Positions 1 to 64,000 of a DNA stretch of 64,000 nt are shown piece after piece. The notes under the pieces are model-generated. The model saw nothing but the letters and a program-made list of their open reading frames with translations. It made no database searches and had not been told where the DNA came from. Source of the stretch: Bryobacterales bacterium (GTDB taxonomy: Bacteria > Acidobacteriota > Terriglobia > Bryobacterales > UBA6623); NCBI GenBank assembly GCA_963422375.2, contig OY729428.2, positions 1,056,001 through 1,120,000 on the forward strand, given 5' to 3'. The stretch's first letter is position 1, and every line of letters starts with the position of its first letter. The translations under genes and the position numbers were made by a program.

Positions 1-75
1 GTCCGCCGAGTCCGTCCGCACGATCGGGATGATTCCTACGTCGAGGATCCTCTGCAATACCTCCCGCTTGCCCAT
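1..75 (-). CDS. eda: 5' end of KDPG/KHG aldolase (runs off the window edge)
   Basis: Hand translation from ATG at 75 gives MGKREVLQRILDVGIIPIVRTDSAD, resembling the Eda N-terminus (GIIPxVR). Only 25 codons are visible. Confidence 0.6.
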   Translation of the reverse strand, partial: MGKREVLQRILDVGIIPIVRTDSAD

Positions 76-219
76 CGTTCCACAATCCCAAGCGGATAAA
101 GTACCAGAGGCGCGCAGCGCACGGCAATGCGCCGCCGGCCATCCGCGCGCCGCACGCGGACGCCGGGCGGGCTGGGCACTCCCCAGAACGGCACGAGCGC
201 AGGTCTACACTGGGAGCTT

Positions 220-1434
220 GTGTCGGACCGGGATCTGGCCCTGAACGGCGGCGACCCGGTGCGCACCGCGCCGTACCCCGCCTGGCCGTCGCTCGCCCCG
301 GGAGATCTGGAGCGCGTCCGGGAGGTGCTCGAAACGCCCCACTGGGGCGGGAGCGGCGACTTCGTGGAAGCCTTCGAGGAAGTCTTCGCCCAGTTCCACG
401 ACTCCGCCTTCGGAGTGGCCGTCTGCAGCGGCAGCATGGCGCTCGAGCTGGCGCTGCACTCCGTCGGACTCGGGCCCGGCGACGAGGTGATCGTGCCCGC
501 GCACAGCTTCATCGCCACCGCCGCGGCCGTCAGCCGCGTGGGCGCGGCACCGATATTCGTGGATATCGAAGCCGCCACCTACAACATCGATCCGAGCTGC
601 GTCCCGGAGGCGCTTTCGGACAGGACGAAGGCGCTGATCCCGGTGCATTTCGGCGGCGTGGTGGCCGACTGCGACAAGCTAGGCGAAATCGCCGACGATC
701 GCGGGCTGCTGCTCATCGAGGACGCGGCCCACGCGCACGGCGCGGAGTGGTTCGGCACGCGGGCCGGGGGGCTCGGCGCGTGCGGGGTCTTCAGCTTCCA
801 GAATTCCAAGGCGATGGTCGCCGGCGAGGGCGGGATCCTCGTTACGAGCGCCGAGAGCGTGGCGGCGAGAGCCCGCTCGATCACCAACGCCGGCAGACTG
901 CCCGACGGAGGCTGGTTCGAGCACTTCGAGCTCGGGACCAACCTGCGCATGACCGGAATCCAAGCGGCTCTTCTCAGCGGCCAGCTGGAGCGGCTGCCCG
1001 AGCAGATCAGGCTCCGGGAAGCGAATTTCTCTCGGTTCCGGGATGGTCTCGAGGTAGTCGAGGGGCTGGAACTGCAGCGCACGACGGAAGGCGCGAGCGT
1101 CCAGACGCGGTACATCGTTCCGGGGCGCGTGTCGAGGGATGCCTTCGGGGCCGGACGCGACGAACTGGTGCAGGCGGTTCAGGCCGAGGGCGTGCCGATA
1201 CGCCCGTTCTACCCGCATCCGCTGTATGCGAACCCGCTGTACCGGAATCTCCCGCACAGGCAGCTCCCGTGCCCGGTTGCCGAGCAGGCTTCGCGCGACT
1301 CGTTCTGGCTGCCGCTGCGGCTCTTCATGGGCACCGAGGAGGACGCAGCGGACGCGGCGCGGGCGATCGCCAAGGTGCATCTCGCCTTCAAGGCGCGCAA
1401 GGAGCCGCCCGCCAACGGCTCGGCCGCCGGATGA
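220..1434 (+). CDS. DegT/DnrJ/EryC1/StrS family PLP-dependent aminotransferase
   Basis: Motifs GPGDEVIVP, IEDAAHAHGA and FSFQNSKAMVAGEGG (PLP lysine). The GTG at 220 (VSDRDLALNGG) is a likelier start than 127. Confidence 0.92.
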   Translation: MSDRDLALNGGDPVRTAPYPAWPSLAPGDLERVREVLETPHWGGSGDFVEAFEEVFAQFHDSAFGVAVCSGSMALELALHSVGLGPGDEVIVPAHSFIATAAAVSRVGAAPIFVDIEAATYNIDPSCVPEALSDRTKALIPVHFGGVVADCDKLGEIADDRGLLLIEDAAHAHGAEWFGTRAGGLGACGVFSFQNSKAMVAGEGGILVTSAESVAARARSITNAGRLPDGGWFEHFELGTNLRMTGIQAALLSGQLERLPEQIRLREANFSRFRDGLEVVEGLELQRTTEGASVQTRYIVPGRVSRDAFGAGRDELVQAVQAEGVPIRPFYPHPLYANPLYRNLPHRQLPCPVAEQASRDSFWLPLRLFMGTEEDAADAARAIAKVHLAFKARKEPPANGSAAG

Positions 1435-1444
1435 GCCCCGCCCG

Positions 1445-3082
1445 TCAGTTCCGCGTCGCGGCCTCGGTCAGCGTGTGAACGCGCCCGGCCGCCAGTCCCT
1501 CGAAGCGCTGGCGAGCGCCGCTTGGCCAGCGGATCGCGACGTCGGCCGCCACGTCGCCTCCGAGTCCGAAATGGAGGCGCAGGTCGTGCTGCGACAGGTA
1601 GCTGCCTCCCCCGCGCACGTCCTGCCGCTGCGTGCCGCCGACGCTCTTGACGGTGACGCGCGCTCCGATGGCGCTGCGATTCGAAGCCGTTCCCTCGAGA
1701 CGGAGAAGAATCCAGTTGCCGACCGTCTCGCCCCTCTGCGCCAGCAGCGCCGGCGGCTCGTTCTGGCTGTTGATCAGCGCTTCCAGCCGGCCGTCGTTGT
1801 CGATATCGGCCACGGCTAGGCCGCGCGCCGCGCGCCGCGCCAGGATTCCCGGTCCGGCCGCCAGCGACACGTCCTCGAAGCGCTTGCCGCCGAGATTGCG
1901 ATACAGCACGGGCCGCTGGCGAAAACTGAGGTCCGACCCGGCGAGACTCTCGACTTCCGGAAAGGCGTGTCCGTTGACCAGGAGCACGTCGCGCCAGCCG
2001 TCGTTGTCGACGTCCACGAACGCGCAGCCCCAGCCGACGAAGCGCGTGTTCACTCCCAGTCCGCGAGCAACCGTGACATCGTCGAAATCGCCCGCGCCGC
2101 GATTAACGTAGAGAGTGGATCGCTCGTCGGAGAAATTCGTGCGGAAGATGTCGTCGCGGGCGTCCCGGTCGATATCGCCGGCAGCGACCCCCATGCCAGA
2201 CAGCGCCCGGCCGTGCTCGTCAAGTGCCGCTCCCCGCACCATGGCCTCGTCCCGAAAAGTGCCGTCGCCCCGGTTCACGTAAAGGATCGACGGTGTCCGG
2301 TCGCATGCCACGTAGATGTCCGCCCAGCCGTCGTCATTGAAGTCGCCGGTCACGGCGCCGAGCGAGTAGTTTCGAGCGCTTGCCGTGACGCCGCTCTCGC
2401 GAGAGACATCGGTGAACCGGCCGGCGTCGTTGCGCAAGAGCTCGTTCGTCGCGAACGGCAGGCCCCGCGGGCCGCACGCGACGGGCATGTCCAAGTAGAA
2501 GCAGTAGGGATTATCGCCCGGCCTCGGGGTGCTCTCGAAGTCGAACTCCAAGTAGTTGGCGACAAACAAGTCGAGGTCTCCGTCGTTGTCGACGTCGACG
2601 AAGGCGCATCCCGTGCTGTAGCTGCGGGAATCCGGCACGGATACGGCGGCGAACCGCCCGTCGCCGGCATTGCGGTAGAGCCTGTTCTCGCCCCAGTACG
2701 TGACGAACAGGTCCGTCCGGCCGTCGTTGTCGAAGTCTCCGGCGCAAACTCCCTGGCCCCAGCCGGAGCTCCGCAATCCGGCCCCCTCGGTGACGTCCTT
2801 GAAGCGCCGGTCGCCGAGATTCTCGTACAGCCTGCTCGTCGAGCCCTCGCCGGAGACGACGAACGCGTCCGGCAGACCGTCTGCGTTATAGTCGAGAAAG
2901 GCTGCTCCGCTGCCCGTTGTCTCGAGAATCCAGTCCTTCCGCGCATCGCCGCCGTTGGGAAACGCGTGCGACAGCCCGGCGCCCTCGGCAATGTCCACGA
3001 AGCGGACCGAGGCTCCGTCAGAAGGGAAGGCGCCGACCAGCAGCATTGCCGGGCCCGCGATCTGCGACAGCCCCGGAGTCAC
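1445..3082 (-). CDS. CRTAC1 family protein (FG-GAP/VCBS repeats plus C-terminal ASPIC/UnbV domain)
   Basis: Repeated D-x-D/N-x-D-G Ca-binding blades; C-terminal SNRSAIGARV and GGSYLSQHDLRLHFGLG. Confidence 0.9.
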   Translation of the reverse strand: MTPGLSQIAGPAMLLVGAFPSDGASVRFVDIAEGAGLSHAFPNGGDARKDWILETTGSGAAFLDYNADGLPDAFVVSGEGSTSRLYENLGDRRFKDVTEGAGLRSSGWGQGVCAGDFDNDGRTDLFVTYWGENRLYRNAGDGRFAAVSVPDSRSYSTGCAFVDVDNDGDLDLFVANYLEFDFESTPRPGDNPYCFYLDMPVACGPRGLPFATNELLRNDAGRFTDVSRESGVTASARNYSLGAVTGDFNDDGWADIYVACDRTPSILYVNRGDGTFRDEAMVRGAALDEHGRALSGMGVAAGDIDRDARDDIFRTNFSDERSTLYVNRGAGDFDDVTVARGLGVNTRFVGWGCAFVDVDNDGWRDVLLVNGHAFPEVESLAGSDLSFRQRPVLYRNLGGKRFEDVSLAAGPGILARRAARGLAVADIDNDGRLEALINSQNEPPALLAQRGETVGNWILLRLEGTASNRSAIGARVTVKSVGGTQRQDVRGGGSYLSQHDLRLHFGLGGDVAADVAIRWPSGARQRFEGLAAGRVHTLTEAATRN

Positions 3083-4113
3083 GGATTCTCGCCGATCCGC
3101 TTGAGGAAGTCACTGAACTCGCCGCCGGACGGGGCCTGCAGTTCCTCGAGAGCCTCCTGTATCCGTCGCGCGTCATCCCGGCGGCCCGCATTTCGGTAGG
3201 CAAGCATCAGGCTGTAGTGCGCCGGTTCGCTCCGAGGCTGCAGTGTCAGGGCTCGCTCCAGCAGGCTGATCGCTTCGTCGAACCGCTCCATTCGCCCGCG
3301 CTCCTTCGCCACCGCGATTAACGCTTCGGGGAAGTCCCCGTCCAGCGCGACGGCACGCTCGAAGTGAGCCAGCGCCTCGTCCGCCCTGCCCTGCACGTGC
3401 AGGATCTGGCCGACTTGGAATTCCGCCACGGCGTCGTTCGGATTCAGTTCCAGCTCGGCGCGGAATTCCGCGAGAGCCTCGTCCAGAGCCGCGGGATCGT
3501 GGGAACGCATCAGCAGCGCCCGCCCCAAGCGGTAGTGCAGGTTGAGGGTGCCGGGAGCCCTGTCGATCGCCTTGCGGTACTCCCGCACTGCGTCGTCGTA
3601 GCGTCCCTGAATCTCGAAGATCTCCGCCGAGAGCTGGTTCACGCGGAACGACGAAGGAGCCGCGCCAAACATCGCTGCGACAGCCTCGTTCCAGCCCTTG
3701 AGGTGCAGCCGCGCCGTCTCGTAGAGAACGTCCGCGTCGGCCGGGTGCTCGGACCGCAGGCCCGCGAGCAGCGCCAGGGCCGCGTCGAACCGCTTGCCGG
3801 CGATCGAGCACCGTGCGGCTGCCAGCCCGGCAAGCCTGGAAGTCAGGGGTTCGCTGCCCTGTGCCGCGAGAACCAGCTGCGGCAGGACTTCAGCGCACTG
3901 CCCGAGAGAGGCATCGACTATGGCTTTGAGGGCCGACGCTCGCAGGTCGGTCGAAGCGGCAAAGCGTGCCCTGGCCGCTGTCAGGTCACCGCTTTCGAAC
4001 AGACTCAGCCCTTCCCTGAACGGCTGGTCCGCCCAGGCCCTGCCGCCAGCGAATCCGGTAAGCGTGAGCGTGAGCGTGAGCGCCCAAGCGGGCAAGCGGC
4101 TAGTGGCCGGCAT
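3079..4113 (-). CDS. Exported tetratricopeptide-repeat protein
   Basis: Signal-peptide-like N-terminus and TPR-like helices (YRKAIDRAP, FRAELELNPND, FERAVALDGD). Overlaps the CRTAC1 start by 4 nt. Confidence 0.85.
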   Translation of the reverse strand: MPATSRLPAWALTLTLTLTGFAGGRAWADQPFREGLSLFESGDLTAARARFAASTDLRASALKAIVDASLGQCAEVLPQLVLAAQGSEPLTSRLAGLAAARCSIAGKRFDAALALLAGLRSEHPADADVLYETARLHLKGWNEAVAAMFGAAPSSFRVNQLSAEIFEIQGRYDDAVREYRKAIDRAPGTLNLHYRLGRALLMRSHDPAALDEALAEFRAELELNPNDAVAEFQVGQILHVQGRADEALAHFERAVALDGDFPEALIAVAKERGRMERFDEAISLLERALTLQPRSEPAHYSLMLAYRNAGRRDDARRIQEALEELQAPSGGEFSDFLKRIGENP

Positions 4114-5214
4114 CGTCCATCATGAGGTCCAGCTCGCCGAAGCGGTGGTTCCTGCGATCCTCCAAATACCGGAAGGCCAGAAGCGGCGGCTCGCCCGGAG
4201 CTAGGGTCTCTGGCGGCCGGAGTCGCTCGGAGGACGCCACGCCGATGCCGTCGATCCGCCCCGAACGCGCAAGCCTCTCTAGAAGCGCGGCCTCCTCCTC
4301 GGCGTTTCCGAGCCCTCGCGGCAACACACTGGCCGCCAGCACGACGAGCACGGATAGGCGGAGCACTGAGCGTCCCTCGAGGACCCGTCCCTTCAGAGTA
4401 GCGCGGAGCTTCCGACCGCGCGGTCAGATCGCGATGCACCCCGTCCTAGGCGTGCGCGCCTCGACTCGCACCAGCGGGTCTTCGCCGGCCCGAGCCCGCT
4501 CGCGGACCGGTGCGCCCGCTTCCGAGGGGCCTTGGACCGCGAGGAGCTGTACGCCCGCACCCAGCTTGGGCTCTCCGGAAAGGACATCTTCCTCAAGCGC
4601 CTGCATCCCGACTGACGCGCAATCCTCGGCCGCTAGCCTCTCCTACCCCTCTCCAATCGCCCGACCGTACGTTTCCCGTGCCAAGCCTCTCGTCAGTTCT
4701 CGCCGAGAGGCGACGGCGAGCGGAGTTCTCGCACGCATTGCAGGAGGCGATGGACGATTTATTCCGACAACAGCGAACGGAGAATCGTCAACCGGGGCGG
4801 TCCTTCATCCACCACGATCTACCCGGCGTCGCTGTGAAGGCGATCCCAGGCGTGGTCGAATCCGCACGGCAGGCCTCGCCATAGAGCAATCTGCGGCAAG
4901 CGGTCGGTGAGGCAATGCTGGGTCGCTAGCGGTTGCTCCCGCTCGGAATATCGTGCATACGGGCAGGGACACCGACTAATCGGCTTCGACCCCATCGACG
5001 GTCTCCGGCTGGGTGCCCGCGGTCCAAGCGAAACGGTGGGGAGTCGGCCCGCTCGGGCTCTTCTCGCGCGCCTTGTCCATCGCCGACGCCTGCCAGCGCT
5101 CCGGCGGCAGCAGCACCTAGCCGCCGTTTCGCGCGCAGGCTGCCAGGCTCGGCTGCGTTGTTGTCCTGCGGGCCGCACGGGTCGACCTCAAGCACGCGCA
5201 GCGACCTTGGGTCT

Positions 5215-6501
5215 CTATGCAACTCCGCCCGGGCGAATCGCCAGCCAGTCTGCGCAGCTCCGAAACACGTCCTCCGGTCGCAGCGCCCCCCGCACCTCGA
5301 ACAACGGGAAATCGGGCGGGCCGATCACTAGCAACGCGTCCATTCCCACGCCCACGTACAGGAAAGCGGTGTTCCGGCGATACTCGGCGTACTTCCCGCA
5401 TTCCCTCCAGATGTACTCGTGGAAGACCTCCAGATCGACGTACGTGCCGAGCATGTCGGCCTGCGTCGGAATCGGACTGGCCTCCTCCTGGTCCGAGTAG
5501 ATGAGCAGGCTGCTGAAGGGCTTGACCTTGTTGCGGATCCCGAACGTGACGATCGCCACCGAGGGACGGGCGCGGCGAATGGCCTGCACCGTCGCCCACT
5601 CCACGAATGTGTTGTTGATCAGCAGGGTGCCGTTTCCGTTAAGCAGCACCGACTGCAGGAAATCCTGCATCACGGGGTCGCGCCCGGCCGCGCGCCGCAA
5701 CGCGCCCGGGTTCATCCTCCGCAGACGCTCCCCGAGCTGGCGGGGACCGGGTATCCTCTCCTGCGTCACGAGGTCGTTCACCTCACGCATCAGCACGCGT
5801 CGCAGGTCCTCGAGGCGCTGGTAGCTCAGACCGACCCAGCCTTCGAACGTCTGGGCCAGCCGCATGACCGGGTCTTCGGCTTCAACAACCCACCCGTCGA
5901 ACGGATTGCGGGCGCGCTGGGCGGCATACAGGTCGAAGATGCCGGGCGCGCGCGCGGCCCGGGGGGCCCCGCTGAGAAGCTTGGCGAGATAGTCTGCCAG
6001 CGCGTCAACACCCGAAAGGTCCAGCTGCAGCAGGCGCCCGCGCTCCTGCAGCCGCGTCCACATCCTGTCCGGTCCCATCGGCAGCTCGGGGGGCGACACC
6101 ACCACGACGAGCCGGGGGTTTCCCGACTGAAGGATCTCCTCGTCCAGCAGCGGATCGATCTTGGCGAATGCCGCGGTGACGGCCTCCCTCCATTCGGCCA
6201 AATGGGGATTCCGCTGCAGGTAGTCCACGTGCTCAAGCGTGAACTTGGTCGTTCTCCAAGGCCCTCCTCGGATGTCCATCTTGCGCTCGACCTCGAGCAG
6301 CGGCGCAAAGAGCTGCTCCACCGCCTGCGCCGGCGAGCGGTCGAGCATCCCGAACAGGCGCTCGAAATAGCCCTGCTCCGCCGGGAAAAGCTTGCTCCAC
6401 TCCTTGATCCGGTCAAGCGAGTACACGGAAAACGTCACCGGCAGCCGGTCGAAGAGGCCCCCGTCGATCAGCCTCCGGATGGCCGGGCTGTACTTCTGCA
6501 T
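5215..6501 (-). CDS. Hypothetical protein (about 428 aa)
   Basis: Long ORF with host-like codon usage and globular composition. Likely start MQKYSP at 6501. No motif recognised. Confidence 0.75.
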   Translation of the reverse strand: MQKYSPAIRRLIDGGLFDRLPVTFSVYSLDRIKEWSKLFPAEQGYFERLFGMLDRSPAQAVEQLFAPLLEVERKMDIRGGPWRTTKFTLEHVDYLQRNPHLAEWREAVTAAFAKIDPLLDEEILQSGNPRLVVVVSPPELPMGPDRMWTRLQERGRLLQLDLSGVDALADYLAKLLSGAPRAARAPGIFDLYAAQRARNPFDGWVVEAEDPVMRLAQTFEGWVGLSYQRLEDLRRVLMREVNDLVTQERIPGPRQLGERLRRMNPGALRRAAGRDPVMQDFLQSVLLNGNGTLLINNTFVEWATVQAIRRARPSVAIVTFGIRNKVKPFSSLLIYSDQEEASPIPTQADMLGTYVDLEVFHEYIWRECGKYAEYRRNTAFLYVGVGMDALLVIGPPDFPLFEVRGALRPEDVFRSCADWLAIRPGGVA

Positions 6502-6759
6502 CTCGCCCCCGGGCCCGCCAGTGAATTGCGGCTCGCCAACAGCGGCCCAAGTGCCGCCGCCTCTCGCGCTTGGAACTGCAGAGCCGCCGGGCCCCCACTG
6601 AACGCTCGGCCCGATCACCGTGGCTAACGGCCCAAGGCCGCCTCGCCCGGGCCCCGCGCAACGCCACCGAACGCCATCATTCTACAGCCCGGTCCGCCTG
6701 CCTGCGGGGACAGCGCCGTTGCCTCGCTCTCGCTTGCGACAATCGGAGCAGGCAGCACC

Positions 6760-7065
6760 ATGATTCACGTCGTCGCTTCGATCCGCGCCAAGGAAGGCAG
6801 GCTTGACGAGTACATCCAGCGCTTCAAGGAGAACGTGCCGAACGTCCTCGCCGAGGACGGCTGCATCGAGTACGCCCCGTGCCTGGATGCCAGCACCGGG
6901 TGGCCGGCCCAGGACTTGGATCCGCGACGCATGACCGTGATCGAGAAGTGGGAGAGCATGGCCGCGTTGCAGGCCCACGCCCGCGCTGCGCACATGGTCG
7001 CCTTCCGGAAGAAGGCCGGCCACCTCGTCGAGTCGTTGTCCCTCCAAGTGGTCGAGGCCGATTGA
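6760..7065 (+). CDS. ABM-family putative quinol monooxygenase (YgiN-like)
   Basis: MIHVVASIRAKEG, VLAEDGCIEY, IEKWESMAALQAH and AHM patterns. Confidence 0.88.
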   Translation: MIHVVASIRAKEGRLDEYIQRFKENVPNVLAEDGCIEYAPCLDASTGWPAQDLDPRRMTVIEKWESMAALQAHARAAHMVAFRKKAGHLVESLSLQVVEAD

Positions 7066-7102
7066 GGCCCTCCGACGGACGCCGCCGGGTACGAGAGCGG
7101 AC

Positions 7103-7783
7103 TCAGCCCGCCTCCTGGATCAGTCCTCGTCTACGGGACTTGTCCTTGATGCCTCGGAATAGCGAGGAGCAGAGGTACATGAGCGGCGTGTCCGCGGCCG
7201 CCACCAAGAGCTTGTAGACGTAGCTGGCCAGGATCACCGCGGCGATCACCGACCCCGGCTGGTCTCCGTACAGCAGAATGGTCACCACCGCGACCGTGTC
7301 GACGAGCTGGCTCAGCATCGTCGATGCGTTGTTCCGCAGCCAGAGATGGCGGCCGTTCGTCAGCCTGCGCCAGAAGTGATACAGGCGCACGTCCACGAAC
7401 TGCGCGGTCAGGTAGGCCACCATGCTCGCGAAGATGGCCCGCGCGCTCTGCCCGAAGACCGCGAGGTAATGCTCCTGGACTGCTTCGGTCTGGATGTGGG
7501 ATACGGGGAGCACGCGCCCGACGTACAGCACCCCGAGCATGTACACGCTGACCAGGAACCCCGTCAAGACGATCGCGTCGGCCCGCTTCTTGCCGTAGAG
7601 CTCGCTGATGAGATCGGTGCAGAGGAACGTGATCGGGTACGGCAGCACTCCGGCGCTGATCGTGGCAAGGCCGACGAAGGGCAGCTGGACGTCCACGAAC
7701 TTGAAAATGATCGAGTTCGCCAGCACTAGGCTGGACAAGAAAAGTCCCGAAAGGACCAGAAACACGTAGTCGTAGCGCGTCAC
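7103..7783 (-). CDS. yhhQ: Queuosine precursor transporter (VUT/YhhQ family)
   Basis: Multi-TM protein with YPITFLCTDLISELYG, ASMVAYLTAQFVDV, LWLRNNASTMLSQLVDT and DTP motifs. Start moved to GTG 7783 so it does not overlap the divergent gene. Confidence 0.88.
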   Translation of the reverse strand: MTRYDYVFLVLSGLFLSSLVLANSIIFKFVDVQLPFVGLATISAGVLPYPITFLCTDLISELYGKKRADAIVLTGFLVSVYMLGVLYVGRVLPVSHIQTEAVQEHYLAVFGQSARAIFASMVAYLTAQFVDVRLYHFWRRLTNGRHLWLRNNASTMLSQLVDTVAVVTILLYGDQPGSVIAAVILASYVYKLLVAAADTPLMYLCSSLFRGIKDKSRRRGLIQEAG

Positions 7784-7815
7784 TCGGAAGACCCCGGCGG
7801 TAACATAAGGGTGCC

Positions 7816-9180
7816 ATGCTATCCGCGCCCGGCCTGAATCGTCGTCAGACGATCCGCTCTCTCGCCGGAGGGGGCCTGCTGCTTCCCGGCCTGCTGTCCG
7901 AGATGCTAGGCGCTTCGGCCGACCCGCTCGCTCCCAAGACGCCACACCACTCCGCGAAGGCGAAGCAGGTGATCTTCCTGTTCATGACCGGGGGCGTCTC
8001 GCACGTCGACACCTTCGACCCGAAGCCGTTCCTGCGAGAGAACCACGACCAGCCGCACGGGAAGAACCGCGTCTACAAGGGCGCCGACTGGGACTTCCGC
8101 CCGTACGGGCGAAGCGGCACTGAGGTCAGCGACCTGTTCCCCGAGATCGGCAAGGTGATCGACGAGATCGCGGTGGTCCGCTCGATGAAGAACATCAACG
8201 GAGACCACTTCGGCGCGACGCTCGGCATCCACACCGGCTCTGCGACGTTCAAGCGGCCGAGCATCGGGTCCTGGGTCAGCTACGGCTTGGGCACGTTGAA
8301 CCGGAACCTCCCGTCGTTCATGGTGATCGCGCCGGAAATCCCGTACGCGGGAGGCCAGGTGTGGGGCTCGGACTTCCTGCCGGTGCTGCACCAAGGCACG
8401 CGCATCATGCCCGGCGACGAGCCGATCGCGCACGTGAGCCGCCGCAACGCGGCCGCGCAGCAGCGAACCGAATTGGACATGCTCGAGTATTTCAACCGGC
8501 AGCACTTGCGAGGCCGGGAGCGGGACTCGAACCTGACAGCGCGCATCAAGTCCTTTGAGACCGCGTTCGGGATGCAGGCCGAAGCCCCGGAGGCGTTCGA
8601 CCTCGCGGGCGAGTCCGACGCCACCCTGAAGATGTACGGGCTGGAGCGCGGCAGCACCGAGAGTTTCGCTTGGCAGTGCCTTGTCGCCCGACGGCTGGTC
8701 GAGCGCGGAGTGCGCTTCGTGGAGCTCATCGACGGCGGCACGATGCTGGACCGGAACTGGGACTCGCATGCCAAAATGGCGAACTACAACAGGCTCGCCA
8801 GGAACGTCGACCGCCCGATCGGAGCACTGGTCCGGGACCTGCGGGCGCGCGGGATGCTGGACGAAACCATGGTGGCGTGGACGACCGAGTTCGGGCGGAC
8901 TCCGACGTGCCCGTCGCCGGGCGCCGAGGGGCGCGGCCACCACGCGCGGGTCTACAGCTCGTGGCTGGCCGGCGGCGGGATCAAGGGCGGCACGGTCTAC
9001 GGCGCAAGCGACGAGATGGGCTTCGATGTCGCCGAGAACCCCGTCTCCGTGCATGACTTCCAAGCCACGATTCTGGACCGCCTCGGAATGGACCACGAGC
9101 GCCTAACCTACCGCCACGCAGGTCGCGACTTCCGTCTCACGGACGTCCACGGCTCGGTGGTGCGGGATCTGCTTGCCTGA
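7816..9180 (+). CDS. DUF1501 domain-containing protein (Tat-like leader)
   Basis: LNRR leader; IFLFMTGGVSHVDTFDPKP, RPSIGSWVSYGLG, ARRLVERGVRFVE, WDSH, TEFGRTP and GRDFRLTDVHG. Confidence 0.9.
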   Translation: MLSAPGLNRRQTIRSLAGGGLLLPGLLSEMLGASADPLAPKTPHHSAKAKQVIFLFMTGGVSHVDTFDPKPFLRENHDQPHGKNRVYKGADWDFRPYGRSGTEVSDLFPEIGKVIDEIAVVRSMKNINGDHFGATLGIHTGSATFKRPSIGSWVSYGLGTLNRNLPSFMVIAPEIPYAGGQVWGSDFLPVLHQGTRIMPGDEPIAHVSRRNAAAQQRTELDMLEYFNRQHLRGRERDSNLTARIKSFETAFGMQAEAPEAFDLAGESDATLKMYGLERGSTESFAWQCLVARRLVERGVRFVELIDGGTMLDRNWDSHAKMANYNRLARNVDRPIGALVRDLRARGMLDETMVAWTTEFGRTPTCPSPGAEGRGHHARVYSSWLAGGGIKGGTVYGASDEMGFDVAENPVSVHDFQATILDRLGMDHERLTYRHAGRDFRLTDVHGSVVRDLLA

Positions 9181-9415
9181 GCCGGGTCGCGGTCCGAAGG
9201 CCGGAATCGGCAACGAACGCGCCGCCTCCACCGGCAGGGCGGCCGGGTGAATCCGCCAAACCGTGAGATCGCGCCCGGCTGCGGTCCGGCCTCGCACCCG
9301 CAGGATCCGGCATCGGTCTATACTGGATCCGGTGGGGTTGGACACTCGAAAGGAGCGTCTGTACCCAGCTCTTGCGATTTTACGGCCTAACGGCCGCCTT
9401 AGGAGGAAACTGTAC

Positions 9416-12400
9416 ATGCGAGGATTCGCATTTCGGGCGATCTTAACCGCCCTGCTAGCCTGCCTCGCGGCAGCCACGCCGGCTCAGGCGCAGCGCGACA
9501 TGGGGACGCTGCTGGGCAGCGTGACGGATCCGTCCGGCGCCGCGATTCCCGGCGCCACCATCACCATCACGGAGGGGTCCACGGGCGTGACCGACGTGGT
9601 GGAGTCGGACGTGGTGGGCAATTACATCCGGCCTCTGATCAAGCCCGGAACGTACACCATCGAGTGCGAGTCCCCCGGATTCAAGCGGTCGGTGCAGACG
9701 GGCGTGACGCTGCAATCGGCAGGACGCGTCCAATCCAATTTCGTGCTAGAGATCGGCGAGGTCACCGAGACCATCGAGGTGTCGGCCGCCCCGCCAGCCC
9801 TGCAGACCGAGACCACCCAGATGGGCGGGACGCTCGAGAACCGCCAGACCAGCGAGCTTCCGCTCGGCGGGCAGCGGCGCTTCGCCTTCCTGGCGCGGAC
9901 CGTGCCCGCGGTGGTGCCCGCCGAGCCCGGCGCGCGCGACGCGGCCGGAGGAGGGTTCTCGGCCAACGGCGTGCGGTCGAACGGCCAGAACAACTTCCTG
10001 CTGAACGGCGTCGACAACAACGTCAACGTGATCGACTTCATCAACCAGACCGCCTACGTGGTCGGGCCGTCGGTGGAGGCCATCGGCGAGATGCAGATCC
10101 TGACGAACGGCTACAACGCCGAGTACGGCCGCGCCGCGGGCGGCGTGGTCAACGTCACCATCAAGTCCGGCACGAACGAAGTTCACGGCACGCTGTTCGA
10201 GTTCCTGCAGAACACCAAGCTCAACGCCAATCCGTGGCACCTCAACAAGAACGGCAACCCGCGGCAGCCCTACAAGCAGAACCAGTTCGGCGCGGCCGTC
10301 GGAGGCCCCATCGCCAGGAACAGGACGTTCTGGTTCGCCGACTACCAAGGCACGTTCATCCGCGACGGCAGCCTCGCGAGCACGCTGACCGTGCCCGCCC
10401 CGGGCATGGCCAGCGGCGACTTCTCGACGATAATGCGGAACAGCGACGTGCTCGGCGCCGACGCCATGGGAGTCGACGTCATCCGCGGCCAGATCTACGA
10501 CCGCGACACGCAGCGCGACATCGGCGGCACGGTGGTCCGCGACCCGTTCCCGAACAACCAGCTGCCGGCCAGCCGGTTCGACCCGATCGCATCCCAGCTC
10601 ATCGGGCAGTACCCGGCCGAGAATCAGAAGCTGACGACGCAGGGCAACCGCCCCGGCAGCAACTATTTCACGACCCGCTCGGCCACGCGCGACGTGCATC
10701 AGTGGGACGTGCGCGTGGATCACCGCATCTCCGACAACGACAGCCTGTTCGGCAGCCTCAGCTGGATCGACGAGCAGAAGTTCCAGTCCCCGCCCCTGCC
10801 AGGCGACCTCGACGCCGGCGGATTCCTCGGCGAGACCGAGGAGAACCTGAGTCGGGCGGCGATGATGAGCTACACCAAGATCTGGTCGCCGACCCTGATC
10901 ACCGAGTCGCGCGTCGCGTACTCCCGCCTGATCACGACGCGCGTGCAGAGCAACGCGGATTCGGACTCGTTCTCGTCGCTGGGCTTCGGCGGCCTCAACC
11001 CGTTCACCACGAACAACGGCGGCATGATGCGCCTGGGGCCGCAGGGCTACAGCACGGTCGGCGGTTCCGAGTGGCTACCCACCCAGGAGTACAACAACGT
11101 CTGGGACTTCATCCAGAACGTCTCTTGGAACAAGGGCTCCCATGCCATCAAGTTCGGGGCAGAGTACCGCCCCATCGGCTTCCCGTTCTTCCAGGTGCCC
11201 TCGCCGCGCGGCCGCATGGACTTCAACCGAGCCGACAACCAGCAGGTCGGCTTCAACGACACCGGCGACGGCATGGCCGCCTGGCTGCTCGGCGACGTTC
11301 ATTGGGCCCGCATCACCACGGCAAACTTCATCTCCTCGTTCAAGGACGCGTACTCGTTCTTCGTGCAGGACGACTGGAAGGTGTCCTCGAGGCTGACGGT
11401 CAACGTCGGTCTGCGCTACGAGCTGACGACACCGATCGGCGAGAAATTCGGCCGGCAGGCGCACCTCGATGTCTTCGGGGCCGATCACAACGTCCCGACG
11501 CTGGTCATTCCCAAGGGCAAGGACCAAAACGCACCGTTGCCGCCGAACTTCGCCACCGACTATCCGTCGATCGCCGTCGAGCGGGGGATCGCGTCCACGT
11601 ACCTGACCGAGTGGGACCGCTCCAACCTGGCCCCCCGCATTGGCTTCGCCTTCGAGGCGATGCCCGGAACCGTCATCCGCGCCGGCTACGGCATCTTCTA
11701 CGGCGCCGAGGAGAACGAGGGAGGCAACCCCAACCGCGGTGAGAACGTGCCCTTCAACCAGGAGACGCGGTTTGAGAAGAACAGGGGCTCGGACCGGAAT
11801 CCGTTCGTCAGCAAGTTCTCGGACGGCTTCCCGGTCAACGCCTTCACGCTGCCCGCCCCGATTTCCTTCCGCTCCCTGTACACCCAGCGCCGCTGGCCGC
11901 TGGTGAACAAGTGGAACCTGAACATCCAGCGCGACCTCGGCTGGAACTCGGTTCTCGAAGTCGCCTACATCGGCTCCAAGGGCAACCGGCTCACGGACAA
12001 CTACAACGGGAACCCGGTCGTGAACGACCCTCGCCCGAACCAGCCCACCCTGCCGCGCCGGCCCTTCAAGTTCGTCAATTCCAGCATCACCTTCACGAAC
12101 AGCAACGCTCGGTCGACGTATAACGCGTTCACGGCCAAGCTGGACAAGCGCTATTCCGACGGCCTCGGATTCCTCGCCGCCTACACCTGGGGCCACGCGC
12201 TGGCGGACACCGGCACCACGCTCTCGGGCGGGCCGGGCAACCGCACGCCGCACCAGTCCCTCGAATACGCCCACGCCAGCTTCGACGTGCGGCATCGGTT
12301 CGTTCTCAGCGGCAACTGGAACCTGCCGACCCCGGCAGCGCTGTCGGGACCGGCCCGCATGCTGATCGGCGGATGGCAGCTGAACGGCATCCTCACCTTG

Positions 12401-12820
12401 CAGACGGGCAACTACTTCAACATCGGCACCAACCGCGCGATCTGCTCGTGCTCCGGAACGACCCGGCCGGACCCGGTGTCCGGCAGGGATCCCAACGCGC
12501 CCCCGTCGGGCGGACGGACGCCCGAGCAGTGGTTCGACACGTCGGCGGTGCAGGATCCCGCGGTCGGCACCTATGGCTCACTCGGCAACTACAGCAACAT
12601 GGGGCCGCCGACCAACACGGTCGACCTTTCGCTGTTCAAGGACTTCCCGATCACGGAAAGCTCGAAGCTGCAGTTCCGCGTCGAGTCGTTCAACCTGATG
12701 AACACGCCGCAATTCAGCCGACCCAACTCGACCCACGGCAACGCCAACTTCGGCCGCATCGACGACGCCCGCTCCGGCTTGAACCGCCAGTTCCAGCTCG
12801 CGCTCCGATTCATGTTCTAG
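9416..12820 (+). CDS. TonB-dependent receptor, Oar-like, with N-terminal carboxypeptidase-regulatory-like domain
   Basis: SD AGGAGG at 9401-9406 before ATG 9416; GSVTDPSGAAIPGA, NNFLLNGVDNN, FVQDDWKV, APRIGFA and C-terminal RQFQLALRFMF. Confidence 0.93.
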   Translation: MRGFAFRAILTALLACLAAATPAQAQRDMGTLLGSVTDPSGAAIPGATITITEGSTGVTDVVESDVVGNYIRPLIKPGTYTIECESPGFKRSVQTGVTLQSAGRVQSNFVLEIGEVTETIEVSAAPPALQTETTQMGGTLENRQTSELPLGGQRRFAFLARTVPAVVPAEPGARDAAGGGFSANGVRSNGQNNFLLNGVDNNVNVIDFINQTAYVVGPSVEAIGEMQILTNGYNAEYGRAAGGVVNVTIKSGTNEVHGTLFEFLQNTKLNANPWHLNKNGNPRQPYKQNQFGAAVGGPIARNRTFWFADYQGTFIRDGSLASTLTVPAPGMASGDFSTIMRNSDVLGADAMGVDVIRGQIYDRDTQRDIGGTVVRDPFPNNQLPASRFDPIASQLIGQYPAENQKLTTQGNRPGSNYFTTRSATRDVHQWDVRVDHRISDNDSLFGSLSWIDEQKFQSPPLPGDLDAGGFLGETEENLSRAAMMSYTKIWSPTLITESRVAYSRLITTRVQSNADSDSFSSLGFGGLNPFTTNNGGMMRLGPQGYSTVGGSEWLPTQEYNNVWDFIQNVSWNKGSHAIKFGAEYRPIGFPFFQVPSPRGRMDFNRADNQQVGFNDTGDGMAAWLLGDVHWARITTANFISSFKDAYSFFVQDDWKVSSRLTVNVGLRYELTTPIGEKFGRQAHLDVFGADHNVPTLVIPKGKDQNAPLPPNFATDYPSIAVERGIASTYLTEWDRSNLAPRIGFAFEAMPGTVIRAGYGIFYGAEENEGGNPNRGENVPFNQETRFEKNRGSDRNPFVSKFSDGFPVNAFTLPAPISFRSLYTQRRWPLVNKWNLNIQRDLGWNSVLEVAYIGSKGNRLTDNYNGNPVVNDPRPNQPTLPRRPFKFVNSSITFTNSNARSTYNAFTAKLDKRYSDGLGFLAAYTWGHALADTGTTLSGGPGNRTPHQSLEYAHASFDVRHRFVLSGNWNLPTPAALSGPARMLIGGWQLNGILTLQTGNYFNIGTNRAICSCSGTTRPDPVSGRDPNAPPSGGRTPEQWFDTSAVQDPAVGTYGSLGNYSNMGPPTNTVDLSLFKDFPITESSKLQFRVESFNLMNTPQFSRPNSTHGNANFGRIDDARSGLNRQFQLALRFMF

Positions 12821-12848
12821 ACGGCTCCGCCGCTCGAACGCCCGCTCC

Positions 12849-12876
12849 GGCCCCCGCCCCTCGGCGGGGGTCTTTT
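12849..12876 (+). terminator. Rho-independent terminator after the TonB receptor
   Basis: CCCCCGCC-cctc-GGCGGGGG stem-loop followed by TCTTTT. Confidence 0.75.
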
Positions 12877-13007
12877 CATTGCGCACCTGCCCGGCCCTTG
12901 GCAGGCCCAACCCGGGTATGGTTCGGTAGAGCCCCGCACCGCCGCGCCTCGTGTACCGCCGACTCTCCGCAGCTCGCAGGACTGCCCCGGAAATCGGGCT
13001 CCGACCG

Positions 13008-14726
13008 ATGCCTCCAGCGCGGGCGGCGCACCTGCCGCGCTGCGGCGCGCTCGGGCCGCTGCTTTGCATGGCGCTGGCGGCCGCGCCGAGCTACGTCGAT
13101 ATCGCCGACGGGGCGGGCCTCCGACACGCCGTGACGTTCGGCAGCTCCGCCGCGAGCAGCTACATCCTCGAGACCACCGGGACCGGCGCGGCGATCCTCG
13201 ATTTCGACCGGGACGGCGACAACGACGTGTTCGTCGTCAACGGCACGACCTTCCCCCTGCAGGCGGCTGGCGAGAGCCCCGCATCCTTCCTGTACGTCAA
13301 CGACGGCCGGGGCAGGTTCCGCGAGGCGGCGGCCGAACACGGGCTCGACGGCTCCGGCTGGGGCCAAGGAGCGTGCGTCGGCGACATCGACAACGACGGC
13401 TGGGAAGACCTCGCCGTGACCTACTACGGCGCGACCGCGCTCTACCGCAACCGCGAAGGGGCCTTCGAGGACGCGAGCGCAGGCTTGGGCCAAGTCAGGG
13501 GCGAGCGCCGCTGGGGCGCCGGCTGCGCCTTCCTCGACTACGACGCGGACGGACTGCTCGACCTTTTCGTGGCCAACTACGTGGACTTCGACCCGGAATC
13601 CACGCCCGCGCCCGGCTCCGACGGCGGCTGCGAATGGAAGGGGATTCCCGTCATGTGCGGCCCCCGCGGGTTGCCGCGGGCAAGCAACGCGCTCTACCGC
13701 AACCTAGGTCGCGGACGGTTCGAGGACGTCTCGGCACGAGCGGGAATTCTCGATCCCGGCGGGCGCTACGCGCTCGGCGCGGCGGCGGCGGACTTCGACA
13801 ACGACGGCGACACGGACATTTACGTCGCCTGCGACATGACCCCGAGCCTCCTCTACCGCAACGACGGGGACGGCACCTTCACCGAGATCGGGTCGGAAGC
13901 CGGCGTCGCCTACAGCGCCGACGGCCAGCTGCAGGCAGGCATGGGTGTCGCCGTGGCGGACTACGACGGCAACGGCTTCCTCGATATCGCGAAGACGAAC
14001 TTCTCGGGGGACCTGCCGTCCCTCTACCGCAACGAGGACGGGGTCTTCTTCGAGGACGTGGCATTCGACGCGGGCCTCGGGGCGCACCAGCTGCTCGGGT
14101 GGGGCGCCCTGTTCGTCGACGCGGACGAGGACGGCCTGGCGGACCTGATGCTGGCCAACGGGCACGTCTACCCGGAGGTCGACTCCGCGCCCGTCGGCGA
14201 GACCTACGCCCAGCGGACCGTACTGTACAGGAATCGCGGAGACGGCAGCTTCATGGACTTCACGGACAGCGCCGGCCCCGCGCTGAAGGTGCCGCGGCCG
14301 GCCCGCGGCATGGCCGCCGGCGACCTCGACGGAGACGGTCATCCCGAGATCGTAGTGGTCAACGTCAACCGCCCGCCGTCGCTGCTGCGGACCCGGGCTC
14401 CCGAGGCGAACGCGATCCTCGTACGGCTCCAAGGATCCGACTCGAACCGCAGCGCGATCGGCGCGCGCGTGGAAGTGGCGTTCGGGGGCCGGGTCGCGAC
14501 GGGCGCGGTCTTCGGCGGCGGAAGCTACCTCTCCCAGAGCGACCTCGCCCTCCACTTCGGCCTCGGCGGCGCGGCCGCCGTCGATGCGATCACCATCGTC
14601 TGGCCAAGGGGCCTGCGGCAGCGATGGACCCGTCTCGAGCCCAATCGACGCTACCTGTTCGTCGAGGGAGCCGACGCCTTCGAATCGACCGCTCTGGACA
14701 GGCCCGCCAAGACCGCCTCGAACTGA
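13008..14726 (+). CDS. CRTAC1 family protein (FG-GAP plus ASPIC/UnbV), paralog of 1445-3082
   Basis: Same blade motifs plus CGPRGLP, SNRSAIGARV and GGSYLSQSDLALHFGLG. Start uncertain (13008 or 13068). Confidence 0.9.
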   Translation: MPPARAAHLPRCGALGPLLCMALAAAPSYVDIADGAGLRHAVTFGSSAASSYILETTGTGAAILDFDRDGDNDVFVVNGTTFPLQAAGESPASFLYVNDGRGRFREAAAEHGLDGSGWGQGACVGDIDNDGWEDLAVTYYGATALYRNREGAFEDASAGLGQVRGERRWGAGCAFLDYDADGLLDLFVANYVDFDPESTPAPGSDGGCEWKGIPVMCGPRGLPRASNALYRNLGRGRFEDVSARAGILDPGGRYALGAAAADFDNDGDTDIYVACDMTPSLLYRNDGDGTFTEIGSEAGVAYSADGQLQAGMGVAVADYDGNGFLDIAKTNFSGDLPSLYRNEDGVFFEDVAFDAGLGAHQLLGWGALFVDADEDGLADLMLANGHVYPEVDSAPVGETYAQRTVLYRNRGDGSFMDFTDSAGPALKVPRPARGMAAGDLDGDGHPEIVVVNVNRPPSLLRTRAPEANAILVRLQGSDSNRSAIGARVEVAFGGRVATGAVFGGGSYLSQSDLALHFGLGGAAAVDAITIVWPRGLRQRWTRLEPNRRYLFVEGADAFESTALDRPAKTASN

Positions 14727-14745
14727 TCCTCGGGGCGCACGGCGC

Positions 14746-16068
14746 CTATTGCGTGGCGCTCGGGCGGCCGCTGCGCCCGCTCCGCTGGATGCGCGGCGCC
14801 AGGCCCTCCTGCCAATTCCGGTACAGCGCCGCGAGCTCGGCGACAACCTTCGGCTCCTCGGCCGCCACGTTCCGGCTCTCGGACAAGTCCGCCGCGAGGT
14901 CGAACAGTTCGGGCCCGCGCTTGTTGTTCAGCAGCTTCCAGCGCCCCTTGCGCACCGCCCAGCCGTCCTCGGAACCCTTGTCGATCCAGTTCCAGTAGAG
15001 CGCATCGTGCAGGGGGCCGGCCGTCGTTCCGTTCGCGGCGGGCAGGATGTTCCGGCTGTCAATCGCCCGGTCGGAGGGCGGATCGACGCCCGCGGCGGCC
15101 AGCGCGGTCGCGAAGACGTCGATGGAAATCACCGGCTCGTCCGCCACCGCCCCGGCTGGGACGCGGCCGGGCCAGCGCATTAGGAACGGCACGCGGAGCC
15201 CACCCTCGTAGACGCTGTGCTTGTAGTCCCGCAGCGCCCCGTTCGATGCGGTGGTGCCGCGCGCTCCGCCGTTGTCGGACAGGAACACCACGAGCGTGCG
15301 CTCGGCCAAGCCGAGACGGTCCAAGGCATCGAGGATCTCGCCCACGCCTTCGTCCATGATGGCCAGCATCGCGAGATAGGTGTTCCGCTTGGCGTCCGCG
15401 TTCGAGAAGCGGCGGATGTAGTCTTCCGGCGCTTGGAGGGGATTGTGGACCGCGTTGTACGGGACATACGCGAAGAACGGCCGCTTCCGGCTGGCCTCGA
15501 TGAATTCGACGGCCCTGCGGGTGATGTTGCGCGTCAGGTAGCCGCTGTCGTGAATCGGATCGCGGTCGAGGTAGATTGAGCGGATCTCGTCCGCGATCGA
15601 AAGGTCGAAATAGTCGTGCCCGCCATGGCCGAGGAAGCCGTAGAAGGTGTCGAACCCTCGCTCGAGCGGGCGGTAGGGCTCCGCCAGACCCAAGTGCCAC
15701 TTCCCGAACACCCCCGTGGCGTAGCCCGCGTCGCGCAGCAGACCGGCCAGGGTGACCTCGGACAGAGGCAGCCCCGCCCGCGAGTCGGCCGCCGTGTAGA
15801 AGCCGAAGCGCTGCTGGTAGCGGCCGGTCAGCAGACCGGCCCGAGTCGGCGCGCAGACTGGGCAGCTCGCGTAGCCGTTGGTCATGCGCACGCCCTCGGC
15901 GGCAATCCGGTCGATGTTCGGAGTGGAGACCTCGTCCGGGTGCGGGTGGCAGCTGAGGTCGGCGTAGCCCTGGTCGTCCGACAGGATGACCACGATGTTC
16001 GCCCTCTCGGGCCCGGCCAGAGCGGCGGCCGGAACCAGCGCCGAGACGAACAGCAGGAGCGTCCTCAT
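14746..16068 (-). CDS. Exported Cys-type sulfatase
   Basis: NIVVILSDDQG, formylglycine motif CAPTRAGLLTGR, GKWHLG and SDNGG. Confidence 0.93.
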   Translation of the reverse strand: MRTLLLFVSALVPAAALAGPERANIVVILSDDQGYADLSCHPHPDEVSTPNIDRIAAEGVRMTNGYASCPVCAPTRAGLLTGRYQQRFGFYTAADSRAGLPLSEVTLAGLLRDAGYATGVFGKWHLGLAEPYRPLERGFDTFYGFLGHGGHDYFDLSIADEIRSIYLDRDPIHDSGYLTRNITRRAVEFIEASRKRPFFAYVPYNAVHNPLQAPEDYIRRFSNADAKRNTYLAMLAIMDEGVGEILDALDRLGLAERTLVVFLSDNGGARGTTASNGALRDYKHSVYEGGLRVPFLMRWPGRVPAGAVADEPVISIDVFATALAAAGVDPPSDRAIDSRNILPAANGTTAGPLHDALYWNWIDKGSEDGWAVRKGRWKLLNNKRGPELFDLAADLSESRNVAAEEPKVVAELAALYRNWQEGLAPRIQRSGRSGRPSATQ

Positions 16069-16183
16069 GCCCAATAGGCGAAATCCGCCGCCGCTAGGTT
16101 GCACGACGCGCCCCGCCCGCTACCGGGCTGGTGGCCTCGGTCCCGACCGGGCAGCTGCGACACGGCTCGGGGGCAGGTCCGCG

Positions 16184-17491
16184 CTAGTTCTCCGCTATGC
16201 AGAACAGCTCGTCCTGGCTCCTGAGATAGAGCCGTCCGTCCAGAATCACGGGGGACGACACGAACATCTCGTCGCCCATGCTGTTGACCGCAAGCACCTC
16301 GTACTGGGTGCCCATCTTGAGGACGATGACATCGCCTTCCTCGCTGGCCAGGTACAGCTTGCCGTTGGCAGCCACCGGGGATGCCTTGAACGTGTAGGTC
16401 TCCGGCAGCCGCTGCTGGTGGTAGTGCTTCTCGCCCGTGACGGCGTCGAACGCGTTCACCAAGCCGCGGTCCGTCACGAAGTAAAGGATGCCGTCGTGCA
16501 GCACGGGGGACGCCGAGTAAGCGTTCCCGCGCTGGTTGGTCCACTTCACGAAGTCGGGGTTGTCGGTGAGGTCCCCTTTCCCGCCGAGCTTGATCGCCAG
16601 CAGATTCGGGTCGCGGTACCCGGTCATCGCGATGACCATCTCGTCGTTCACGTTGACCACCGCCGGGATCGCGTTCGCTCCCAGTCCGCCCGCTTCCCAT
16701 ATCAATTCGCCGGTCGCCAGGTCGTAGCTCCGCACGCGGGTCGAGCTCGTCACGAGCTGCTCCCGCCCGCCGTAGGGCACCACGACGGGCTGCGGCCAGC
16801 TGCTGCGCTCGTCCCGTTCGGCGCGCCAGCGCTCCGAGCCGGTGCTCTTGTCGAGGACGACGATGTACGACTCCCCCTCGTGGTCGTTCTGGATGATCAG
16901 GGAGTCGCCGTGCAGCACCGGCGCGATGCCCTCGCCGAACGCGTTGCGCATGTACATCGGGCCCAGCTCCCGCTTCCAGATCTGCCGACCGCCCATGTCG
17001 TAGGCGTAGACCCCCCTCGAGCCGAAGTTCGCGATCAGAATCTCGCCATCCGTCACGGGAGAGTTGGAGGCGAAACTCCCGTACCTGCGGTGGTATCCCT
17101 CGTGAGGCACGGCGCTCGCGGCGGCCTTGCGCCAGATCTCCTTGCCGCTCTCCGCGTCGAAGGCCATCACTAGGAAATCGTGCCTGACGAGGGCCCCGGT
17201 CTCGTCGTCCGTCCCGGTCTCCACTGCGGTGGTGAGGTAGACGACACCGTCCGAAATCACCGGCGTGGAGTGACCCTTGCCCGGGACCGGAACCCGCCAT
17301 TTCACGTTCTCCGTCCTGGAGAAGCGCAGCGGCGCATCGCTCTCGGCGACCCCGTTGTTGTTAGGGCCGCGCCATTGCCTCCAAGCGTCCTTGGCGTCCG
17401 GCCCGGCCGCGAAGGCGGGCCCGGCCAGCAACGCAAGGCCAAGAGCGGTGCAAACCGCTCGCGAAGCGATTGGGGAGGAAAGCATCGTCAT
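16184..17491 (-). CDS. PQQ-binding-like (BamB-like) beta-propeller repeat protein
   Basis: WRQWRGPNNNG, VKWRVPVPGKGHSTPV, and repeated A-x-D-x-x-T/SG-x-x-x-W and ASPV motifs. Confidence 0.88.
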   Translation of the reverse strand: MTMLSSPIASRAVCTALGLALLAGPAFAAGPDAKDAWRQWRGPNNNGVAESDAPLRFSRTENVKWRVPVPGKGHSTPVISDGVVYLTTAVETGTDDETGALVRHDFLVMAFDAESGKEIWRKAAASAVPHEGYHRRYGSFASNSPVTDGEILIANFGSRGVYAYDMGGRQIWKRELGPMYMRNAFGEGIAPVLHGDSLIIQNDHEGESYIVVLDKSTGSERWRAERDERSSWPQPVVVPYGGREQLVTSSTRVRSYDLATGELIWEAGGLGANAIPAVVNVNDEMVIAMTGYRDPNLLAIKLGGKGDLTDNPDFVKWTNQRGNAYSASPVLHDGILYFVTDRGLVNAFDAVTGEKHYHQQRLPETYTFKASPVAANGKLYLASEEGDVIVLKMGTQYEVLAVNSMGDEMFVSSPVILDGRLYLRSQDELFCIAEN

Positions 17492-17590
17492 GACGTTTAC
17501 CGGTGCCGGGCCGAGACTCGCAGATTTCGGGGCTCGGCACGCGACGCACGGCACCGCGAGCGCCCCACCCTCGGTCCGGCACCTGCACTA

Positions 17591-19099
17591 CTAGACGTTC
17601 GAAACGGCCCGTTGGTTAGGCTTGCTCGCGGAACGGTGCGCCCGCAGGAGCGGCCAGAGCAGGGACAGGACGGTGCCTGCGAGGAAGGCAACCAGAATCG
17701 GACGCGCCAGCAGGACCAGCCAGTCGCCCCTGCTGAGAATCAGCGCCCGGCGCAGGTTCGATTCCATCATGGGCCCGAGGATCAAGCCCAGCACGAGCGG
17801 GCCGAGCGGAATCCGCGCCTTGCGAAACAGGAAGCCCGCCACGCCCGCCGCATACATCGCCCACACATCCGCGACCGTATTGTTGAGGGCGTAGGCGCCG
17901 ACCGTCCCGAACAGCACGATGCCGGTCCACAGCCACGGGGCCGGGACACGGAGGATTCGAGCCAGCGGCCGCGCTCCGAGCAGCCCGATCCCCAGAATCA
18001 GGAGGGAAGCGAACACTAGCAGGAACACGATCGAGAATACGAACTCCTGCCTGTTCTCGAATAGCAGCGGGCCGGGCTGGATGCCGTGAATCAGCAGTGC
18101 GCCGATGAGAATCGCCGAGACCGCGTCGCCGGGAATGCCCAGCGTGAGCATCGTTGTCATCGCGCCGCCGATGGCGGCGTTGCAGGCCGAGCAACTGGCT
18201 GCCAGGCCCTGCAGCGAACCCTTGCCGAATGCTGCCTTGTCCTTGGAAGCCCGGCGAGCCTGCTCCCAAGCGATCACCGAGCCGATGTCGCCGCCCGCCG
18301 CCGGCACGGCGCCCACCATGGTTCCGACCGTGGCTCCCGCGAACGTCGCCCCGAGCATCGTCCGCGCCTCTTCGGTCCGCGGCAGCACGCGGCCGATCGC
18401 GGACGGCGGGGAGGCCTTGCCCGCGTGACGCTCCGAGACCTGCACCAGCACCTCCGCGAGGCCGAAGAGCCCGATCATGACGGGCACGAACGACACCCCG
18501 TCGAGGAACTCCGACATGCCGAACGTATAGCGCGGATAGGCCGTCATCGGGTCGAGTCCCACCAGCGCGAGCGCCAGTCCCAGCGTTCCCGCCAGCAGTC
18601 CCTTGAGCACGTGCCGGCCGGAGACGCCCGCCATGAGGCTGATGCCCAGCAGGGCCAAGCCAAAGTACTCCGCAGGCCCGAACTTGAGCGCGAAACTCGC
18701 GATCGGGAACGCGAGGAACGCGAGGAAGAGGATGCTTGTGAGCTGGCCGGCCGCGGACGCGAGGGCGTTCACGCCGAGCGCGAGCCCGGCCCGGCCCTTG
18801 CGGGCTAGGGGGTACCCGTCCCACGAGGTCGCGATCGAGGCGGGCGTTCCGGGCACGTTGATGAGGATGGCCGGGATGCCCCCGGCCGGGATGGCCCCGC
18901 AATAGATTCCCAGCAGCATCGCCAAGCCCTGCTCGGGCGACACCCAGAACGTCAGCGGCGTCAGGATCGCCACGCCCATCGTCGCCGTCAGGCCCGGCAG
19001 GGAACCGAACACCGCGCCGAGCGAGACGCCCACCGCGAGGAATCCGAGGACCTGCAGGCTGAGCACGGCCGACAGGCCGGCCAGGATATCGGCAGTCAA
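17591..19099 (-). CDS. tctA: Tripartite tricarboxylate transporter large permease
   Basis: GSLPGLTATMG, ILINVPGTPAS, DGYPLA, FGPAEYF and LTLGIPGD. Confidence 0.93.
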   Translation of the reverse strand: MTADILAGLSAVLSLQVLGFLAVGVSLGAVFGSLPGLTATMGVAILTPLTFWVSPEQGLAMLLGIYCGAIPAGGIPAILINVPGTPASIATSWDGYPLARKGRAGLALGVNALASAAGQLTSILFLAFLAFPIASFALKFGPAEYFGLALLGISLMAGVSGRHVLKGLLAGTLGLALALVGLDPMTAYPRYTFGMSEFLDGVSFVPVMIGLFGLAEVLVQVSERHAGKASPPSAIGRVLPRTEEARTMLGATFAGATVGTMVGAVPAAGGDIGSVIAWEQARRASKDKAAFGKGSLQGLAASCSACNAAIGGAMTTMLTLGIPGDAVSAILIGALLIHGIQPGPLLFENRQEFVFSIVFLLVFASLLILGIGLLGARPLARILRVPAPWLWTGIVLFGTVGAYALNNTVADVWAMYAAGVAGFLFRKARIPLGPLVLGLILGPMMESNLRRALILSRGDWLVLLARPILVAFLAGTVLSLLWPLLRAHRSASKPNQRAVSNV

Positions 19100-19178
19100 G
19101 CCCGGACCTCCGCGAGATTGGGGCGAGCCGATCCGGGCCCGCCTCCCGTGGCAGCCAGTCCAGAATTCCGCCGGCAGG

Positions 19179-19601
19179 TCATTCGAGCGACACGTTCAGG
19201 CCGATGCTAAAGGCTAGGTACACTACGGAGGACATGGCAACTCCGTACGCAGCGGACGGAAGCCATCCCTGGCCTAGAAAGCGCAGCGCCAACGCAAGGA
19301 AGACCGCCGTTCGGACGACGAAGAAACCCGTTCCCCACAGCAGCAGATAGCCGAGGAGCAGCGCTGCCGTCCCTGCCACCTGCCCGGCGTTCGAAATGCC
19401 GAAGCTTTCGTCGGCTGAATCCTCGCCTCGCTTGAGGAGCAGCCCGCAGGCCAGCACCGCCATGAGGCCCCCGATCGCCTGCGGGAAGAACCCGGCCCCC
19501 GGCTGCCCGCCGACGCCCGCCGGGAGCCCGAGCCCGCTCGCCACCAGCGCGAGCCCCAGCGCAAGGAAAGCACCGCCGGTAACCTTGTCTGCCGCCTTCA
19601 C
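19179..19601 (-). CDS. tctB: Tripartite tricarboxylate transporter small permease
   Basis: Small 4-TM protein with PGAGFFP, located between tctC and tctA. Confidence 0.85.
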   Translation of the reverse strand: MKAADKVTGGAFLALGLALVASGLGLPAGVGGQPGAGFFPQAIGGLMAVLACGLLLKRGEDSADESFGISNAGQVAGTAALLLGYLLLWGTGFFVVRTAVFLALALRFLGQGWLPSAAYGVAMSSVVYLAFSIGLNVSLE

Positions 19602-20564
19602 CTACGGGCTCTCCAGCCGAACGAGCTTCGGCACCTCGCGCTCGAAAAACTCCTCCTGCTCCATCGCGAACGCCGCGAATTCGTCCTTGTCGAGAAACCG
19701 CGCCTCCATGCCGCGCTCCCGGCAGAGCCTAGCCCATTCGTCGGTACCGAACGCCGCTTCGAAGGCATCCGCGAGCAACGCGACGCGCTCCTCCGGCATT
19801 CCCGCCGGGCCGAAGAATCCGCTCCAGGCCGGCGCTCCGATCGCGAATCCGAGCTCGCGGGCCGTTGGAACGTCGCCCAGCACCCGGGACCGCGAGTCAT
19901 CGAAGACTGCCAGGGCCCGCAGCTTCCCGGACTGCACGTGCGAAACCACCTCCCCGACGCCCGCCACGGCCGCGTCGGCGTGGCCCCCGATCACGGAAAC
20001 CAGCGCCGGGGTGGAGCCGCCGTACGGCAGGTGGGTGAACCGAGCCCCCGTTCCCTGCTCCATCAGCAGGATGTTGAAATGCCAGATCGAGCCGATGCCG
20101 GAATTCGCCATCACGATGCGGCCCGCCTCCATGCGAGCGGCGCCGATGAAGTCCTCGAACGAATGCCAAGGCGACTCGGCGCGGACGACCAGCGCCGGCG
20201 CGGTCTTCGACACCAAGCAAATCAGCGAGACGTCCGAGGGGCCGATGTCGGCATAGCCCAGCGAACGAACGATGGCGATCTCAACTGGGGCGTGCCCGAT
20301 GGTGTAGCCGTCCGGGGGCCTGCGCGCCACGTACGAGAAGGCAAGGGCACCGCTGGCCCCGGGCTTGTTCTCGCAGACGACCGGCACGCCCAGACGACCT
20401 TCGGCCAAGCTACCCATGACCCGCGACACCGTATCCGACGTGCCGCCGGGAGCCGCCTGGACGATCAGCTTGATTTCCTTGGCAGGATACGGCCGGTTGG
20501 CGGCGCCGCACGCCAAGAGCCCGATGCATCCGACTAGCGCGAAGATACGCGGGCGGAAGTCCAC
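19602..20564 (-). CDS. tctC: Tripartite tricarboxylate transporter substrate-binding lipoprotein
   Basis: YPAKEIKLIV, PGGTSD, ENKPGASG, PPDGYT and HLPYGG; lipobox LLAC. GTG 20564 lies downstream of a perfect TATAAT. Confidence 0.9.
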   Translation of the reverse strand: MDFRPRIFALVGCIGLLACGAANRPYPAKEIKLIVQAAPGGTSDTVSRVMGSLAEGRLGVPVVCENKPGASGALAFSYVARRPPDGYTIGHAPVEIAIVRSLGYADIGPSDVSLICLVSKTAPALVVRAESPWHSFEDFIGAARMEAGRIVMANSGIGSIWHFNILLMEQGTGARFTHLPYGGSTPALVSVIGGHADAAVAGVGEVVSHVQSGKLRALAVFDDSRSRVLGDVPTARELGFAIGAPAWSGFFGPAGMPEERVALLADAFEAAFGTDEWARLCRERGMEARFLDKDEFAAFAMEQEEFFEREVPKLVRLESP

Positions 20565-20966
20565 GGGCGACGGACGATTATACCCGAGCCGGCCGTTCCC
20601 GGCGCATCGGATGCAGGGGAGCGCACCTCCAATGGCATCCATGTCAGATCCCTGTCTGTAGGGGCCGCGCGTCCGCGGGCCAAGGCACCCTGACCCGAGT
20701 CTCGAGCGCGGATCGCCCGACCGCAAGGCGGTACCGCTGTCGAGACGCTGATTCTGCATGGTGACGCCCTGCGCTGCCAGACAGCTCGGGAATCTTGCAG
20801 GCCCGACGATCCTGGAGGGAGGGGGGGCTCGCACTCTCCCGGATGGTGCCGTCTCGGGGGGCGAGGGGGAGGGATCGCTGCCGGTGGAGCGACGACCCGC
20901 CAGGGAAGCGGGCGGCCTTCGGCAGGCTTGCGAGGCCGGACGCGAGGGTAGGCGCTAGACTGGCTT

Positions 20967-21653
20967 GTGGAACCGTCGAATGCGAAGATCCGTGCCGTGC
21001 TGTTCGATTTCGACGGCACGCTGGTGGACAGCGAGTACCTGCACCACGAGGCCTGGCTCGAGGCGGTCGAGCCTTGGGGCGTCTCGGTGAGCTGGCGCCA
21101 GTACGTTCGGGATCTGGTGGGTATCAGCGACCGGAGGGCATGCGAGTTCTTCCTGGGCCGGGCCGGCATCCCGGTCACGCCGGAATGCGTGGAAGCGGGG
21201 AGAGCTCGGAAACACGCGGCCTACCGCCGTCGGTCCGTCAGGGAACTCTCGATCCACCCGCAGGCGAAGAACTGGATCCGTGCCAACCGCGACAGCGTCC
21301 CCATGGGCGTCGTCTCCTCCAGCGAGATCCCCGACGTGGTCCCGATCCTCGAGCGGCAGGGCGTAGCGGAATGCCTGGAGTTTGTCATCTGCGGCGACGA
21401 TGTCGAGCGCCTCAAGCCCGATCCCATGCCGTACTTGCTGGCGCTCGACAAGCTTCGGGCGGCATTCGGCATCGACAGCGGCAAGAGTTGCTTGGCGTTC
21501 GAGGACTCGGCCACCGGGACCCGCTCCGCGAAGGCCGCAGGGCTAACGGTGCATCGAGTCGAGTCGCCTGACCTGCTGCCCCGCAGCTTGGCCGCATGGT
21601 TCGGGAGGATCGCTGGAGCGGTCGCCGCAACCGGTCCGAGTCTCGCCGGATGA
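20967..21653 (+). CDS. HAD family phosphatase (beta-PGM/CbbY-like)
   Basis: FDFDGTLVDS, KPDP and FEDS motifs. Confidence 0.9.
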   Translation: MEPSNAKIRAVLFDFDGTLVDSEYLHHEAWLEAVEPWGVSVSWRQYVRDLVGISDRRACEFFLGRAGIPVTPECVEAGRARKHAAYRRRSVRELSIHPQAKNWIRANRDSVPMGVVSSSEIPDVVPILERQGVAECLEFVICGDDVERLKPDPMPYLLALDKLRAAFGIDSGKSCLAFEDSATGTRSAKAAGLTVHRVESPDLLPRSLAAWFGRIAGAVAATGPSLAG

Positions 21654-22201
21654 CCGGAGTCGCCGGCCACGGAGGCACCTCGGCCTCCGTGTCTGGGTCG
21701 GCGTCGACCGACAGAGGGGAAGCCGGTCGCAACGGGCCGCCTGCGGCCCTGCCTGGCGCCGGCGGAGGTCGCCCTTGCGCATCCGATGCCGGAACAGTCG
21801 CGTCGCACACCCACCGGGTCTCGAAGTAGGCGGCGACCTCGGGTAGGCATGGGTAGTTGGCTGGAAGCAGGAATGCGGCGGGTCACACCGAAGATCCCTG
21901 CATTTAGATGCGTCATGCGGCGCTTGCAGCGCCGCTGACCTTGGTGCCGGGCCAAGCGGGCCGACGGTTGAAGGGGGGCATTCGCCCGTGCCCTCGATAC
22001 ACCCGAGGTCCGTCGAACGCCTCAGTCTTCCCGTCGGCAGTCCCATCATGAATCCGATGAGCAAACGCGGTTGCAAACGCCCCTTTAGGACCGGCTTGCC
22101 CGCCAGCGGCGGGCCCACCAGGAGCACCGGCCTGACGCACCTGGCCGCTGCCAACTTACGGAACGCGGTCCAGTCGTACGACCGGGCTGCCGCGGCCGGA
22201 G

Positions 22202-24478
22202 CTAGTCGGCGGCGATAGCCCCGGCGGAAGACACCTTCTCCTGCGCATCGTGGACTGCGATCGCCGACATCGTGATCACGTCTTCGACGTCGAATCCCTT
22301 CTGCAGCACTGCCACCGGCTTGTCCATGCCCATGAGGATCGGTCCCAGCGATCGCGCGCCGGCGAACTGCTTGAGAAGCTTGTACGCGATATTTGCCGAC
22401 GCTAGGTTCGGAAACACCAATACGTTCGCCTCGCCCCGCAGCTTCGAGAACGGGAAGAATTCCTCCACCATGCCCGGATCGAGAGCCGTATCCGCCTGCA
22501 TCTCGCCATCCACTACCAGTTCCGGATCCAGCTCCGCGCAGATTTCCGCGGCCCGGCGCACCTTCTCCGAGTCCGGGAAGCGGGCGGAGCCGAAGTTCGA
22601 GAACGAGAGCAACGCCACCCGCGGCAGGATGCCGAGGCGGCGCGCGCGCCGCGCCGTCAGCAGGGCGATCTCGGCCAGATCCTCGGGGCTGGGGTCGATG
22701 TTGACCGTGGTGTCCGCGAGCAGGTAGATCTTGCGCTGGCGGATCATCATGAACAGGCCCGACACCCTTCGCACGCCGCTGCGCCGGTCGATGATTCGCA
22801 GCGCCACCCTCAGTGTTTCCGGATAGTGGCGGGTGATTCCCGCCACCATGCCGTCGACGTCGCCGAGCCGGACCATCATCGCTCCGAACGCCACGGGATC
22901 GCGTAGCATCTCGCGCGCGCCCTGAAGCGTGCAGCCCTTGCGCTGGCGCAGGTGGAACAGCGCGCGCACGTACTCATTGATTCCGGGGAATTCGGCCGGA
23001 TCGACAATGTCCCATCCCGTCGAAGGGAGCCTCAAATCTTCCGCTCGAGCCCGGATCCTGTCCTCGTCGCCGAGCAGCAAGGGCCTGGCGATGCGCTCCT
23101 CGCGGAGCATGAAGGCGGCGCGGAGGATCTTCTCGTGGTCTCCTTCCGGAAACACGATCCGGCGGGGATCTTCCTTGGCGCGGCGAATGATCAGCTGAAA
23201 CACCTCCTGGCTGCTGTCCAAGCGGACCGCCAGGCTCTGGCGGTAGTCGTCCAGGAGAATCCGCCTGCCCGCCGCGCCGCTCCGGATCGCCGCCTCGGCC
23301 ACCTTGTGGGAGACCTCCAGCGTGACCCTTGGGTCGAACGGCTTGGGGATGATGTAGCGCGGCCCGAACTCGAGTTCCTCGGACGTGTAGATGCGACGGA
23401 CCGAATCCGGCACCGGATCCTTCGCGAGCGCGGCCAAGGCGCGCACCGCGGCCAGCTTCATCTCGGTGTTGATGCAGGTCGCCTCGACGTCCAGCGCGCC
23501 CCGGAACAGAGACGGGAAGCAGAGGACGTTGTTGACCTGGTTGGGATGGTCGGACCGGCCCGTGGCGATGATCGCGTCCGAGCGCGTGGCGATGGCCCGC
23601 GAGTACTCAATCTCGGGATCGGGATTGGCAAGGGCGAAGACAATGGGCCGGTCCGCCATCGAGGAAAGCATCGCGGGCTTCAGAACGTTGGCCTGAGAGA
23701 GGCCGACGAACACGTCGGCCCCCCGGACAGCTTCGGGCAGCGTGCGCAGCTTGGTGTCCCGCGCGAGCCGCTCCTTGTAGGGATTCATCCCGAAGCCGCG
23801 TCCCCTGAAGATCACCCCCCTGGAATCAAGCACGACAAGGTTGTCCGGATCCACGCCCAGGCGCAAGTACAGGTGGGCGCACGCCACGCCGCTCGCACCC
23901 GCTCCGTTCACGACGACCCGCACCGAGCCGAGATCCTTCCCCGCGATTTCGAGCGAGTTCAGAAGCGCCGCGCCGCTGATGATGGCCGTGCCGTGCTGGT
24001 CGTCATGGAACACGGGAATGCTCACCCGCTTGCTGAGCTCCTCTTCCACGTAGAAGCACTCCGGGGCCTTGATGTCCTCGAGGTTGACTCCCCCGAACGT
24101 GGGCTCCAGGAGCTCCACGACGCGCACGATCTCTTCCGGATCCGCCGTCGCGACCTCGAGGTCGAAGACGTCAATGTCGGCGAAACGCTTGAAGAGGACC
24201 GCCTTGCCCTCCATGACGGGCTTCCCGGCCAAGGGCCCGATGTCCCCCAGCCCTAGGACTGCGGAACCGTTCGACACAACGGCGACGAGATTCGCGCGCG
24301 TGGTGTATCGACCGGCCAGCCTGGGATCCCGGAGAATCTCCAAGCAGGCCTCCGCCACGCCGGGGGAGTACGCTAGGCTCAGATCGAGCTGCGTGTCCGA
24401 GGGCTTGGTCGGCGTGATCGAGATCTTGCCGGGGCGCGGGTAGCGGTGGTAGTCGAGGGCCGATTCCTTGCGAACCAC
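22202..24478 (-). CDS. maeB: NADP-dependent malic enzyme with phosphotransacetylase-like domain
   Basis: [43 protein letters not shown] and C-terminal PTA domain (DGEMQAD, GPILMG). Confidence 0.96.
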
Positions 24479-24664
24479 CGTGCTGCCTCGTCGCCGGCGC
24501 AGGCCGAGGACGCCCCTGCCTACTCTCGCCTAGAGGCTACCACGGGCGCGGTCGAGCCGCCCGGACGGCGGCGGGGTGAGTCCTCGCGCCCCCGGACGGC
24601 GGACAGGGTATTCTATGCATCGGCCCCGGGGCGGAGCGCCGGGGACTGGTGCCGAAGATTCAAG

Positions 24665-25096
24665 GTGGGAAGACTGGGCGAGCGGAGACGGTCGCACCTG
24701 CTGGTCGCGGCAGGGGCGCTGGCGCTTGCGGGCGCGGCGGCCGCGCAGGTTCCCAAGTTCAAGCCGGTCGCTTCAATCACCCGGCTGATGCAGGTGCTGG
24801 TGATTCCCTCGTCCAGCGCCCTGTTCGACGTGGCCCGGAATCCACCGACCGACGAGCGGGGATGGGACGAGGTCGCACGGCAAGCAGTGCTCCTGGGAGA
24901 GTCCGGCAACCTGCTGCTGATCGGGAACCGGGCCGAAGACTCGGACGTGTGGGCGGCGACCTCGCTGCGACTCGCCGAGGCCGGCGCAAGGGCGCTCAAC
25001 GCGGCGCAGGAGAGGGACGTCGACGCGATCACCGATGTCGGCAACCAAATCATCGAGGCGTGCGAGTCCTGCCACGAGAAGCATTGGATCCGCTAG
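24665..25096 (+). CDS. Exported monoheme c-type cytochrome (class II, c'-like)
   Basis: Signal peptide (ALALAGAAAA-Q), helical body and C-terminal CESCH. Start uncertain. Confidence 0.75.
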   Translation: MGRLGERRRSHLLVAAGALALAGAAAAQVPKFKPVASITRLMQVLVIPSSSALFDVARNPPTDERGWDEVARQAVLLGESGNLLLIGNRAEDSDVWAATSLRLAEAGARALNAAQERDVDAITDVGNQIIEACESCHEKHWIR

Positions 25097-25154
25097 CGGC
25101 GAGCTCGACCTGCATCAGGCGGCGCGAGTCAGCGACAATCAGGTACGCTGACCC

Positions 25155-25680
25155 ATGTACCGGCCGTGTTCCGCTTAGGCTGTGGCAAACTACTTCTTAG
25201 ATCTAGCGACCTAGAGCCGACAAGCGCCCAGCCCGATGAAGATTATCAAGCTAGTCTTCGTCGCCAATGGCCGGCATCTAGCACTAAGGGGAAAACCGCT
25301 GCTCCAAGAATCCGTTGAAGCATGGACCTATGGTCCCGTGATTGCCGATCTGTATCACGACTTCACGAGATTCGGTAACAGTCCGATTCGAGGTCATGCG
25401 CTTGATATCGACATCTTGAAGGGCCCTGATGGGCGATCAAAGTTTTGCAATGTGAGGCCCAATATTGAAGATTTCACAGATCAGACCCAAGAGACTTCGG
25501 ACCTGCTTGATCGGATCCGAGAAATAATCAGTTCGTTCTCAGGCATCCAGTTGCCTAATATGACTCGCCGATGAGGGACTCCTTGACATTTGAACCGAGA
25601 ACTTAACTCGAACAAGACCAGCGTCAGTATCCCGGATCAAGAAATCCAAGACTGCTACACTAAGCTTGCGAAAAAGATGA
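25155..25680 (+). pseudogene. Panacea/DUF4065 (SocA-like) antitoxin pseudogene
   Basis: One frame reads SA*AVANYFLDLAT*...PMKIIKLVFVANG...VEAWTYGPVIADLY...NMTRR*GTP*...IPDQEIQDCY, with four in-frame stops. AT-rich. Confidence 0.85.
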
Positions 25681-26047
25681 AGAAGAACAATAGGGATTAC
25701 CATACATCCATCGCGCACGGGCCGAAGGAAGCGGACCACACTGACGAGAATTCTCGCTCAGAATGGGGTGCCTTTGACGACTATCTTGCACGGAAACTGG
25801 TCATCTTGGGTGCGAAATAAGACCTAGGAGCAAGAGAACTATACGGCAAGAGAATCTCTTAGATGCTTTCTGTGTGGCTGTCTGTAATTGTTCTTATTGT
25901 GATGGATAAGTGACTTGAATTACCATCGTAGGTCAGATACTATTAAATTCGATCTGTCCGATTCTGTGTTGATCGAAACTCAAGACAATAACCACGGAAA
26001 GTGTCGTGAAGATCTTAGTGATCATAGTTCTCTATTCATTTCCATAA
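25676..26047 (+). pseudogene. Decayed two-TM partner gene (putative toxin) downstream of Panacea
   Basis: Fragments K*DLGARELYGKRIS*MLSVWLSVIVLIVM, FDLSDSVLI and KTITTESVVKILVIIVLYSFP*, separated by stops and frameshifts. Confidence 0.55.
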
Positions 26048-26603
26048 GGGCCCTATGTAACTCAGAGATCCGATTCCTCAAGTTCGTAATGGACTGGTTT
26101 TTCTCATGTATTCTGGACCGAAATAGTGAGAATATGGTCGGGACTTGACCCTATTTGGGCTTCGCCAAGTCCGCAAGTATAGGATCCAAGAAAACGGCTG
26201 ATGGCGTGCGGAGATCCTAGATCTGTGCGACGATGCGAGCCGCTTGCCTACGCTGTCGGAAGTGTCAGACGCGGCCGTCACTGAGACTTGCAGTGCCAGA
26301 GGCAAGCTCCAGCCCTTGGTCCGCCGAGATGAGTGCCGCCGAGCGATCTCAGCGACCGTCCCCGTTTGGCGCTCGAGACATGCCCGCTCCGCAGCCGAAG
26401 CCTGATTCCCGATACGCACGGCCGCGCGTCCCGAGCGCCGCCGGTATCGCCCCGCCATGGGGCTGACCCGAGCCTAATCGGCCAGGCCGCCAGGCGCACG
26501 AGACCAGCTCGGGGCCTTCCGCGGATCCATTGCCGAGGGGCGGATGCCAGGGGATTCGCGGATTCCGCTGGCACCGGAATCCGCGGACTGGTAGGCTTTC
26601 GTT

Positions 26604-28571
26604 GTGACTGGTCGCCTCATCGTGTGCCTGGCCGTATGTTCCGGCGGACTCGCGCAAGTTCCGGCCGAGGACAGGCGCAACACGGAAATCCGGCATACGG
26701 ACGCGCACTACTCCATGGCCGGGTACACCAAGGTCGAGTGGGAGAGACGCGCAGAATTTCTGCGCAAGCAGATACTCTTCTCCTCGGGCCTGCTGCCTCT
26801 GCCACGCAAGGAGCCGCTGAACGCCTCTGTCGGCGAGCGGATCGAGCACGAGGACTTCACCATCGACAGCGTCCTCTTGGAGACGTACCCTGGCTACTTC
26901 CTCGGAGGCAACCTGTACCGGCCCGCGGGCGGCAACGGGCCCTACCCGGCCATTCTGTCTCCGCACGGACACTGGCGGTACGGTCGCTTTGAGAACTCGG
27001 AGATCAATTCCGTTCCCGGCCGGGCGATCAGCCTCGCCCGGCAGGGCTACGTCGTCTTCGCCTACGACATGGTGGGCTGGAACGACACCATGCAGGTTCC
27101 CCACGGGTTCGCGGGCCCGCGGGAGGAGCTGTGGCTCGTCGGGACTCTCGGCCTGCAGCTTTGGAACAGCATCCGCGTCGTCGACTACCTCGCGTCACTG
27201 CCCGAGGTCGATGGCGACCGGATCGCCGTCACGGGCGCTTCGGGCGGCGGGACGCAGGCCTTCCTGCTTGCAGCCGTCGACGACCGCATCGGGTTTTCCG
27301 CACCCGTCAATATGGTGTCCTTCCGGATGCAAGGAGGCTCGCGCTGCGAGAACGCCCCCCTCCTGCGCATCGACACCAACAACGTCGAGTTTTCGGCGGC
27401 ATTCGCACCGAAGCCGCAGCTGCTGGTGGCCGCGACAGGAGATTGGACCGTAGGCGTGCCGGATGACGAGTTTCCCGCAGTGCGGGGAGTCTATCGCCTG
27501 CTTGATGCCGAATCCAATGTGGAGTGGCGGCAATTCGACTCCCCGCACAACTACCACAAGGACAGTAGGGAGGCGGTCTACGCTTTCTTCGGCAAGCGCA
27601 TCCTCGGGGACGGAGACGCTTCCCGCTTCACGGAACGAAGCTTCCGGACCGACCAGCTGAGCCTGTTGCTCTACCTGTGGGGCCGCCCGTTGCCCGACCG
27701 GGCGGTCGGGTTCGAGGAGTTTGTCCGCCAGCGGGTCGCCGCGGCCGAAGCGGACACGCTGGCTCTGGCCGTAAGCGACGCACTATCCCTAGGAGAGGCC
27801 CAAGCCGCATTCAGTCAGCGACTGGGACTTTCGATTCTGGCGGAAGTTCCTCGGCCGGGAACTGCCTCAGGGCGGGCGCCGAGAGAGGGGGAGCTAGTGC
27901 TAGGGCGCCAAGGAGCGGGCGACCGCATACCGGCAATCCTCGCGAGAGCCGACTCGCGCGCGGGCAAGCCGACTCTCGTGGTGCATCCGGACGGCAAGGA
28001 GGCCGCCGCGAAGACCGAACTAGGCAGAGCCGTCGTGAATCGCGACGCGCCGGTGCTGATGATCGATGCGTTCCAGACGGGCGCTGCCATTGCCGAGCGG
28101 GACATCGCCGGGGTAGGGAGGATGGGCCAGCGCTACTTCCACGTGTTCAACCGCAGCGACGATGCGAATCGCGTCCAAGACATCCTCACCGCAGCCGCGT
28201 TCCTACGAGAGCACGCCGGAACCGAGGACATCCGTGTAATCGGATTCGGCCGGGCAGGCCTCTGGGTGTTGCTGGCCGCCGCGCTGGACAGGCGCTTCGG
28301 CGCTGTCGTCGCGGACCTTGACGGCTTCGACGCCGCCAACGACGCCGAGTACGTACGAGGACTGTTCATACCGGGTCTGCGACGGGCGGGCGACTTCCGC
28401 GCCGTGGCCGTTCTCGCGCCCGGAGGGAGGCTCTTGCTCCACAACGCCCACCAAGCGTTTCCGACGGGGTGGTTCCAGGCGGCATTCGACGCCGCCGGGC
28501 GGCCCGGCGACCTGAGCATCGAGACTGGCACCGCGGAGACCGAGGCGCTGGTCGCTTGGCTCTACCGCTAG
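26604..28571 (+). CDS. Exported alpha/beta hydrolase (acetylxylan-esterase-like, two domains)
   Basis: Signal peptide, PAILSPHGH, nucleophile elbow GASGGGTQ, CENAP and HNY. Confidence 0.87.
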   Translation: MTGRLIVCLAVCSGGLAQVPAEDRRNTEIRHTDAHYSMAGYTKVEWERRAEFLRKQILFSSGLLPLPRKEPLNASVGERIEHEDFTIDSVLLETYPGYFLGGNLYRPAGGNGPYPAILSPHGHWRYGRFENSEINSVPGRAISLARQGYVVFAYDMVGWNDTMQVPHGFAGPREELWLVGTLGLQLWNSIRVVDYLASLPEVDGDRIAVTGASGGGTQAFLLAAVDDRIGFSAPVNMVSFRMQGGSRCENAPLLRIDTNNVEFSAAFAPKPQLLVAATGDWTVGVPDDEFPAVRGVYRLLDAESNVEWRQFDSPHNYHKDSREAVYAFFGKRILGDGDASRFTERSFRTDQLSLLLYLWGRPLPDRAVGFEEFVRQRVAAAEADTLALAVSDALSLGEAQAAFSQRLGLSILAEVPRPGTASGRAPREGELVLGRQGAGDRIPAILARADSRAGKPTLVVHPDGKEAAAKTELGRAVVNRDAPVLMIDAFQTGAAIAERDIAGVGRMGQRYFHVFNRSDDANRVQDILTAAAFLREHAGTEDIRVIGFGRAGLWVLLAAALDRRFGAVVADLDGFDAANDAEYVRGLFIPGLRRAGDFRAVAVLAPGGRLLLHNAHQAFPTGWFQAAFDAAGRPGDLSIETGTAETEALVAWLYR

Positions 28572-28664
28572 GCCCCCGCGGGCCCATCCGAATTGCGATC
28601 ATGGCGCTAGACTCAGACGCGGTGCCGCCAGTTCGCGGGGTCCGCCGACTCGACGCGTGACACG

Positions 28665-29141
28665 ATGCTCGAAACCGGCCAGACCATCGCGAGTAAGAGG
28701 CAGAAGGGAGTTCCGCTCCTCATCGCAGCTGCGCTGGCACTCGGCATGGGAAGCATCGCGTACGTTGAATGGAAAAGGGACTCCGCAAGGCCTCCGGAAC
28801 AGTTGATTCTCACGGAGGCCGCACGCGCCTACCTGCCCATGCTGGACCTGGGCGACGTCGAGATGTCCGCGACGGACAACACCCTCGGGCAGACCCTTGT
28901 CGAGATCACCGGCAAGCTGAGCAATCTGGGCGATCATCCGGTTCGCAGAATCCGCCTCAATTGCGTATTTTTCGACGTCTACGGAGTCGAGCTGCACCGG
29001 GTGCTTGCCGTTATCGTTCATCCAAGGCAGGGACTCGCTCCTGCGGATGTTCAGGAGTTTCGATTGGCATTCGATGACATTCCACGAGGCTGGAATCAGG
29101 TCATGCCCAGCCTGTATATCGCCGAGATCGTATTCGATTAG
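28665..29141 (+). CDS. Single-TM hypothetical protein with Ig-like (FxLYD/DUF3426-like) domain
   Basis: N-terminal TM segment; ITGKLSNLG, CVFFDVYG and FRLAFDDIPRGWNQ. Confidence 0.65.
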   Translation: MLETGQTIASKRQKGVPLLIAAALALGMGSIAYVEWKRDSARPPEQLILTEAARAYLPMLDLGDVEMSATDNTLGQTLVEITGKLSNLGDHPVRRIRLNCVFFDVYGVELHRVLAVIVHPRQGLAPADVQEFRLAFDDIPRGWNQVMPSLYIAEIVFD

Positions 29142-29259
29142 ACAAGATTTCCAAGCAAGGCTCCGACTGCACTTGAGCCTTACATGAAAGAGCATCGCTA
29201 CCAAGATAATAGTTCTACGCGCAACCGATCCCTCAATTGAACTGGAGCCCGAAAAACTC

Positions 29260-29501
29260 TCCTTCTCCTTGACAAGCAAGTCTCGCTTGATGTCAACCGC
29301 GCGCAACATGAATAGTAGATCATGCGCTGGGACGAATCACCGGTAGTCAATCGGAGGCATTGAATTCCTCGTATCCCGACAAGTCCCGATTGTGCCCCAA
29401 AGACTAGCCACGATCACCGGGCGGTCAACGGTTCGCGACAATACGGCTCCATCGGCCATGAGTGATCGTTGCGTGCGAATGTGTTCGGTCGGAAGGATCA
29501 T
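29260..29501 (-). pseudogene. ABC-three-component (Lamassu LmuC-like) middle component, MC6-like, pseudogene
   Basis: Hand translation MILPTEHIRTQRSLMADGAVLSRTVDRPVIVASLWG...PIDYR*FVPAHDLLFMLRAVDI, with TGA (29337-29339) at the conserved Trp position. End approximate. Confidence 0.75.
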
Positions 29502-29506
29502 AGCGG

Positions 29507-29750
29507 TCACCTGCTACCCTCCAGAATGCAGCAACGCTCGAACAGATACGCGAGAACTGAATAAGTGGCATCCTGTCGCTTCGAAACGGACACTCCATTC
29601 CCCGCATCGGTGGCAAACAGGTCCAAGATTATGTCTTCTGGAGACCTGCACGTACCCGATAGAACCCGCTATTGTTGTCGGAATCGTCGTGCAAGCACTC
29701 CACTGAATTCAAGCCCAGCATGCTCAGCTGGAAGCCGAGCCAGACTCATG
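29507..29750 (-). pseudogene. C-terminal fragment of ABC-three-component effector (Lamassu LmuA, CTD10-like)
   Basis: VLARRFRQQ*RVL...SPEDIILDLFATDAG...RQDATYSVLAYLFERCCILE*, ending 5 nt before the MC6-like start. Confidence 0.7.
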
Positions 29751-29944
29751 GCCGGCGAGGCTAGCGATCCAGTCCAGAAACCCCTGTGCGAGCGTTTCTG
29801 CAACCGCCAGGCGAAAGTCGATCAAGTAGGACCATCTCTCGAGTTCGCCAGGCGCTGCGGGGGCACCTCCCAAGCACGTAGCTTTCCATGCCTCGGGTTC
29901 CGGCCCCTGGCGACTGGCGACCCGAGCCGAGGGGTCGATCTGGC

Positions 29945-30910
29945 TCAGTCGCCGTAGTATTCCCGGCTCGACGAGGCTAGCGTAGCGCTCTGGTCGACCT
30001 TCCAGCTCTCCAGCCTGGCGAAGTCCACACCGCGCCACTTGCCGCGGAGCTCGCTCATCTGGCTCTCGCTGAGCTTGCGGTGCGCCCGCGCCGCGGCAAG
30101 ATCCCGGTCCACCTGCTCGGGCGAAGTGCAGCCTAGGATGGCCGTCGCGACGGGAAGCGACCAGACATAGTTCAGGTTCTCCTCGAGCGAGGAGATCCCT
30201 TCCTCGAGCAGTGCGCCGACACCGGTCGTCTTCATCGCCATCACTCCCAAGTCCTTCTCGATGGCCGGCGGCAATGCGGTTCTCTCGAAGCTCAGGTCTT
30301 GGTTCGCCCCGTCGGTGACGCTGAGCGGCATGAGCACCGTATCCCAATCGTACGCCTCGAGCATCTTCGCCAGGACGCGCGGGTCCATGTGGCCTGTGAA
30401 GCCCACGTAGCGGATCTTGCCATCGCGACGCGCTTTCTCGATCATCTCCATCACCCCTCGCGGGCCGAAGACGAAGTCGATGTCCTCCATGTGCATTACG
30501 TTGTGGACCTGATAGAGGTCGATGTAGTCCGTGCGCAGGCCGGCCAAGCTCTGGGCCAAGTCCAGTTCCGAGTGGCCGTAGGTCCTGTGCCGGGTCTTGG
30601 TCCCGTAGATCAGGCGATCCCGGGGGACGCCTTCGAAGGCGATGCCATACCGCCGCTGGCTCAGCCCGTACGCGCCCGCCGCCGCGGAATCGAAGTAGTT
30701 GATCCCGGATTCGTAGCAGTGGCGCATGGTGCGCAGCGCCTCGGCCTCGTCGCGGTGGGTGCCAACCCGGCCGCCCCCGAGACCGACGATGCTCACTTCC
30801 AAGCCGGTCTTGCCCAGCTTCCGCCGCGGCAAGTCACCGGCCGCCAGCGCGCCTGCCGCCACCCCCAGACCGGCCGCGGCCTTGACGAACTCTCTCCTGC
30901 TCTCGGGCAT
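29945..30910 (-). CDS. Aldo/keto reductase with Tat signal
   Basis: SRREFVK; RKLGKTGLEVSIVGLGG, GINYFDSA, LRTDYIDLYQVH and RYVGFTGH. Confidence 0.92.
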   Translation of the reverse strand: MPESRREFVKAAAGLGVAAGALAAGDLPRRKLGKTGLEVSIVGLGGGRVGTHRDEAEALRTMRHCYESGINYFDSAAAGAYGLSQRRYGIAFEGVPRDRLIYGTKTRHRTYGHSELDLAQSLAGLRTDYIDLYQVHNVMHMEDIDFVFGPRGVMEMIEKARRDGKIRYVGFTGHMDPRVLAKMLEAYDWDTVLMPLSVTDGANQDLSFERTALPPAIEKDLGVMAMKTTGVGALLEEGISSLEENLNYVWSLPVATAILGCTSPEQVDRDLAAARAHRKLSESQMSELRGKWRGVDFARLESWKVDQSATLASSSREYYGD

Positions 30911-31010
30911 CCTCTAACCTCCCGCGTCCGCATTGAACGCGCAGGGAACAGCGTAGCGCATCCCGTCAAGCGCGGTGCCCGCCGCTGGCGCGGGCTACAC
31001 TGTGAGCGCG

Positions 31011-32291
31011 ATGAAACTAGGCAACGCCCTCAGCCGCCGAGGCTTCGCGCAAGCGGCCGTCGCGCCGCTCGTGGTTCCGGCCTCGGCTCTCGGCCTCGGC
31101 GCGGCCACGCCGCCGTCCGACAGGATCGCCGTGGCGGGTATCGGCATGGGCAACCGCAACCGGCGCAACATCCAGGAGTTCCTGGACCAAGAAGAAGTCC
31201 GCGTCGTATCCGTCTGCGACCTGATCGCCGACCGGCGAAGCCACGCCAAGCAGCTCGTCGACGGCCACTACGGCAACGACGACTGCGCGGCGACGAGGTT
31301 CCACGAGGAAGTCCTCGAGCGGGACGACATCGATGCCGTGGTGATCGGCACGGGCGACCGGTGGCACGGGGTGATGAGCTCGCTGGCGGCCCAAGCCGGC
31401 AAGGACGTCTACTGCGAGAAGCCGTTCTGCCTGACCATCTCCGAGGGCCGCCGGCTGGTCGAGGTCACGCGCCAGTACGGCACCGTTTGGCAGTGCGGCA
31501 CGCAGCGTCGCTCGAATCCGGGGTACAAGTTCCTCGTTAACACCATTCTCAGCGGGCGCGTCGGCAGCCTGCACACCGTGAGACTCTCTTTCGGGGCCAG
31601 CGGCGGCTGGAAGCAGAACAGCATGGCCGGCCCCGAGAGCCCCCCGGATCCCGAAGTGTTCGACTACGACCGCTGGCTCGGCCAGTCGCCGTGGGCGCCG
31701 TATTCGGCAGACCGGGTCCGCATGTGGAGGCTCAACTGGGATACCGGCGCCGGCGCGGTCGCCGACATGGGCCCCCATTTCATCGAGACCGTGCAGTGGC
31801 TGAGGGGCGATCCGCTCGACGCCCCGGTCGAATACCACGGGGAGTCCGAGTACCGGGACGAAGGGGGGATCAACAACATCCCGTACTGGTACGACATCCG
31901 AGCCCGCTACCGGGACGGCCTGCGACTCAACATGGACACTGGCCGCAAGGGCCTGCGGTTCGTGGGCGACGAAGGCTGGATCTTCCTGTCCGACAGCGGC
32001 GGCATCGATGCGAAACCGGACTCGGTTCTGGCGGGCTTGGATCCCCCGGACGCGAACTACGTCATTCAAGAGCCGCACGTGCGCGACTTCCTGACCTGCA
32101 TGCGCAGCCGCAAGCAGCCGCTGTCCAATCCCGAGGCAGCTCACCGGTCCCACACGATCGCGCACTGCGCGAATATATGCCTGCGCCTGGGACGAACCGT
32201 CCGCTGGGATCCGCGGGCCGAGCGCTTCGAGGGAGACGCCGAAGCCAACAACATGCGCTATCGCACGATGCGCACGCCGTGGAGGGTATGA
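31011..32291 (+). CDS. Gfo/Idh/MocA family oxidoreductase with Tat signal
   Basis: LSRRGF; GIGMG, DIDAVVIGTGDRWH, GKDVYCEKP, GTQRRS and DMGPH. Confidence 0.92.
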   Translation: MKLGNALSRRGFAQAAVAPLVVPASALGLGAATPPSDRIAVAGIGMGNRNRRNIQEFLDQEEVRVVSVCDLIADRRSHAKQLVDGHYGNDDCAATRFHEEVLERDDIDAVVIGTGDRWHGVMSSLAAQAGKDVYCEKPFCLTISEGRRLVEVTRQYGTVWQCGTQRRSNPGYKFLVNTILSGRVGSLHTVRLSFGASGGWKQNSMAGPESPPDPEVFDYDRWLGQSPWAPYSADRVRMWRLNWDTGAGAVADMGPHFIETVQWLRGDPLDAPVEYHGESEYRDEGGINNIPYWYDIRARYRDGLRLNMDTGRKGLRFVGDEGWIFLSDSGGIDAKPDSVLAGLDPPDANYVIQEPHVRDFLTCMRSRKQPLSNPEAAHRSHTIAHCANICLRLGRTVRWDPRAERFEGDAEANNMRYRTMRTPWRV

Positions 32292-32701
32292 CCATGCTGC
32301 GAGAGAGGATCCAAGAGGCCGCCCGAGCGGCCTCGTCTTATGACTTCGGCGAGTCCACCTCCGCCCTGTTCGAGATCGACCGCCTGATCAACGAATCGCA
32401 CGGGGACAGCGAGGCGCGCTCCTTGATCGAGCAGGAGCTGGCCGCCCTGCTCGGAGCTCCGGCCAGCCTCGCCGCCAAGCAGGAGGCATGCCGGAGGCTG
32501 TGGCGCATCGGCAGCGACAGGTCTCTGGACGCCCTGCGCCCGATGCTGGAATCGGAGGATCCGCGCGAGGTGGCCGCGGCCTGCTACGCCATCGGGCGAC
32601 GGCCGTCAACGCGATCGGACGACCTCCTTTCGGCGGCCTTGAGGCGCGCCCCCGGGCCCTGCCGGGCACCGCTCGAGCACCTGATCGAAGACCGCCGCTG
32701 A
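32288..32701 (+). CDS. Small HEAT-repeat-like hypothetical protein
   Basis: ATGA overlap with the Gfo stop; helical AKQEACRRLWRIGS and EVAAACYAIG repeats. It is the 3' part of ORF 31691-32701. Confidence 0.7.
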   Translation: MTMLRERIQEAARAASSYDFGESTSALFEIDRLINESHGDSEARSLIEQELAALLGAPASLAAKQEACRRLWRIGSDRSLDALRPMLESEDPREVAAACYAIGRRPSTRSDDLLSAALRRAPGPCRAPLEHLIEDRR

Positions 32702-32758
32702 ACGTGCGCCACGGAAGGGGCGCTGGGCGTAGCGTCCGCGTGGGCAATAATCGGAACC

Positions 32759-34228
32759 ATGGAAGGTGTCGCGAACTATATTGGCGGACGGTGGGAAGCC
32801 GCCACCGGTTCGGATGTCACGCCCGTAATCGATCCGTCGACCAACGAAACGATCGCGTCGGTTCCGCATGACGGCCGCGACGGTGTCGCGAAGGCGGTGG
32901 CCGCGGCGTTCAAGGCCTTCCCTGCCTGGCGGGCCGTGCCGCCGGGAAACCGGATCCAGTTCCTATTCCGGTTCAAGCAGCTCCTAGAGGAGGACTTCGA
33001 GGGCATCGCGCGCACGATCTCGCTCGAGAACGGCAAGACCTACAGCGAGTCGGCCGGCGAACTCCGCCGCGGGATCGAGAACGTCGAGGTGGCCTGCGGC
33101 ATCCCGACCATGATGCAGGGCTACAACCTCGAGGACATCGCGCGCGGTATCGACGAGACGATGGTCCGGCAGCCGCTCGGCGTGGTCGGGATCATCACCC
33201 CCTTCAACTTCCCGGTGATGATTCCCCTGTGGTTCATCCCGTACGCGATAGCCTGCGGCAACACGGTGGTCGTCAAGCCGTCGGAAAAGGTGCCCCTGTC
33301 GATTCGGAAGGTAGTCGAAGTCTTGGAAAGGACCGGCCTGCCGGAGGGCGTCGTAAATCTCGCCAACGGCGGGCCGGCGGCGTCGGAGGCGCTCGTCGAG
33401 CATTCCGACGTGCGGGCCATCAGCTTCGTGGGATCGACTCCGGTCGCCAGGCAGATCTACGCGTCGGGGGCACTGCACGGGAAGCGCATGCAATGCCAGG
33501 GGGGCGCCAAGAACCATGTCGTGGTCATGCCCGACGCCGACCTCGAGACGACAACCAAGATTGTCGGGGACAGCGCGTTCGGGTGCGCCGGCCAGCGCTG
33601 CCTGGCGGTGTCGACGGTCGTGACGGTGGGCGAGGCGCACCGGCCGTTTCGCGACGCGATTGTCGAAGCCGCGCGATCGCTGCGCGTGGGCCCGGGCCTG
33701 GGCGACGGCGTCGAAATGGGCCCGGTCATCACCTCGGCCAGCCGGAGCCGCATCGAAGGGGCCATCGCCCGCGGCTCCGCCGACGGGGCCGAGGCGGTGC
33801 TGGACGGCCGCGGCCTCCGCGTCGACGGGAGCGAGAATGGCAACTTCGTGGGCCCGACGGTGCTCGATCGGGTCGATTCCGGGGGATTCATCGGAACCAC
33901 GGAGGTCTTCGGCCCGGTCCTAGGCCTCACGCCGGTCGGGAGCCTCGAGGAGGCGATCAAGGTCATTGCGCGCAGTCCGTTCGGCAATGCCTCGTCGATC
34001 TTTACGGCGAGCGGCGCGGCCGCCCGGAAGTTTCGCAGCGAGGTGCCCACCGGCAACGTCGGGATCAATATCGGCGTGGCCGCGCCGATGGCGTACTTCC
34101 CGTTTAGCGGCTGGAAGAACAGCTTCTTCGGAGTGATGCACGGCCAAGGCCGGGACGCGGTTGAGTTCTACACAGATAAGAAGGTCGTGGTCGAGCGCTG
34201 GCCACAGGAGTGGTCGCGCCGGTTCTAA
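32759..34228 (+). CDS. mmsA: CoA-acylating methylmalonate-semialdehyde dehydrogenase
   Basis: RGIENVEVACG, ITPFNFPVMIPLW, SFVGSTP, GGAKNH, FGCAGQRCLA, EVFGP and FPFSGWKNSFFG. Confidence 0.93.
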   Translation: MEGVANYIGGRWEAATGSDVTPVIDPSTNETIASVPHDGRDGVAKAVAAAFKAFPAWRAVPPGNRIQFLFRFKQLLEEDFEGIARTISLENGKTYSESAGELRRGIENVEVACGIPTMMQGYNLEDIARGIDETMVRQPLGVVGIITPFNFPVMIPLWFIPYAIACGNTVVVKPSEKVPLSIRKVVEVLERTGLPEGVVNLANGGPAASEALVEHSDVRAISFVGSTPVARQIYASGALHGKRMQCQGGAKNHVVVMPDADLETTTKIVGDSAFGCAGQRCLAVSTVVTVGEAHRPFRDAIVEAARSLRVGPGLGDGVEMGPVITSASRSRIEGAIARGSADGAEAVLDGRGLRVDGSENGNFVGPTVLDRVDSGGFIGTTEVFGPVLGLTPVGSLEEAIKVIARSPFGNASSIFTASGAAARKFRSEVPTGNVGINIGVAAPMAYFPFSGWKNSFFGVMHGQGRDAVEFYTDKKVVVERWPQEWSRRF

Positions 34229-34291
34229 GACGGGGCGCTCGCACATCCACGCTCGCTGATCCCAAGCTAGGCGGCCGGGGTACGGCACGTT

Positions 34292-34795
34292 TCAGGGACG
34301 CATTGCCGAGGGCGGGACCTCCCAGTAGCGTTCGTGGCAGTCGTTGCAGGCGGTGTAGATTTCCCCGCCGGTGTCGAACACCGCCTCCGGATCGTGGTTG
34401 CTGGCCGCCTCGACGGCGAGGGACGCCGCGTCGATCAGCGCGGCCGCACTCTCCATCCACTCGCCGGAATCCTTGGCGCGCCCCTCCAGCATGAGCAGGT
34501 TGCCCGCCTCGGCCACCGTGAGGGCGCTCTGGAGTACCTGCTCCCATTCCTCGTGGCTGCGCGGGCGGATTTCGTTCGTGCCTTCCTTGGTGATGATCGT
34601 TCCGACCGAGTCCCACACGACGTCGGCGTGCGGGTAGATGACGTCGTGCATCAGGTCCTCGACCGAGGCGACCGGCTTGAACGGCGGTGACACCCCTTCG
34701 CCGGACCCGCCGCCTTGGCCGCAGGCGATCGCGAGGGCGAGAACCAAGCCGACGGGCGCCACCGCGACAGGTCTCCAAGGGCGTGCTCCGGGCAT
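34292..34795 (-). CDS. Monoheme c-type cytochrome lipoprotein (class II-like), paralog of 24665-25096
   Basis: Lipobox LAIAC; FKPVAS..LM, EAGNLL and C-terminal CNDCH. Confidence 0.8.
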   Translation of the reverse strand: MPGARPWRPVAVAPVGLVLALAIACGQGGGSGEGVSPPFKPVASVEDLMHDVIYPHADVVWDSVGTIITKEGTNEIRPRSHEEWEQVLQSALTVAEAGNLLMLEGRAKDSGEWMESAAALIDAASLAVEAASNHDPEAVFDTGGEIYTACNDCHERYWEVPPSAMRP

Positions 34796-35001
34796 CGGCA
34801 GTTCCTCCAGCTCACTCGGGCGGTCCGGACACGCACGGGCACCAAGCCCGCGGCCCGCAGCGTACCCGACGTCGCTACACTTTAGCGCGTGGGAGGAGCC
34901 GGCACCGCCCGAGGCAGCGCGAGCGCCTCGCTCTGCTAGAGTCTTGGTTTGCTCCTCGCGTCGGCCCGGGCGGCGGCTGATCGCGGAGGCCGTGCCGCAC
35001 A

Positions 35002-35499
35002 ATGTCTTTGCCGGCTTTCCTCGAGTGGCTCGAGGGCACGGGAGCGAGCGTCGCGATCCGCGAGTCGATTCTGCTGTACCCGATCGTGGAGACCACCCAC
35101 GTCCTCACGCTGTGCCTGTTTCTCGGCATGACCGCCACGTGGGATCTGCGGCTGGTCGGCGTCGCGATGCGCCGGGTGCCCGTTTCCGAAGTCGTGAACC
35201 GGCTGTTCCCATGGGCAATCGCCGGCTTCGCGGTGATGGTCGTCAGCGGCTCGATGCTCTTCCTGTCAAGTCCCGTCCGCGCCTCGCAGAACATCTTTTT
35301 CCAAGTGAAAATGGTGGCAATCGCGCTCGCCGGCCTGAACGCCTTCGTGTTCCACCGGACAGTCTTCCGCTGGGTCTCGCAATGGGACCAAGCCGACAGC
35401 ATCCCGTTCCGGGCCCGCGCCGCCGGATTCTGGTCGCTCGTGCTCTGGAGCGCCGTCGTCGTATGCGGGCGCATGCAGGCCTACAACTGGTTCGACTAG
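35002..35499 (+). CDS. DUF6644-like 4-TM membrane protein
   Basis: VAIRES, IVETTHVL, DLRL, FQVKM and GRMQAY. Confidence 0.8.
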   Translation: MSLPAFLEWLEGTGASVAIRESILLYPIVETTHVLTLCLFLGMTATWDLRLVGVAMRRVPVSEVVNRLFPWAIAGFAVMVVSGSMLFLSSPVRASQNIFFQVKMVAIALAGLNAFVFHRTVFRWVSQWDQADSIPFRARAAGFWSLVLWSAVVVCGRMQAYNWFD

Positions 35500-35511
35500 G
35501 CGCAGCGTCCC

Positions 35512-35988
35512 ATGGATCTGTTTCCGGTATTTCAGTGGCTCGAGGACACCTCGATCGGGGTCGCGATCCGCGAGTCGCTCTGGCTCTTCCCGGTCATAGA
35601 GGCGGTCCACCTCCTAGCCTTGGCGCTGACCGGGGGCACCATCCTGCTGGTGGACCTGCGCCTGCTGGGCTTCGGCTTGCGCAACCAAGCGGTCGCGCTG
35701 CTGGCCGAGAGCGTCCATCCCTGGCTGGTTGGCGGCCTCCTGACGATGGTCGCGACGGGCATCCCGATGTTCCTGTCGGAGGCGATCAAGTGCTACTACA
35801 GCCCGCCGTTCTGGTACAAGATGTTCTTCCTAGTCATCGCGACGGCCTTCACGTTCACCGTCCGCAAGCGGGTTACGGCGGCCGATCAAGCGCGGGTGGG
35901 GCCGGTGTGGGGCCGACTCTCGGCTGTGGCTTCGTTGGGACTCTGGTTCTGCGTTGGCTTCTCGGGGCGCTGGATCGCCTTCTACTAG
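35512..35988 (+). CDS. DUF6644-like 4-TM membrane protein (tandem paralog)
   Basis: VAIRES, VIEAVHLL, DLRL, FWYKM and GRWIAFY. Confidence 0.8.
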   Translation: MDLFPVFQWLEDTSIGVAIRESLWLFPVIEAVHLLALALTGGTILLVDLRLLGFGLRNQAVALLAESVHPWLVGGLLTMVATGIPMFLSEAIKCYYSPPFWYKMFFLVIATAFTFTVRKRVTAADQARVGPVWGRLSAVASLGLWFCVGFSGRWIAFY

Positions 35989-36022
35989 CGCGAGAGCCCG
36001 CGCCCCGCCCCAACGGCGCGAG

Positions 36023-36460
36023 CTAACGTCCCGGCTCCGTCGGGTCCCGCCCGTCGTGCGGGGCGCCCGTCCCGGACGAGCCCATGAACAGCTTGCTCCC
36101 GTCCTCAAACGTGAGGTTGCGCCCGTTCGCCTTCATCGTCCCGTCCTTGGCTTGGTAGCCGTCCACCAGGATCACCGTGCCGGGCAGCAGCGAACTCTTG
36201 GTGAAACCCCTGCGGAACAGGGTGTTGGGCGTGCCTCCCTCGACCATCCAGCGCTCGACGCCGCCATCGTCCTTGGTCACGTCGATGTGGATCCACGCGT
36301 GCGGGTTGATCCATTCCATCTTGGCTACCGCGCCCTTTAGCTGAACGGGGCGCTTCGCGTCGAACTCGGCTGAGAAGGCGTGGTGCCCCGCCAACGGCAG
36401 CGCTAGCAGCAGCACCCCCAGCGCTGCGGCGGCGGAAAGGCAGACTCGTTTGCGTGTCAT
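36023..36460 (-). CDS. DUF6152-like exported protein
   Basis: Signal peptide followed by HHAFSAEFD; EWINPH and EGGTPNTL. Confidence 0.82.
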   Translation of the reverse strand: MTRKRVCLSAAAALGVLLLALPLAGHHAFSAEFDAKRPVQLKGAVAKMEWINPHAWIHIDVTKDDGGVERWMVEGGTPNTLFRRGFTKSSLLPGTVILVDGYQAKDGTMKANGRNLTFEDGSKLFMGSSGTGAPHDGRDPTEPGR

Positions 36461-36496
36461 GCGATCGCTCCCCGGTTGCAGTGTACCCGCACCCAG

Positions 36497-37501
36497 TCAG
36501 GGCAGGTTCGACCCGCTGTGCGGCTGGCCCGCCCGCTCCGCGGCCCTGGCTCCCTCCAGCATCGTGAACATGCTGTAGTTGCCCTCGTGGCAGGCGTATT
36601 CGAACATCGGCTGGTCCGTCTTCTTCATCGGAATCGCCGCCGTCCACGGCCGCTCGAAGGACTCCGGATCCTCGACGGTGTATTCGTAGACGATCCGGTC
36701 GGGGCCGACTCGCGTGAAGCGCTCGACCAAGCGCATGTTCCTGCCCGAGCCGCGGAAGGATGTCTTGCCCGTGAAGTTCGTCGACTCGACGACCAGCGTG
36801 TCGCCTTCCCAGCGGCCGCGGGGATCGCCGCGCCACTGGCGCATCCCCTGCGGGAGGTGCGGACGCCCGTCCAGCGGGACGATGCGAGCGTCGTTGACCA
36901 TCTCGATCAGCAGGACGGCGTAGCCCGGCGTTTGTAAGATATGCACGTTGTTGTTGTATGCGCTGGGACTGTACGGCGGTCCGGCGTTGAATCCCAGCAG
37001 GCAGCGCTCGGCCACGCCGCGATCCTCGGGACCGTGGGGCGGGCGGGCCCTGGCGGCCCGGATCGCGTCGTATCGCTGCCGCGCCGGAGCCGTGAGCGGC
37101 GGGATCCGACCGCCGGGCGGATCGACGATGAGGGAGGTGCGGCCGTCCTCGATCAGCTGCTCGCCGAAGTCCCACCAGAACTGGTTGTAGGCGTTGCGGA
37201 CATCCTGCTCGGCAGAGATCCCGTCGGAGGCGCGCCGGTCCTTGTTACGCCGCCTCAGCTCCTGCACGCGGAACTCCTCGGCTTCGGCGGCGTCGCTGAA
37301 AGTGTCCCGGTCGCCTAGGCTCCTCGGCCTCTCCAAGGGGGTGATCGTGCGAAAGTCCCACACTCCCCGCAGGTCTGGCTTCCCCCACGCTGTGCGGGGC
37401 GCTACCCACTCGTCGTGCTCGCCGCCGGCCGCCTCGGCAGCCTGGAGCGACGCCGCCAGGAAGGCGACCAGACCAACCGCGAGTCCTCGAACCGTCATCA
37501 T
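36497..37501 (-). CDS. Exported hypothetical protein, type B (EYACHEGN family)
   Basis: Signal peptide; WGKPDLRGVWD, RTSLIVDPPGGRIP, ERCLLG, GRWEGDTLVV and FEYACHEGN. Confidence 0.85.
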   Translation of the reverse strand: MMTVRGLAVGLVAFLAASLQAAEAAGGEHDEWVAPRTAWGKPDLRGVWDFRTITPLERPRSLGDRDTFSDAAEAEEFRVQELRRRNKDRRASDGISAEQDVRNAYNQFWWDFGEQLIEDGRTSLIVDPPGGRIPPLTAPARQRYDAIRAARARPPHGPEDRGVAERCLLGFNAGPPYSPSAYNNNVHILQTPGYAVLLIEMVNDARIVPLDGRPHLPQGMRQWRGDPRGRWEGDTLVVESTNFTGKTSFRGSGRNMRLVERFTRVGPDRIVYEYTVEDPESFERPWTAAIPMKKTDQPMFEYACHEGNYSMFTMLEGARAAERAGQPHSGSNLP

Positions 37502-37514
37502 TCCGCCTCCTCCG

Positions 37515-38342
37515 TCATTCGCTGTCCTTTTTGCGCAGGTGCCCGTACATCATCTCTTCGACGAACTCCACGCATTTGAATTCCAGCAGCTGCATGCCCT
37601 CTTCCATTCGCCGGTACAGAGGCATCCGGACCATCCAGGGCCGGGTGAAGACCTTTTCGTCTTCGATGGTGGCCTCGTACAGCAGGTGGTTGGGCCCCGT
37701 GAGGGTGTAGCGCTCGATCACTTTGAGCGAGTCCGAGTGAAAGTTGCCTGAACTGTCGAGCCAGGTGTCGGGCACGTGGTTCGTCACGTCGACCACCAAG
37801 GTCTGCCCGTCCCAGCGCCCGCGAGAGTGACCCATCCACGCGTCGCCCGGATGCTCGAAGTCGGGTCGATTCATGTAAATGACCCGGGAGGCGCTAGCGA
37901 ACTCGTACGCGATCAGGATGTGATCGGGAGTCTGGACGATCTGGAACGGGAAGGGCATGTAGGCGGCACGCGGGACGCCCGGCATGTAGCACTTGACGAC
38001 CGGATCCAGCTTGAGCCAGTCCTTCCGGTTCTGGTTGCGCTTCTCGAGGGCCCAAGGCTGGTAGGGGATCTCGCCGCCGACCACGACACCGAGCCCGCCC
38101 GGAATCGCGCCGAGAGCGCCCATCTCGACCACCGGACCCGATTCGGCCGAGTGGCCTTCCACGTTCCAGTGCGCCGAGCCCAGAGCCTGCCAGATGCCGT
38201 TCAGGTTGGGGTTGCCGTCCGGCGTCAGCGGCGCTTCGTGCTCCTGCGCCAGCCCGGCGGCCGAGAACGCGGCGAGCAGCACGGCGAGGATGGCCGGACA
38301 GCCTCGCACGTCCGTGGCTAGCGCTAGCACCAAGCTTCGCAT
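37515..38342 (-). CDS. Exported hypothetical protein, type A (LNGIWQA / KCYMPG family)
   Basis: Signal peptide; PNLNGIWQA, DPVVKCYMPGVPR, GRWDGQTLVV, SGNFHS and LEFKCVE. Confidence 0.85.
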   Translation of the reverse strand: MRSLVLALATDVRGCPAILAVLLAAFSAAGLAQEHEAPLTPDGNPNLNGIWQALGSAHWNVEGHSAESGPVVEMGALGAIPGGLGVVVGGEIPYQPWALEKRNQNRKDWLKLDPVVKCYMPGVPRAAYMPFPFQIVQTPDHILIAYEFASASRVIYMNRPDFEHPGDAWMGHSRGRWDGQTLVVDVTNHVPDTWLDSSGNFHSDSLKVIERYTLTGPNHLLYEATIEDEKVFTRPWMVRMPLYRRMEEGMQLLEFKCVEFVEEMMYGHLRKKDSE

Positions 38343-39496
38343 CTCGTTCGACTCCAACCAGATTCTACTACTCGCCCCCACCTGCGCGTTCGAATCGGGC
38401 CGGTCGCAATCGCAAGGTCACGCGTGGCGCGGTGCAACTTGCACGTGTCTGACGGCCGAGTCTCCGGCCTCGAGGGGCGCCTCGCCCAAGCAGCCCCCCC
38501 GGTCGACGGTACGGACCACGCCGGTCCCGAGGGAGCGGGGGATCGGCGTCGCGCACAATCGGGACTCACGCGACGCGCGGCCGGAATCGAGAGCCTCCTG
38601 CGCATCCGGGCACCGTGTTCGCGGCTGGCCTATACGTTCGGGTACGTTCGGGCGGAACGCGAATTGCAGATCGACCGGCTGGCTCAATGGGCCTGCGGCG
38701 CCGACCTCGCAACCGAGACATCCTACCTCGCACGGCGGCTATAGCACCAAGGCACGAAATCTCGTTTCGGGCCAAGATCCTTCCCAGAGGTACAATCCGG
38801 CCATGCCTCCCGATTACGGCAATCCATTCGAGGTGAATGGATAGCACACTCCGCGCATGAGAACTTCTCAACGAGCTTCATCAGATGACTTCTGGCAAAA
38901 GAATACTTGCACCATCTGTGGTATCTCTATCTAATCTCTCTCCAAGTCTATCTACTATACGATCCTTCGATCTGTGGACAATTCCGGTTCACTCATTTGC
39001 TTGCCATAGATTCTGATTTAAGGGTTTTTTTGGACTCTCTAACTCCTGTTAAGAAGAGCGAAGTCTTGATTAATTTCTGCTACAATCCCACTCATAATGG
39101 TTGGAAATATCTGTAGATTGTCGTCTGATTACAACTTCTATTGCCTCCTATTGGGAGTCGATGCTGTATTCTGTCATCGCATGAGGGTCCGCATAGAGTA
39201 GCCTGTCAAGGACGCACACATCCGCTGACTGAACCGCGCACCTATCCAAAGAGCGATTCGTTCTCTTGGGTACGTCCCATTGTATTCTCGTCTTGGATCT
39301 GCGTCAATGCTGTAAGTGATGTTTCGTCAAGTAAGTCAATTGAGATCTAGACGGAATTGCGTGGGGGCTTGAATACTCGCCAAGGAATCGAGCTACTCCT
39401 CTTCGATTTATCTCTCTATAGTGCCGTCAAAGACGCCACGAACTACTCCTTCATCGTGGGAAATAGGTGTGGAGATCGCTCTGAATAATGTCACTC

Positions 39497-39856
39497 TCAC
39501 TTGGATGACCATGCCATCATCTTCCTAAGACTTAGACCCGGAATGACTGAAGAACTTGGGAATGGACGCTCAAATCTGATTCCTTGACCTGCCATGTAAA
39601 CCAATGCAGAGCCGTCCGCATCAAAGATTATCACGACAGTACCTCCGTAACTCTTGTTGCCCATTTGAATAGTTACGATTTGATCGTCATTCGGAAGTAT
39701 GATGTCGGGAGAAAGTTTCATTGACCGAGCCAATCTCTCAGACACTTCTCTCGCAGAATTTATTGCTGTCTCTGAGGGTGTCTCGCACTGGTTTGCCAAT
39801 GACTTCTCGACAAGCGTGTCTGCTTCGTGAGGCGATTCAGCAAGCCATTCATTCAT
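39497..39856 (-). pseudogene. AT-rich hypothetical gene, antitoxin-like, probably 5'-eroded
   Basis: ETPSETAINSAREV and VVIIFDADGSALV; upstream sequence has many stops. Confidence 0.45.
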
Positions 39857-40139
39857 TCATATTCGACGGACTTGAATCCGACTCAATTGCTTGGATCCAA
39901 CGGAGATTAATCCAACAATAAGAGTTTGAATTCCGAGACTATTGAAGTGAATAATAATCGAAAAAAGTAATCCGACAGGAGGAGTAGTGTTCCGTTAGCT
40001 GAACGCGACTAAGAGATCTCTTGAGTCGATCTTCATATTGATTTGAAGTCGATATGATTGACTGAGGATAAAAGTGGCTAACCTTGTGACTATTGTGCCA
40101 ACTCAAGCGGGTTTGAAACCATAGCCGATGCAGTGACTG

Positions 40140-40499
40140 TCACGCGACTTCTTCAAGGCTCTGAAGATGATTTCCCGGCCGAGAATAGAGTTGCTTGGCA
40201 GTGTCGAAGTTCATCATCACGTCAACTTCGACTTCTCGGTCGAAGCGGCTGCCTCCCGTACCAATGAACTGCTCCGGTTCCAAGATAATTCCATCGTCCT
40301 TAACACATCGAAATCCATGTTCCTGCAGAGCCGGGCGCTCGGCGTAGAGTGCCATCCGAAAGAGTCCGCGTGGCGTGAATTCCCCTATGGCACCGTCGCA
40401 ATAGACGACTCGGAACGAGCTGCCCCTGAGACAGCGGAATCCAATCCGGTCGACGCGCCCGTCGTCGGCAGCGCCCTTCGGCTGGTCTTGCTGTGCCAT
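40140..40499 (-). CDS. Hypothetical protein, DUF3467-like small beta/alpha protein
   Basis: FRVVYCDGAIGEFTPRG..MALYAERPA and DREVEVDVMMNFDTAKQL. First gene of an AT-rich islet and possibly decaying. Confidence 0.55.
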   Translation of the reverse strand: MAQQDQPKGAADDGRVDRIGFRCLRGSSFRVVYCDGAIGEFTPRGLFRMALYAERPALQEHGFRCVKDDGIILEPEQFIGTGGSRFDREVEVDVMMNFDTAKQLYSRPGNHLQSLEEVA

Positions 40500-40993
40500 G
40501 CCTCGTCACTCCGGTAGCCCATGGAATAGAGCATTTCCCTGATTCAAAGCGACAACGGGGTCAGCCTCGAACACGGGTCCGAGCCTCGCGTCGCCCATCG
40601 CTCGGCACAACACAGGCTGGGCCCTCGCAACTGTGTTACTAGCGTACATGCGATTCACGAGGCACCACCGGTCATAGGTGCCGGCACGCATATCCTGCTA
40701 GCTCTAGCGGACCGCATGTCAGCACGACGACGAGGGCTCAGTTCAATTCATCGGAACAGGGACCGGGCCCCGCCAGGGAAGGACCTCGTTGGACTGGCCG
40801 GCGCTGAACGCACGGATGCCTCACTGGTCCACTTTTCTATGCGGGCCCAGCTCAGGCCCCATCATGCGGCACGGGGCGCGGGAGCCGAGTCCGCACGTAC
40901 GCCGCTTGTCCGGGCGCGCACTCAAGGCAGGCCTCGTGAGTTATCATTCGAGGCGGCGATCGTAGATCAACCGAGGGGCTCGCTCTAGGTATC

Positions 40994-43105
40994 GTGTCGA
41001 ACGAGGTTTATGCCACCCAGAGGCTCCGGCTTCCCTCGCTCGCTCTCACGCTCTCGATTACGGTCGCGCTACCCGCCTCCGGCCAGCAGCTCCCGACGGA
41101 ACCGGCTGCCGCGCTGGTCGACGACAGGCGGATAGCCCGCATAGACGAGGAGGAACCCGGATCATGGCTCTCCTACGGGCGCAGCTACGACCAGCACCGC
41201 TTCTCGCCCCTCACGCAGATCAATCGCGAGACCGTCAAGGGCCTTGGGCTCGAGTGGACACGGAGGATCGAGGTGCGCCATCGCCTGCAGTCCTCCCCCG
41301 TCATCGTGGACGGTGTGATCTACTACACCGACAGCTGGAGCGTCGTGTCGGCGGTCGACGCCGACACCGGCGAGACCATCTGGACGTTCGATCCGAAGAC
41401 GCGCCGCCGATTCGCTCGCTGGTCGTGCTGCGGCGGTCCGATGAACCGAGGCGTGGCCGTCTACAAGGGACGGGTCTACACGGCCACCTTCGACGCCCGG
41501 CTGGTGGCAATCGACGCCGCGACCGGCAGGAAGGTCTGGGACGTGGACACCGCGGACTATCCCTCCCGGATCCCCTACACCATCTCAGGCGCACCTCTCG
41601 CGGCGGCGGGAAAGATCTACATCGGCAACAGCGGTTCCGAATGGGACCACCGCGGGTACGTGACCGCCTACGACGCCGAGACAGGAGCGAAGGCATGGCG
41701 CTTCTTCACCGTGCCCGGCGATCCGTCACTGCCGTTCGAGCATCCCGAGCTCGAGGAGGCCGCCAAGACCTGGAACGGCGAGTGGTGGAAGTTCGGAGGA
41801 GGCGGCACCGTGTGGAACGCCATCACGTACGACCCCGACCTTCACGCCGTCTATATCGGAGTCGGAAACGGCACGCCGTGGTCGCGCGTGATCCGCTCCC
41901 CCGGCGGCGGCGACAACCTGTTCCTGTCCTCGATCATCGCCCTCCACCCCGAGACCGGGCGCATGCAGTGGTACTACCAGACCACGCCGGGAGACAACTG
42001 GGACTACACCGCTACGCAGGACATCGTCCTGGCTGACGCGAATGTGGACGGCGAGAACCGCAAGGTGCTGATGCAGGCACCCAAGAACGGTTTCTTCTAC
42101 GTTCTGGACCGGCGGGACGGCGAGCTTCTGCGGGCGCACGCCTACGGAGCCATGACATGGGCCACGCACGTCGACATGGAGACCGGCCGACCGGTCGAGA
42201 ACCCGGCCGTCGTCTGGGAGGAAGAGCCGCAGTGGATTCTCCCCGGCAACACGGGCGCGCACAACTGGGAACCCATGGCGTACGATTCCGCCAAGGGCCT
42301 GATGTACATCCCGACCCACGACACGCCATTCTTCTTCGCCCTGCCGGAGGACTACCAGAAGACCGGCGCCTACTCGCCTCGCGAACGAACGATGAACCTA
42401 GGCGTGGCTCGGGGCACCTATCGCATGCAGCTGATTCGGAGGGCACCGCAGCCGCCCGAGGCGAAGGGGTTCCTCAAGGCGTTCGACCCGCTGACGGGCG
42501 AGACCGTCTGGAAGGTACGCAACAAGACCGCTCGCATTGGGGGCGTCCTGGCAACAGCCGGAGGGTTGGTCTTCCAAGGCGACGGAAGCGGGAAGTTGTC
42601 TGCCTACGACAACGATGACGGGAGGCTGCTGTGGGAGTTCGACTCGTACGGGTCGATCATCGCTCCTCCGGTCACGTATCAGGTGGGCGCGACTCAGTAC
42701 GTCGCCGTCGTGGCGGGATCCAGCTTCTCGTACTACGACTACGGCAAGCTGCTCGTGTTCACTCTGGGAGGCGACAAGAAGCTCGAGGTCCCGCCCTCGC
42801 GAGAACGCGCCATTCCCGAACAGCCTCCGGTCACGGCGTCGCCCGAGGAACTCGCACGAGGCGACAGGCTCTACCACGAGTTCTGCGCTTCCTGCCACGG
42901 CTACCAGGCCCGTGGCTACCGCAACGCGGACTTGCGCGCGATGAGCGGAGCAGTCCACGGCGCGTTCCAGAAGATCGTTCGCGACGGCCTGCTCCTCGAC
43001 CTCGGCATGGACAGCTTCGGCGACGACCTGGACGAAGAGGAGACCGAACTGGTCCGGCAGTACATCATTGCCCGAGCTAGGCGCGACCGCGACGCGACGC
43101 GATGA
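40994..43105 (+). CDS. Type II quinohemoprotein alcohol dehydrogenase (PQQ domain plus cytochrome c)
   Basis: WLSYGR..RFSPLTQIN, vicinal CC then NRGVA, GGGTVWN, YQTTPGDNWDYTATQ, QAPKNGFFYVLDR and GAHNW; C-terminal CASCH with GM ligand. Confidence 0.93.
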   Translation: MSNEVYATQRLRLPSLALTLSITVALPASGQQLPTEPAAALVDDRRIARIDEEEPGSWLSYGRSYDQHRFSPLTQINRETVKGLGLEWTRRIEVRHRLQSSPVIVDGVIYYTDSWSVVSAVDADTGETIWTFDPKTRRRFARWSCCGGPMNRGVAVYKGRVYTATFDARLVAIDAATGRKVWDVDTADYPSRIPYTISGAPLAAAGKIYIGNSGSEWDHRGYVTAYDAETGAKAWRFFTVPGDPSLPFEHPELEEAAKTWNGEWWKFGGGGTVWNAITYDPDLHAVYIGVGNGTPWSRVIRSPGGGDNLFLSSIIALHPETGRMQWYYQTTPGDNWDYTATQDIVLADANVDGENRKVLMQAPKNGFFYVLDRRDGELLRAHAYGAMTWATHVDMETGRPVENPAVVWEEEPQWILPGNTGAHNWEPMAYDSAKGLMYIPTHDTPFFFALPEDYQKTGAYSPRERTMNLGVARGTYRMQLIRRAPQPPEAKGFLKAFDPLTGETVWKVRNKTARIGGVLATAGGLVFQGDGSGKLSAYDNDDGRLLWEFDSYGSIIAPPVTYQVGATQYVAVVAGSSFSYYDYGKLLVFTLGGDKKLEVPPSRERAIPEQPPVTASPEELARGDRLYHEFCASCHGYQARGYRNADLRAMSGAVHGAFQKIVRDGLLLDLGMDSFGDDLDEEETELVRQYIIARARRDRDATR

Positions 43106-43190
43106 CCCCGCCCCGGGGGTTGCCCGCTTGAACAGTCCCATGTAACCTAGAGTCCGGGAGAAGCCCGATTCGCTGGACTGGAGACCGTGG

Positions 43191-43631
43191 ATGACCCGCG
43201 ACCGCACCAGAGCCTTGCTCGCAGCAGCCGTGCTGGCCTCCGTTCCGGCGGCAGACGCCCACCATGCGTTCTCCGCCGAATTCGACGCGAACCTGCCGAT
43301 TCGAGTCACTGGCAAGGTCGTCAAGGTCGAGTGGATCAACCCGCACGCTTGGGTTCACGTCAAGAGCGACGAGGGCGAAGGGCTGGTCTGGGAACTCGAG
43401 GCGGGCACGCCGAACACCCTGCTGCGACGGGGCCTCACCCGGACCCTGCTACTGCCCGGAACGCCCGTGACGGTGCGCGGCTACCAGAGCAAGGACCGAG
43501 CCTGCGATCCCAGCTGCAAGGGCAGCGGGCGCGACATCACGTTCGCGGACGGCCGCAAGCTGTTCATGGGGTCCTCCGGAACGGGCGCGCCCCGCGACGG
43601 GGCTGACCCCACGGAGCAGAGGCTCCCCTGA
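43191..43631 (+). CDS. DUF6152-like exported protein (second copy)
   Basis: ADA-HHAFSAEFD, EWINPH, AGTPNTL, an extra CDPSC loop, and KLFMGSSGTGAP shared with 36023-36460. Confidence 0.82.
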   Translation: MTRDRTRALLAAAVLASVPAADAHHAFSAEFDANLPIRVTGKVVKVEWINPHAWVHVKSDEGEGLVWELEAGTPNTLLRRGLTRTLLLPGTPVTVRGYQSKDRACDPSCKGSGRDITFADGRKLFMGSSGTGAPRDGADPTEQRLP

Positions 43632-43805
43632 TAGGTTCCCTTCTGCGGCGCGCGGTTCCCAGCTCTGCTGATCGCACGACGCATTGACGCGCCTAGCACG
43701 GCGGCACCATGTCACGAGGCCGTGTTCGGACATTGGTGCGCGGTCGTCAAATCGCAGCGACTCGATACGGTCTCGTGTTTCTTCGACTACAAGGACCAGC
43801 GGGTG

Positions 43806-43980
43806 CTACTTCTTCTTATCGAAGTTCGAGCGAAGCCATTCCAGTGCATTGCGCCGCTCGGAAACGGTTGCGCGCCTGATCTGAGTTAGGAGCCAAGTCC
43901 AAGACGGTGGCTCCTAGACAATGTTCTTGGCCCCTTGGTTACAGGTACCGCACAGGGCTCGCAACTTCGATAATGCGTTC
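43806..43980 (-). pseudogene. C-terminal remnant of an HNH endonuclease
   Basis: LSKLRALCGTCNQGAKNIV*EPPSWTWLLTQIRRA...ALEWLRSNF, with in-frame TAG at 43914-43916. Confidence 0.7.
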
Positions 43981-44695
43981 CAATAGGGTCGGTTGGCTCT
44001 CACCGTAGCACATGCATGAGGATCATTGTCTACAAGTAGGCATGCCAAGAAGCCGACTGATCATTTCACTTGGTGATCCAATCCCATTGATTCGGTCCTC
44101 TCGAAGAGACCTCAATATTCTCGCTAGATTGCCTGTCTAGGCGCGACACATTCAGCGGAGTCAAGTCTGCGCGGCCGATCAACCAGCCTCCCAGAAACGC
44201 TCGGTCTCGTGGTCGAGGAGCGCTAGGGGCATGTACAGGAGTACTGGACGGCAGCAGTCCTTGTAGGCCAGCAATAGGCCCGATCACAGTACGGGGGCGG
44301 CTCGCGAGGCCGTGCCGCCCCAGCCGCACGCCGCTCTCTCGCATGTGTGAAGCGTAGCTCTACTAGCGTCCTGTCACCGCGGAAACGACCACCAACAAAC
44401 CTCGGCGTTCTTGAAGGCCTGTCGCGCACATTGGACATTCCCTGGGATCTCCTCGCCGCGAGCTTTCCGGCGGTGCGACTCGGGCTGCTGGTTCCGCTAA
44501 TTCCCGCAAGCGGTCACACCCGGGACGCCGGTTGCCGGCCACCGACACCGAGCAAGAAGCGGACCGGCGATTCAACGCGCGAGACCTGCAGGCACGACGT
44601 CACGCTCGTGGCGGGGCCGCCGACTCTACACGGGCTCCCTCGAGTCGACCATGAATCGCGACGGCTTTGCCCGTGCGAAGCCGCCCCTTCCCTGA

Positions 44696-45772
44696 TCACT
44701 TCCCTTCGGCCGCAGTCGCCTCCTTGCCGAGCCGCTCTTCCGCGGCCTTGACCGCCTTCGACCCGCCGTACCAAGTGGCCAGCCAGTCGTCGCTGGTCTT
44801 GCCTTCCCGCTCCTGCGCTCTCGCTCCCGAGAGCATCAGGAACATCGAGCGGTTCCCCTCGTGGCACGCGTACTCGAGCAGGGGATCGGAAGTCTTCTTC
44901 ATCTCCACCGCGACGGACCACGGCCTCTCGAACGACTCGGGGTCGTCCACGGTGTACTCGTAGAGCAGGACGCCCTCGGAGGTCCGCGTGAAGCGCTCGG
45001 TCAGCAGCATGCCCGGACCCGAGCCGCGGAAGTTCGTGTGCTCCGTGAAGTTTCTCGTCGTCACCACCAAGGCGCCGCCTTCCCAGCGGCCTCGGGAATC
45101 GCCCTTCCAGAGCCGCACGCTATCCGGCACATGCGACCTCCCGTCGAGCGGGATGATGCGGTGATCATTGATCATCTCGTTCAGGATCGCCACGTGGTCC
45201 GGCGTCTGGAAGATCTCCACGAAGTTGTTGTAAGCGCCGGGATTCATCGGCGGCCCCGAATTGAAGCCCATGATGCAGCGCTCGAGCGGGTTGCGGTCCT
45301 CGGGCCCGGACGGAACGCCGCCCCAGCGGGCGTAGCGCTCGGCCGAGCGGCGCTTCGCCAGCTCCGTCTGCGCGGGCACGCGCCCGTCCGGCGGATCCAC
45401 GACCAACGATGTCCGCAGGGTCCCGGTCATCTTCTCGCCACGGTCCAGCCAGAACGCGTTGTAGCCTACGTCCACGTCGCCCTGGCCTTGGACCGGGTCC
45501 CGGTTCCGGCGCTCCGCGCGAGCCTTGCGCGTCCGCTCCTCCCACTCCGCGACTTCCGCCGCCGTCAGGAACTCCTTGTCGCCGAATTCCGCGGGGCGCT
45601 CGAACGGCGTGATGGACCGGAAATCCCACGTGCCCCGCAGGTCCGGCGCTCCCCAGCTCGTCGTAGGGATCTCCCCTGCCGCGGCGACGGACGTCAGCCC
45701 TGCCGCAACCAAAGCGACGGGCAGCGCGGTAAGCGCCGCCGACACCAACCGGCTCTCCCGGGCTGCTCGCAT
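44696..45772 (-). CDS. Exported hypothetical protein, type B (paralog of 36497-37501)
   Basis: WGAPDLRGTWD, RTSLVVDPPDGRVP, ERCIMG and LEYACHEGN. Confidence 0.85.
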   Translation of the reverse strand: MRAARESRLVSAALTALPVALVAAGLTSVAAAGEIPTTSWGAPDLRGTWDFRSITPFERPAEFGDKEFLTAAEVAEWEERTRKARAERRNRDPVQGQGDVDVGYNAFWLDRGEKMTGTLRTSLVVDPPDGRVPAQTELAKRRSAERYARWGGVPSGPEDRNPLERCIMGFNSGPPMNPGAYNNFVEIFQTPDHVAILNEMINDHRIIPLDGRSHVPDSVRLWKGDSRGRWEGGALVVTTRNFTEHTNFRGSGPGMLLTERFTRTSEGVLLYEYTVDDPESFERPWSVAVEMKKTSDPLLEYACHEGNRSMFLMLSGARAQEREGKTSDDWLATWYGGSKAVKAAEERLGKEATAAEGK

Positions 45773-45791
45773 GGCGATGCCTCTTCCCTTT

Positions 45792-46625
45792 CTACTTCCC
45801 CGCATCGCCGCCCGATTGCAAGCCTTCCGCAGGCTCGACACCCCGGCGGAGATGGCCGTAAACCGCCCCTTCCGCGAAAGGCACGCACTTGAACTCGAGG
45901 ATCTGGGCGTTCGGCTCCAGACGCCGGTACAGCGGCATGCTCATCTTCCAAGGGCGGGTGAAGACCTTTCGATCGTCGACGGTGACCTCGTAGCGCAGCG
46001 CGTTCGGCCCGGTCGGCGTGTAGCGTTCCTCGACCCGGAGCTCCTCGCTATGGAAGTTGCCCGAACTGTCGAACCAAGTGTCAGCGACCTGCGCGGTTAC
46101 GTCGACCACCAGCGTCTCGCCCTCCCAGCGACCCAGCGAGTAGCCCATCCACGACAGGGCGAGCGCCTCCGACCCGGGCCGATCCATGCGCACGACGCGA
46201 CTCGAGCTGGCGAACTCGTAGGCGAACAGGATCGACTCGGGCGTCTGGACGATCTGGAACGGGAACGGCATGTAGGTGGCTCGCGGTATGCCCGGCATGT
46301 AGCACTTCACCGCCGGATCCAGCTCGAGCCAGCTCGCCCGATTCTCGGCGCGCTTTCGCAGCGCCCAGTCCTGATAGGGGATCGCGCCGCTTTCGACCAC
46401 GCCCAGCCCGGCCGGAATCGCTCCCAGCGCTCCCAGCGCTTCGACGGGCCCGGGCCGGGCGGCGTGGGCCTCGAGATCCCAGTGCGCCGAACCCAGCGCC
46501 TGCCAGATGCCGTTCAGGTCCGGGATCCCGTCGGTCGTGCGCGTGGCGGCATACTGCCCACGCGCAGGTCCTGCCGCTCCCGCGACGATCATCAAGGCGA
46601 TTGCCAGCGCGGTTGCGTGCTTCAT
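45792..46625 (-). CDS. Exported hypothetical protein, type A (paralog of 37515-38342)
   Basis: PDLNGIWQA, DPAVKCYMPGIPR, SGNFHS and LEFKCV. Confidence 0.85.
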   Translation of the reverse strand: MKHATALAIALMIVAGAAGPARGQYAATRTTDGIPDLNGIWQALGSAHWDLEAHAARPGPVEALGALGAIPAGLGVVESGAIPYQDWALRKRAENRASWLELDPAVKCYMPGIPRATYMPFPFQIVQTPESILFAYEFASSSRVVRMDRPGSEALALSWMGYSLGRWEGETLVVDVTAQVADTWFDSSGNFHSEELRVEERYTPTGPNALRYEVTVDDRKVFTRPWKMSMPLYRRLEPNAQILEFKCVPFAEGAVYGHLRRGVEPAEGLQSGGDAGK

Positions 46626-46762
46626 CGTGCTCGCGGCCGACCGGGGCGAGCGCCGGCTTCTCGCTGGCAGCAGGGACGGCTCCGACCCGGGCTCTCCGGG
46701 CCATCAGAGTATACATGCCGCGGAAGCGCCTGCATGGGAGTGGCACCGAGGCGCGCCGTGCA

Positions 46763-49465
46763 TCAGAACGCCAGGCGCAGCATCAGGTTGAAGGTGCGCC
46801 CGTCGTTGAGGGTGTTGGTGATCTGGCCGAAGTTGGCGCCGGAAAGTTCGTTGCCGGGATAGGCGAACTGGGGCGTATTCAAGAAGTTGATGGACTCGGC
46901 GCGGAACGTCAGCGTGCTCTCGCTCGCGATCTTCCAGCTCCTCGACACGGAAAGGTTGATGTTTTGAATCCCGTCCTTGCGGAAGACGTTGCGACCTAGA
47001 TTCCCCGAAGGGCGGTCTGCCGGGACGAAGTCGAAGGCCGAGCGGGGCAGGAGCTCGCGCGACGTGTCGGGATGGCTGATGCTGCGTCCCAGGATCGAAG
47101 GATCCAGAAGCTGCGGACGATCGCCCATGACACCGTCGACGTTGCCGAATCCCGGCGCGTCGGAACCCGCGTACATGACGAACGGGGTGCCGCTCTTGAG
47201 CAGGGCCACCGAGTAGAGCTCCCAGCCGCCGAGGGCCTTGTTCCAAGCGGCGCCGGCCGAGCGGAGGGAAGGCGTGCGGTAAGTGGCCCGCGCGAGGACG
47301 GCGTGGGGCTGGTCGAAGTCGCTGAGGGACTTGACGTCCCCGTGCACTTCGAACTCGGTCTGGCTGCGCCCGGCGAACGCGTCGCGGACCGAGGCGTTGC
47401 TGGCGTAATGGGCTCCGAGATCGATCGCCTTGCTCAGCCAGTAGGAAAGGTCCAGCGTCAGGCCCTTCTTGTCCCGGACGCCCAGCGTGGCCTTGGCCGC
47501 GTCGAAGTAGGCCCGGGAGCCGTTGAGGATCCGGCGGACGTCGAAGTACCGCTGGTCCGGCCGGCGCTCGTTGACCGTCCGGGTGGTCCGCGGAATGCCG
47601 TCGACCTCGCGCGCCCGGTTCAGCACCCAGCCCGACAGCAGGCGATGCGAGCGGCTGCCGACGTAGCCGACCTGCGAGAACAGTCCCCCGGCAGTCGCCG
47701 CCTCCCAGCTGAAGTTGTACTGGTGCGAGTACGGAGCGACCAAATCCGGAGCGATCCGAATGATCGTCGTGCGGGCGTTCGGGTCCGCGACATCGACTAG
47801 GAAGCCGGCCAGAGGATCCAGCAAGTCCGGGGCGACGACGTTGAGGCGAATGTTGCCCGGGGGGTTGAAGCGCTCCTGCGTGTAGGTGGCCGTGAAGATC
47901 TCCCCGTACTGCAGGCCGTAGACCCCGCGCAGGACTCCGGCCGACGTCCTGTAGGCGAATCCGAAGGCCGGCGCGACGTTGTTGCAGTCGCAGCGGTAGG
48001 GCAGCGTCGACAGGCCGTTCACCTCGAGCGGTCTCGTCGTCGGCTCGAACCGGATGCCGAAGCTGAGGGTCAAGTCGCGACGGGCCCTCCACGTGTCCCC
48101 CGCGAAGTACTGCATGCGCCAGCGCCTGAAGCCCCTGCGCGGGGTCCCGATCGATTTCGAGATCCGGCTGGGCGTCCCCAGGCGCAGATTCGTGATCATG
48201 GCGCGACCGAAGTTCGCGCTGAACAGGATGAGGCCGGCATGACCGGAGCTCTCGATGCCGTTGAGCTGCTCCCGCGTCACCGCAAAGCCCGCGCTGAGGC
48301 GGTGGGCGCCCCTCGTCGTCGAGGCCAAGCCCGCGTAGCGGTAGAAGTTCTGGACGCGGTCGTAGGGGATGCTGGAGGTTCCGCCGATCGATTGCAGCTG
48401 GCGGCCCATCCAGATGACCGGGCCGAAGGCCGTCTCGTCCTGGACGATCAGAGAGGTCATGCGCCGGAAACCGGCGGAGAGCTGGCCGGTCGTCGCCGGC
48501 GACCAGTCGCGGGTCCATGTCAGTCGGCCGTCGTGGGAGCCGGTCGTGGTGTTGGGATTCTGGCCCTTGATGAGCTGGAACGCGTCAACCCGCTGCTTGC
48601 GGAACCTGTAGTCGGTCGCGACGCGGTCGCGGTCGCCGAGCGGCAGGTCGAACCGGCCGCCCGCCACGTCGTTGTCGATCTCCTGCGGGGCATTGGTGTT
48701 GTGCGCCCTAGGGTTGATGTCGGGCCGATTGGGCGCCTCCGCCGGGAAGGAATCCAGGATGCGGGACACGACCGCTCGCAGGGCCGGGTCGGTCGCCAGG
48801 GGAGTCCGCTCCTCCGGCCGCGGAATCAGCACGTTGCCGTTCACGTTGCCCCGGTTGCGCTGCTGGGACAGGTCGACGGTGAGAGCGGACTCCGCGAACA
48901 GGGGCAGCAGGAGATTCGCGCCGAAGTCGTTCGAGCGGGCCGGCTGCACGGCCCCGACTTGGAAGAACGAGCGCGCGGAAAGCGCGCTGTTGCCGTGGCT
49001 CTCGTAGAGCGACCCGTGCAAGCCCCGGGCGGAGGCCCGCTTGAGATGGATCTGCCGCATGGGCGGGTTACCGAACTCGCTGCCGAAGTAGCCCTGCGAG
49101 GGGGCGAACTCCCGCACGACCGTCGCGCTGGTGCCCATGCGGATGTTGATTTCCTTCTGGACGTTGTTGTCGACCAGCGTGAGCTGCACGTTCTCGTTCC
49201 GCCGGCTCTCCCCGGAGTCGGCGTCGACCTCCCCGAGCAGGTTCAGCTCGGTGCGGTCGGCCGCCGCCCAGCCGGCATCCTCGCCGGTCCCGGCCACCGC
49301 CTCGTCCGCGGCGACGGAAGGCTCGGAGGGCGCGGCGTCCTCGCTGGAGGCCGAGCGCCCGGAAGCTGCCTGGCCCGCGGCGGCGAGCCCGGCAACTAGG
49401 GCGAACGCGAGGGCCAGCCGGAAGGTCCGGCCGCCGGGCCTGGCGGTGCCGAGGTCGAGAAACAT
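46763..49465 (-). CDS. Oar-like TonB-dependent receptor beta-barrel protein with short atypical N-terminus
   Basis: YFAGDTWR..LTLSFGIRFE, NNVAPAFGFA, GNLGRN, RAESINFLNTPQF and C-terminal MLRLAF. Confidence 0.85.
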   Translation of the reverse strand: MFLDLGTARPGGRTFRLALAFALVAGLAAAGQAASGRSASSEDAAPSEPSVAADEAVAGTGEDAGWAAADRTELNLLGEVDADSGESRRNENVQLTLVDNNVQKEINIRMGTSATVVREFAPSQGYFGSEFGNPPMRQIHLKRASARGLHGSLYESHGNSALSARSFFQVGAVQPARSNDFGANLLLPLFAESALTVDLSQQRNRGNVNGNVLIPRPEERTPLATDPALRAVVSRILDSFPAEAPNRPDINPRAHNTNAPQEIDNDVAGGRFDLPLGDRDRVATDYRFRKQRVDAFQLIKGQNPNTTTGSHDGRLTWTRDWSPATTGQLSAGFRRMTSLIVQDETAFGPVIWMGRQLQSIGGTSSIPYDRVQNFYRYAGLASTTRGAHRLSAGFAVTREQLNGIESSGHAGLILFSANFGRAMITNLRLGTPSRISKSIGTPRRGFRRWRMQYFAGDTWRARRDLTLSFGIRFEPTTRPLEVNGLSTLPYRCDCNNVAPAFGFAYRTSAGVLRGVYGLQYGEIFTATYTQERFNPPGNIRLNVVAPDLLDPLAGFLVDVADPNARTTIIRIAPDLVAPYSHQYNFSWEAATAGGLFSQVGYVGSRSHRLLSGWVLNRAREVDGIPRTTRTVNERRPDQRYFDVRRILNGSRAYFDAAKATLGVRDKKGLTLDLSYWLSKAIDLGAHYASNASVRDAFAGRSQTEFEVHGDVKSLSDFDQPHAVLARATYRTPSLRSAGAAWNKALGGWELYSVALLKSGTPFVMYAGSDAPGFGNVDGVMGDRPQLLDPSILGRSISHPDTSRELLPRSAFDFVPADRPSGNLGRNVFRKDGIQNINLSVSRSWKIASESTLTFRAESINFLNTPQFAYPGNELSGANFGQITNTLNDGRTFNLMLRLAF

Positions 49466-49590
49466 GCGGCTGGGGCGCGAGCCGCCCCGGACAGCCCGGG
49501 CACGCCGCCGCGACCCGGCGTGCCCGAACCCTGTCGATCTAGGATATCGCGCCCTCGCCGAGAGGCGCGCGCCTGCGAGAAAATGGGGCG

Positions 49591-50904
49591 ATGATCGCTC
49601 GCTACACTCGACCGGACCTAGCGCGCATCTGGTCCGACGAGAACAAGTACCGGCAGTGGCTGGAAGTCGAGATCACGACGACCGAGACGCTGTCCGACCT
49701 AGGCGAGGTCCCGGCCGACGCGGCCAGCGCCCTGCGCGCGCATGCCGACTTCGACCTAGGCCGGATCGAGGCAATCGAATCCGAGGTGCGCCACGACGTC
49801 ATCGCGTTCCTGACTTCGGTCTCGGAGAGGATGGCCGCCGCCGGCGCGGCCGAGCACTCGCGCTGGCTGCATTTCGGCCTGACTTCGAACGACGTGGTGG
49901 ACACCGCCCAGGCGCTGCTGCTGCAGCAGGCGTCAGAACCGATCGCGCGGCAGCTGCGGAAGCTGCACGGAATCCTCCGAGAGCGGGCCTTCGAGTTCCG
50001 GCACGCCGTGACGGTCGGGCGCACGCACGGCGTGCATGCGGAGCCGACCACGTTCGGGCTGAAGCTCGCCAACTGGCACAGCGAGGTCGGCAGGCAGATC
50101 GAGCGCTTCGGCGCGGCGCGGGAGGAGATGCGGGTGGGCAAGCTCTCGGGTGCCGTCGGGACTCTGGCTCACATCAGCCCTGAAGCCGAGGAGCGGATCT
50201 GCGCCAAGCTGGGCTTGCAGGCGGCGGCGGTCTCCACGCAGGTTATCCAGCGCGACCGCCACGCGCATTTCGTCTCCTCTCTGGCCAACATCGCGGCGAC
50301 GATCGAGAAGATCGCGGTCGAGGTCAGGCACCTGCAGCGCACGGAGGTCCGCGAGGCCCAGGAGTACTTCTCCAAGACCCAGAAGGGCAGCTCGGCCATG
50401 CCGCACAAGAAGAACCCGATCACGTCGGAACAGCTGAGCGGGCTGGCGCGGGTGGTGCGAGGGAACGCCGTCGCGGCCTTCGAGAACGTCGCGCTCTGGC
50501 ACGAGCGCGACATCTCCCACAGCTCGGTGGAACGGATCATCCTGGCCGACTCGACCACCCTGGTGGACTACATGCTGGCGAAGGCCTGCGACTTGGTCAG
50601 GCGGCTGCTCGTCTATCCCGACCGGATGCGCAAGAATCTCGAAGCCAACGGCGGCTTGGTCTATTCGGGCCAGCTGCTGTTGGAGATCGCGTCCAAGGGA
50701 GTGTTGCGAGAGACGGCATACCGCTGGGTCCAGCGCAACGCCTTGCGGGCGTGGGAGGAGGACGGCAGCTTCCGCGCGCTCGTGGAAGCCGACCCGGACA
50801 TCAGCGGCTTCCTCGCGCGCGCCGATTACGAGCGGGCGTTCTCGCTGCAGCGCCAGCTGCGCAACGTCGACGCGATCTTCGAGCGCGTGTTCGGACCCGC
50901 CTAG
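49591..50904 (+). CDS. purB: Adenylosuccinate lyase
   Basis: MIARYT, RHDVIAF, HFGLTSNDV, GRTHGVHAEPTTFG, GSSAMPHKKNP and WHERDISHSSVER. Confidence 0.97.
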   Translation: MIARYTRPDLARIWSDENKYRQWLEVEITTTETLSDLGEVPADAASALRAHADFDLGRIEAIESEVRHDVIAFLTSVSERMAAAGAAEHSRWLHFGLTSNDVVDTAQALLLQQASEPIARQLRKLHGILRERAFEFRHAVTVGRTHGVHAEPTTFGLKLANWHSEVGRQIERFGAAREEMRVGKLSGAVGTLAHISPEAEERICAKLGLQAAAVSTQVIQRDRHAHFVSSLANIAATIEKIAVEVRHLQRTEVREAQEYFSKTQKGSSAMPHKKNPITSEQLSGLARVVRGNAVAAFENVALWHERDISHSSVERIILADSTTLVDYMLAKACDLVRRLLVYPDRMRKNLEANGGLVYSGQLLLEIASKGVLRETAYRWVQRNALRAWEEDGSFRALVEADPDISGFLARADYERAFSLQRQLRNVDAIFERVFGPA

Positions 50905-50919
50905 CGCGGGTCGGGGCGC

Positions 50920-51813
50920 CTACGGTTCGACCACGACTCCGGCGAGCTCCTCGAAGAGCTTGAAGGCCGCGATGATGTCCTCGTCGCCGTGGCCGCGCGC
51001 GACGCCCGCCGTGAAGAGTTCGTGCACCAAGCCGGTTGACGGCAGCGGCACGCCGAGCTCCCGCCCCGACTCGAGCATGAGGCCGATGTCCTTGCGCATC
51101 CACTTCAGCGGGAACGCCGCGCCGAAGTCCCGCTTGAACACGTAAGGCGCCTTGAAGGCGATGAGGCCGGACTTGGCTGCCGAGTTGTCGAGGATGTCGA
51201 ACATCAGGTCGGGCGGCACGCCCGCCTTGGTCGCCAGCACCATGCCCTCTACGAAGCCTTGGAGCGTGTTGGCCAGCACGAGGTTCTGGGAGAGCTTGGC
51301 ATGCAAGCCCATGCCCTGGCCTCCGCAGTAGTACAGGTTCGTGCCCATGCACTCGAAGAAGGGTCGCGCGGTCTCGAAGACCTGCTCGTCGCCTCCGATC
51401 ATGAAGGTCAGCGTCCCGCCCTTGGCCCCAGGCGTGGAACCGGTGCAGGGGCTGTCCAGGTAGTGGCAGCCCTTGGCCTCGAACTTGGCCGCGATGCGGC
51501 GGGCCGTGCTAGGGCCGATCGTCGAGCAGTCGGCGACCACGGTCCCCGCGCCCGCCCCCGAGAGCACGCCGTTCTCGCCCGTGAGGACTTCCTCGGACAT
51601 GGCCGAGTCGCCGACGCAAAGGAAGATGCAGTCGGCGAACTCGCCCACCTCGGCGGGAGACCGGCAGAACCGGCCCGCGGGATCCGACGCAGCGAGGTCG
51701 CGGGCCTTGGATTCCGTGTGGCTCCAAAGGGCCACCTCGTGGCCGCCCGCCAGAAGGTGCTCGGCCATGGGCCTGCCCATGAGGCCGAGTCCGAGAAAAC
51801 CGAGTCTCGCCAT
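50920..51813 (-). CDS. Beta-hydroxyacid dehydrogenase (tartronate semialdehyde reductase / 3-hydroxyisobutyrate dehydrogenase family)
   Basis: GFLGLGLMG, DCSTI, LDSPCTGS, GTLTFMIGG, AKLSQN and KDIGL. Confidence 0.9.
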   Translation of the reverse strand: MARLGFLGLGLMGRPMAEHLLAGGHEVALWSHTESKARDLAASDPAGRFCRSPAEVGEFADCIFLCVGDSAMSEEVLTGENGVLSGAGAGTVVADCSTIGPSTARRIAAKFEAKGCHYLDSPCTGSTPGAKGGTLTFMIGGDEQVFETARPFFECMGTNLYYCGGQGMGLHAKLSQNLVLANTLQGFVEGMVLATKAGVPPDLMFDILDNSAAKSGLIAFKAPYVFKRDFGAAFPLKWMRKDIGLMLESGRELGVPLPSTGLVHELFTAGVARGHGDEDIIAAFKLFEELAGVVVEP

Positions 51814-52006
51814 ATCCGAGAATTGTACTGAACGCCGAGAGTCGGGCCGCCGCGCGGAGGGGGAGCGCGGGCGGCGATCCCGACAGCGGCCGCCACGCCT
51901 GTTAACGGAAGCCTGTTCCGGAGCGTCCAAGCAGGCAAGCGGCAGGACGCCGGAGAGCGGCGCGCAAGCTCGCGCCCGAGCGAATCCCGCCGAGAGGAGC
52001 ATCACA

Positions 52007-52768
52007 GTGCATCGAAAGCATCTCATCGTGGCGATCCTGGCCAGCGCGGCGTTGCTGGCTGCCGTCGCGTGCGACAGCGCGATCGGCTCGTCCTTTCGCG
52101 AGACCGAGCGACTGGAGCGCTCGTTCGCGCTCGAGCCGGGCGGGACCGTGGCGGTCAAGAACACCAACGGTTCCGTGCAGGTGACCGCTTCAGACGGCGA
52201 TGGCGTGGTCCTCCGCGCCACCAAGTCGGCACGGCGCAAGGACGATCTGGACAGGATCACCATCGCGATCGACACCTCGCCGGACAGGCTCGAAATCGAA
52301 ACCGAGATTCCGCGGGGTGCCAGGGGCAGCGTCTCCTACGATCTGGCCGTGCCGCGCGGGGCGAGGGTCGAAGCCGCCTCGGTCAACGGTTCCGTCCGGA
52401 TTCTCGGCACTGCGGCCGGGACCCGCGCCAGGACAGTCAACGGAGCGCTTACGATCTCGGAGATAGCCGGCAACCTGACGGCGAGAACCGTGAACGGCTC
52501 CCTGAGAGTGGAGTGGGCTAGCGTCGCCGGATCCACGAAGAACACCCTGCAAACCGTGAACGGCTCCCTGAAGGTCTGGCTGCCCGGCGACACGACCGGA
52601 GACTTCGAGGCGAAGACCGTGAACGGCTCGATTCGGACGGACCTTCCGCTGGAGATCCGCAAGGGACGCTGGGGTCGGCGTCCGTCCATCAACGACAGGA
52701 TCGGCGACGGCGGCCCGACCTTTGCGCTGTCCACGGTCAACGGCTCGATCAGCATCCTGAAGAACTGA
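52007..52768 (+). CDS. DUF4097-like beta-strand-repeat lipoprotein
   Basis: Lipobox AVAC and repeated (T/S)VNG(S/A) motifs. Confidence 0.8.
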   Translation: MHRKHLIVAILASAALLAAVACDSAIGSSFRETERLERSFALEPGGTVAVKNTNGSVQVTASDGDGVVLRATKSARRKDDLDRITIAIDTSPDRLEIETEIPRGARGSVSYDLAVPRGARVEAASVNGSVRILGTAAGTRARTVNGALTISEIAGNLTARTVNGSLRVEWASVAGSTKNTLQTVNGSLKVWLPGDTTGDFEAKTVNGSIRTDLPLEIRKGRWGRRPSINDRIGDGGPTFALSTVNGSISILKN

Positions 52769-52821
52769 CCGGCCCGCGGAAACGGCGGAGGGCGCACGGC
52801 GATCCACAAGCGGTTGCGGGC

Positions 52822-53817
52822 GTGTGCGAAAATGCCACCGCCGTGCCCCAGTCGGTCCTCGTCAGCCAGCACGTCTACCGAGAGGCCGTCGATTTCCTAG
52901 CCGAGCGGTTCGACCTGGACTACAACGATTCCGACGAGAGCCTTCCGCCCGCCAGCTTGCGGGCGCGCCTGGCAAGCAAGCACGGTCTCCTCTGCCAGCT
53001 CACCGACCGCGTGGACGCGCCGCTGATGGACGCGGTTCCGAGCGTGAGGGTGGTCTCGAACGTGGCGGTCGGATTCGACAACATCGACCTACCCGCGGCG
53101 ACCGAGCGAGGCATCATCGTCACCAACACGCCAGGCGTACTGACCAACACCACGGCGGACCTGGCATTCGCACTGATCCTCGGAGCCGGCAGGCGTCTGG
53201 GGGAGGCCGAGCGGTACCTGCGGTCGGGGCGCTACCGGCAGTGGCGGATCGACCTCATGACGGGCTGGGACATCTGGGGCTCCACACTCGGAGTCTTCGG
53301 CATGGGGCGCATCGGGCAGGCGGTGGCTCGGCGGGCGCGCGGCTTCAGCATGCGCGTGCTGTACTACGATCCGTTCCGGCAGGCCGAGGAGGTCGAGCGG
53401 GAGCTCGGCGTCGAGTACGCGTCGAAGGAGGAGATTCTAGGGCAGGCCGACTTCCTGACCCTGCACTGCGCGCTGAGCCCTGCGACCCGGCACCTAATCG
53501 GCGGCGCCGAGCTGCAAGCGATGAAGCCGACAGCGGTCCTCGTGAACACCTCACGGGGTCCGGCCGTGGACGAGTCCGCGCTCGCCGACGCCCTGGAGGC
53601 CGGGTCGATCGCAGCGGCCGGCCTCGACGTGTTCGAGCACGAGCCGCGAGTGCATCCGAAGCTGCTCGAGCTCGAGAACGCGCTGATCGTGCCGCATATC
53701 GCCAGCGCTTCCGTGGCCACGCGCACCCGCATGTGCCTGCTCGCCGCCGAGAACATGGCCGCCGGTCTCGCCGAGCAGGCCCCTCCCAACATCGTCAACC
53801 CCTCCGTGCTGGGCTGA
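52822..53817 (+). CDS. D-glycerate dehydrogenase / glyoxylate-hydroxypyruvate reductase
   Basis: VAVGFDNID, TNTPGVL, GMGRIG, VNTSRG, AGLDVFE and PHIAS. Confidence 0.93.
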   Translation: MCENATAVPQSVLVSQHVYREAVDFLAERFDLDYNDSDESLPPASLRARLASKHGLLCQLTDRVDAPLMDAVPSVRVVSNVAVGFDNIDLPAATERGIIVTNTPGVLTNTTADLAFALILGAGRRLGEAERYLRSGRYRQWRIDLMTGWDIWGSTLGVFGMGRIGQAVARRARGFSMRVLYYDPFRQAEEVERELGVEYASKEEILGQADFLTLHCALSPATRHLIGGAELQAMKPTAVLVNTSRGPAVDESALADALEAGSIAAAGLDVFEHEPRVHPKLLELENALIVPHIASASVATRTRMCLLAAENMAAGLAEQAPPNIVNPSVLG

Positions 53818-53823
53818 CGCGCG

Positions 53824-55143
53824 GTGATGACGGTGAAGGATACGCTCGTTCGCCTGTTCCGCGAGACCTTGGAGGAGGCCTCCGTGCCGCGCGTTATGGC
53901 AGCCAAGGTCCGGCGCGACGGCGGAACGCTGGTCGCCGGCACCGAGCGGGCCGACCTGGACGCCGCGAGCCGCATCTTCGTAGCGGCCATCGGCAAGGCT
54001 GCCCTTCCCATGAGCGACGCACTGGCGGCAGCCCTGGCGGCGGGCAGGGCGACCTTCGACGTCGTCGCGCCGAATGTGGCGAGCTCGTTCGATCCGGCCT
54101 TCCGGACGTTCCAAGGGGGCCATCCCTATCCCTCCTCGGAAAGCGAGGCCGCGGCCAAGCACGTCCTGGCGCGGGCGACCAGCCTAGGGCCTCAGGACCT
54201 CTTCATCTGCCTGCTCTCCGGAGGCGGGTCTGCGATCTGCGAGGCCCCGCTGGACCCGCGCATCTCGCTCCGCGACATGCGACGCTTCTACGAGGTCCTA
54301 GTCACCTGCGGCGCGAACATCGTCGAGATGAACGTGCTGCGCAAGCACCTGTCCCTGATCAAGGGCGGCCGTCTGGCGCAGGCCGCCAGCCCGGCCCGGC
54401 AGCTGACGCTGTACGTCTCGGACGTTCCTCCGGGGGAGCCATCCACGGTGGCGTCCGGGCCCACCATGCCGGATGAGTCCACCTGCGAGGACGCGTACGC
54501 CATCGCCGAGCGCTTGGGAATCGTCTCGCGGCTGCCGAGGTCGGTCAGGGCGCTCTTCAGGGGGCGCGGCCTCCCTGAAACGCCCAAGCCGGGCAGCGTG
54601 GCGTTCGAGCGCAGCCAGTGGGCCTGCCTGCTCGACAACGCCGAGGTCCTGGACCGTCTAGAAGCCCGGGCGCGGGCGCTGGGCTGGTTGGCGGAGCGCG
54701 ACCTGAGCGTGGACGACCTCGAGGTCCAAGCGGCGGCCGACACGCTGCTCGACAGGCTGGACGCCTTGCGGCGGGCCCATCCCGGACGGACGGTCGCGGT
54801 CACCACGGGTGGCGAGCTGAGCAGCCCGGTGAAGGGGTCGGGGATGGGAGGCCGTAACCAAGCATTCGTGCTCTGGGCGGTCAAGAAGGCTGCGGAGCGC
54901 GGCATGCGCGCCGCCGTTCTCAGCGCGGGCACTGACGGGATCGACGGCAACTCGACGGCAGCGGGGGCGGTAGCGGACGAGGTCACGGCGCGGCGGGCCG
55001 CGACCCTCGGAATGGACCTGATGGACCACGAGCGGCGGTCTGACTCGTACCGGTTCTTCCAGCGCCTCGGCGACGCGATCGTGACCGGCCCGACCGGAAA
55101 CAACGTGCGCGACTTGCGGATGCTAGTCGCGGGTTACTCGTGA
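53824..55143 (+). CDS. Glycerate 2-kinase, MOFRL family (DUF4147 plus MOFRL)
   Basis: IGKAA, GGHPYP, LLSGGGSA, KGGRLA, SDV, ASGPT, GGRNQ, GTDGIDG and TGPTGNNVRD. Confidence 0.93.
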   Translation: MMTVKDTLVRLFRETLEEASVPRVMAAKVRRDGGTLVAGTERADLDAASRIFVAAIGKAALPMSDALAAALAAGRATFDVVAPNVASSFDPAFRTFQGGHPYPSSESEAAAKHVLARATSLGPQDLFICLLSGGGSAICEAPLDPRISLRDMRRFYEVLVTCGANIVEMNVLRKHLSLIKGGRLAQAASPARQLTLYVSDVPPGEPSTVASGPTMPDESTCEDAYAIAERLGIVSRLPRSVRALFRGRGLPETPKPGSVAFERSQWACLLDNAEVLDRLEARARALGWLAERDLSVDDLEVQAAADTLLDRLDALRRAHPGRTVAVTTGGELSSPVKGSGMGGRNQAFVLWAVKKAAERGMRAAVLSAGTDGIDGNSTAAGAVADEVTARRAATLGMDLMDHERRSDSYRFFQRLGDAIVTGPTGNNVRDLRMLVAGYS

Positions 55144-55262
55144 GCGCCGTGCGACGGGCGCGGGCCGGGCGGCAGCCAAGTGCTGCAATGGATTGGCGAG
55201 GCCGCCCGGGCGCATATCATGCTCCGGTTCCCGGCCGGCCCGCGACCCTCAGGAGGATGAAC

Positions 55263-56651
55263 ATGCGGAATCTGACACTGGCCCTGACGCTGGCCCTTGC
55301 CTGCGTCGCCACCGCGGCGGGCAAGCCGAATCTCGTGCTGATATTCGTCGACGACCTCGGCTACGCCGACATCGGCCCGTTCGGATCGACCCTTCACCGG
55401 ACGCCGCATCTGGACCGCATGGCGGCCGAGGGCCGCAAGCTAACGGGCTTCTACGTAAGCGCGAACGTCTGCACGCCGTCCCGCAGCTCCCTGATGACCG
55501 GCAGGTATCCCCGCCGGGTCGGCCTCGACGAGAACGAGAAGGGCCAGTGGGTGCTGTTCCCCGGGAACCGGGAGGGCCTGCATCCGGACGAGGTCACGAT
55601 GGCCGAGGTGCTGAAGGAGGCCGGCTACCGGACCGCCTGCGTCGGCAAGTGGCATCTGGGCGACCAGCGGGAATTCCTCCCCACGCGGCAGGGATTCGAC
55701 GCGTACTTCGGCATTCCGTACTCGAACGACATGGGCCACGACTCCCGCAGGCAGCCCTACCGCTATCCGCCGCTGCCCCTGCTGCGCATGGAGGAGGTGA
55801 TCGAGAGCGAGCCCGACCAGAGGTACATCACCAAGCGGTACACGGAGGAGGCTCTCGACTTCATCGAGCGCAACAAGGACGGGCCGTTCTTCCTGTACCT
55901 GGCCCACACGATGCCGCACTGGCCGCAGTACGCCTCGGAGGCGTTCGCCGGCAAGTCGCGGAACGGCGCGTGGGGGGACTCGGTCGAGGAGCTCGACTGG
56001 TCGACCGGCCAGGTTCTGGCCAAGCTGGCGGAGCTGGGCATCGACGGCAACACCCTTGTCGTGTTCACGTCCGACAACGGCGGAGCGACCCGCCACGGCG
56101 CGAGCAACGCGCCGCTCCGCGGCGGCAAGGGCACGACCTGGGAGGGCGGGCACCGGGTCTGCTTCCTTGCCCGCTGGCCGGGGCGCATACCGGCCGGCAC
56201 CGCCAGCGACGAGCTGGCCGTGTCATTCGACCTCCTGCCTACGTTCGCGAAGCTCGCGGGCGCGCAGCTCCCAGCGGACCGGATCATCGACGGCAAGGAC
56301 ATCGGCCCGCTGCTGGAAGGCGAGCCGGGCATCCCCACGCCGCACGTCGCGTACTACTACTTCTACATGGCGCACCTCAACGCGGTGCGCAGCGGGCGCT
56401 GGAAGCTGCACGTAGCGAGGAAAGGCGGGCGCCACCCGGAATACGAGCCGAATCCGGTCCTCGAGCTCTACGACCTCGCGACGGACATCGGGGAATCCCG
56501 GAACGTCGCGGGGGCCTACCCGCAGGTGGTGGAGCGCCTCCGGGCGCTCGCGGAAGCGGCAAGGGCGGATCTCGGCGACGGGCGCAGGGCGGGCACGAAC
56601 ACCCAGCCGCCGGGAGTCGTGAAGCGCGCGGAGACGCTCACCTCGAACTGA
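55263..56651 (+). CDS. Exported Cys-type sulfatase (arylsulfatase A-like)
   Basis: SD AGGAGG at 55251-55256; KPNLVLIFVDDLGY, CTPSRSSLMTGR, GKWHLG and GIPYSNDM. Confidence 0.93.
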   Translation: MRNLTLALTLALACVATAAGKPNLVLIFVDDLGYADIGPFGSTLHRTPHLDRMAAEGRKLTGFYVSANVCTPSRSSLMTGRYPRRVGLDENEKGQWVLFPGNREGLHPDEVTMAEVLKEAGYRTACVGKWHLGDQREFLPTRQGFDAYFGIPYSNDMGHDSRRQPYRYPPLPLLRMEEVIESEPDQRYITKRYTEEALDFIERNKDGPFFLYLAHTMPHWPQYASEAFAGKSRNGAWGDSVEELDWSTGQVLAKLAELGIDGNTLVVFTSDNGGATRHGASNAPLRGGKGTTWEGGHRVCFLARWPGRIPAGTASDELAVSFDLLPTFAKLAGAQLPADRIIDGKDIGPLLEGEPGIPTPHVAYYYFYMAHLNAVRSGRWKLHVARKGGRHPEYEPNPVLELYDLATDIGESRNVAGAYPQVVERLRALAEAARADLGDGRRAGTNTQPPGVVKRAETLTSN

Positions 56652-56853
56652 AGCCGCGCGACAGGACGGAGAGAGAGCGGCGATATCGGAGGACGCCCAG
56701 CGCTTTCTCCGCCGAGCGCTGTAGGGTCGCCAAGAGCCGAATCGCGATGCCGTGAATTCTCGGATGATCGCTACTCGCCTTGACCGCCACTGCCTGCACT
56801 GGGAATCATGCCGACTGTTGCCGCCCGGAACTGAGGGCTAGGCGAGCCCGCTA

Positions 56854-58886
56854 ACGGGAAACACTCCTGAGGTCATCCTCAACGCCGAACTTGCGGCATC
56901 GCTGCGGCAACGGGGGCTAGAGGCCGAATCGGAACAATCGCTGCAAGCCGGCACTCGGCGCCATCAAATCGACGTGCTGGTGGAACTCGGCGAATTCGCC
57001 GTGCCAATCGAGGCGGAGTTCGCACCTGCTCGCGCCGTTCGAGAGGACACGGAAAAGCGCCTGCCAAGGTTTCCGCTACTATGGCGAGGCCTTGCCATTG
57101 ATTTCGTATTCGCGGTGGTCTACCCGGAGCAATTCAAGCGAATCCCAGAGAGCCGCGCGAAGGACAAACTGGCCAGTTGCGATTCGCTCGAATTCGAGAG
57201 ACTGTACCGAAGAGAGCAGACCGGCACATCGGAATCCCGGCCAGGTCACGTGTCGGGGACCCGGCAGCGACGCTCGGTTGCCACCTTGGCCGAGTACCTG
57301 CACCACCTGTGGATCGGTAGCGCCAAGAGCGGTTCGGTGAAGGAGACGGTCAGCAAAGCCTCTTCCCCCATCGGGCAGGCCCGCGACATGCTCAGGCCAG
57401 AGTCCCAGTCTCACCCTTTCTCGGCAGTCGACGGCGATCCCGAGTCAACCACCGCTCTGGTCTGGCTGAACGCCGTGTTGTTCCAAGAATTGCTGGCCGA
57501 GCATCGTGACGCGTCACATTTGCCCCGCGCCCTCCGCGACATCCGTATCCCGAAGCCTGATCCCGAAGGCCGGCCGACTGTCCTGCTCGGTCAATGGAAG
57601 ACGATCCTTCGCGTCAACTGGTGACCGGTAATCCAAGTGGCGCACGAGGCATTGAATGTCACCCCTTCGAGGCAGGCTTCGCTCGCGCTACGAGAGCTCG
57701 TCGAGACAGCTTCGGAGATCGCGAGCCAGGGAGTGACCCGAAGGCACACTATTGCAGGCAGAATCTTCCTTAGGCTTCTCGGCACGAGGAAGTTCCTAGC
57801 CACCAACTACACTAGTGCCCGTGACAAAACTCGTATCCCCTTGACAACAAAGGTGTTAGGTCCAATCTCTCAAGGCGAAGATTTCGCTGGAATGCTACGA
57901 CTAATCCGAAATCCTGGCGATTCTGGGTAGAGCGCGGAAATCTTCGCGATTGGCGTCTGAGTAACTTCCGACCTTGGGCCCTATATATTGTGTTTGGAGA
58001 TCCATCCGACCTCAGGATGTAGTATGAAATGCTGATCGGGCCAGAATTCAGGGGTTTTGTCACAAGCACTACACTACGATCCCCGCCGCAGTCCTGCACG
58101 CCGGGAGGGCGGGCGGCCGGATCGCGCTTGTGCTGCCGGCAACCGTACTGACGGGGAGCCGATGGGCTCCGATCCGCGCAACGCTTCTCGCGGAATTCGA
58201 CGTTGAGTGGGTGGTAGTGAGCCATGACAGCAGGCACCGGTCCGGGAAAGGCGATCTACGGGGAAGACATTGGGTCGCTTTCTCGGAATCGACCCGGATG
58301 GCCGACGCGCTGATCATTGCCAAGAAGAGGCGTTCGGGAGGGTGCCGGGAGACACGCGTCACGCGCTTAGTCAACCTTCGGCGCAACCCGGACGAGGTAA
58401 TTGACGCGATGGCGATCACGAGAGCGCTGCTCGAGAACTCCAGACGTGCCACAGTCGGCCCGCAGGCCGAAATCCTTGTCGGTGATCAGACATGGGGCGA
58501 GATTCTCGCGGTCACGCAGTCGCATCTCGGCAAGGGGCCGTGGACCGACGGGACGTTCTCACAGGGTCGCTTGGTCAAGACTTCTCCGGATCCTGCATGC
58601 AAACAGCCCGTACCTAGGACGAAGCTCGCTTCCCCATCAACTCGCCCGACACCTTCCCGTCCTGCACTTGGGCTCGCTGACGGAATCGCAACGGCAGGCA
58701 GCAGCCGGCCTGTTCGAAGATCTGAAGCACAGGAAGCTGGAAGCCTTCGCGACCTTGGCCAGCGACATGACCCGGAGGGAACTCGACCGCCGGCTGTTCT
58801 CCGAGGTTCTCGGCCAGGAGGCCGGGCCCGAGCTAGACCGGCTGGCCAGCACCCCGAACAAGGAACCCGCAATGACCACGAGGCAT
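56854..58886 (+). pseudogene. Type IIG-like fused restriction-modification gene, pseudogene
   Basis: Nuclease-like IDVLV..PIEAEF, ALVWLNAVLFQELL, ILRVNW*P, AGRIF..RKFLATNYT and GGRIALVLP..AFSEST. Has an in-frame TGA, a MITE insertion, no MTase core, and a frameshifted C-terminus. Confidence 0.75.
57815..58069. mobile_element. 255-bp MITE-like non-autonomous insertion
   Basis: Left end GTGCCCGTGACAAAAC versus reverse complement of right end GTGCTTGTGACAAAAC (14/16). Direct repeat TACACTA at 57808-57814 and 58070-58076. Removal restores the KFLATNYTTIPAAVL frame. Confidence 0.9.
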
Positions 58887-58941
58887 CCGAACTCGCTGCC
58901 GACGCTCTCGCGGCACCCAAGCCGAACGGGTGCCTCGGGCG

Positions 58942-61395
58942 TCACTCGTAGGTCACGAAGAACGGCGACGTCCATGCGATCTCGGGGTCCCCGCCGGATG
59001 CCTCGGTGTCCCGTTGGAACACACGGACGTAGTAGTAGGTCTCGCCCGGTTCGGGCTCGGCGTCCTTGTACGACAGCGTCGCCTTCCGCCCTCCGGGCCT
59101 CTGCGTGTAAACGTACTCGCCGTTCTTGACCACGTCGATTCGCAGGATCTCGTCCGGGGCCTCCACCTCGACCGCGATCTCGGGCGGCGCCGAGACGCTC
59201 GCCGACAACTCTTGGCCGACCATGCGCCCGTCCGCCGTGGCTCTGACCAGGATCTCGTCGCTCGCGGCGTACGTGCGCCTCGCGAGCATGGCGTCAAACA
59301 GGGACGCGCGCGAAGCCTCCTCGGCCCATACGGCGGCCCACGAGTTGTGCGTCGAACCGTGGTCGCTGAACGAGACGAAGCCGTAGCGATGGCCCTTGTT
59401 CAGGGCGTCCTGGGCGAAGTGCCCGGGCTGGTCCGTCTGCGTGCCGCCGCGCTTCTCGCCGTCCGGCGCCTGCCAGCGCTCGTAGCTCCCGCGGGCCCCC
59501 TGGTACAGCTCTAGCAGGCAGTCCATCGGGGCCGGCGTCCAATTCCAGTCTGCGAGAGGGCCGGCGGCGAACGTGTGCGGCACAATCACCGTCTTCTGGC
59601 CGTTCCGGGACAAGACCTTCTCGCGCATCCACTCCCACATCGTGGGCGGGGAATTATCGGGCGCATCGCGACCCTTCGCGCGGTCGATGGGCCGCAGCGG
59701 GCCGCCGCGCTGCAGGTACAGCACGTTGCGGTGCCCGCCCGGACGCATCATCGAGTGCTCGTAGGTGTAGATGCCCCAGAACTTCGGCGCGTGCGTGTAG
59801 ACGTCGACCAGCTTTTGCGCGTACCACCACTGGTAGTCGCGCAGGGAGTCCGGCCAGCGACCGCCGAAGACCTCGTTATGATCACTCGGGCCGACGAAGT
59901 CCATGCTCGCCGCGTCCAGCGCGTAGCGGTAGGTATCCTCGATCGACCCGTCCACGGCGCTGTGGCCGCGCACGTCGGTGTGGCGGTGGCAGTCGCCCAG
60001 CAGCAGCGAATAGGTCTTCCCGCCGGCGGTCATGCGCGCCCGCGCGCGGTGCTCGTAGCCCTTTCCGGGGGCGGCCACGTCTACCGGAACGAGCGTCGGC
60101 CCCGATGACTGCGCCTGCTCCAGCGAAGCCGCGTAGACGTTGTAGTGCAGCGCGTGCATCTGGCTGGTCGGCAGGTTCTCCGGCGACCGCAGGTCGCTGG
60201 AAAAGGCCAGCTGCAGCGTGCCGTCCGGAGCGGTGTCGACCGAAGTGCGCTGCGTGTTGCGGCCCGAACTGTTCTCCATCAGAACGGGATCCGTCCAGCC
60301 CTCGTCTCCCAGCCGGGTCGCGTACACGTGATACATCTCGTGGGGCTTGCGGATCGTCCAGTGCCGGAAGACAACCCAGACGGAGCCCCCTCCGTCGACG
60401 GCCACGGTCGGCAGTTCGGCGAACCGGGTCATGCGGCCCGCGAGAATCTCGCGGATGTCGGCCGCCGGCGCGGAGACACGGCCGCCGGAGTAGACGCGCA
60501 GCCCGAGACCTCTTCTGGCGTGCAGCCCCTCGCTGCCCTCGACCTCGCTGGAGGTGGAGTAGTCCTTGCCCCAGTTCTCGCGTGCGGTGTCGTAGGCGAC
60601 CCAAACGCGGTCCGTCGAATCGACAGCGACACTGGAGTGGAATTGCGCCTGCGGGCCCGTCGCGACCGCGACCGGCTCCCCAGCCTGCCGCCCGTCGAAC
60701 GATGCGAGGAACACGTCGTAATTACCCGCGTGGTAGCTGTCCCAGGCAATCCAGGCCGTGCCCGTGCCGTCGATCGCCAGGGCCGGCTCCCAGTCGTTGG
60801 CACCTGACGGAGAGATTCTGACCTCGGGACCCCATCCGGACTTGGTGCGCCGTCGGGCGTAGATCTCCCCTTGGAGCTCTCGGAACGATTGCCAAGCGAC
60901 CGTCACGTCGCCGCTCGAGTCGGCCGCCGCCGTGGCGTGGAAGTCGCTGTGGTCGCCGGACGCGACGCTCTCGACCGGGCCGACCGCGCCGCTGTCGCGG
61001 ACCATGGCGGCGAACAGGTCAAAGCTTCCGCCCTTCCCGCCCGACCAGACGACCAAGGCTCCGCCGGGCACGGCCGCAATGTCCGGCAGGTAGTGATCCC
61101 AGTTGCCGTCGTCAAGACGCACCGGCGCGCCCCAAGCTCCGTCGGGGTCCCGCCGACGAACGACAACGGTATCGGCGGCGTCACCGTCCCATTCCACATA
61201 AGCCAGCCAGAGGCTGCCGTCCGCCCCGCTGGCGACGGCGGGCCAGTCCGCCGTCTTGCCGGCCTCCGAGACCCTATCGGAGGGTACTTCGCCAGCGATC
61301 TCGGCAGGGGGCAGATCGGCTTGCGGGACCTCGACCTCAACCCGCTCGCAGGTCGCGAGAGGAAACGCTAGGGCAACCAAGGCTAGGACTCGCAT
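58942..61395 (-). CDS. Exported beta-propeller plus PHP-like metallohydrolase (DUF3604-like) protein
   Basis: Possible lipobox LATC; propeller-like repeats; GDCHRHTD, SDHN, YEHS, GHRNV, PHT, SDHGSTH, RRTYA, YYYVRV and AWTSP. Confidence 0.8.
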   Translation of the reverse strand: MRVLALVALAFPLATCERVEVEVPQADLPPAEIAGEVPSDRVSEAGKTADWPAVASGADGSLWLAYVEWDGDAADTVVVRRRDPDGAWGAPVRLDDGNWDHYLPDIAAVPGGALVVWSGGKGGSFDLFAAMVRDSGAVGPVESVASGDHSDFHATAAADSSGDVTVAWQSFRELQGEIYARRRTKSGWGPEVRISPSGANDWEPALAIDGTGTAWIAWDSYHAGNYDVFLASFDGRQAGEPVAVATGPQAQFHSSVAVDSTDRVWVAYDTARENWGKDYSTSSEVEGSEGLHARRGLGLRVYSGGRVSAPAADIREILAGRMTRFAELPTVAVDGGGSVWVVFRHWTIRKPHEMYHVYATRLGDEGWTDPVLMENSSGRNTQRTSVDTAPDGTLQLAFSSDLRSPENLPTSQMHALHYNVYAASLEQAQSSGPTLVPVDVAAPGKGYEHRARARMTAGGKTYSLLLGDCHRHTDVRGHSAVDGSIEDTYRYALDAASMDFVGPSDHNEVFGGRWPDSLRDYQWWYAQKLVDVYTHAPKFWGIYTYEHSMMRPGGHRNVLYLQRGGPLRPIDRAKGRDAPDNSPPTMWEWMREKVLSRNGQKTVIVPHTFAAGPLADWNWTPAPMDCLLELYQGARGSYERWQAPDGEKRGGTQTDQPGHFAQDALNKGHRYGFVSFSDHGSTHNSWAAVWAEEASRASLFDAMLARRTYAASDEILVRATADGRMVGQELSASVSAPPEIAVEVEAPDEILRIDVVKNGEYVYTQRPGGRKATLSYKDAEPEPGETYYYVRVFQRDTEASGGDPEIAWTSPFFVTYE

Positions 61396-62169
61396 GGCGC
61401 ACCCAATTTATCCCGGATATCGCCGGTGTTCCCGGGCGCGGCACGAGGAACACGCGGCGCGCCCCCGCTGGGGGACGCGGCCTAGACCGGCCCTCCGCTG
61501 ATTCGCGACGGCCCGAAGAGGCCGGGGAGGAACAACCGTTCCAGTGCCGCCAATAAGGTCGGCCGGCCCCGTCGAGGCACGAGGCTCGCGAGGAGACAGC
61601 GGCGCACGCCGAGACAGTCCGGGCCTGCGTCCATCCTCAGCACTGGCAAGAGTGGAGTCAGGAATCCTCGGTCCGTGACTCTTGGCGCGCTCGGCAGCAG
61701 CCACTGCCCCGCACGCCAGCTCCCGAGCAAGATCCCGACCAAGGCCTCAGTCGGACCAACAAGGGCCCTGCTGCCTCAACGGGGGGTGCCGACCCTAGCT
61801 CGCGCGCCGCAGCCTCCGTTCAGGTCATCACCCTGCGGGGGTCAGCAGGGCTCCTCTTACGGCGCTTCGGGACTCGTTCGCATCGCGCCTGCGCTTGAGC
61901 GGCAGGTCGGAAGTCCCCTTGTCCCGGGATCCCGTCCCTAGCAATTGTGCGGGACGGCCCGCCTTCGAACGCGAGCGTGACGGACGTCGCGGTGGCCGAG
62001 CTGAATCGGTAATGGAATCGCCGGACACGTTGCGCAGCCGCAGGCTTGCAGAGCCGTACGACGGTCCGTGTGGCATGGGACACCGTTCCCCGCAGGACCC
62101 AGTCCGCCTTGGCCGCGGCCTTCGGCGAAGTGACTGCCAGCAACTAGGCAGGTATCCACAGGCCGGCAC

Positions 62170-62440
62170 TGAGGCTTATTCCGCCCTTGCACCTGCGGAA
62201 GAATTCCTTGATCGCCTTGTCCACGCGTGCGAGCGTGCCCCCGACAACCTTGCTCCGAGCGCTGCACGGCTCGTCGGGCTCGGATTCTCGCAGCGCCGGC
62301 ATCCTACCGCACTGGTCGAACCAGCCGACGCGATCCTTGCGCCTTCCGGCACCTTGGTGTCAAGCCAGCGCAACCACCCCAGCGCCCCTTCGATGCCAGC
62401 GGAGCCCGACGTCCGGCTGTGCCCGTGCCCTTGATTGGTG
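62170..62440 (-). pseudogene. tnpB: N-terminal remnant of IS200/IS605 TnpB
   Basis: IEGALGWLRWL, then after a frameshift VGWFDQCGRMPALRESEP...GGTLARVDKAIKEFFRRCKGG, then NKP after another shift. No RuvC or Zn-finger part seen. Confidence 0.55.
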
Positions 62441-62764
62441 CCTCCGACGGTCGCAACTTCATCATTCGGCGGCGACGTTCCGCTGCCAAGCGGCGGTCGG
62501 AGCCTTGCACGACGACTCCTGACGCTCTCCGAAGAGCCGCCTGCGGAGGTACCGCAGTCCGCAGAAGTCTGCGCCCCTGCAGTCGCGCCGAGCAGCCAGA
62601 GTTCTGCCGTTGGTCCGTCCGGCAGGGCGTATCCGGCATGGCTGCCTTGCGTTGCCCTTGAAGCGCTCTGCAACCGCCCTTCGCAGCACGCGCCCGGTGG
62701 CAGGAGATAGGGGCGCCCGCCCGGCAAGGGACCGCATTCTCGGACTGGTTGGCGCGGCCTCTCG

Positions 62765-64000
62765 TCACTGCGTCGCGCAAGCGCTCGGATCCGCGAGCGT
62801 CCGACCCGCTAGCCTGCCGCGCAACTCGTCGGCGGCGAGGTCGAACAGCGACGCCATCTGTCGGCGATGGTCCTCGGATGCGTAACTCCCGTTCTCGACG
62901 TAGAAGTCCTTCTGCCGGGCCAAGCTCTCGAGCAGCGCTTCGGCGTCGGCGGACGACCGGATCGGGTCGGTTCCGACCAGGACCCGGACGGCCGCCGTAT
63001 GCGCGACCTCGGCACCCCCGGGGACGACGCCCTCGCGGCCATGCCCCCGGACCGCCAGCCACGTGCTTCGATGGACCGGCAGCCTAGTCTCGAGAGCGAC
63101 CGAGAACACGTCGCCGTCGCGTTCAATCACGTCCGACGAAACCGCGACCCTGCCGGCTTGCACGAGTTCGACGACCTGCAGCTCGCGAGGGCTCCGCATC
63201 CGGATCCTCACCTTGACCTCGCCGCCTGCCTCCGGCAGGCACACGAGACCTCCTGGACCGGCGCTGTCGACCTCGAAGTCGATGCTCGGACCGTTCGTGA
63301 CGAAGGTCTCGCCCCGCTTGACGGCGGCGTTCCAAGCGGCCGACCCAATCCGGCCGCCGGTCCTGGCGTACATTCGCATCCCACCACCTAGGAAGGGCTG
63401 CCAAGGCTCCCGCCACGGGTTGTTGGGGAGGTCGCTCCCCGCTGTCGGCGCCAGGACGTAGCCGCAGTTCAGCAGGCGGTACCAATTCGGCAGAGGCCAT
63501 AAGCCGGTGACCCAGTTCGCGATTTCGATGAATTCGAGTTTGCCGAGCAGCGCGTCGAGAAAGACCGTCGGACTGCGTCCGAGCGTACCGCCGTGAGCAA
63601 CCCCGGCCAGCGCGCCCAATTCGCGGGCCCGGTCGAGCACGCCCGGGAAGAGGGGGTAGTTGCGGGGCGCATCCCGGACGCCAGCCATGATGGGCTGGAT
63701 CACTTCGCGCAGCCCGAAGAGGAGCAAGTGCCCCTGCAGTTGGTCGCGGTACTCCTCTCCGGCCACGATCGTGCGGCCGTCGCCGGACGTCTCGCCGGCC
63801 GGGCCGTAGGCGAACTGACGCGCCCACACCCCGGGGACCATGCCGCCCTTGAGCACCATGAACTGGGCGTGGGCGATGTCGCCCCCGTCCATCATCGCCA
63901 GCCAGTCGCGGTCGCCGGCTGCATCGACGCGGTCGTAGTGGAGGTGCGCGTCGGCGGCCCGCCACCCTTGCTCGCGAAGCCGATTCCAGCGCCGCAGCCG
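62765..64000 (-). CDS. CehA/McbA family (PHP-like) metallohydrolase, 5' end outside the window
   Basis: GWRAADAHLHYDR, GEEYR..QGH, AHG, WYRLLNCG, AGSD, GETFVTNGP and AHT. Confidence 0.85.
   Translation of the reverse strand, partial: RLRRWNRLREQGWRAADAHLHYDRVDAAGDRDWLAMMDGGDIAHAQFMVLKGGMVPGVWARQFAYGPAGETSGDGRTIVAGEEYRDQLQGHLLLFGLREVIQPIMAGVRDAPRNYPLFPGVLDRARELGALAGVAHGGTLGRSPTVFLDALLGKLEFIEIANWVTGLWPLPNWYRLLNCGYVLAPTAGSDLPNNPWREPWQPFLGGGMRMYARTGGRIGSAAWNAAVKRGETFVTNGPSIDFEVDSAGPGGLVCLPEAGGEVKVRIRMRSPRELQVVELVQAGRVAVSSDVIERDGDVFSVALETRLPVHRSTWLAVRGHGREGVVPGGAEVAHTAAVRVLVGTDPIRSSADAEALLESLARQKDFYVENGSYASEDHRRQMASLFDLAADELRGRLAGRTLADPSACATQ

Follow-up and report, generated by a model that had tools for sequence, protein, structure and literature searches.

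The cluster of ten envelope-targeted genes described here raises the question of what kind of periplasmic system it encodes. It lies in a 64,000-nucleotide stretch of a Bryobacterales genome, called the window below. A sequence-only reading had offered two interpretations, a CopC/CopD-like metal system next to client metalloproteins or an electron chain from a PQQ enzyme via cytochrome c to a membrane heme protein, and had named no characterised system of this composition. Our search of the literature outside subscription journals likewise returned no description of one, no paper naming DUF6152 or DUF6644 and no N-terminal-His OB-fold copper protein.

Gene content of the locus

All ten open reading frames of the cluster (34292..46625) were present upon checking, and their assignment as envelope-targeted genes, with the A-B pair and the His-His protein each occurring twice, is confirmed (Table 1). 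We denote the cytochrome as C, the DUF6644 proteins as M1 and M2, the DUF6152 proteins as H, the barrel proteins as A and B, and the quinohemoprotein alcohol dehydrogenase (ADH) as Q. The genome as a whole harbors 4 H, 9 intact barrels, 2 M and 4 C.

Table 1. Features of the cluster and its surroundings, in window coordinates
Feature	Position	Strand	Remarks
Further C-family cytochrome (fourth paralog)	24665..25096	+	signal of soluble type; at 9 kb distance
C, class II (c'/c556-like) cytochrome c (predicted)	34292..34795	-	lipobox-like AIA|C, helix-1 Met, C-terminal CxxCH
M1, DUF6644 membrane protein	35002..35499	+	Pfam
M2, DUF6644 membrane protein	35512..35988	+	Pfam
H1, DUF6152	36023..36460	-	signal peptide, then His1-His2, N-P-His29, Glu49; OB fold (predicted)
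A1, exported A-type barrel-family protein	36497..37501	-	RC...EYACHEGN; predicted calycin-like barrel, long insertion
B1, exported B-type barrel-family protein	37515..38342	-	KC...FKCVEF
Spacer, low-GC	38850..40520	.	two no-family ORFs (39497-39856, 40140-40499, minus); outside system
Q, type II quinohemoprotein ADH (predicted)	40994..43105	+	vicinal Cys145-146, WDYT, CASCH; 85 bp upstream of H2
H2, second DUF6152	43191..43631	+	starts His-His; additional Cys pair
Spacer, ~1.06 kb	43640..44690	.	missing in relatives
A2, second A-type barrel protein	44696..45772	-	53% to A1
B2, second B-type barrel protein	45792..46625	-	66% to B1
Outer-membrane beta-barrel, TonB-receptor-like	46763..49465	-	upstream of B2

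Three of four public read runs span 30/30 bins, with the listed long pieces identical and the low-GC stretches included; these runs may include the source sample, and their coverage serves as a check of the assembly only. One run, guessed to be RNA, displays depth in 6/30 bins. A promoter and terminator scan of the locus performed no better than chance level. Low-GC inserts amount to about 3.7 kb overall. The spacer between B1 and Q measures ~2.2 kb against a corresponding gap of 265-536 bp in genus relatives, and that between H2 and A2 ~1.06 kb against 0-1 bp. A proteobacterial donor of the second cassette was considered and, for A2 and B2, rejected, both being nearest to Bryobacterales copies. 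The outer-membrane beta-barrel gene next to B2 retains its position in several genus relatives, its link to the system being unproven, and an aldehyde dehydrogenase gene adjoining the cluster shows synteny at genus level only.

Conserved residues and predicted folds

The two H proteins match Pfam DUF6152 with 106.8 and 91 bits. An Ala, Gly or Ser precedes the His-His pair at the predicted mature start in 96/96 H sequences, and residues His1, His2, Pro28 and His29 are invariant across 78. The predicted mature H chain fits the His-brace pattern, which PMC8424229 describes as an N-terminal His plus a second His, here a conserved one. A structure model of H resembles OB folds, with 86 residues aligned at Z 9.3 and rmsd 3.0; CopC, CusF and CcmE are absent among the fold matches listed, an absence that does not exclude them. 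Pfam CopC gave no match to H1 or H2 (E up to 0.1), and a PDB sequence search with H no significant match. A set of 27 long H proteins consists mostly of read-through products with inner signal peptides and was left out of the fusion count.

The A and B proteins represent two paralogous subfamilies within a single unnamed family, which comprises 23,440 clusters at 50% identity; they share 30% identity and two invariant Cys. The Pfam search of the four A/B proteins returned no family, and searches with A1 gave no significant match in PDB sequences and unnamed clusters only in the ESM Atlas. The barrel model shares its predicted topology with calycins (FABP/CRBP, nitrobindin, nanoKAZ), at middling scores (Foldseek E 7.5e-4; VIA Z 8.7-6.7) and over ~110-130 of 302 residues with 8-16% identity; an N-terminal GxW is present. 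Unlike calycins, the modelled barrel protein is exported, partnered with H, and carries a 135-residue insertion and two invariant Cys, which probably pair in one disulfide instead of binding metal. In some proteins the A-type domain is fused to glyoxalase-fold or metallo-lactamase domains.

The sequence-only reading had seen conserved potential ligands in every component. Metal- or heme-type ligands are indeed conserved in the system, but the B-type 'FHS' His, found in 17/23 aligned B proteins, is not invariant and was ruled out as a ligand. The A-type 'ACHE' His occurs in 92% of 133 diverse A-type representatives, and is missing in four sphingomonad barrels and in ten H-barrel fusions.

The closest folds of the barrel are lipid- and retinoid-binding proteins, and binding proteins typically expand into many paralogs. 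Both points would suit non-catalytic binders or sensors, in which the barrels would bind varied small molecules, a structural metal of H would close the pocket, and C and M would relay a redox or ligand signal. However, the recurrent neighbours of the core include neither a transporter nor a sensor family, the M loops are short and hold no signalling domain, and a dedicated cytochrome is retained. We regard this explanation as highly improbable.

The predicted C protein is a class II cytochrome c, helical, with a C-terminal CxxCH and similarity to cytochrome c' (1cpr, E 1.6e-5), although its Pfam cytochrome c' match stays below cut-off (21.2 of 26.5 bits). Among 37 C proteins, CxxCH is present in 37/37, the Met motif in 34/37 and the lipobox-like sequence in 21/37. 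Met38 in helix 1, invariant in 20/20, may be the sixth heme ligand (His/Met, cytochrome c556 type).

M1 and M2 (165 and 158 aa) match Pfam DUF6644 with 32.7 and 85 bits. M1 conserves H33, R50, K103, R157 and Y161 in 36/36 and a second His, H118, in 30/36; M2 conserves H33, D48, R50, K103 and R153 in 36/36. A PDB sequence search with M gave no significant match, and an ESM Atlas search with M2 no usable one. Distant similarity points almost equally at two families (hhalign probability 40 for CopD and 33 for HemJ). CopD Pfam PF05425 is matched weakly by 3/35 M members (best E 0.0078; none in the own genome), as is HemJ PF03653 (UPF0093; 3/35 at E up to 1, best E 0.0008, none over cut-off), while DUF2214 is matched by 18/35 at E up to 1.

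HemJ binds heme b. In the alignment with the four-helix proteins of the HemJ (UPF0093)/DUF2214 type, the helix-1 His and the Lys starting helix 3 correspond to M residues that are both conserved in 36/36 of M1 and M2. Unlike HemJ, M would form a heterodimer with periplasmic partners, and no link to heme synthesis genes was seen.

The earlier comparison with CopC/CopD (E. coli YobA-YebZ-YebY; B. subtilis YcnI-YcnJ) holds only loosely. Here, too, an exported protein with N-terminal His stands beside a helical membrane protein with periplasm-side His and weak profile similarity to CopD, but H lacks a CopC match and is predicted to adopt an OB fold. CopD is an 8-helix chain of ~300 residues with two distinct His, whereas M consists of two short subunits that have a single His in common; the pair, or the natural 343-aa M-M fusion found at two loci (L060 and L062), could mimic a single CopD chain. 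Of the two CopD His, given in PMC11923076 as YebZ H135 and H154, only the second lines up with M His33, the first ('GHA') having no counterpart. M resembles CopD, but HemJ about equally, and no copper-homeostasis genes were found nearby. The added barrels and cytochrome set the system further apart.

Co-occurrence, fusions and neighbouring genes

Genome profiling bears out the expectation that the families travel together, to an extent beyond chance. H, barrels, C and M occur all four in 28/301 phylum genomes, while any of the four is found in only 37; the 28 core genomes are spread over 7 families and themselves supplied the loci for the C profile. A barrel gene directly adjoins H in 72/77 loci. 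The association extends to single chains: 10 of 27 fetched H ORFs are H-barrel fusions (signal-H-barrel), all in one proteobacterial genome, G363. Despite a median identity of 26%, they retain His1, His2 and the P-H motif in 10/10, Glu in 9/10 and both Cys in 10/10. A C-barrel (C-A) single-chain fusion is present on two contigs. The H, A and B distance matrices correlate at 0.66-0.74 over 34 operons (shuffled maxima 0.25-0.46), a correlation that can also arise through shared ancestry. A and B appear as partners of H, not as the separate client metalloproteins proposed before. The barrel subunits are more variable than H (47 and 57% vs 68%).

C accompanies H and barrel in 28/28 genomes and is missing in three H+M-only genomes, as well as in three H+single-M genomes of a second lineage, where the search covered 13 of its 91 genomes. 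The genomes hold many H-barrel units and few C and M: G363 has 22 H, 1 M match and 1 C, and G044 has 16 H, 6 M and 3 C. Neighbour genes mostly encode small-molecule enzymes. Distant single M relatives adjoin Rieske proteins in 3 loci, and C-M1-M2-Q-Q is co-directional in 5 loci of one genus.

The main rival explanation is metal acquisition, which we consider possible but on balance unlikely. H would act as a CopC-like capture protein, M1/M2 as a CopD-like importer, the barrels would bind metal-chelate ligands from outer-membrane receptors, and C would help release by reduction. It would account for a His-first H beside a CopD-related membrane protein, for minimal H+M pairs with a single M and neither barrel nor C in 7 genomes (G144, G198, G287; G343, G391, G394, G409), and for the CopD model matching two DUF6644 genes, if weakly (E 6e-5 and 9e-4). 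By spacing, M His33 is equivalent to YebZ H154, which PMC11923076 reports as essential for import. Two loci have HupE/UreJ next to the module, 6 have PepSY-TM-like genes that score below cut-off, and some have receptor genes. Against it, the 1,370 ORFs that surround the module at 122 loci contain no P1B-ATPase, HMA or multicopper-oxidase motif, and none of 129 representative neighbours matches a Pfam family of copper homeostasis. In addition, the 'GHA' His of CopD has no equivalent in M, barrels always come with C, and a single metal ion would hardly explain why a genome should keep 16-22 diverged copies of H.

The predicted Q protein is a type II quinohemoprotein ADH with PQQ propeller, vicinal Cys pair and C-terminal heme c; it passes TIGR03075 (550 vs 480 bits) and matches PDB 1kv9 at E 1e-194. 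We take its WDYT motif to rule out the lanthanide type. Q is a genus-level add-on, an accessory rather than a core member: the Q-H2 arrangement is kept in 8/12 genus relatives, and only 17/122 loci have a PQQ gene immediately next to a core gene. Elsewhere pqqC exceeds the cut-off in only 2/30 other H-positive genomes, and a search of the own genome did not find it. PQQ must therefore be scavenged, in line with PMC12124388. A pqqD-like gene adjoining H at one locus (L050) belongs to an unrelated cluster.

These observations bear on a further alternative, in which C and M1/M2 accept quinoprotein electrons in XoxG-like manner, and H-barrel carries PQQ or substrates or activates enzymes, as XoxJ/MxaJ would. 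PQQ-type dehydrogenases are present in 28/28 core genomes vs 45/273 other phylum genomes, and first-look barrel and dehydrogenase counts, a rough proxy, correlate across 28 genomes (rho 0.61); the conserved Q-H2 arrangement and the rarity of pqqC would also fit. However, the full module is missing in 45/73 genomes with PQQ-type dehydrogenases, direct adjacency is infrequent, no PQQ gene is annotated at three sphingomonad loci, and His-rich sites are unsuited to Ca or lanthanide loading. We consider this alternative very unlikely. XoxF-XoxG-XoxJ and MxaFJGI clusters combine a quinoprotein with a dedicated cytochrome c and exported helper proteins. The present cluster unites the same three elements, but its cytochrome is of class II, the helper folds are unrelated, and the quinoprotein is not a fixed member.

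A candidate metallo-oxidoreductase system

The electron-chain interpretation fits better than CopC plus CopD because C is obligatory wherever barrels occur, although the PQQ enzyme proves accessory. We tentatively propose, with slightly less than even confidence, that the H-barrel units are metallo-oxidoreductases, for which C provides the electron link to a membrane heterodimer of HemJ/CopD type. The proposal draws on adjacency, fusion, co-occurrence, conservation of ligand-type residues, the copy-number asymmetry and the heme c motif as observed, and takes the two folds (OB and barrel) from models. H and the A/B barrels, encoded by adjacent or fused genes, would likely form a catalytic periplasmic unit. 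In the predicted OB fold, His1, His2, His29 and Glu49 would come together to bind a metal, likely copper, while a small organic substrate would occupy the predicted barrel. M1/M2 would probably bind heme b between the two His33 residues and, together with C, provide a common electron wire to the membrane, the direction of flow being conjectural. One C and one M pair would suffice for all of the diverged H-barrel units, whose large number would match a wide range of substrates. PQQ dehydrogenases such as Q would feed the same cytochrome as electron donors, or oxidise products.

Several points count against these metallo-oxidoreductases. The calycin matches are middling (Z 8.7 at best), and most calycins are binders, not enzymes. 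H with a single M, but no barrel or C, fits a metal hand-over from H to M; M is equally near CopD and HemJ; and PQQ genes seldom lie directly beside core genes. In addition, no catalytic activity is known for CopC and PmoF, both His-brace proteins (PMC8424229).

A more specific version, which we hold to be quite unlikely, is that the units make up a new and very large family of copper oxygenases, periplasmic and of the His-brace kind. Their OB-fold domain would carry the copper and cap a calycin substrate pocket. Electrons would reach it through the dedicated cytochrome of class II and a membrane heterodimer with heme b, or from PQQ dehydrogenases, and Acidobacteriota and Proteobacteria would use the enzymes to attack diverse small organic molecules; the PQQ dehydrogenases would also oxidise the hydroxylated products. 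Like LPMOs, His-brace copper enzymes fed by cytochrome-bearing dehydrogenases, the system combines an N-terminal and a second His with a cytochrome and a PQQ dehydrogenase nearby. Unlike them, it is predicted to have another fold, with a barrel pocket in place of their flat surface, and it includes a membrane component.

Either leading outcome would, if true, be new, whether an OB fold with a His-brace-type site that is coupled to a calycin pocket or a CopD/HemJ-like heterodimer with a cytochrome. The system is open to experiment through a cultured host, Novosphingobium humi KACC 19094, which carries a complete set (C, M, M, barrel, H) on a plasmid, and through the single-chain H-barrel fusions. 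With 23,440 clusters in the barrel family, yet without a Pfam entry, and single genomes holding 16-22 or more H units, the module represents, whatever its function, a major and unstudied periplasmic investment of abundant, mostly uncultured bacteria.

Gene set and local layout

The ten-gene set described by the sequence-only reading, with its quinohemoprotein dehydrogenase (Q), was recovered in full as open reading frames. Besides Q, it comprises a class II cytochrome c (C), a DUF6644 membrane pair (M1 and M2, together M), exported DUF6152 proteins (H) and exported barrel-family proteins (A and B).

Genes of the set and neighbouring features in the window
Feature	Position	Strand	Assignment or remark
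C	34292-34795	minus	Pfam cytochrome c' match, sub-threshold
M1 and M2	35002-35988	plus	both Pfam DUF6644
H1, A1, B1	36023-38342	minus	H1, Pfam DUF6152; A1 and B1 without Pfam family
Q and H2	40994-43631	plus	Q, type II quinohemoprotein alcohol dehydrogenase; H2, Pfam DUF6152
A2 and B2	44696-46625	minus	without Pfam family
Second C-family cytochrome	24665-25096	plus	soluble-type signal
Aldehyde dehydrogenase	32759-34228	plus	retained beside C in most genus relatives
Low-GC spacers	38850-40520; 43640-44690		missing from genus relatives
Spacer ORFs	39497-39856; 40140-40499		no family in Pfam or NCBIfam

Public contigs are identical to this stretch letter for letter, and the nearest named relatives are Bryobacterales. 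B1 and Q lie 2,651 bp apart, compared with 265-536 bp in five of the 12 genus relatives fetched, and the 1,064 bp between H2 and A2 contrast with direct abutment in eight of the 12; both spacers are local to this genome. The Q-H2/A2-B2 cassette is complete in seven of these relatives, in four of which it lies next to B1-A1-H1. Elsewhere in the same genome (G000) we found two weaker C-family paralogs, two further B-A-H loci (C2:553201-555749, L031, and 762059-768054, L032, where A is joined to glyoxalase-fold domains and H is followed by a quinoprotein) and a frameshifted A-type barrel gene in pieces (C1:1535454-1536713, L033).

Co-occurrence and physical linkage

Of 301 genomes of the phylum, 31 carry H, 35 carry M (30 of them above the cut-off), 30 carry barrels and 29 carry C; all four families occur together in 28 genomes and any of them in 37, counts that include related, non-independent genomes and a C profile derived from these same loci. 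The co-occurrence that the first reading anticipated is present, the 28 genomes spanning seven families and being patchy inside them (1/23, 3/9 and 5/9 genomes). In 91 genomes from a proteobacterial order, H occurs in nine and M in seven, all within those nine; in the other two a custom profile places an M-like gene next to H. C is present in 10 of 13 genomes examined there and absent from three with H and a single M. The full set lies on a plasmid of the cultured bacterium Novosphingobium humi, with a methylmalonate-semialdehyde dehydrogenase near it. The Sphingobium copy sits among sulfonate-scavenging genes, with no C within the stretch read; in strain TomTYG65 (L210:7095-20363), barrel-H-barrel-H and an M pair lie within a monooxygenase, taurine dioxygenase and sulfonate uptake cluster.

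The families also co-localise. At 79 loci around H, gene calling recovered H and barrels at 77 each, C and PQQ-type genes at 23 each, and M at 18; a barrel directly adjoins H in 72 of 77. One 1.9-Mb genome (G363) holds 22 H matches, ten of them clean signal-H-barrel chains sharing 21-65% identity; these retain His1, His2, Pro-His and two Cys, and their barrel half matches A and B with probability 99.8. In P0161, one of 270 matches examined, a C domain (probability 99.4) is fused directly to an A barrel; the two members of P0161 lie on separate contigs. Fusion therefore links H, barrels and C, while M, itself fused as M1-M2 at L060 and L062, is joined to them by adjacency and co-occurrence alone. 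G363 (L211-L226) further encodes one DUF6152 copy that lacks the His and is joined to YceI, as well as several copies bearing unknown extensions at the C terminus; in P0153 a barrel follows a squalene-hopene-cyclase-like domain with CxxCH.

Predicted sites in H, the barrels, C and M

All 78 H sequences share six residues (H1, H2, P28, H29, W46 and G69), and E49 exceeds 90%. Since Ala, Gly or Ser precedes the His-His in 96 of 96 sequences, the mature chain very likely begins at His1. The model (pLDDT 84.7) predicts an OB fold (Z 9.3). Judged by sequence, H would have the His-brace pattern, in which a second His accompanies the N-terminal one; PMC8424229 describes it for LPMOs, which are enzymes, as well as for the non-enzymes CopC and PmoF. 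A purely binding, non-catalytic role of the module appears very improbable to us.

Both genes of each exported pair exist, though A and B are one family rather than two (30% identity, both Cys invariant), comprising 23,440 clusters at 50% identity by profile search. The A1 model, built from 83 sequences (pLDDT 84.6), resembles a calycin-like barrel, with a best Foldseek E of 7.5e-4 and middling VIA scores across 110-120 residues (Z 8.7 for nanoKAZ, 8.3 for CRBP-IV). Both Cys are kept in 98-100%, and several Arg, Glu and Gln in at least 95%, of 133 diverse A-type representatives. The proposed ACHE ligand His of A holds in 92% of them and is gone from sphingomonad barrels and fusions, where the Cys pair is the sole retained motif; the FHS His proposed for B proved variable (17 of 23 proteins).

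C carries CxxCH in 37/37 sequences and a helix 1 Met motif in 34/37, which may give His/Met heme ligation as in c556. All 36 M1 and all 36 M2 proteins have H33, K103 and a C-terminal Arg, and 30 of the 36 M1 additionally have H118. The M profile aligns with CopD (probability 40) and with HemJ (probability 33), which binds heme b, with His and Lys in register; 18 of 35 members hit DUF2214 at E values up to 1. YebZ, of CopD type, requires two His according to PMC11923076, whereas M matches the second one only.

Possible functions of the module

Glucose-dehydrogenase-like quinoproteins occur in 73 of 301 genomes, namely all 28 core genomes and 45 of the 273 others, which would fit a module supporting PQQ dehydrogenases. 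This genome encodes about 16 quinoproteins. A PQQ-type gene directly adjoins a core gene in only 17 of 122 loci, so Q is an add-on, and we consider such support improbable. pqqC has no match in this genome, and its model exceeds the cut-off in eight of 56 others, only two of these among 30 H-positive genomes; its absence is in line with the PQQ scavenging described in PMC12124388. At L054-L059, C-M1-M2 and the two quinoproteins that follow run in one direction; one of these quinoproteins shares about 45% identity with Q, and the stretch contains neither H nor a barrel.

Metal import best explains the minimal H+M pairs, exemplified by three phylum genomes with H and a single adjacent M, lacking barrel and C. 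Uptake is also favoured by a second HupE/UreJ gene and PepSY-TM-like genes near the module. P1B-ATPase, HMA and multicopper-oxidase motifs were absent from 1,370 neighbouring ORFs. Pfam, run on representatives of 129 of 175 neighbour clusters and on 36 recurring or fused proteins, returned no copper-homeostasis family; it found esterases, hydrolases, SnoaL, NHL, glyoxalase, P450, cytochromes, one Rieske protein and one HupE/UreJ. On balance we regard import as rather unlikely, though the main alternative. HupE/UreJ genes adjoin the M pair or C at L161:2012-3264 and L043:13869. At L067, L070 and L072, Rieske proteins as well as a His-rich membrane protein neighbour distant single DUF6644-like genes.

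No paper in the literature searched names DUF6152 or DUF6644 or describes an N-terminal-His OB-fold copper protein. The individual parts have known fold relatives; we know of no system matching their combination. Many variable H-barrel units stand against one or few C and M, the cytochrome is obligatory, the neighbours are catabolic and a His-brace-like site is fixed to a ligand-type barrel. For these reasons we tentatively favour, at somewhat short of even odds, H-barrel redox enzymes sharing one electron wire. We infer the identity of their metal and the direction of electron flow; the variable H-barrel units would perform catalysis, with electrons passing through a shared C/M wire in which M would hold heme.
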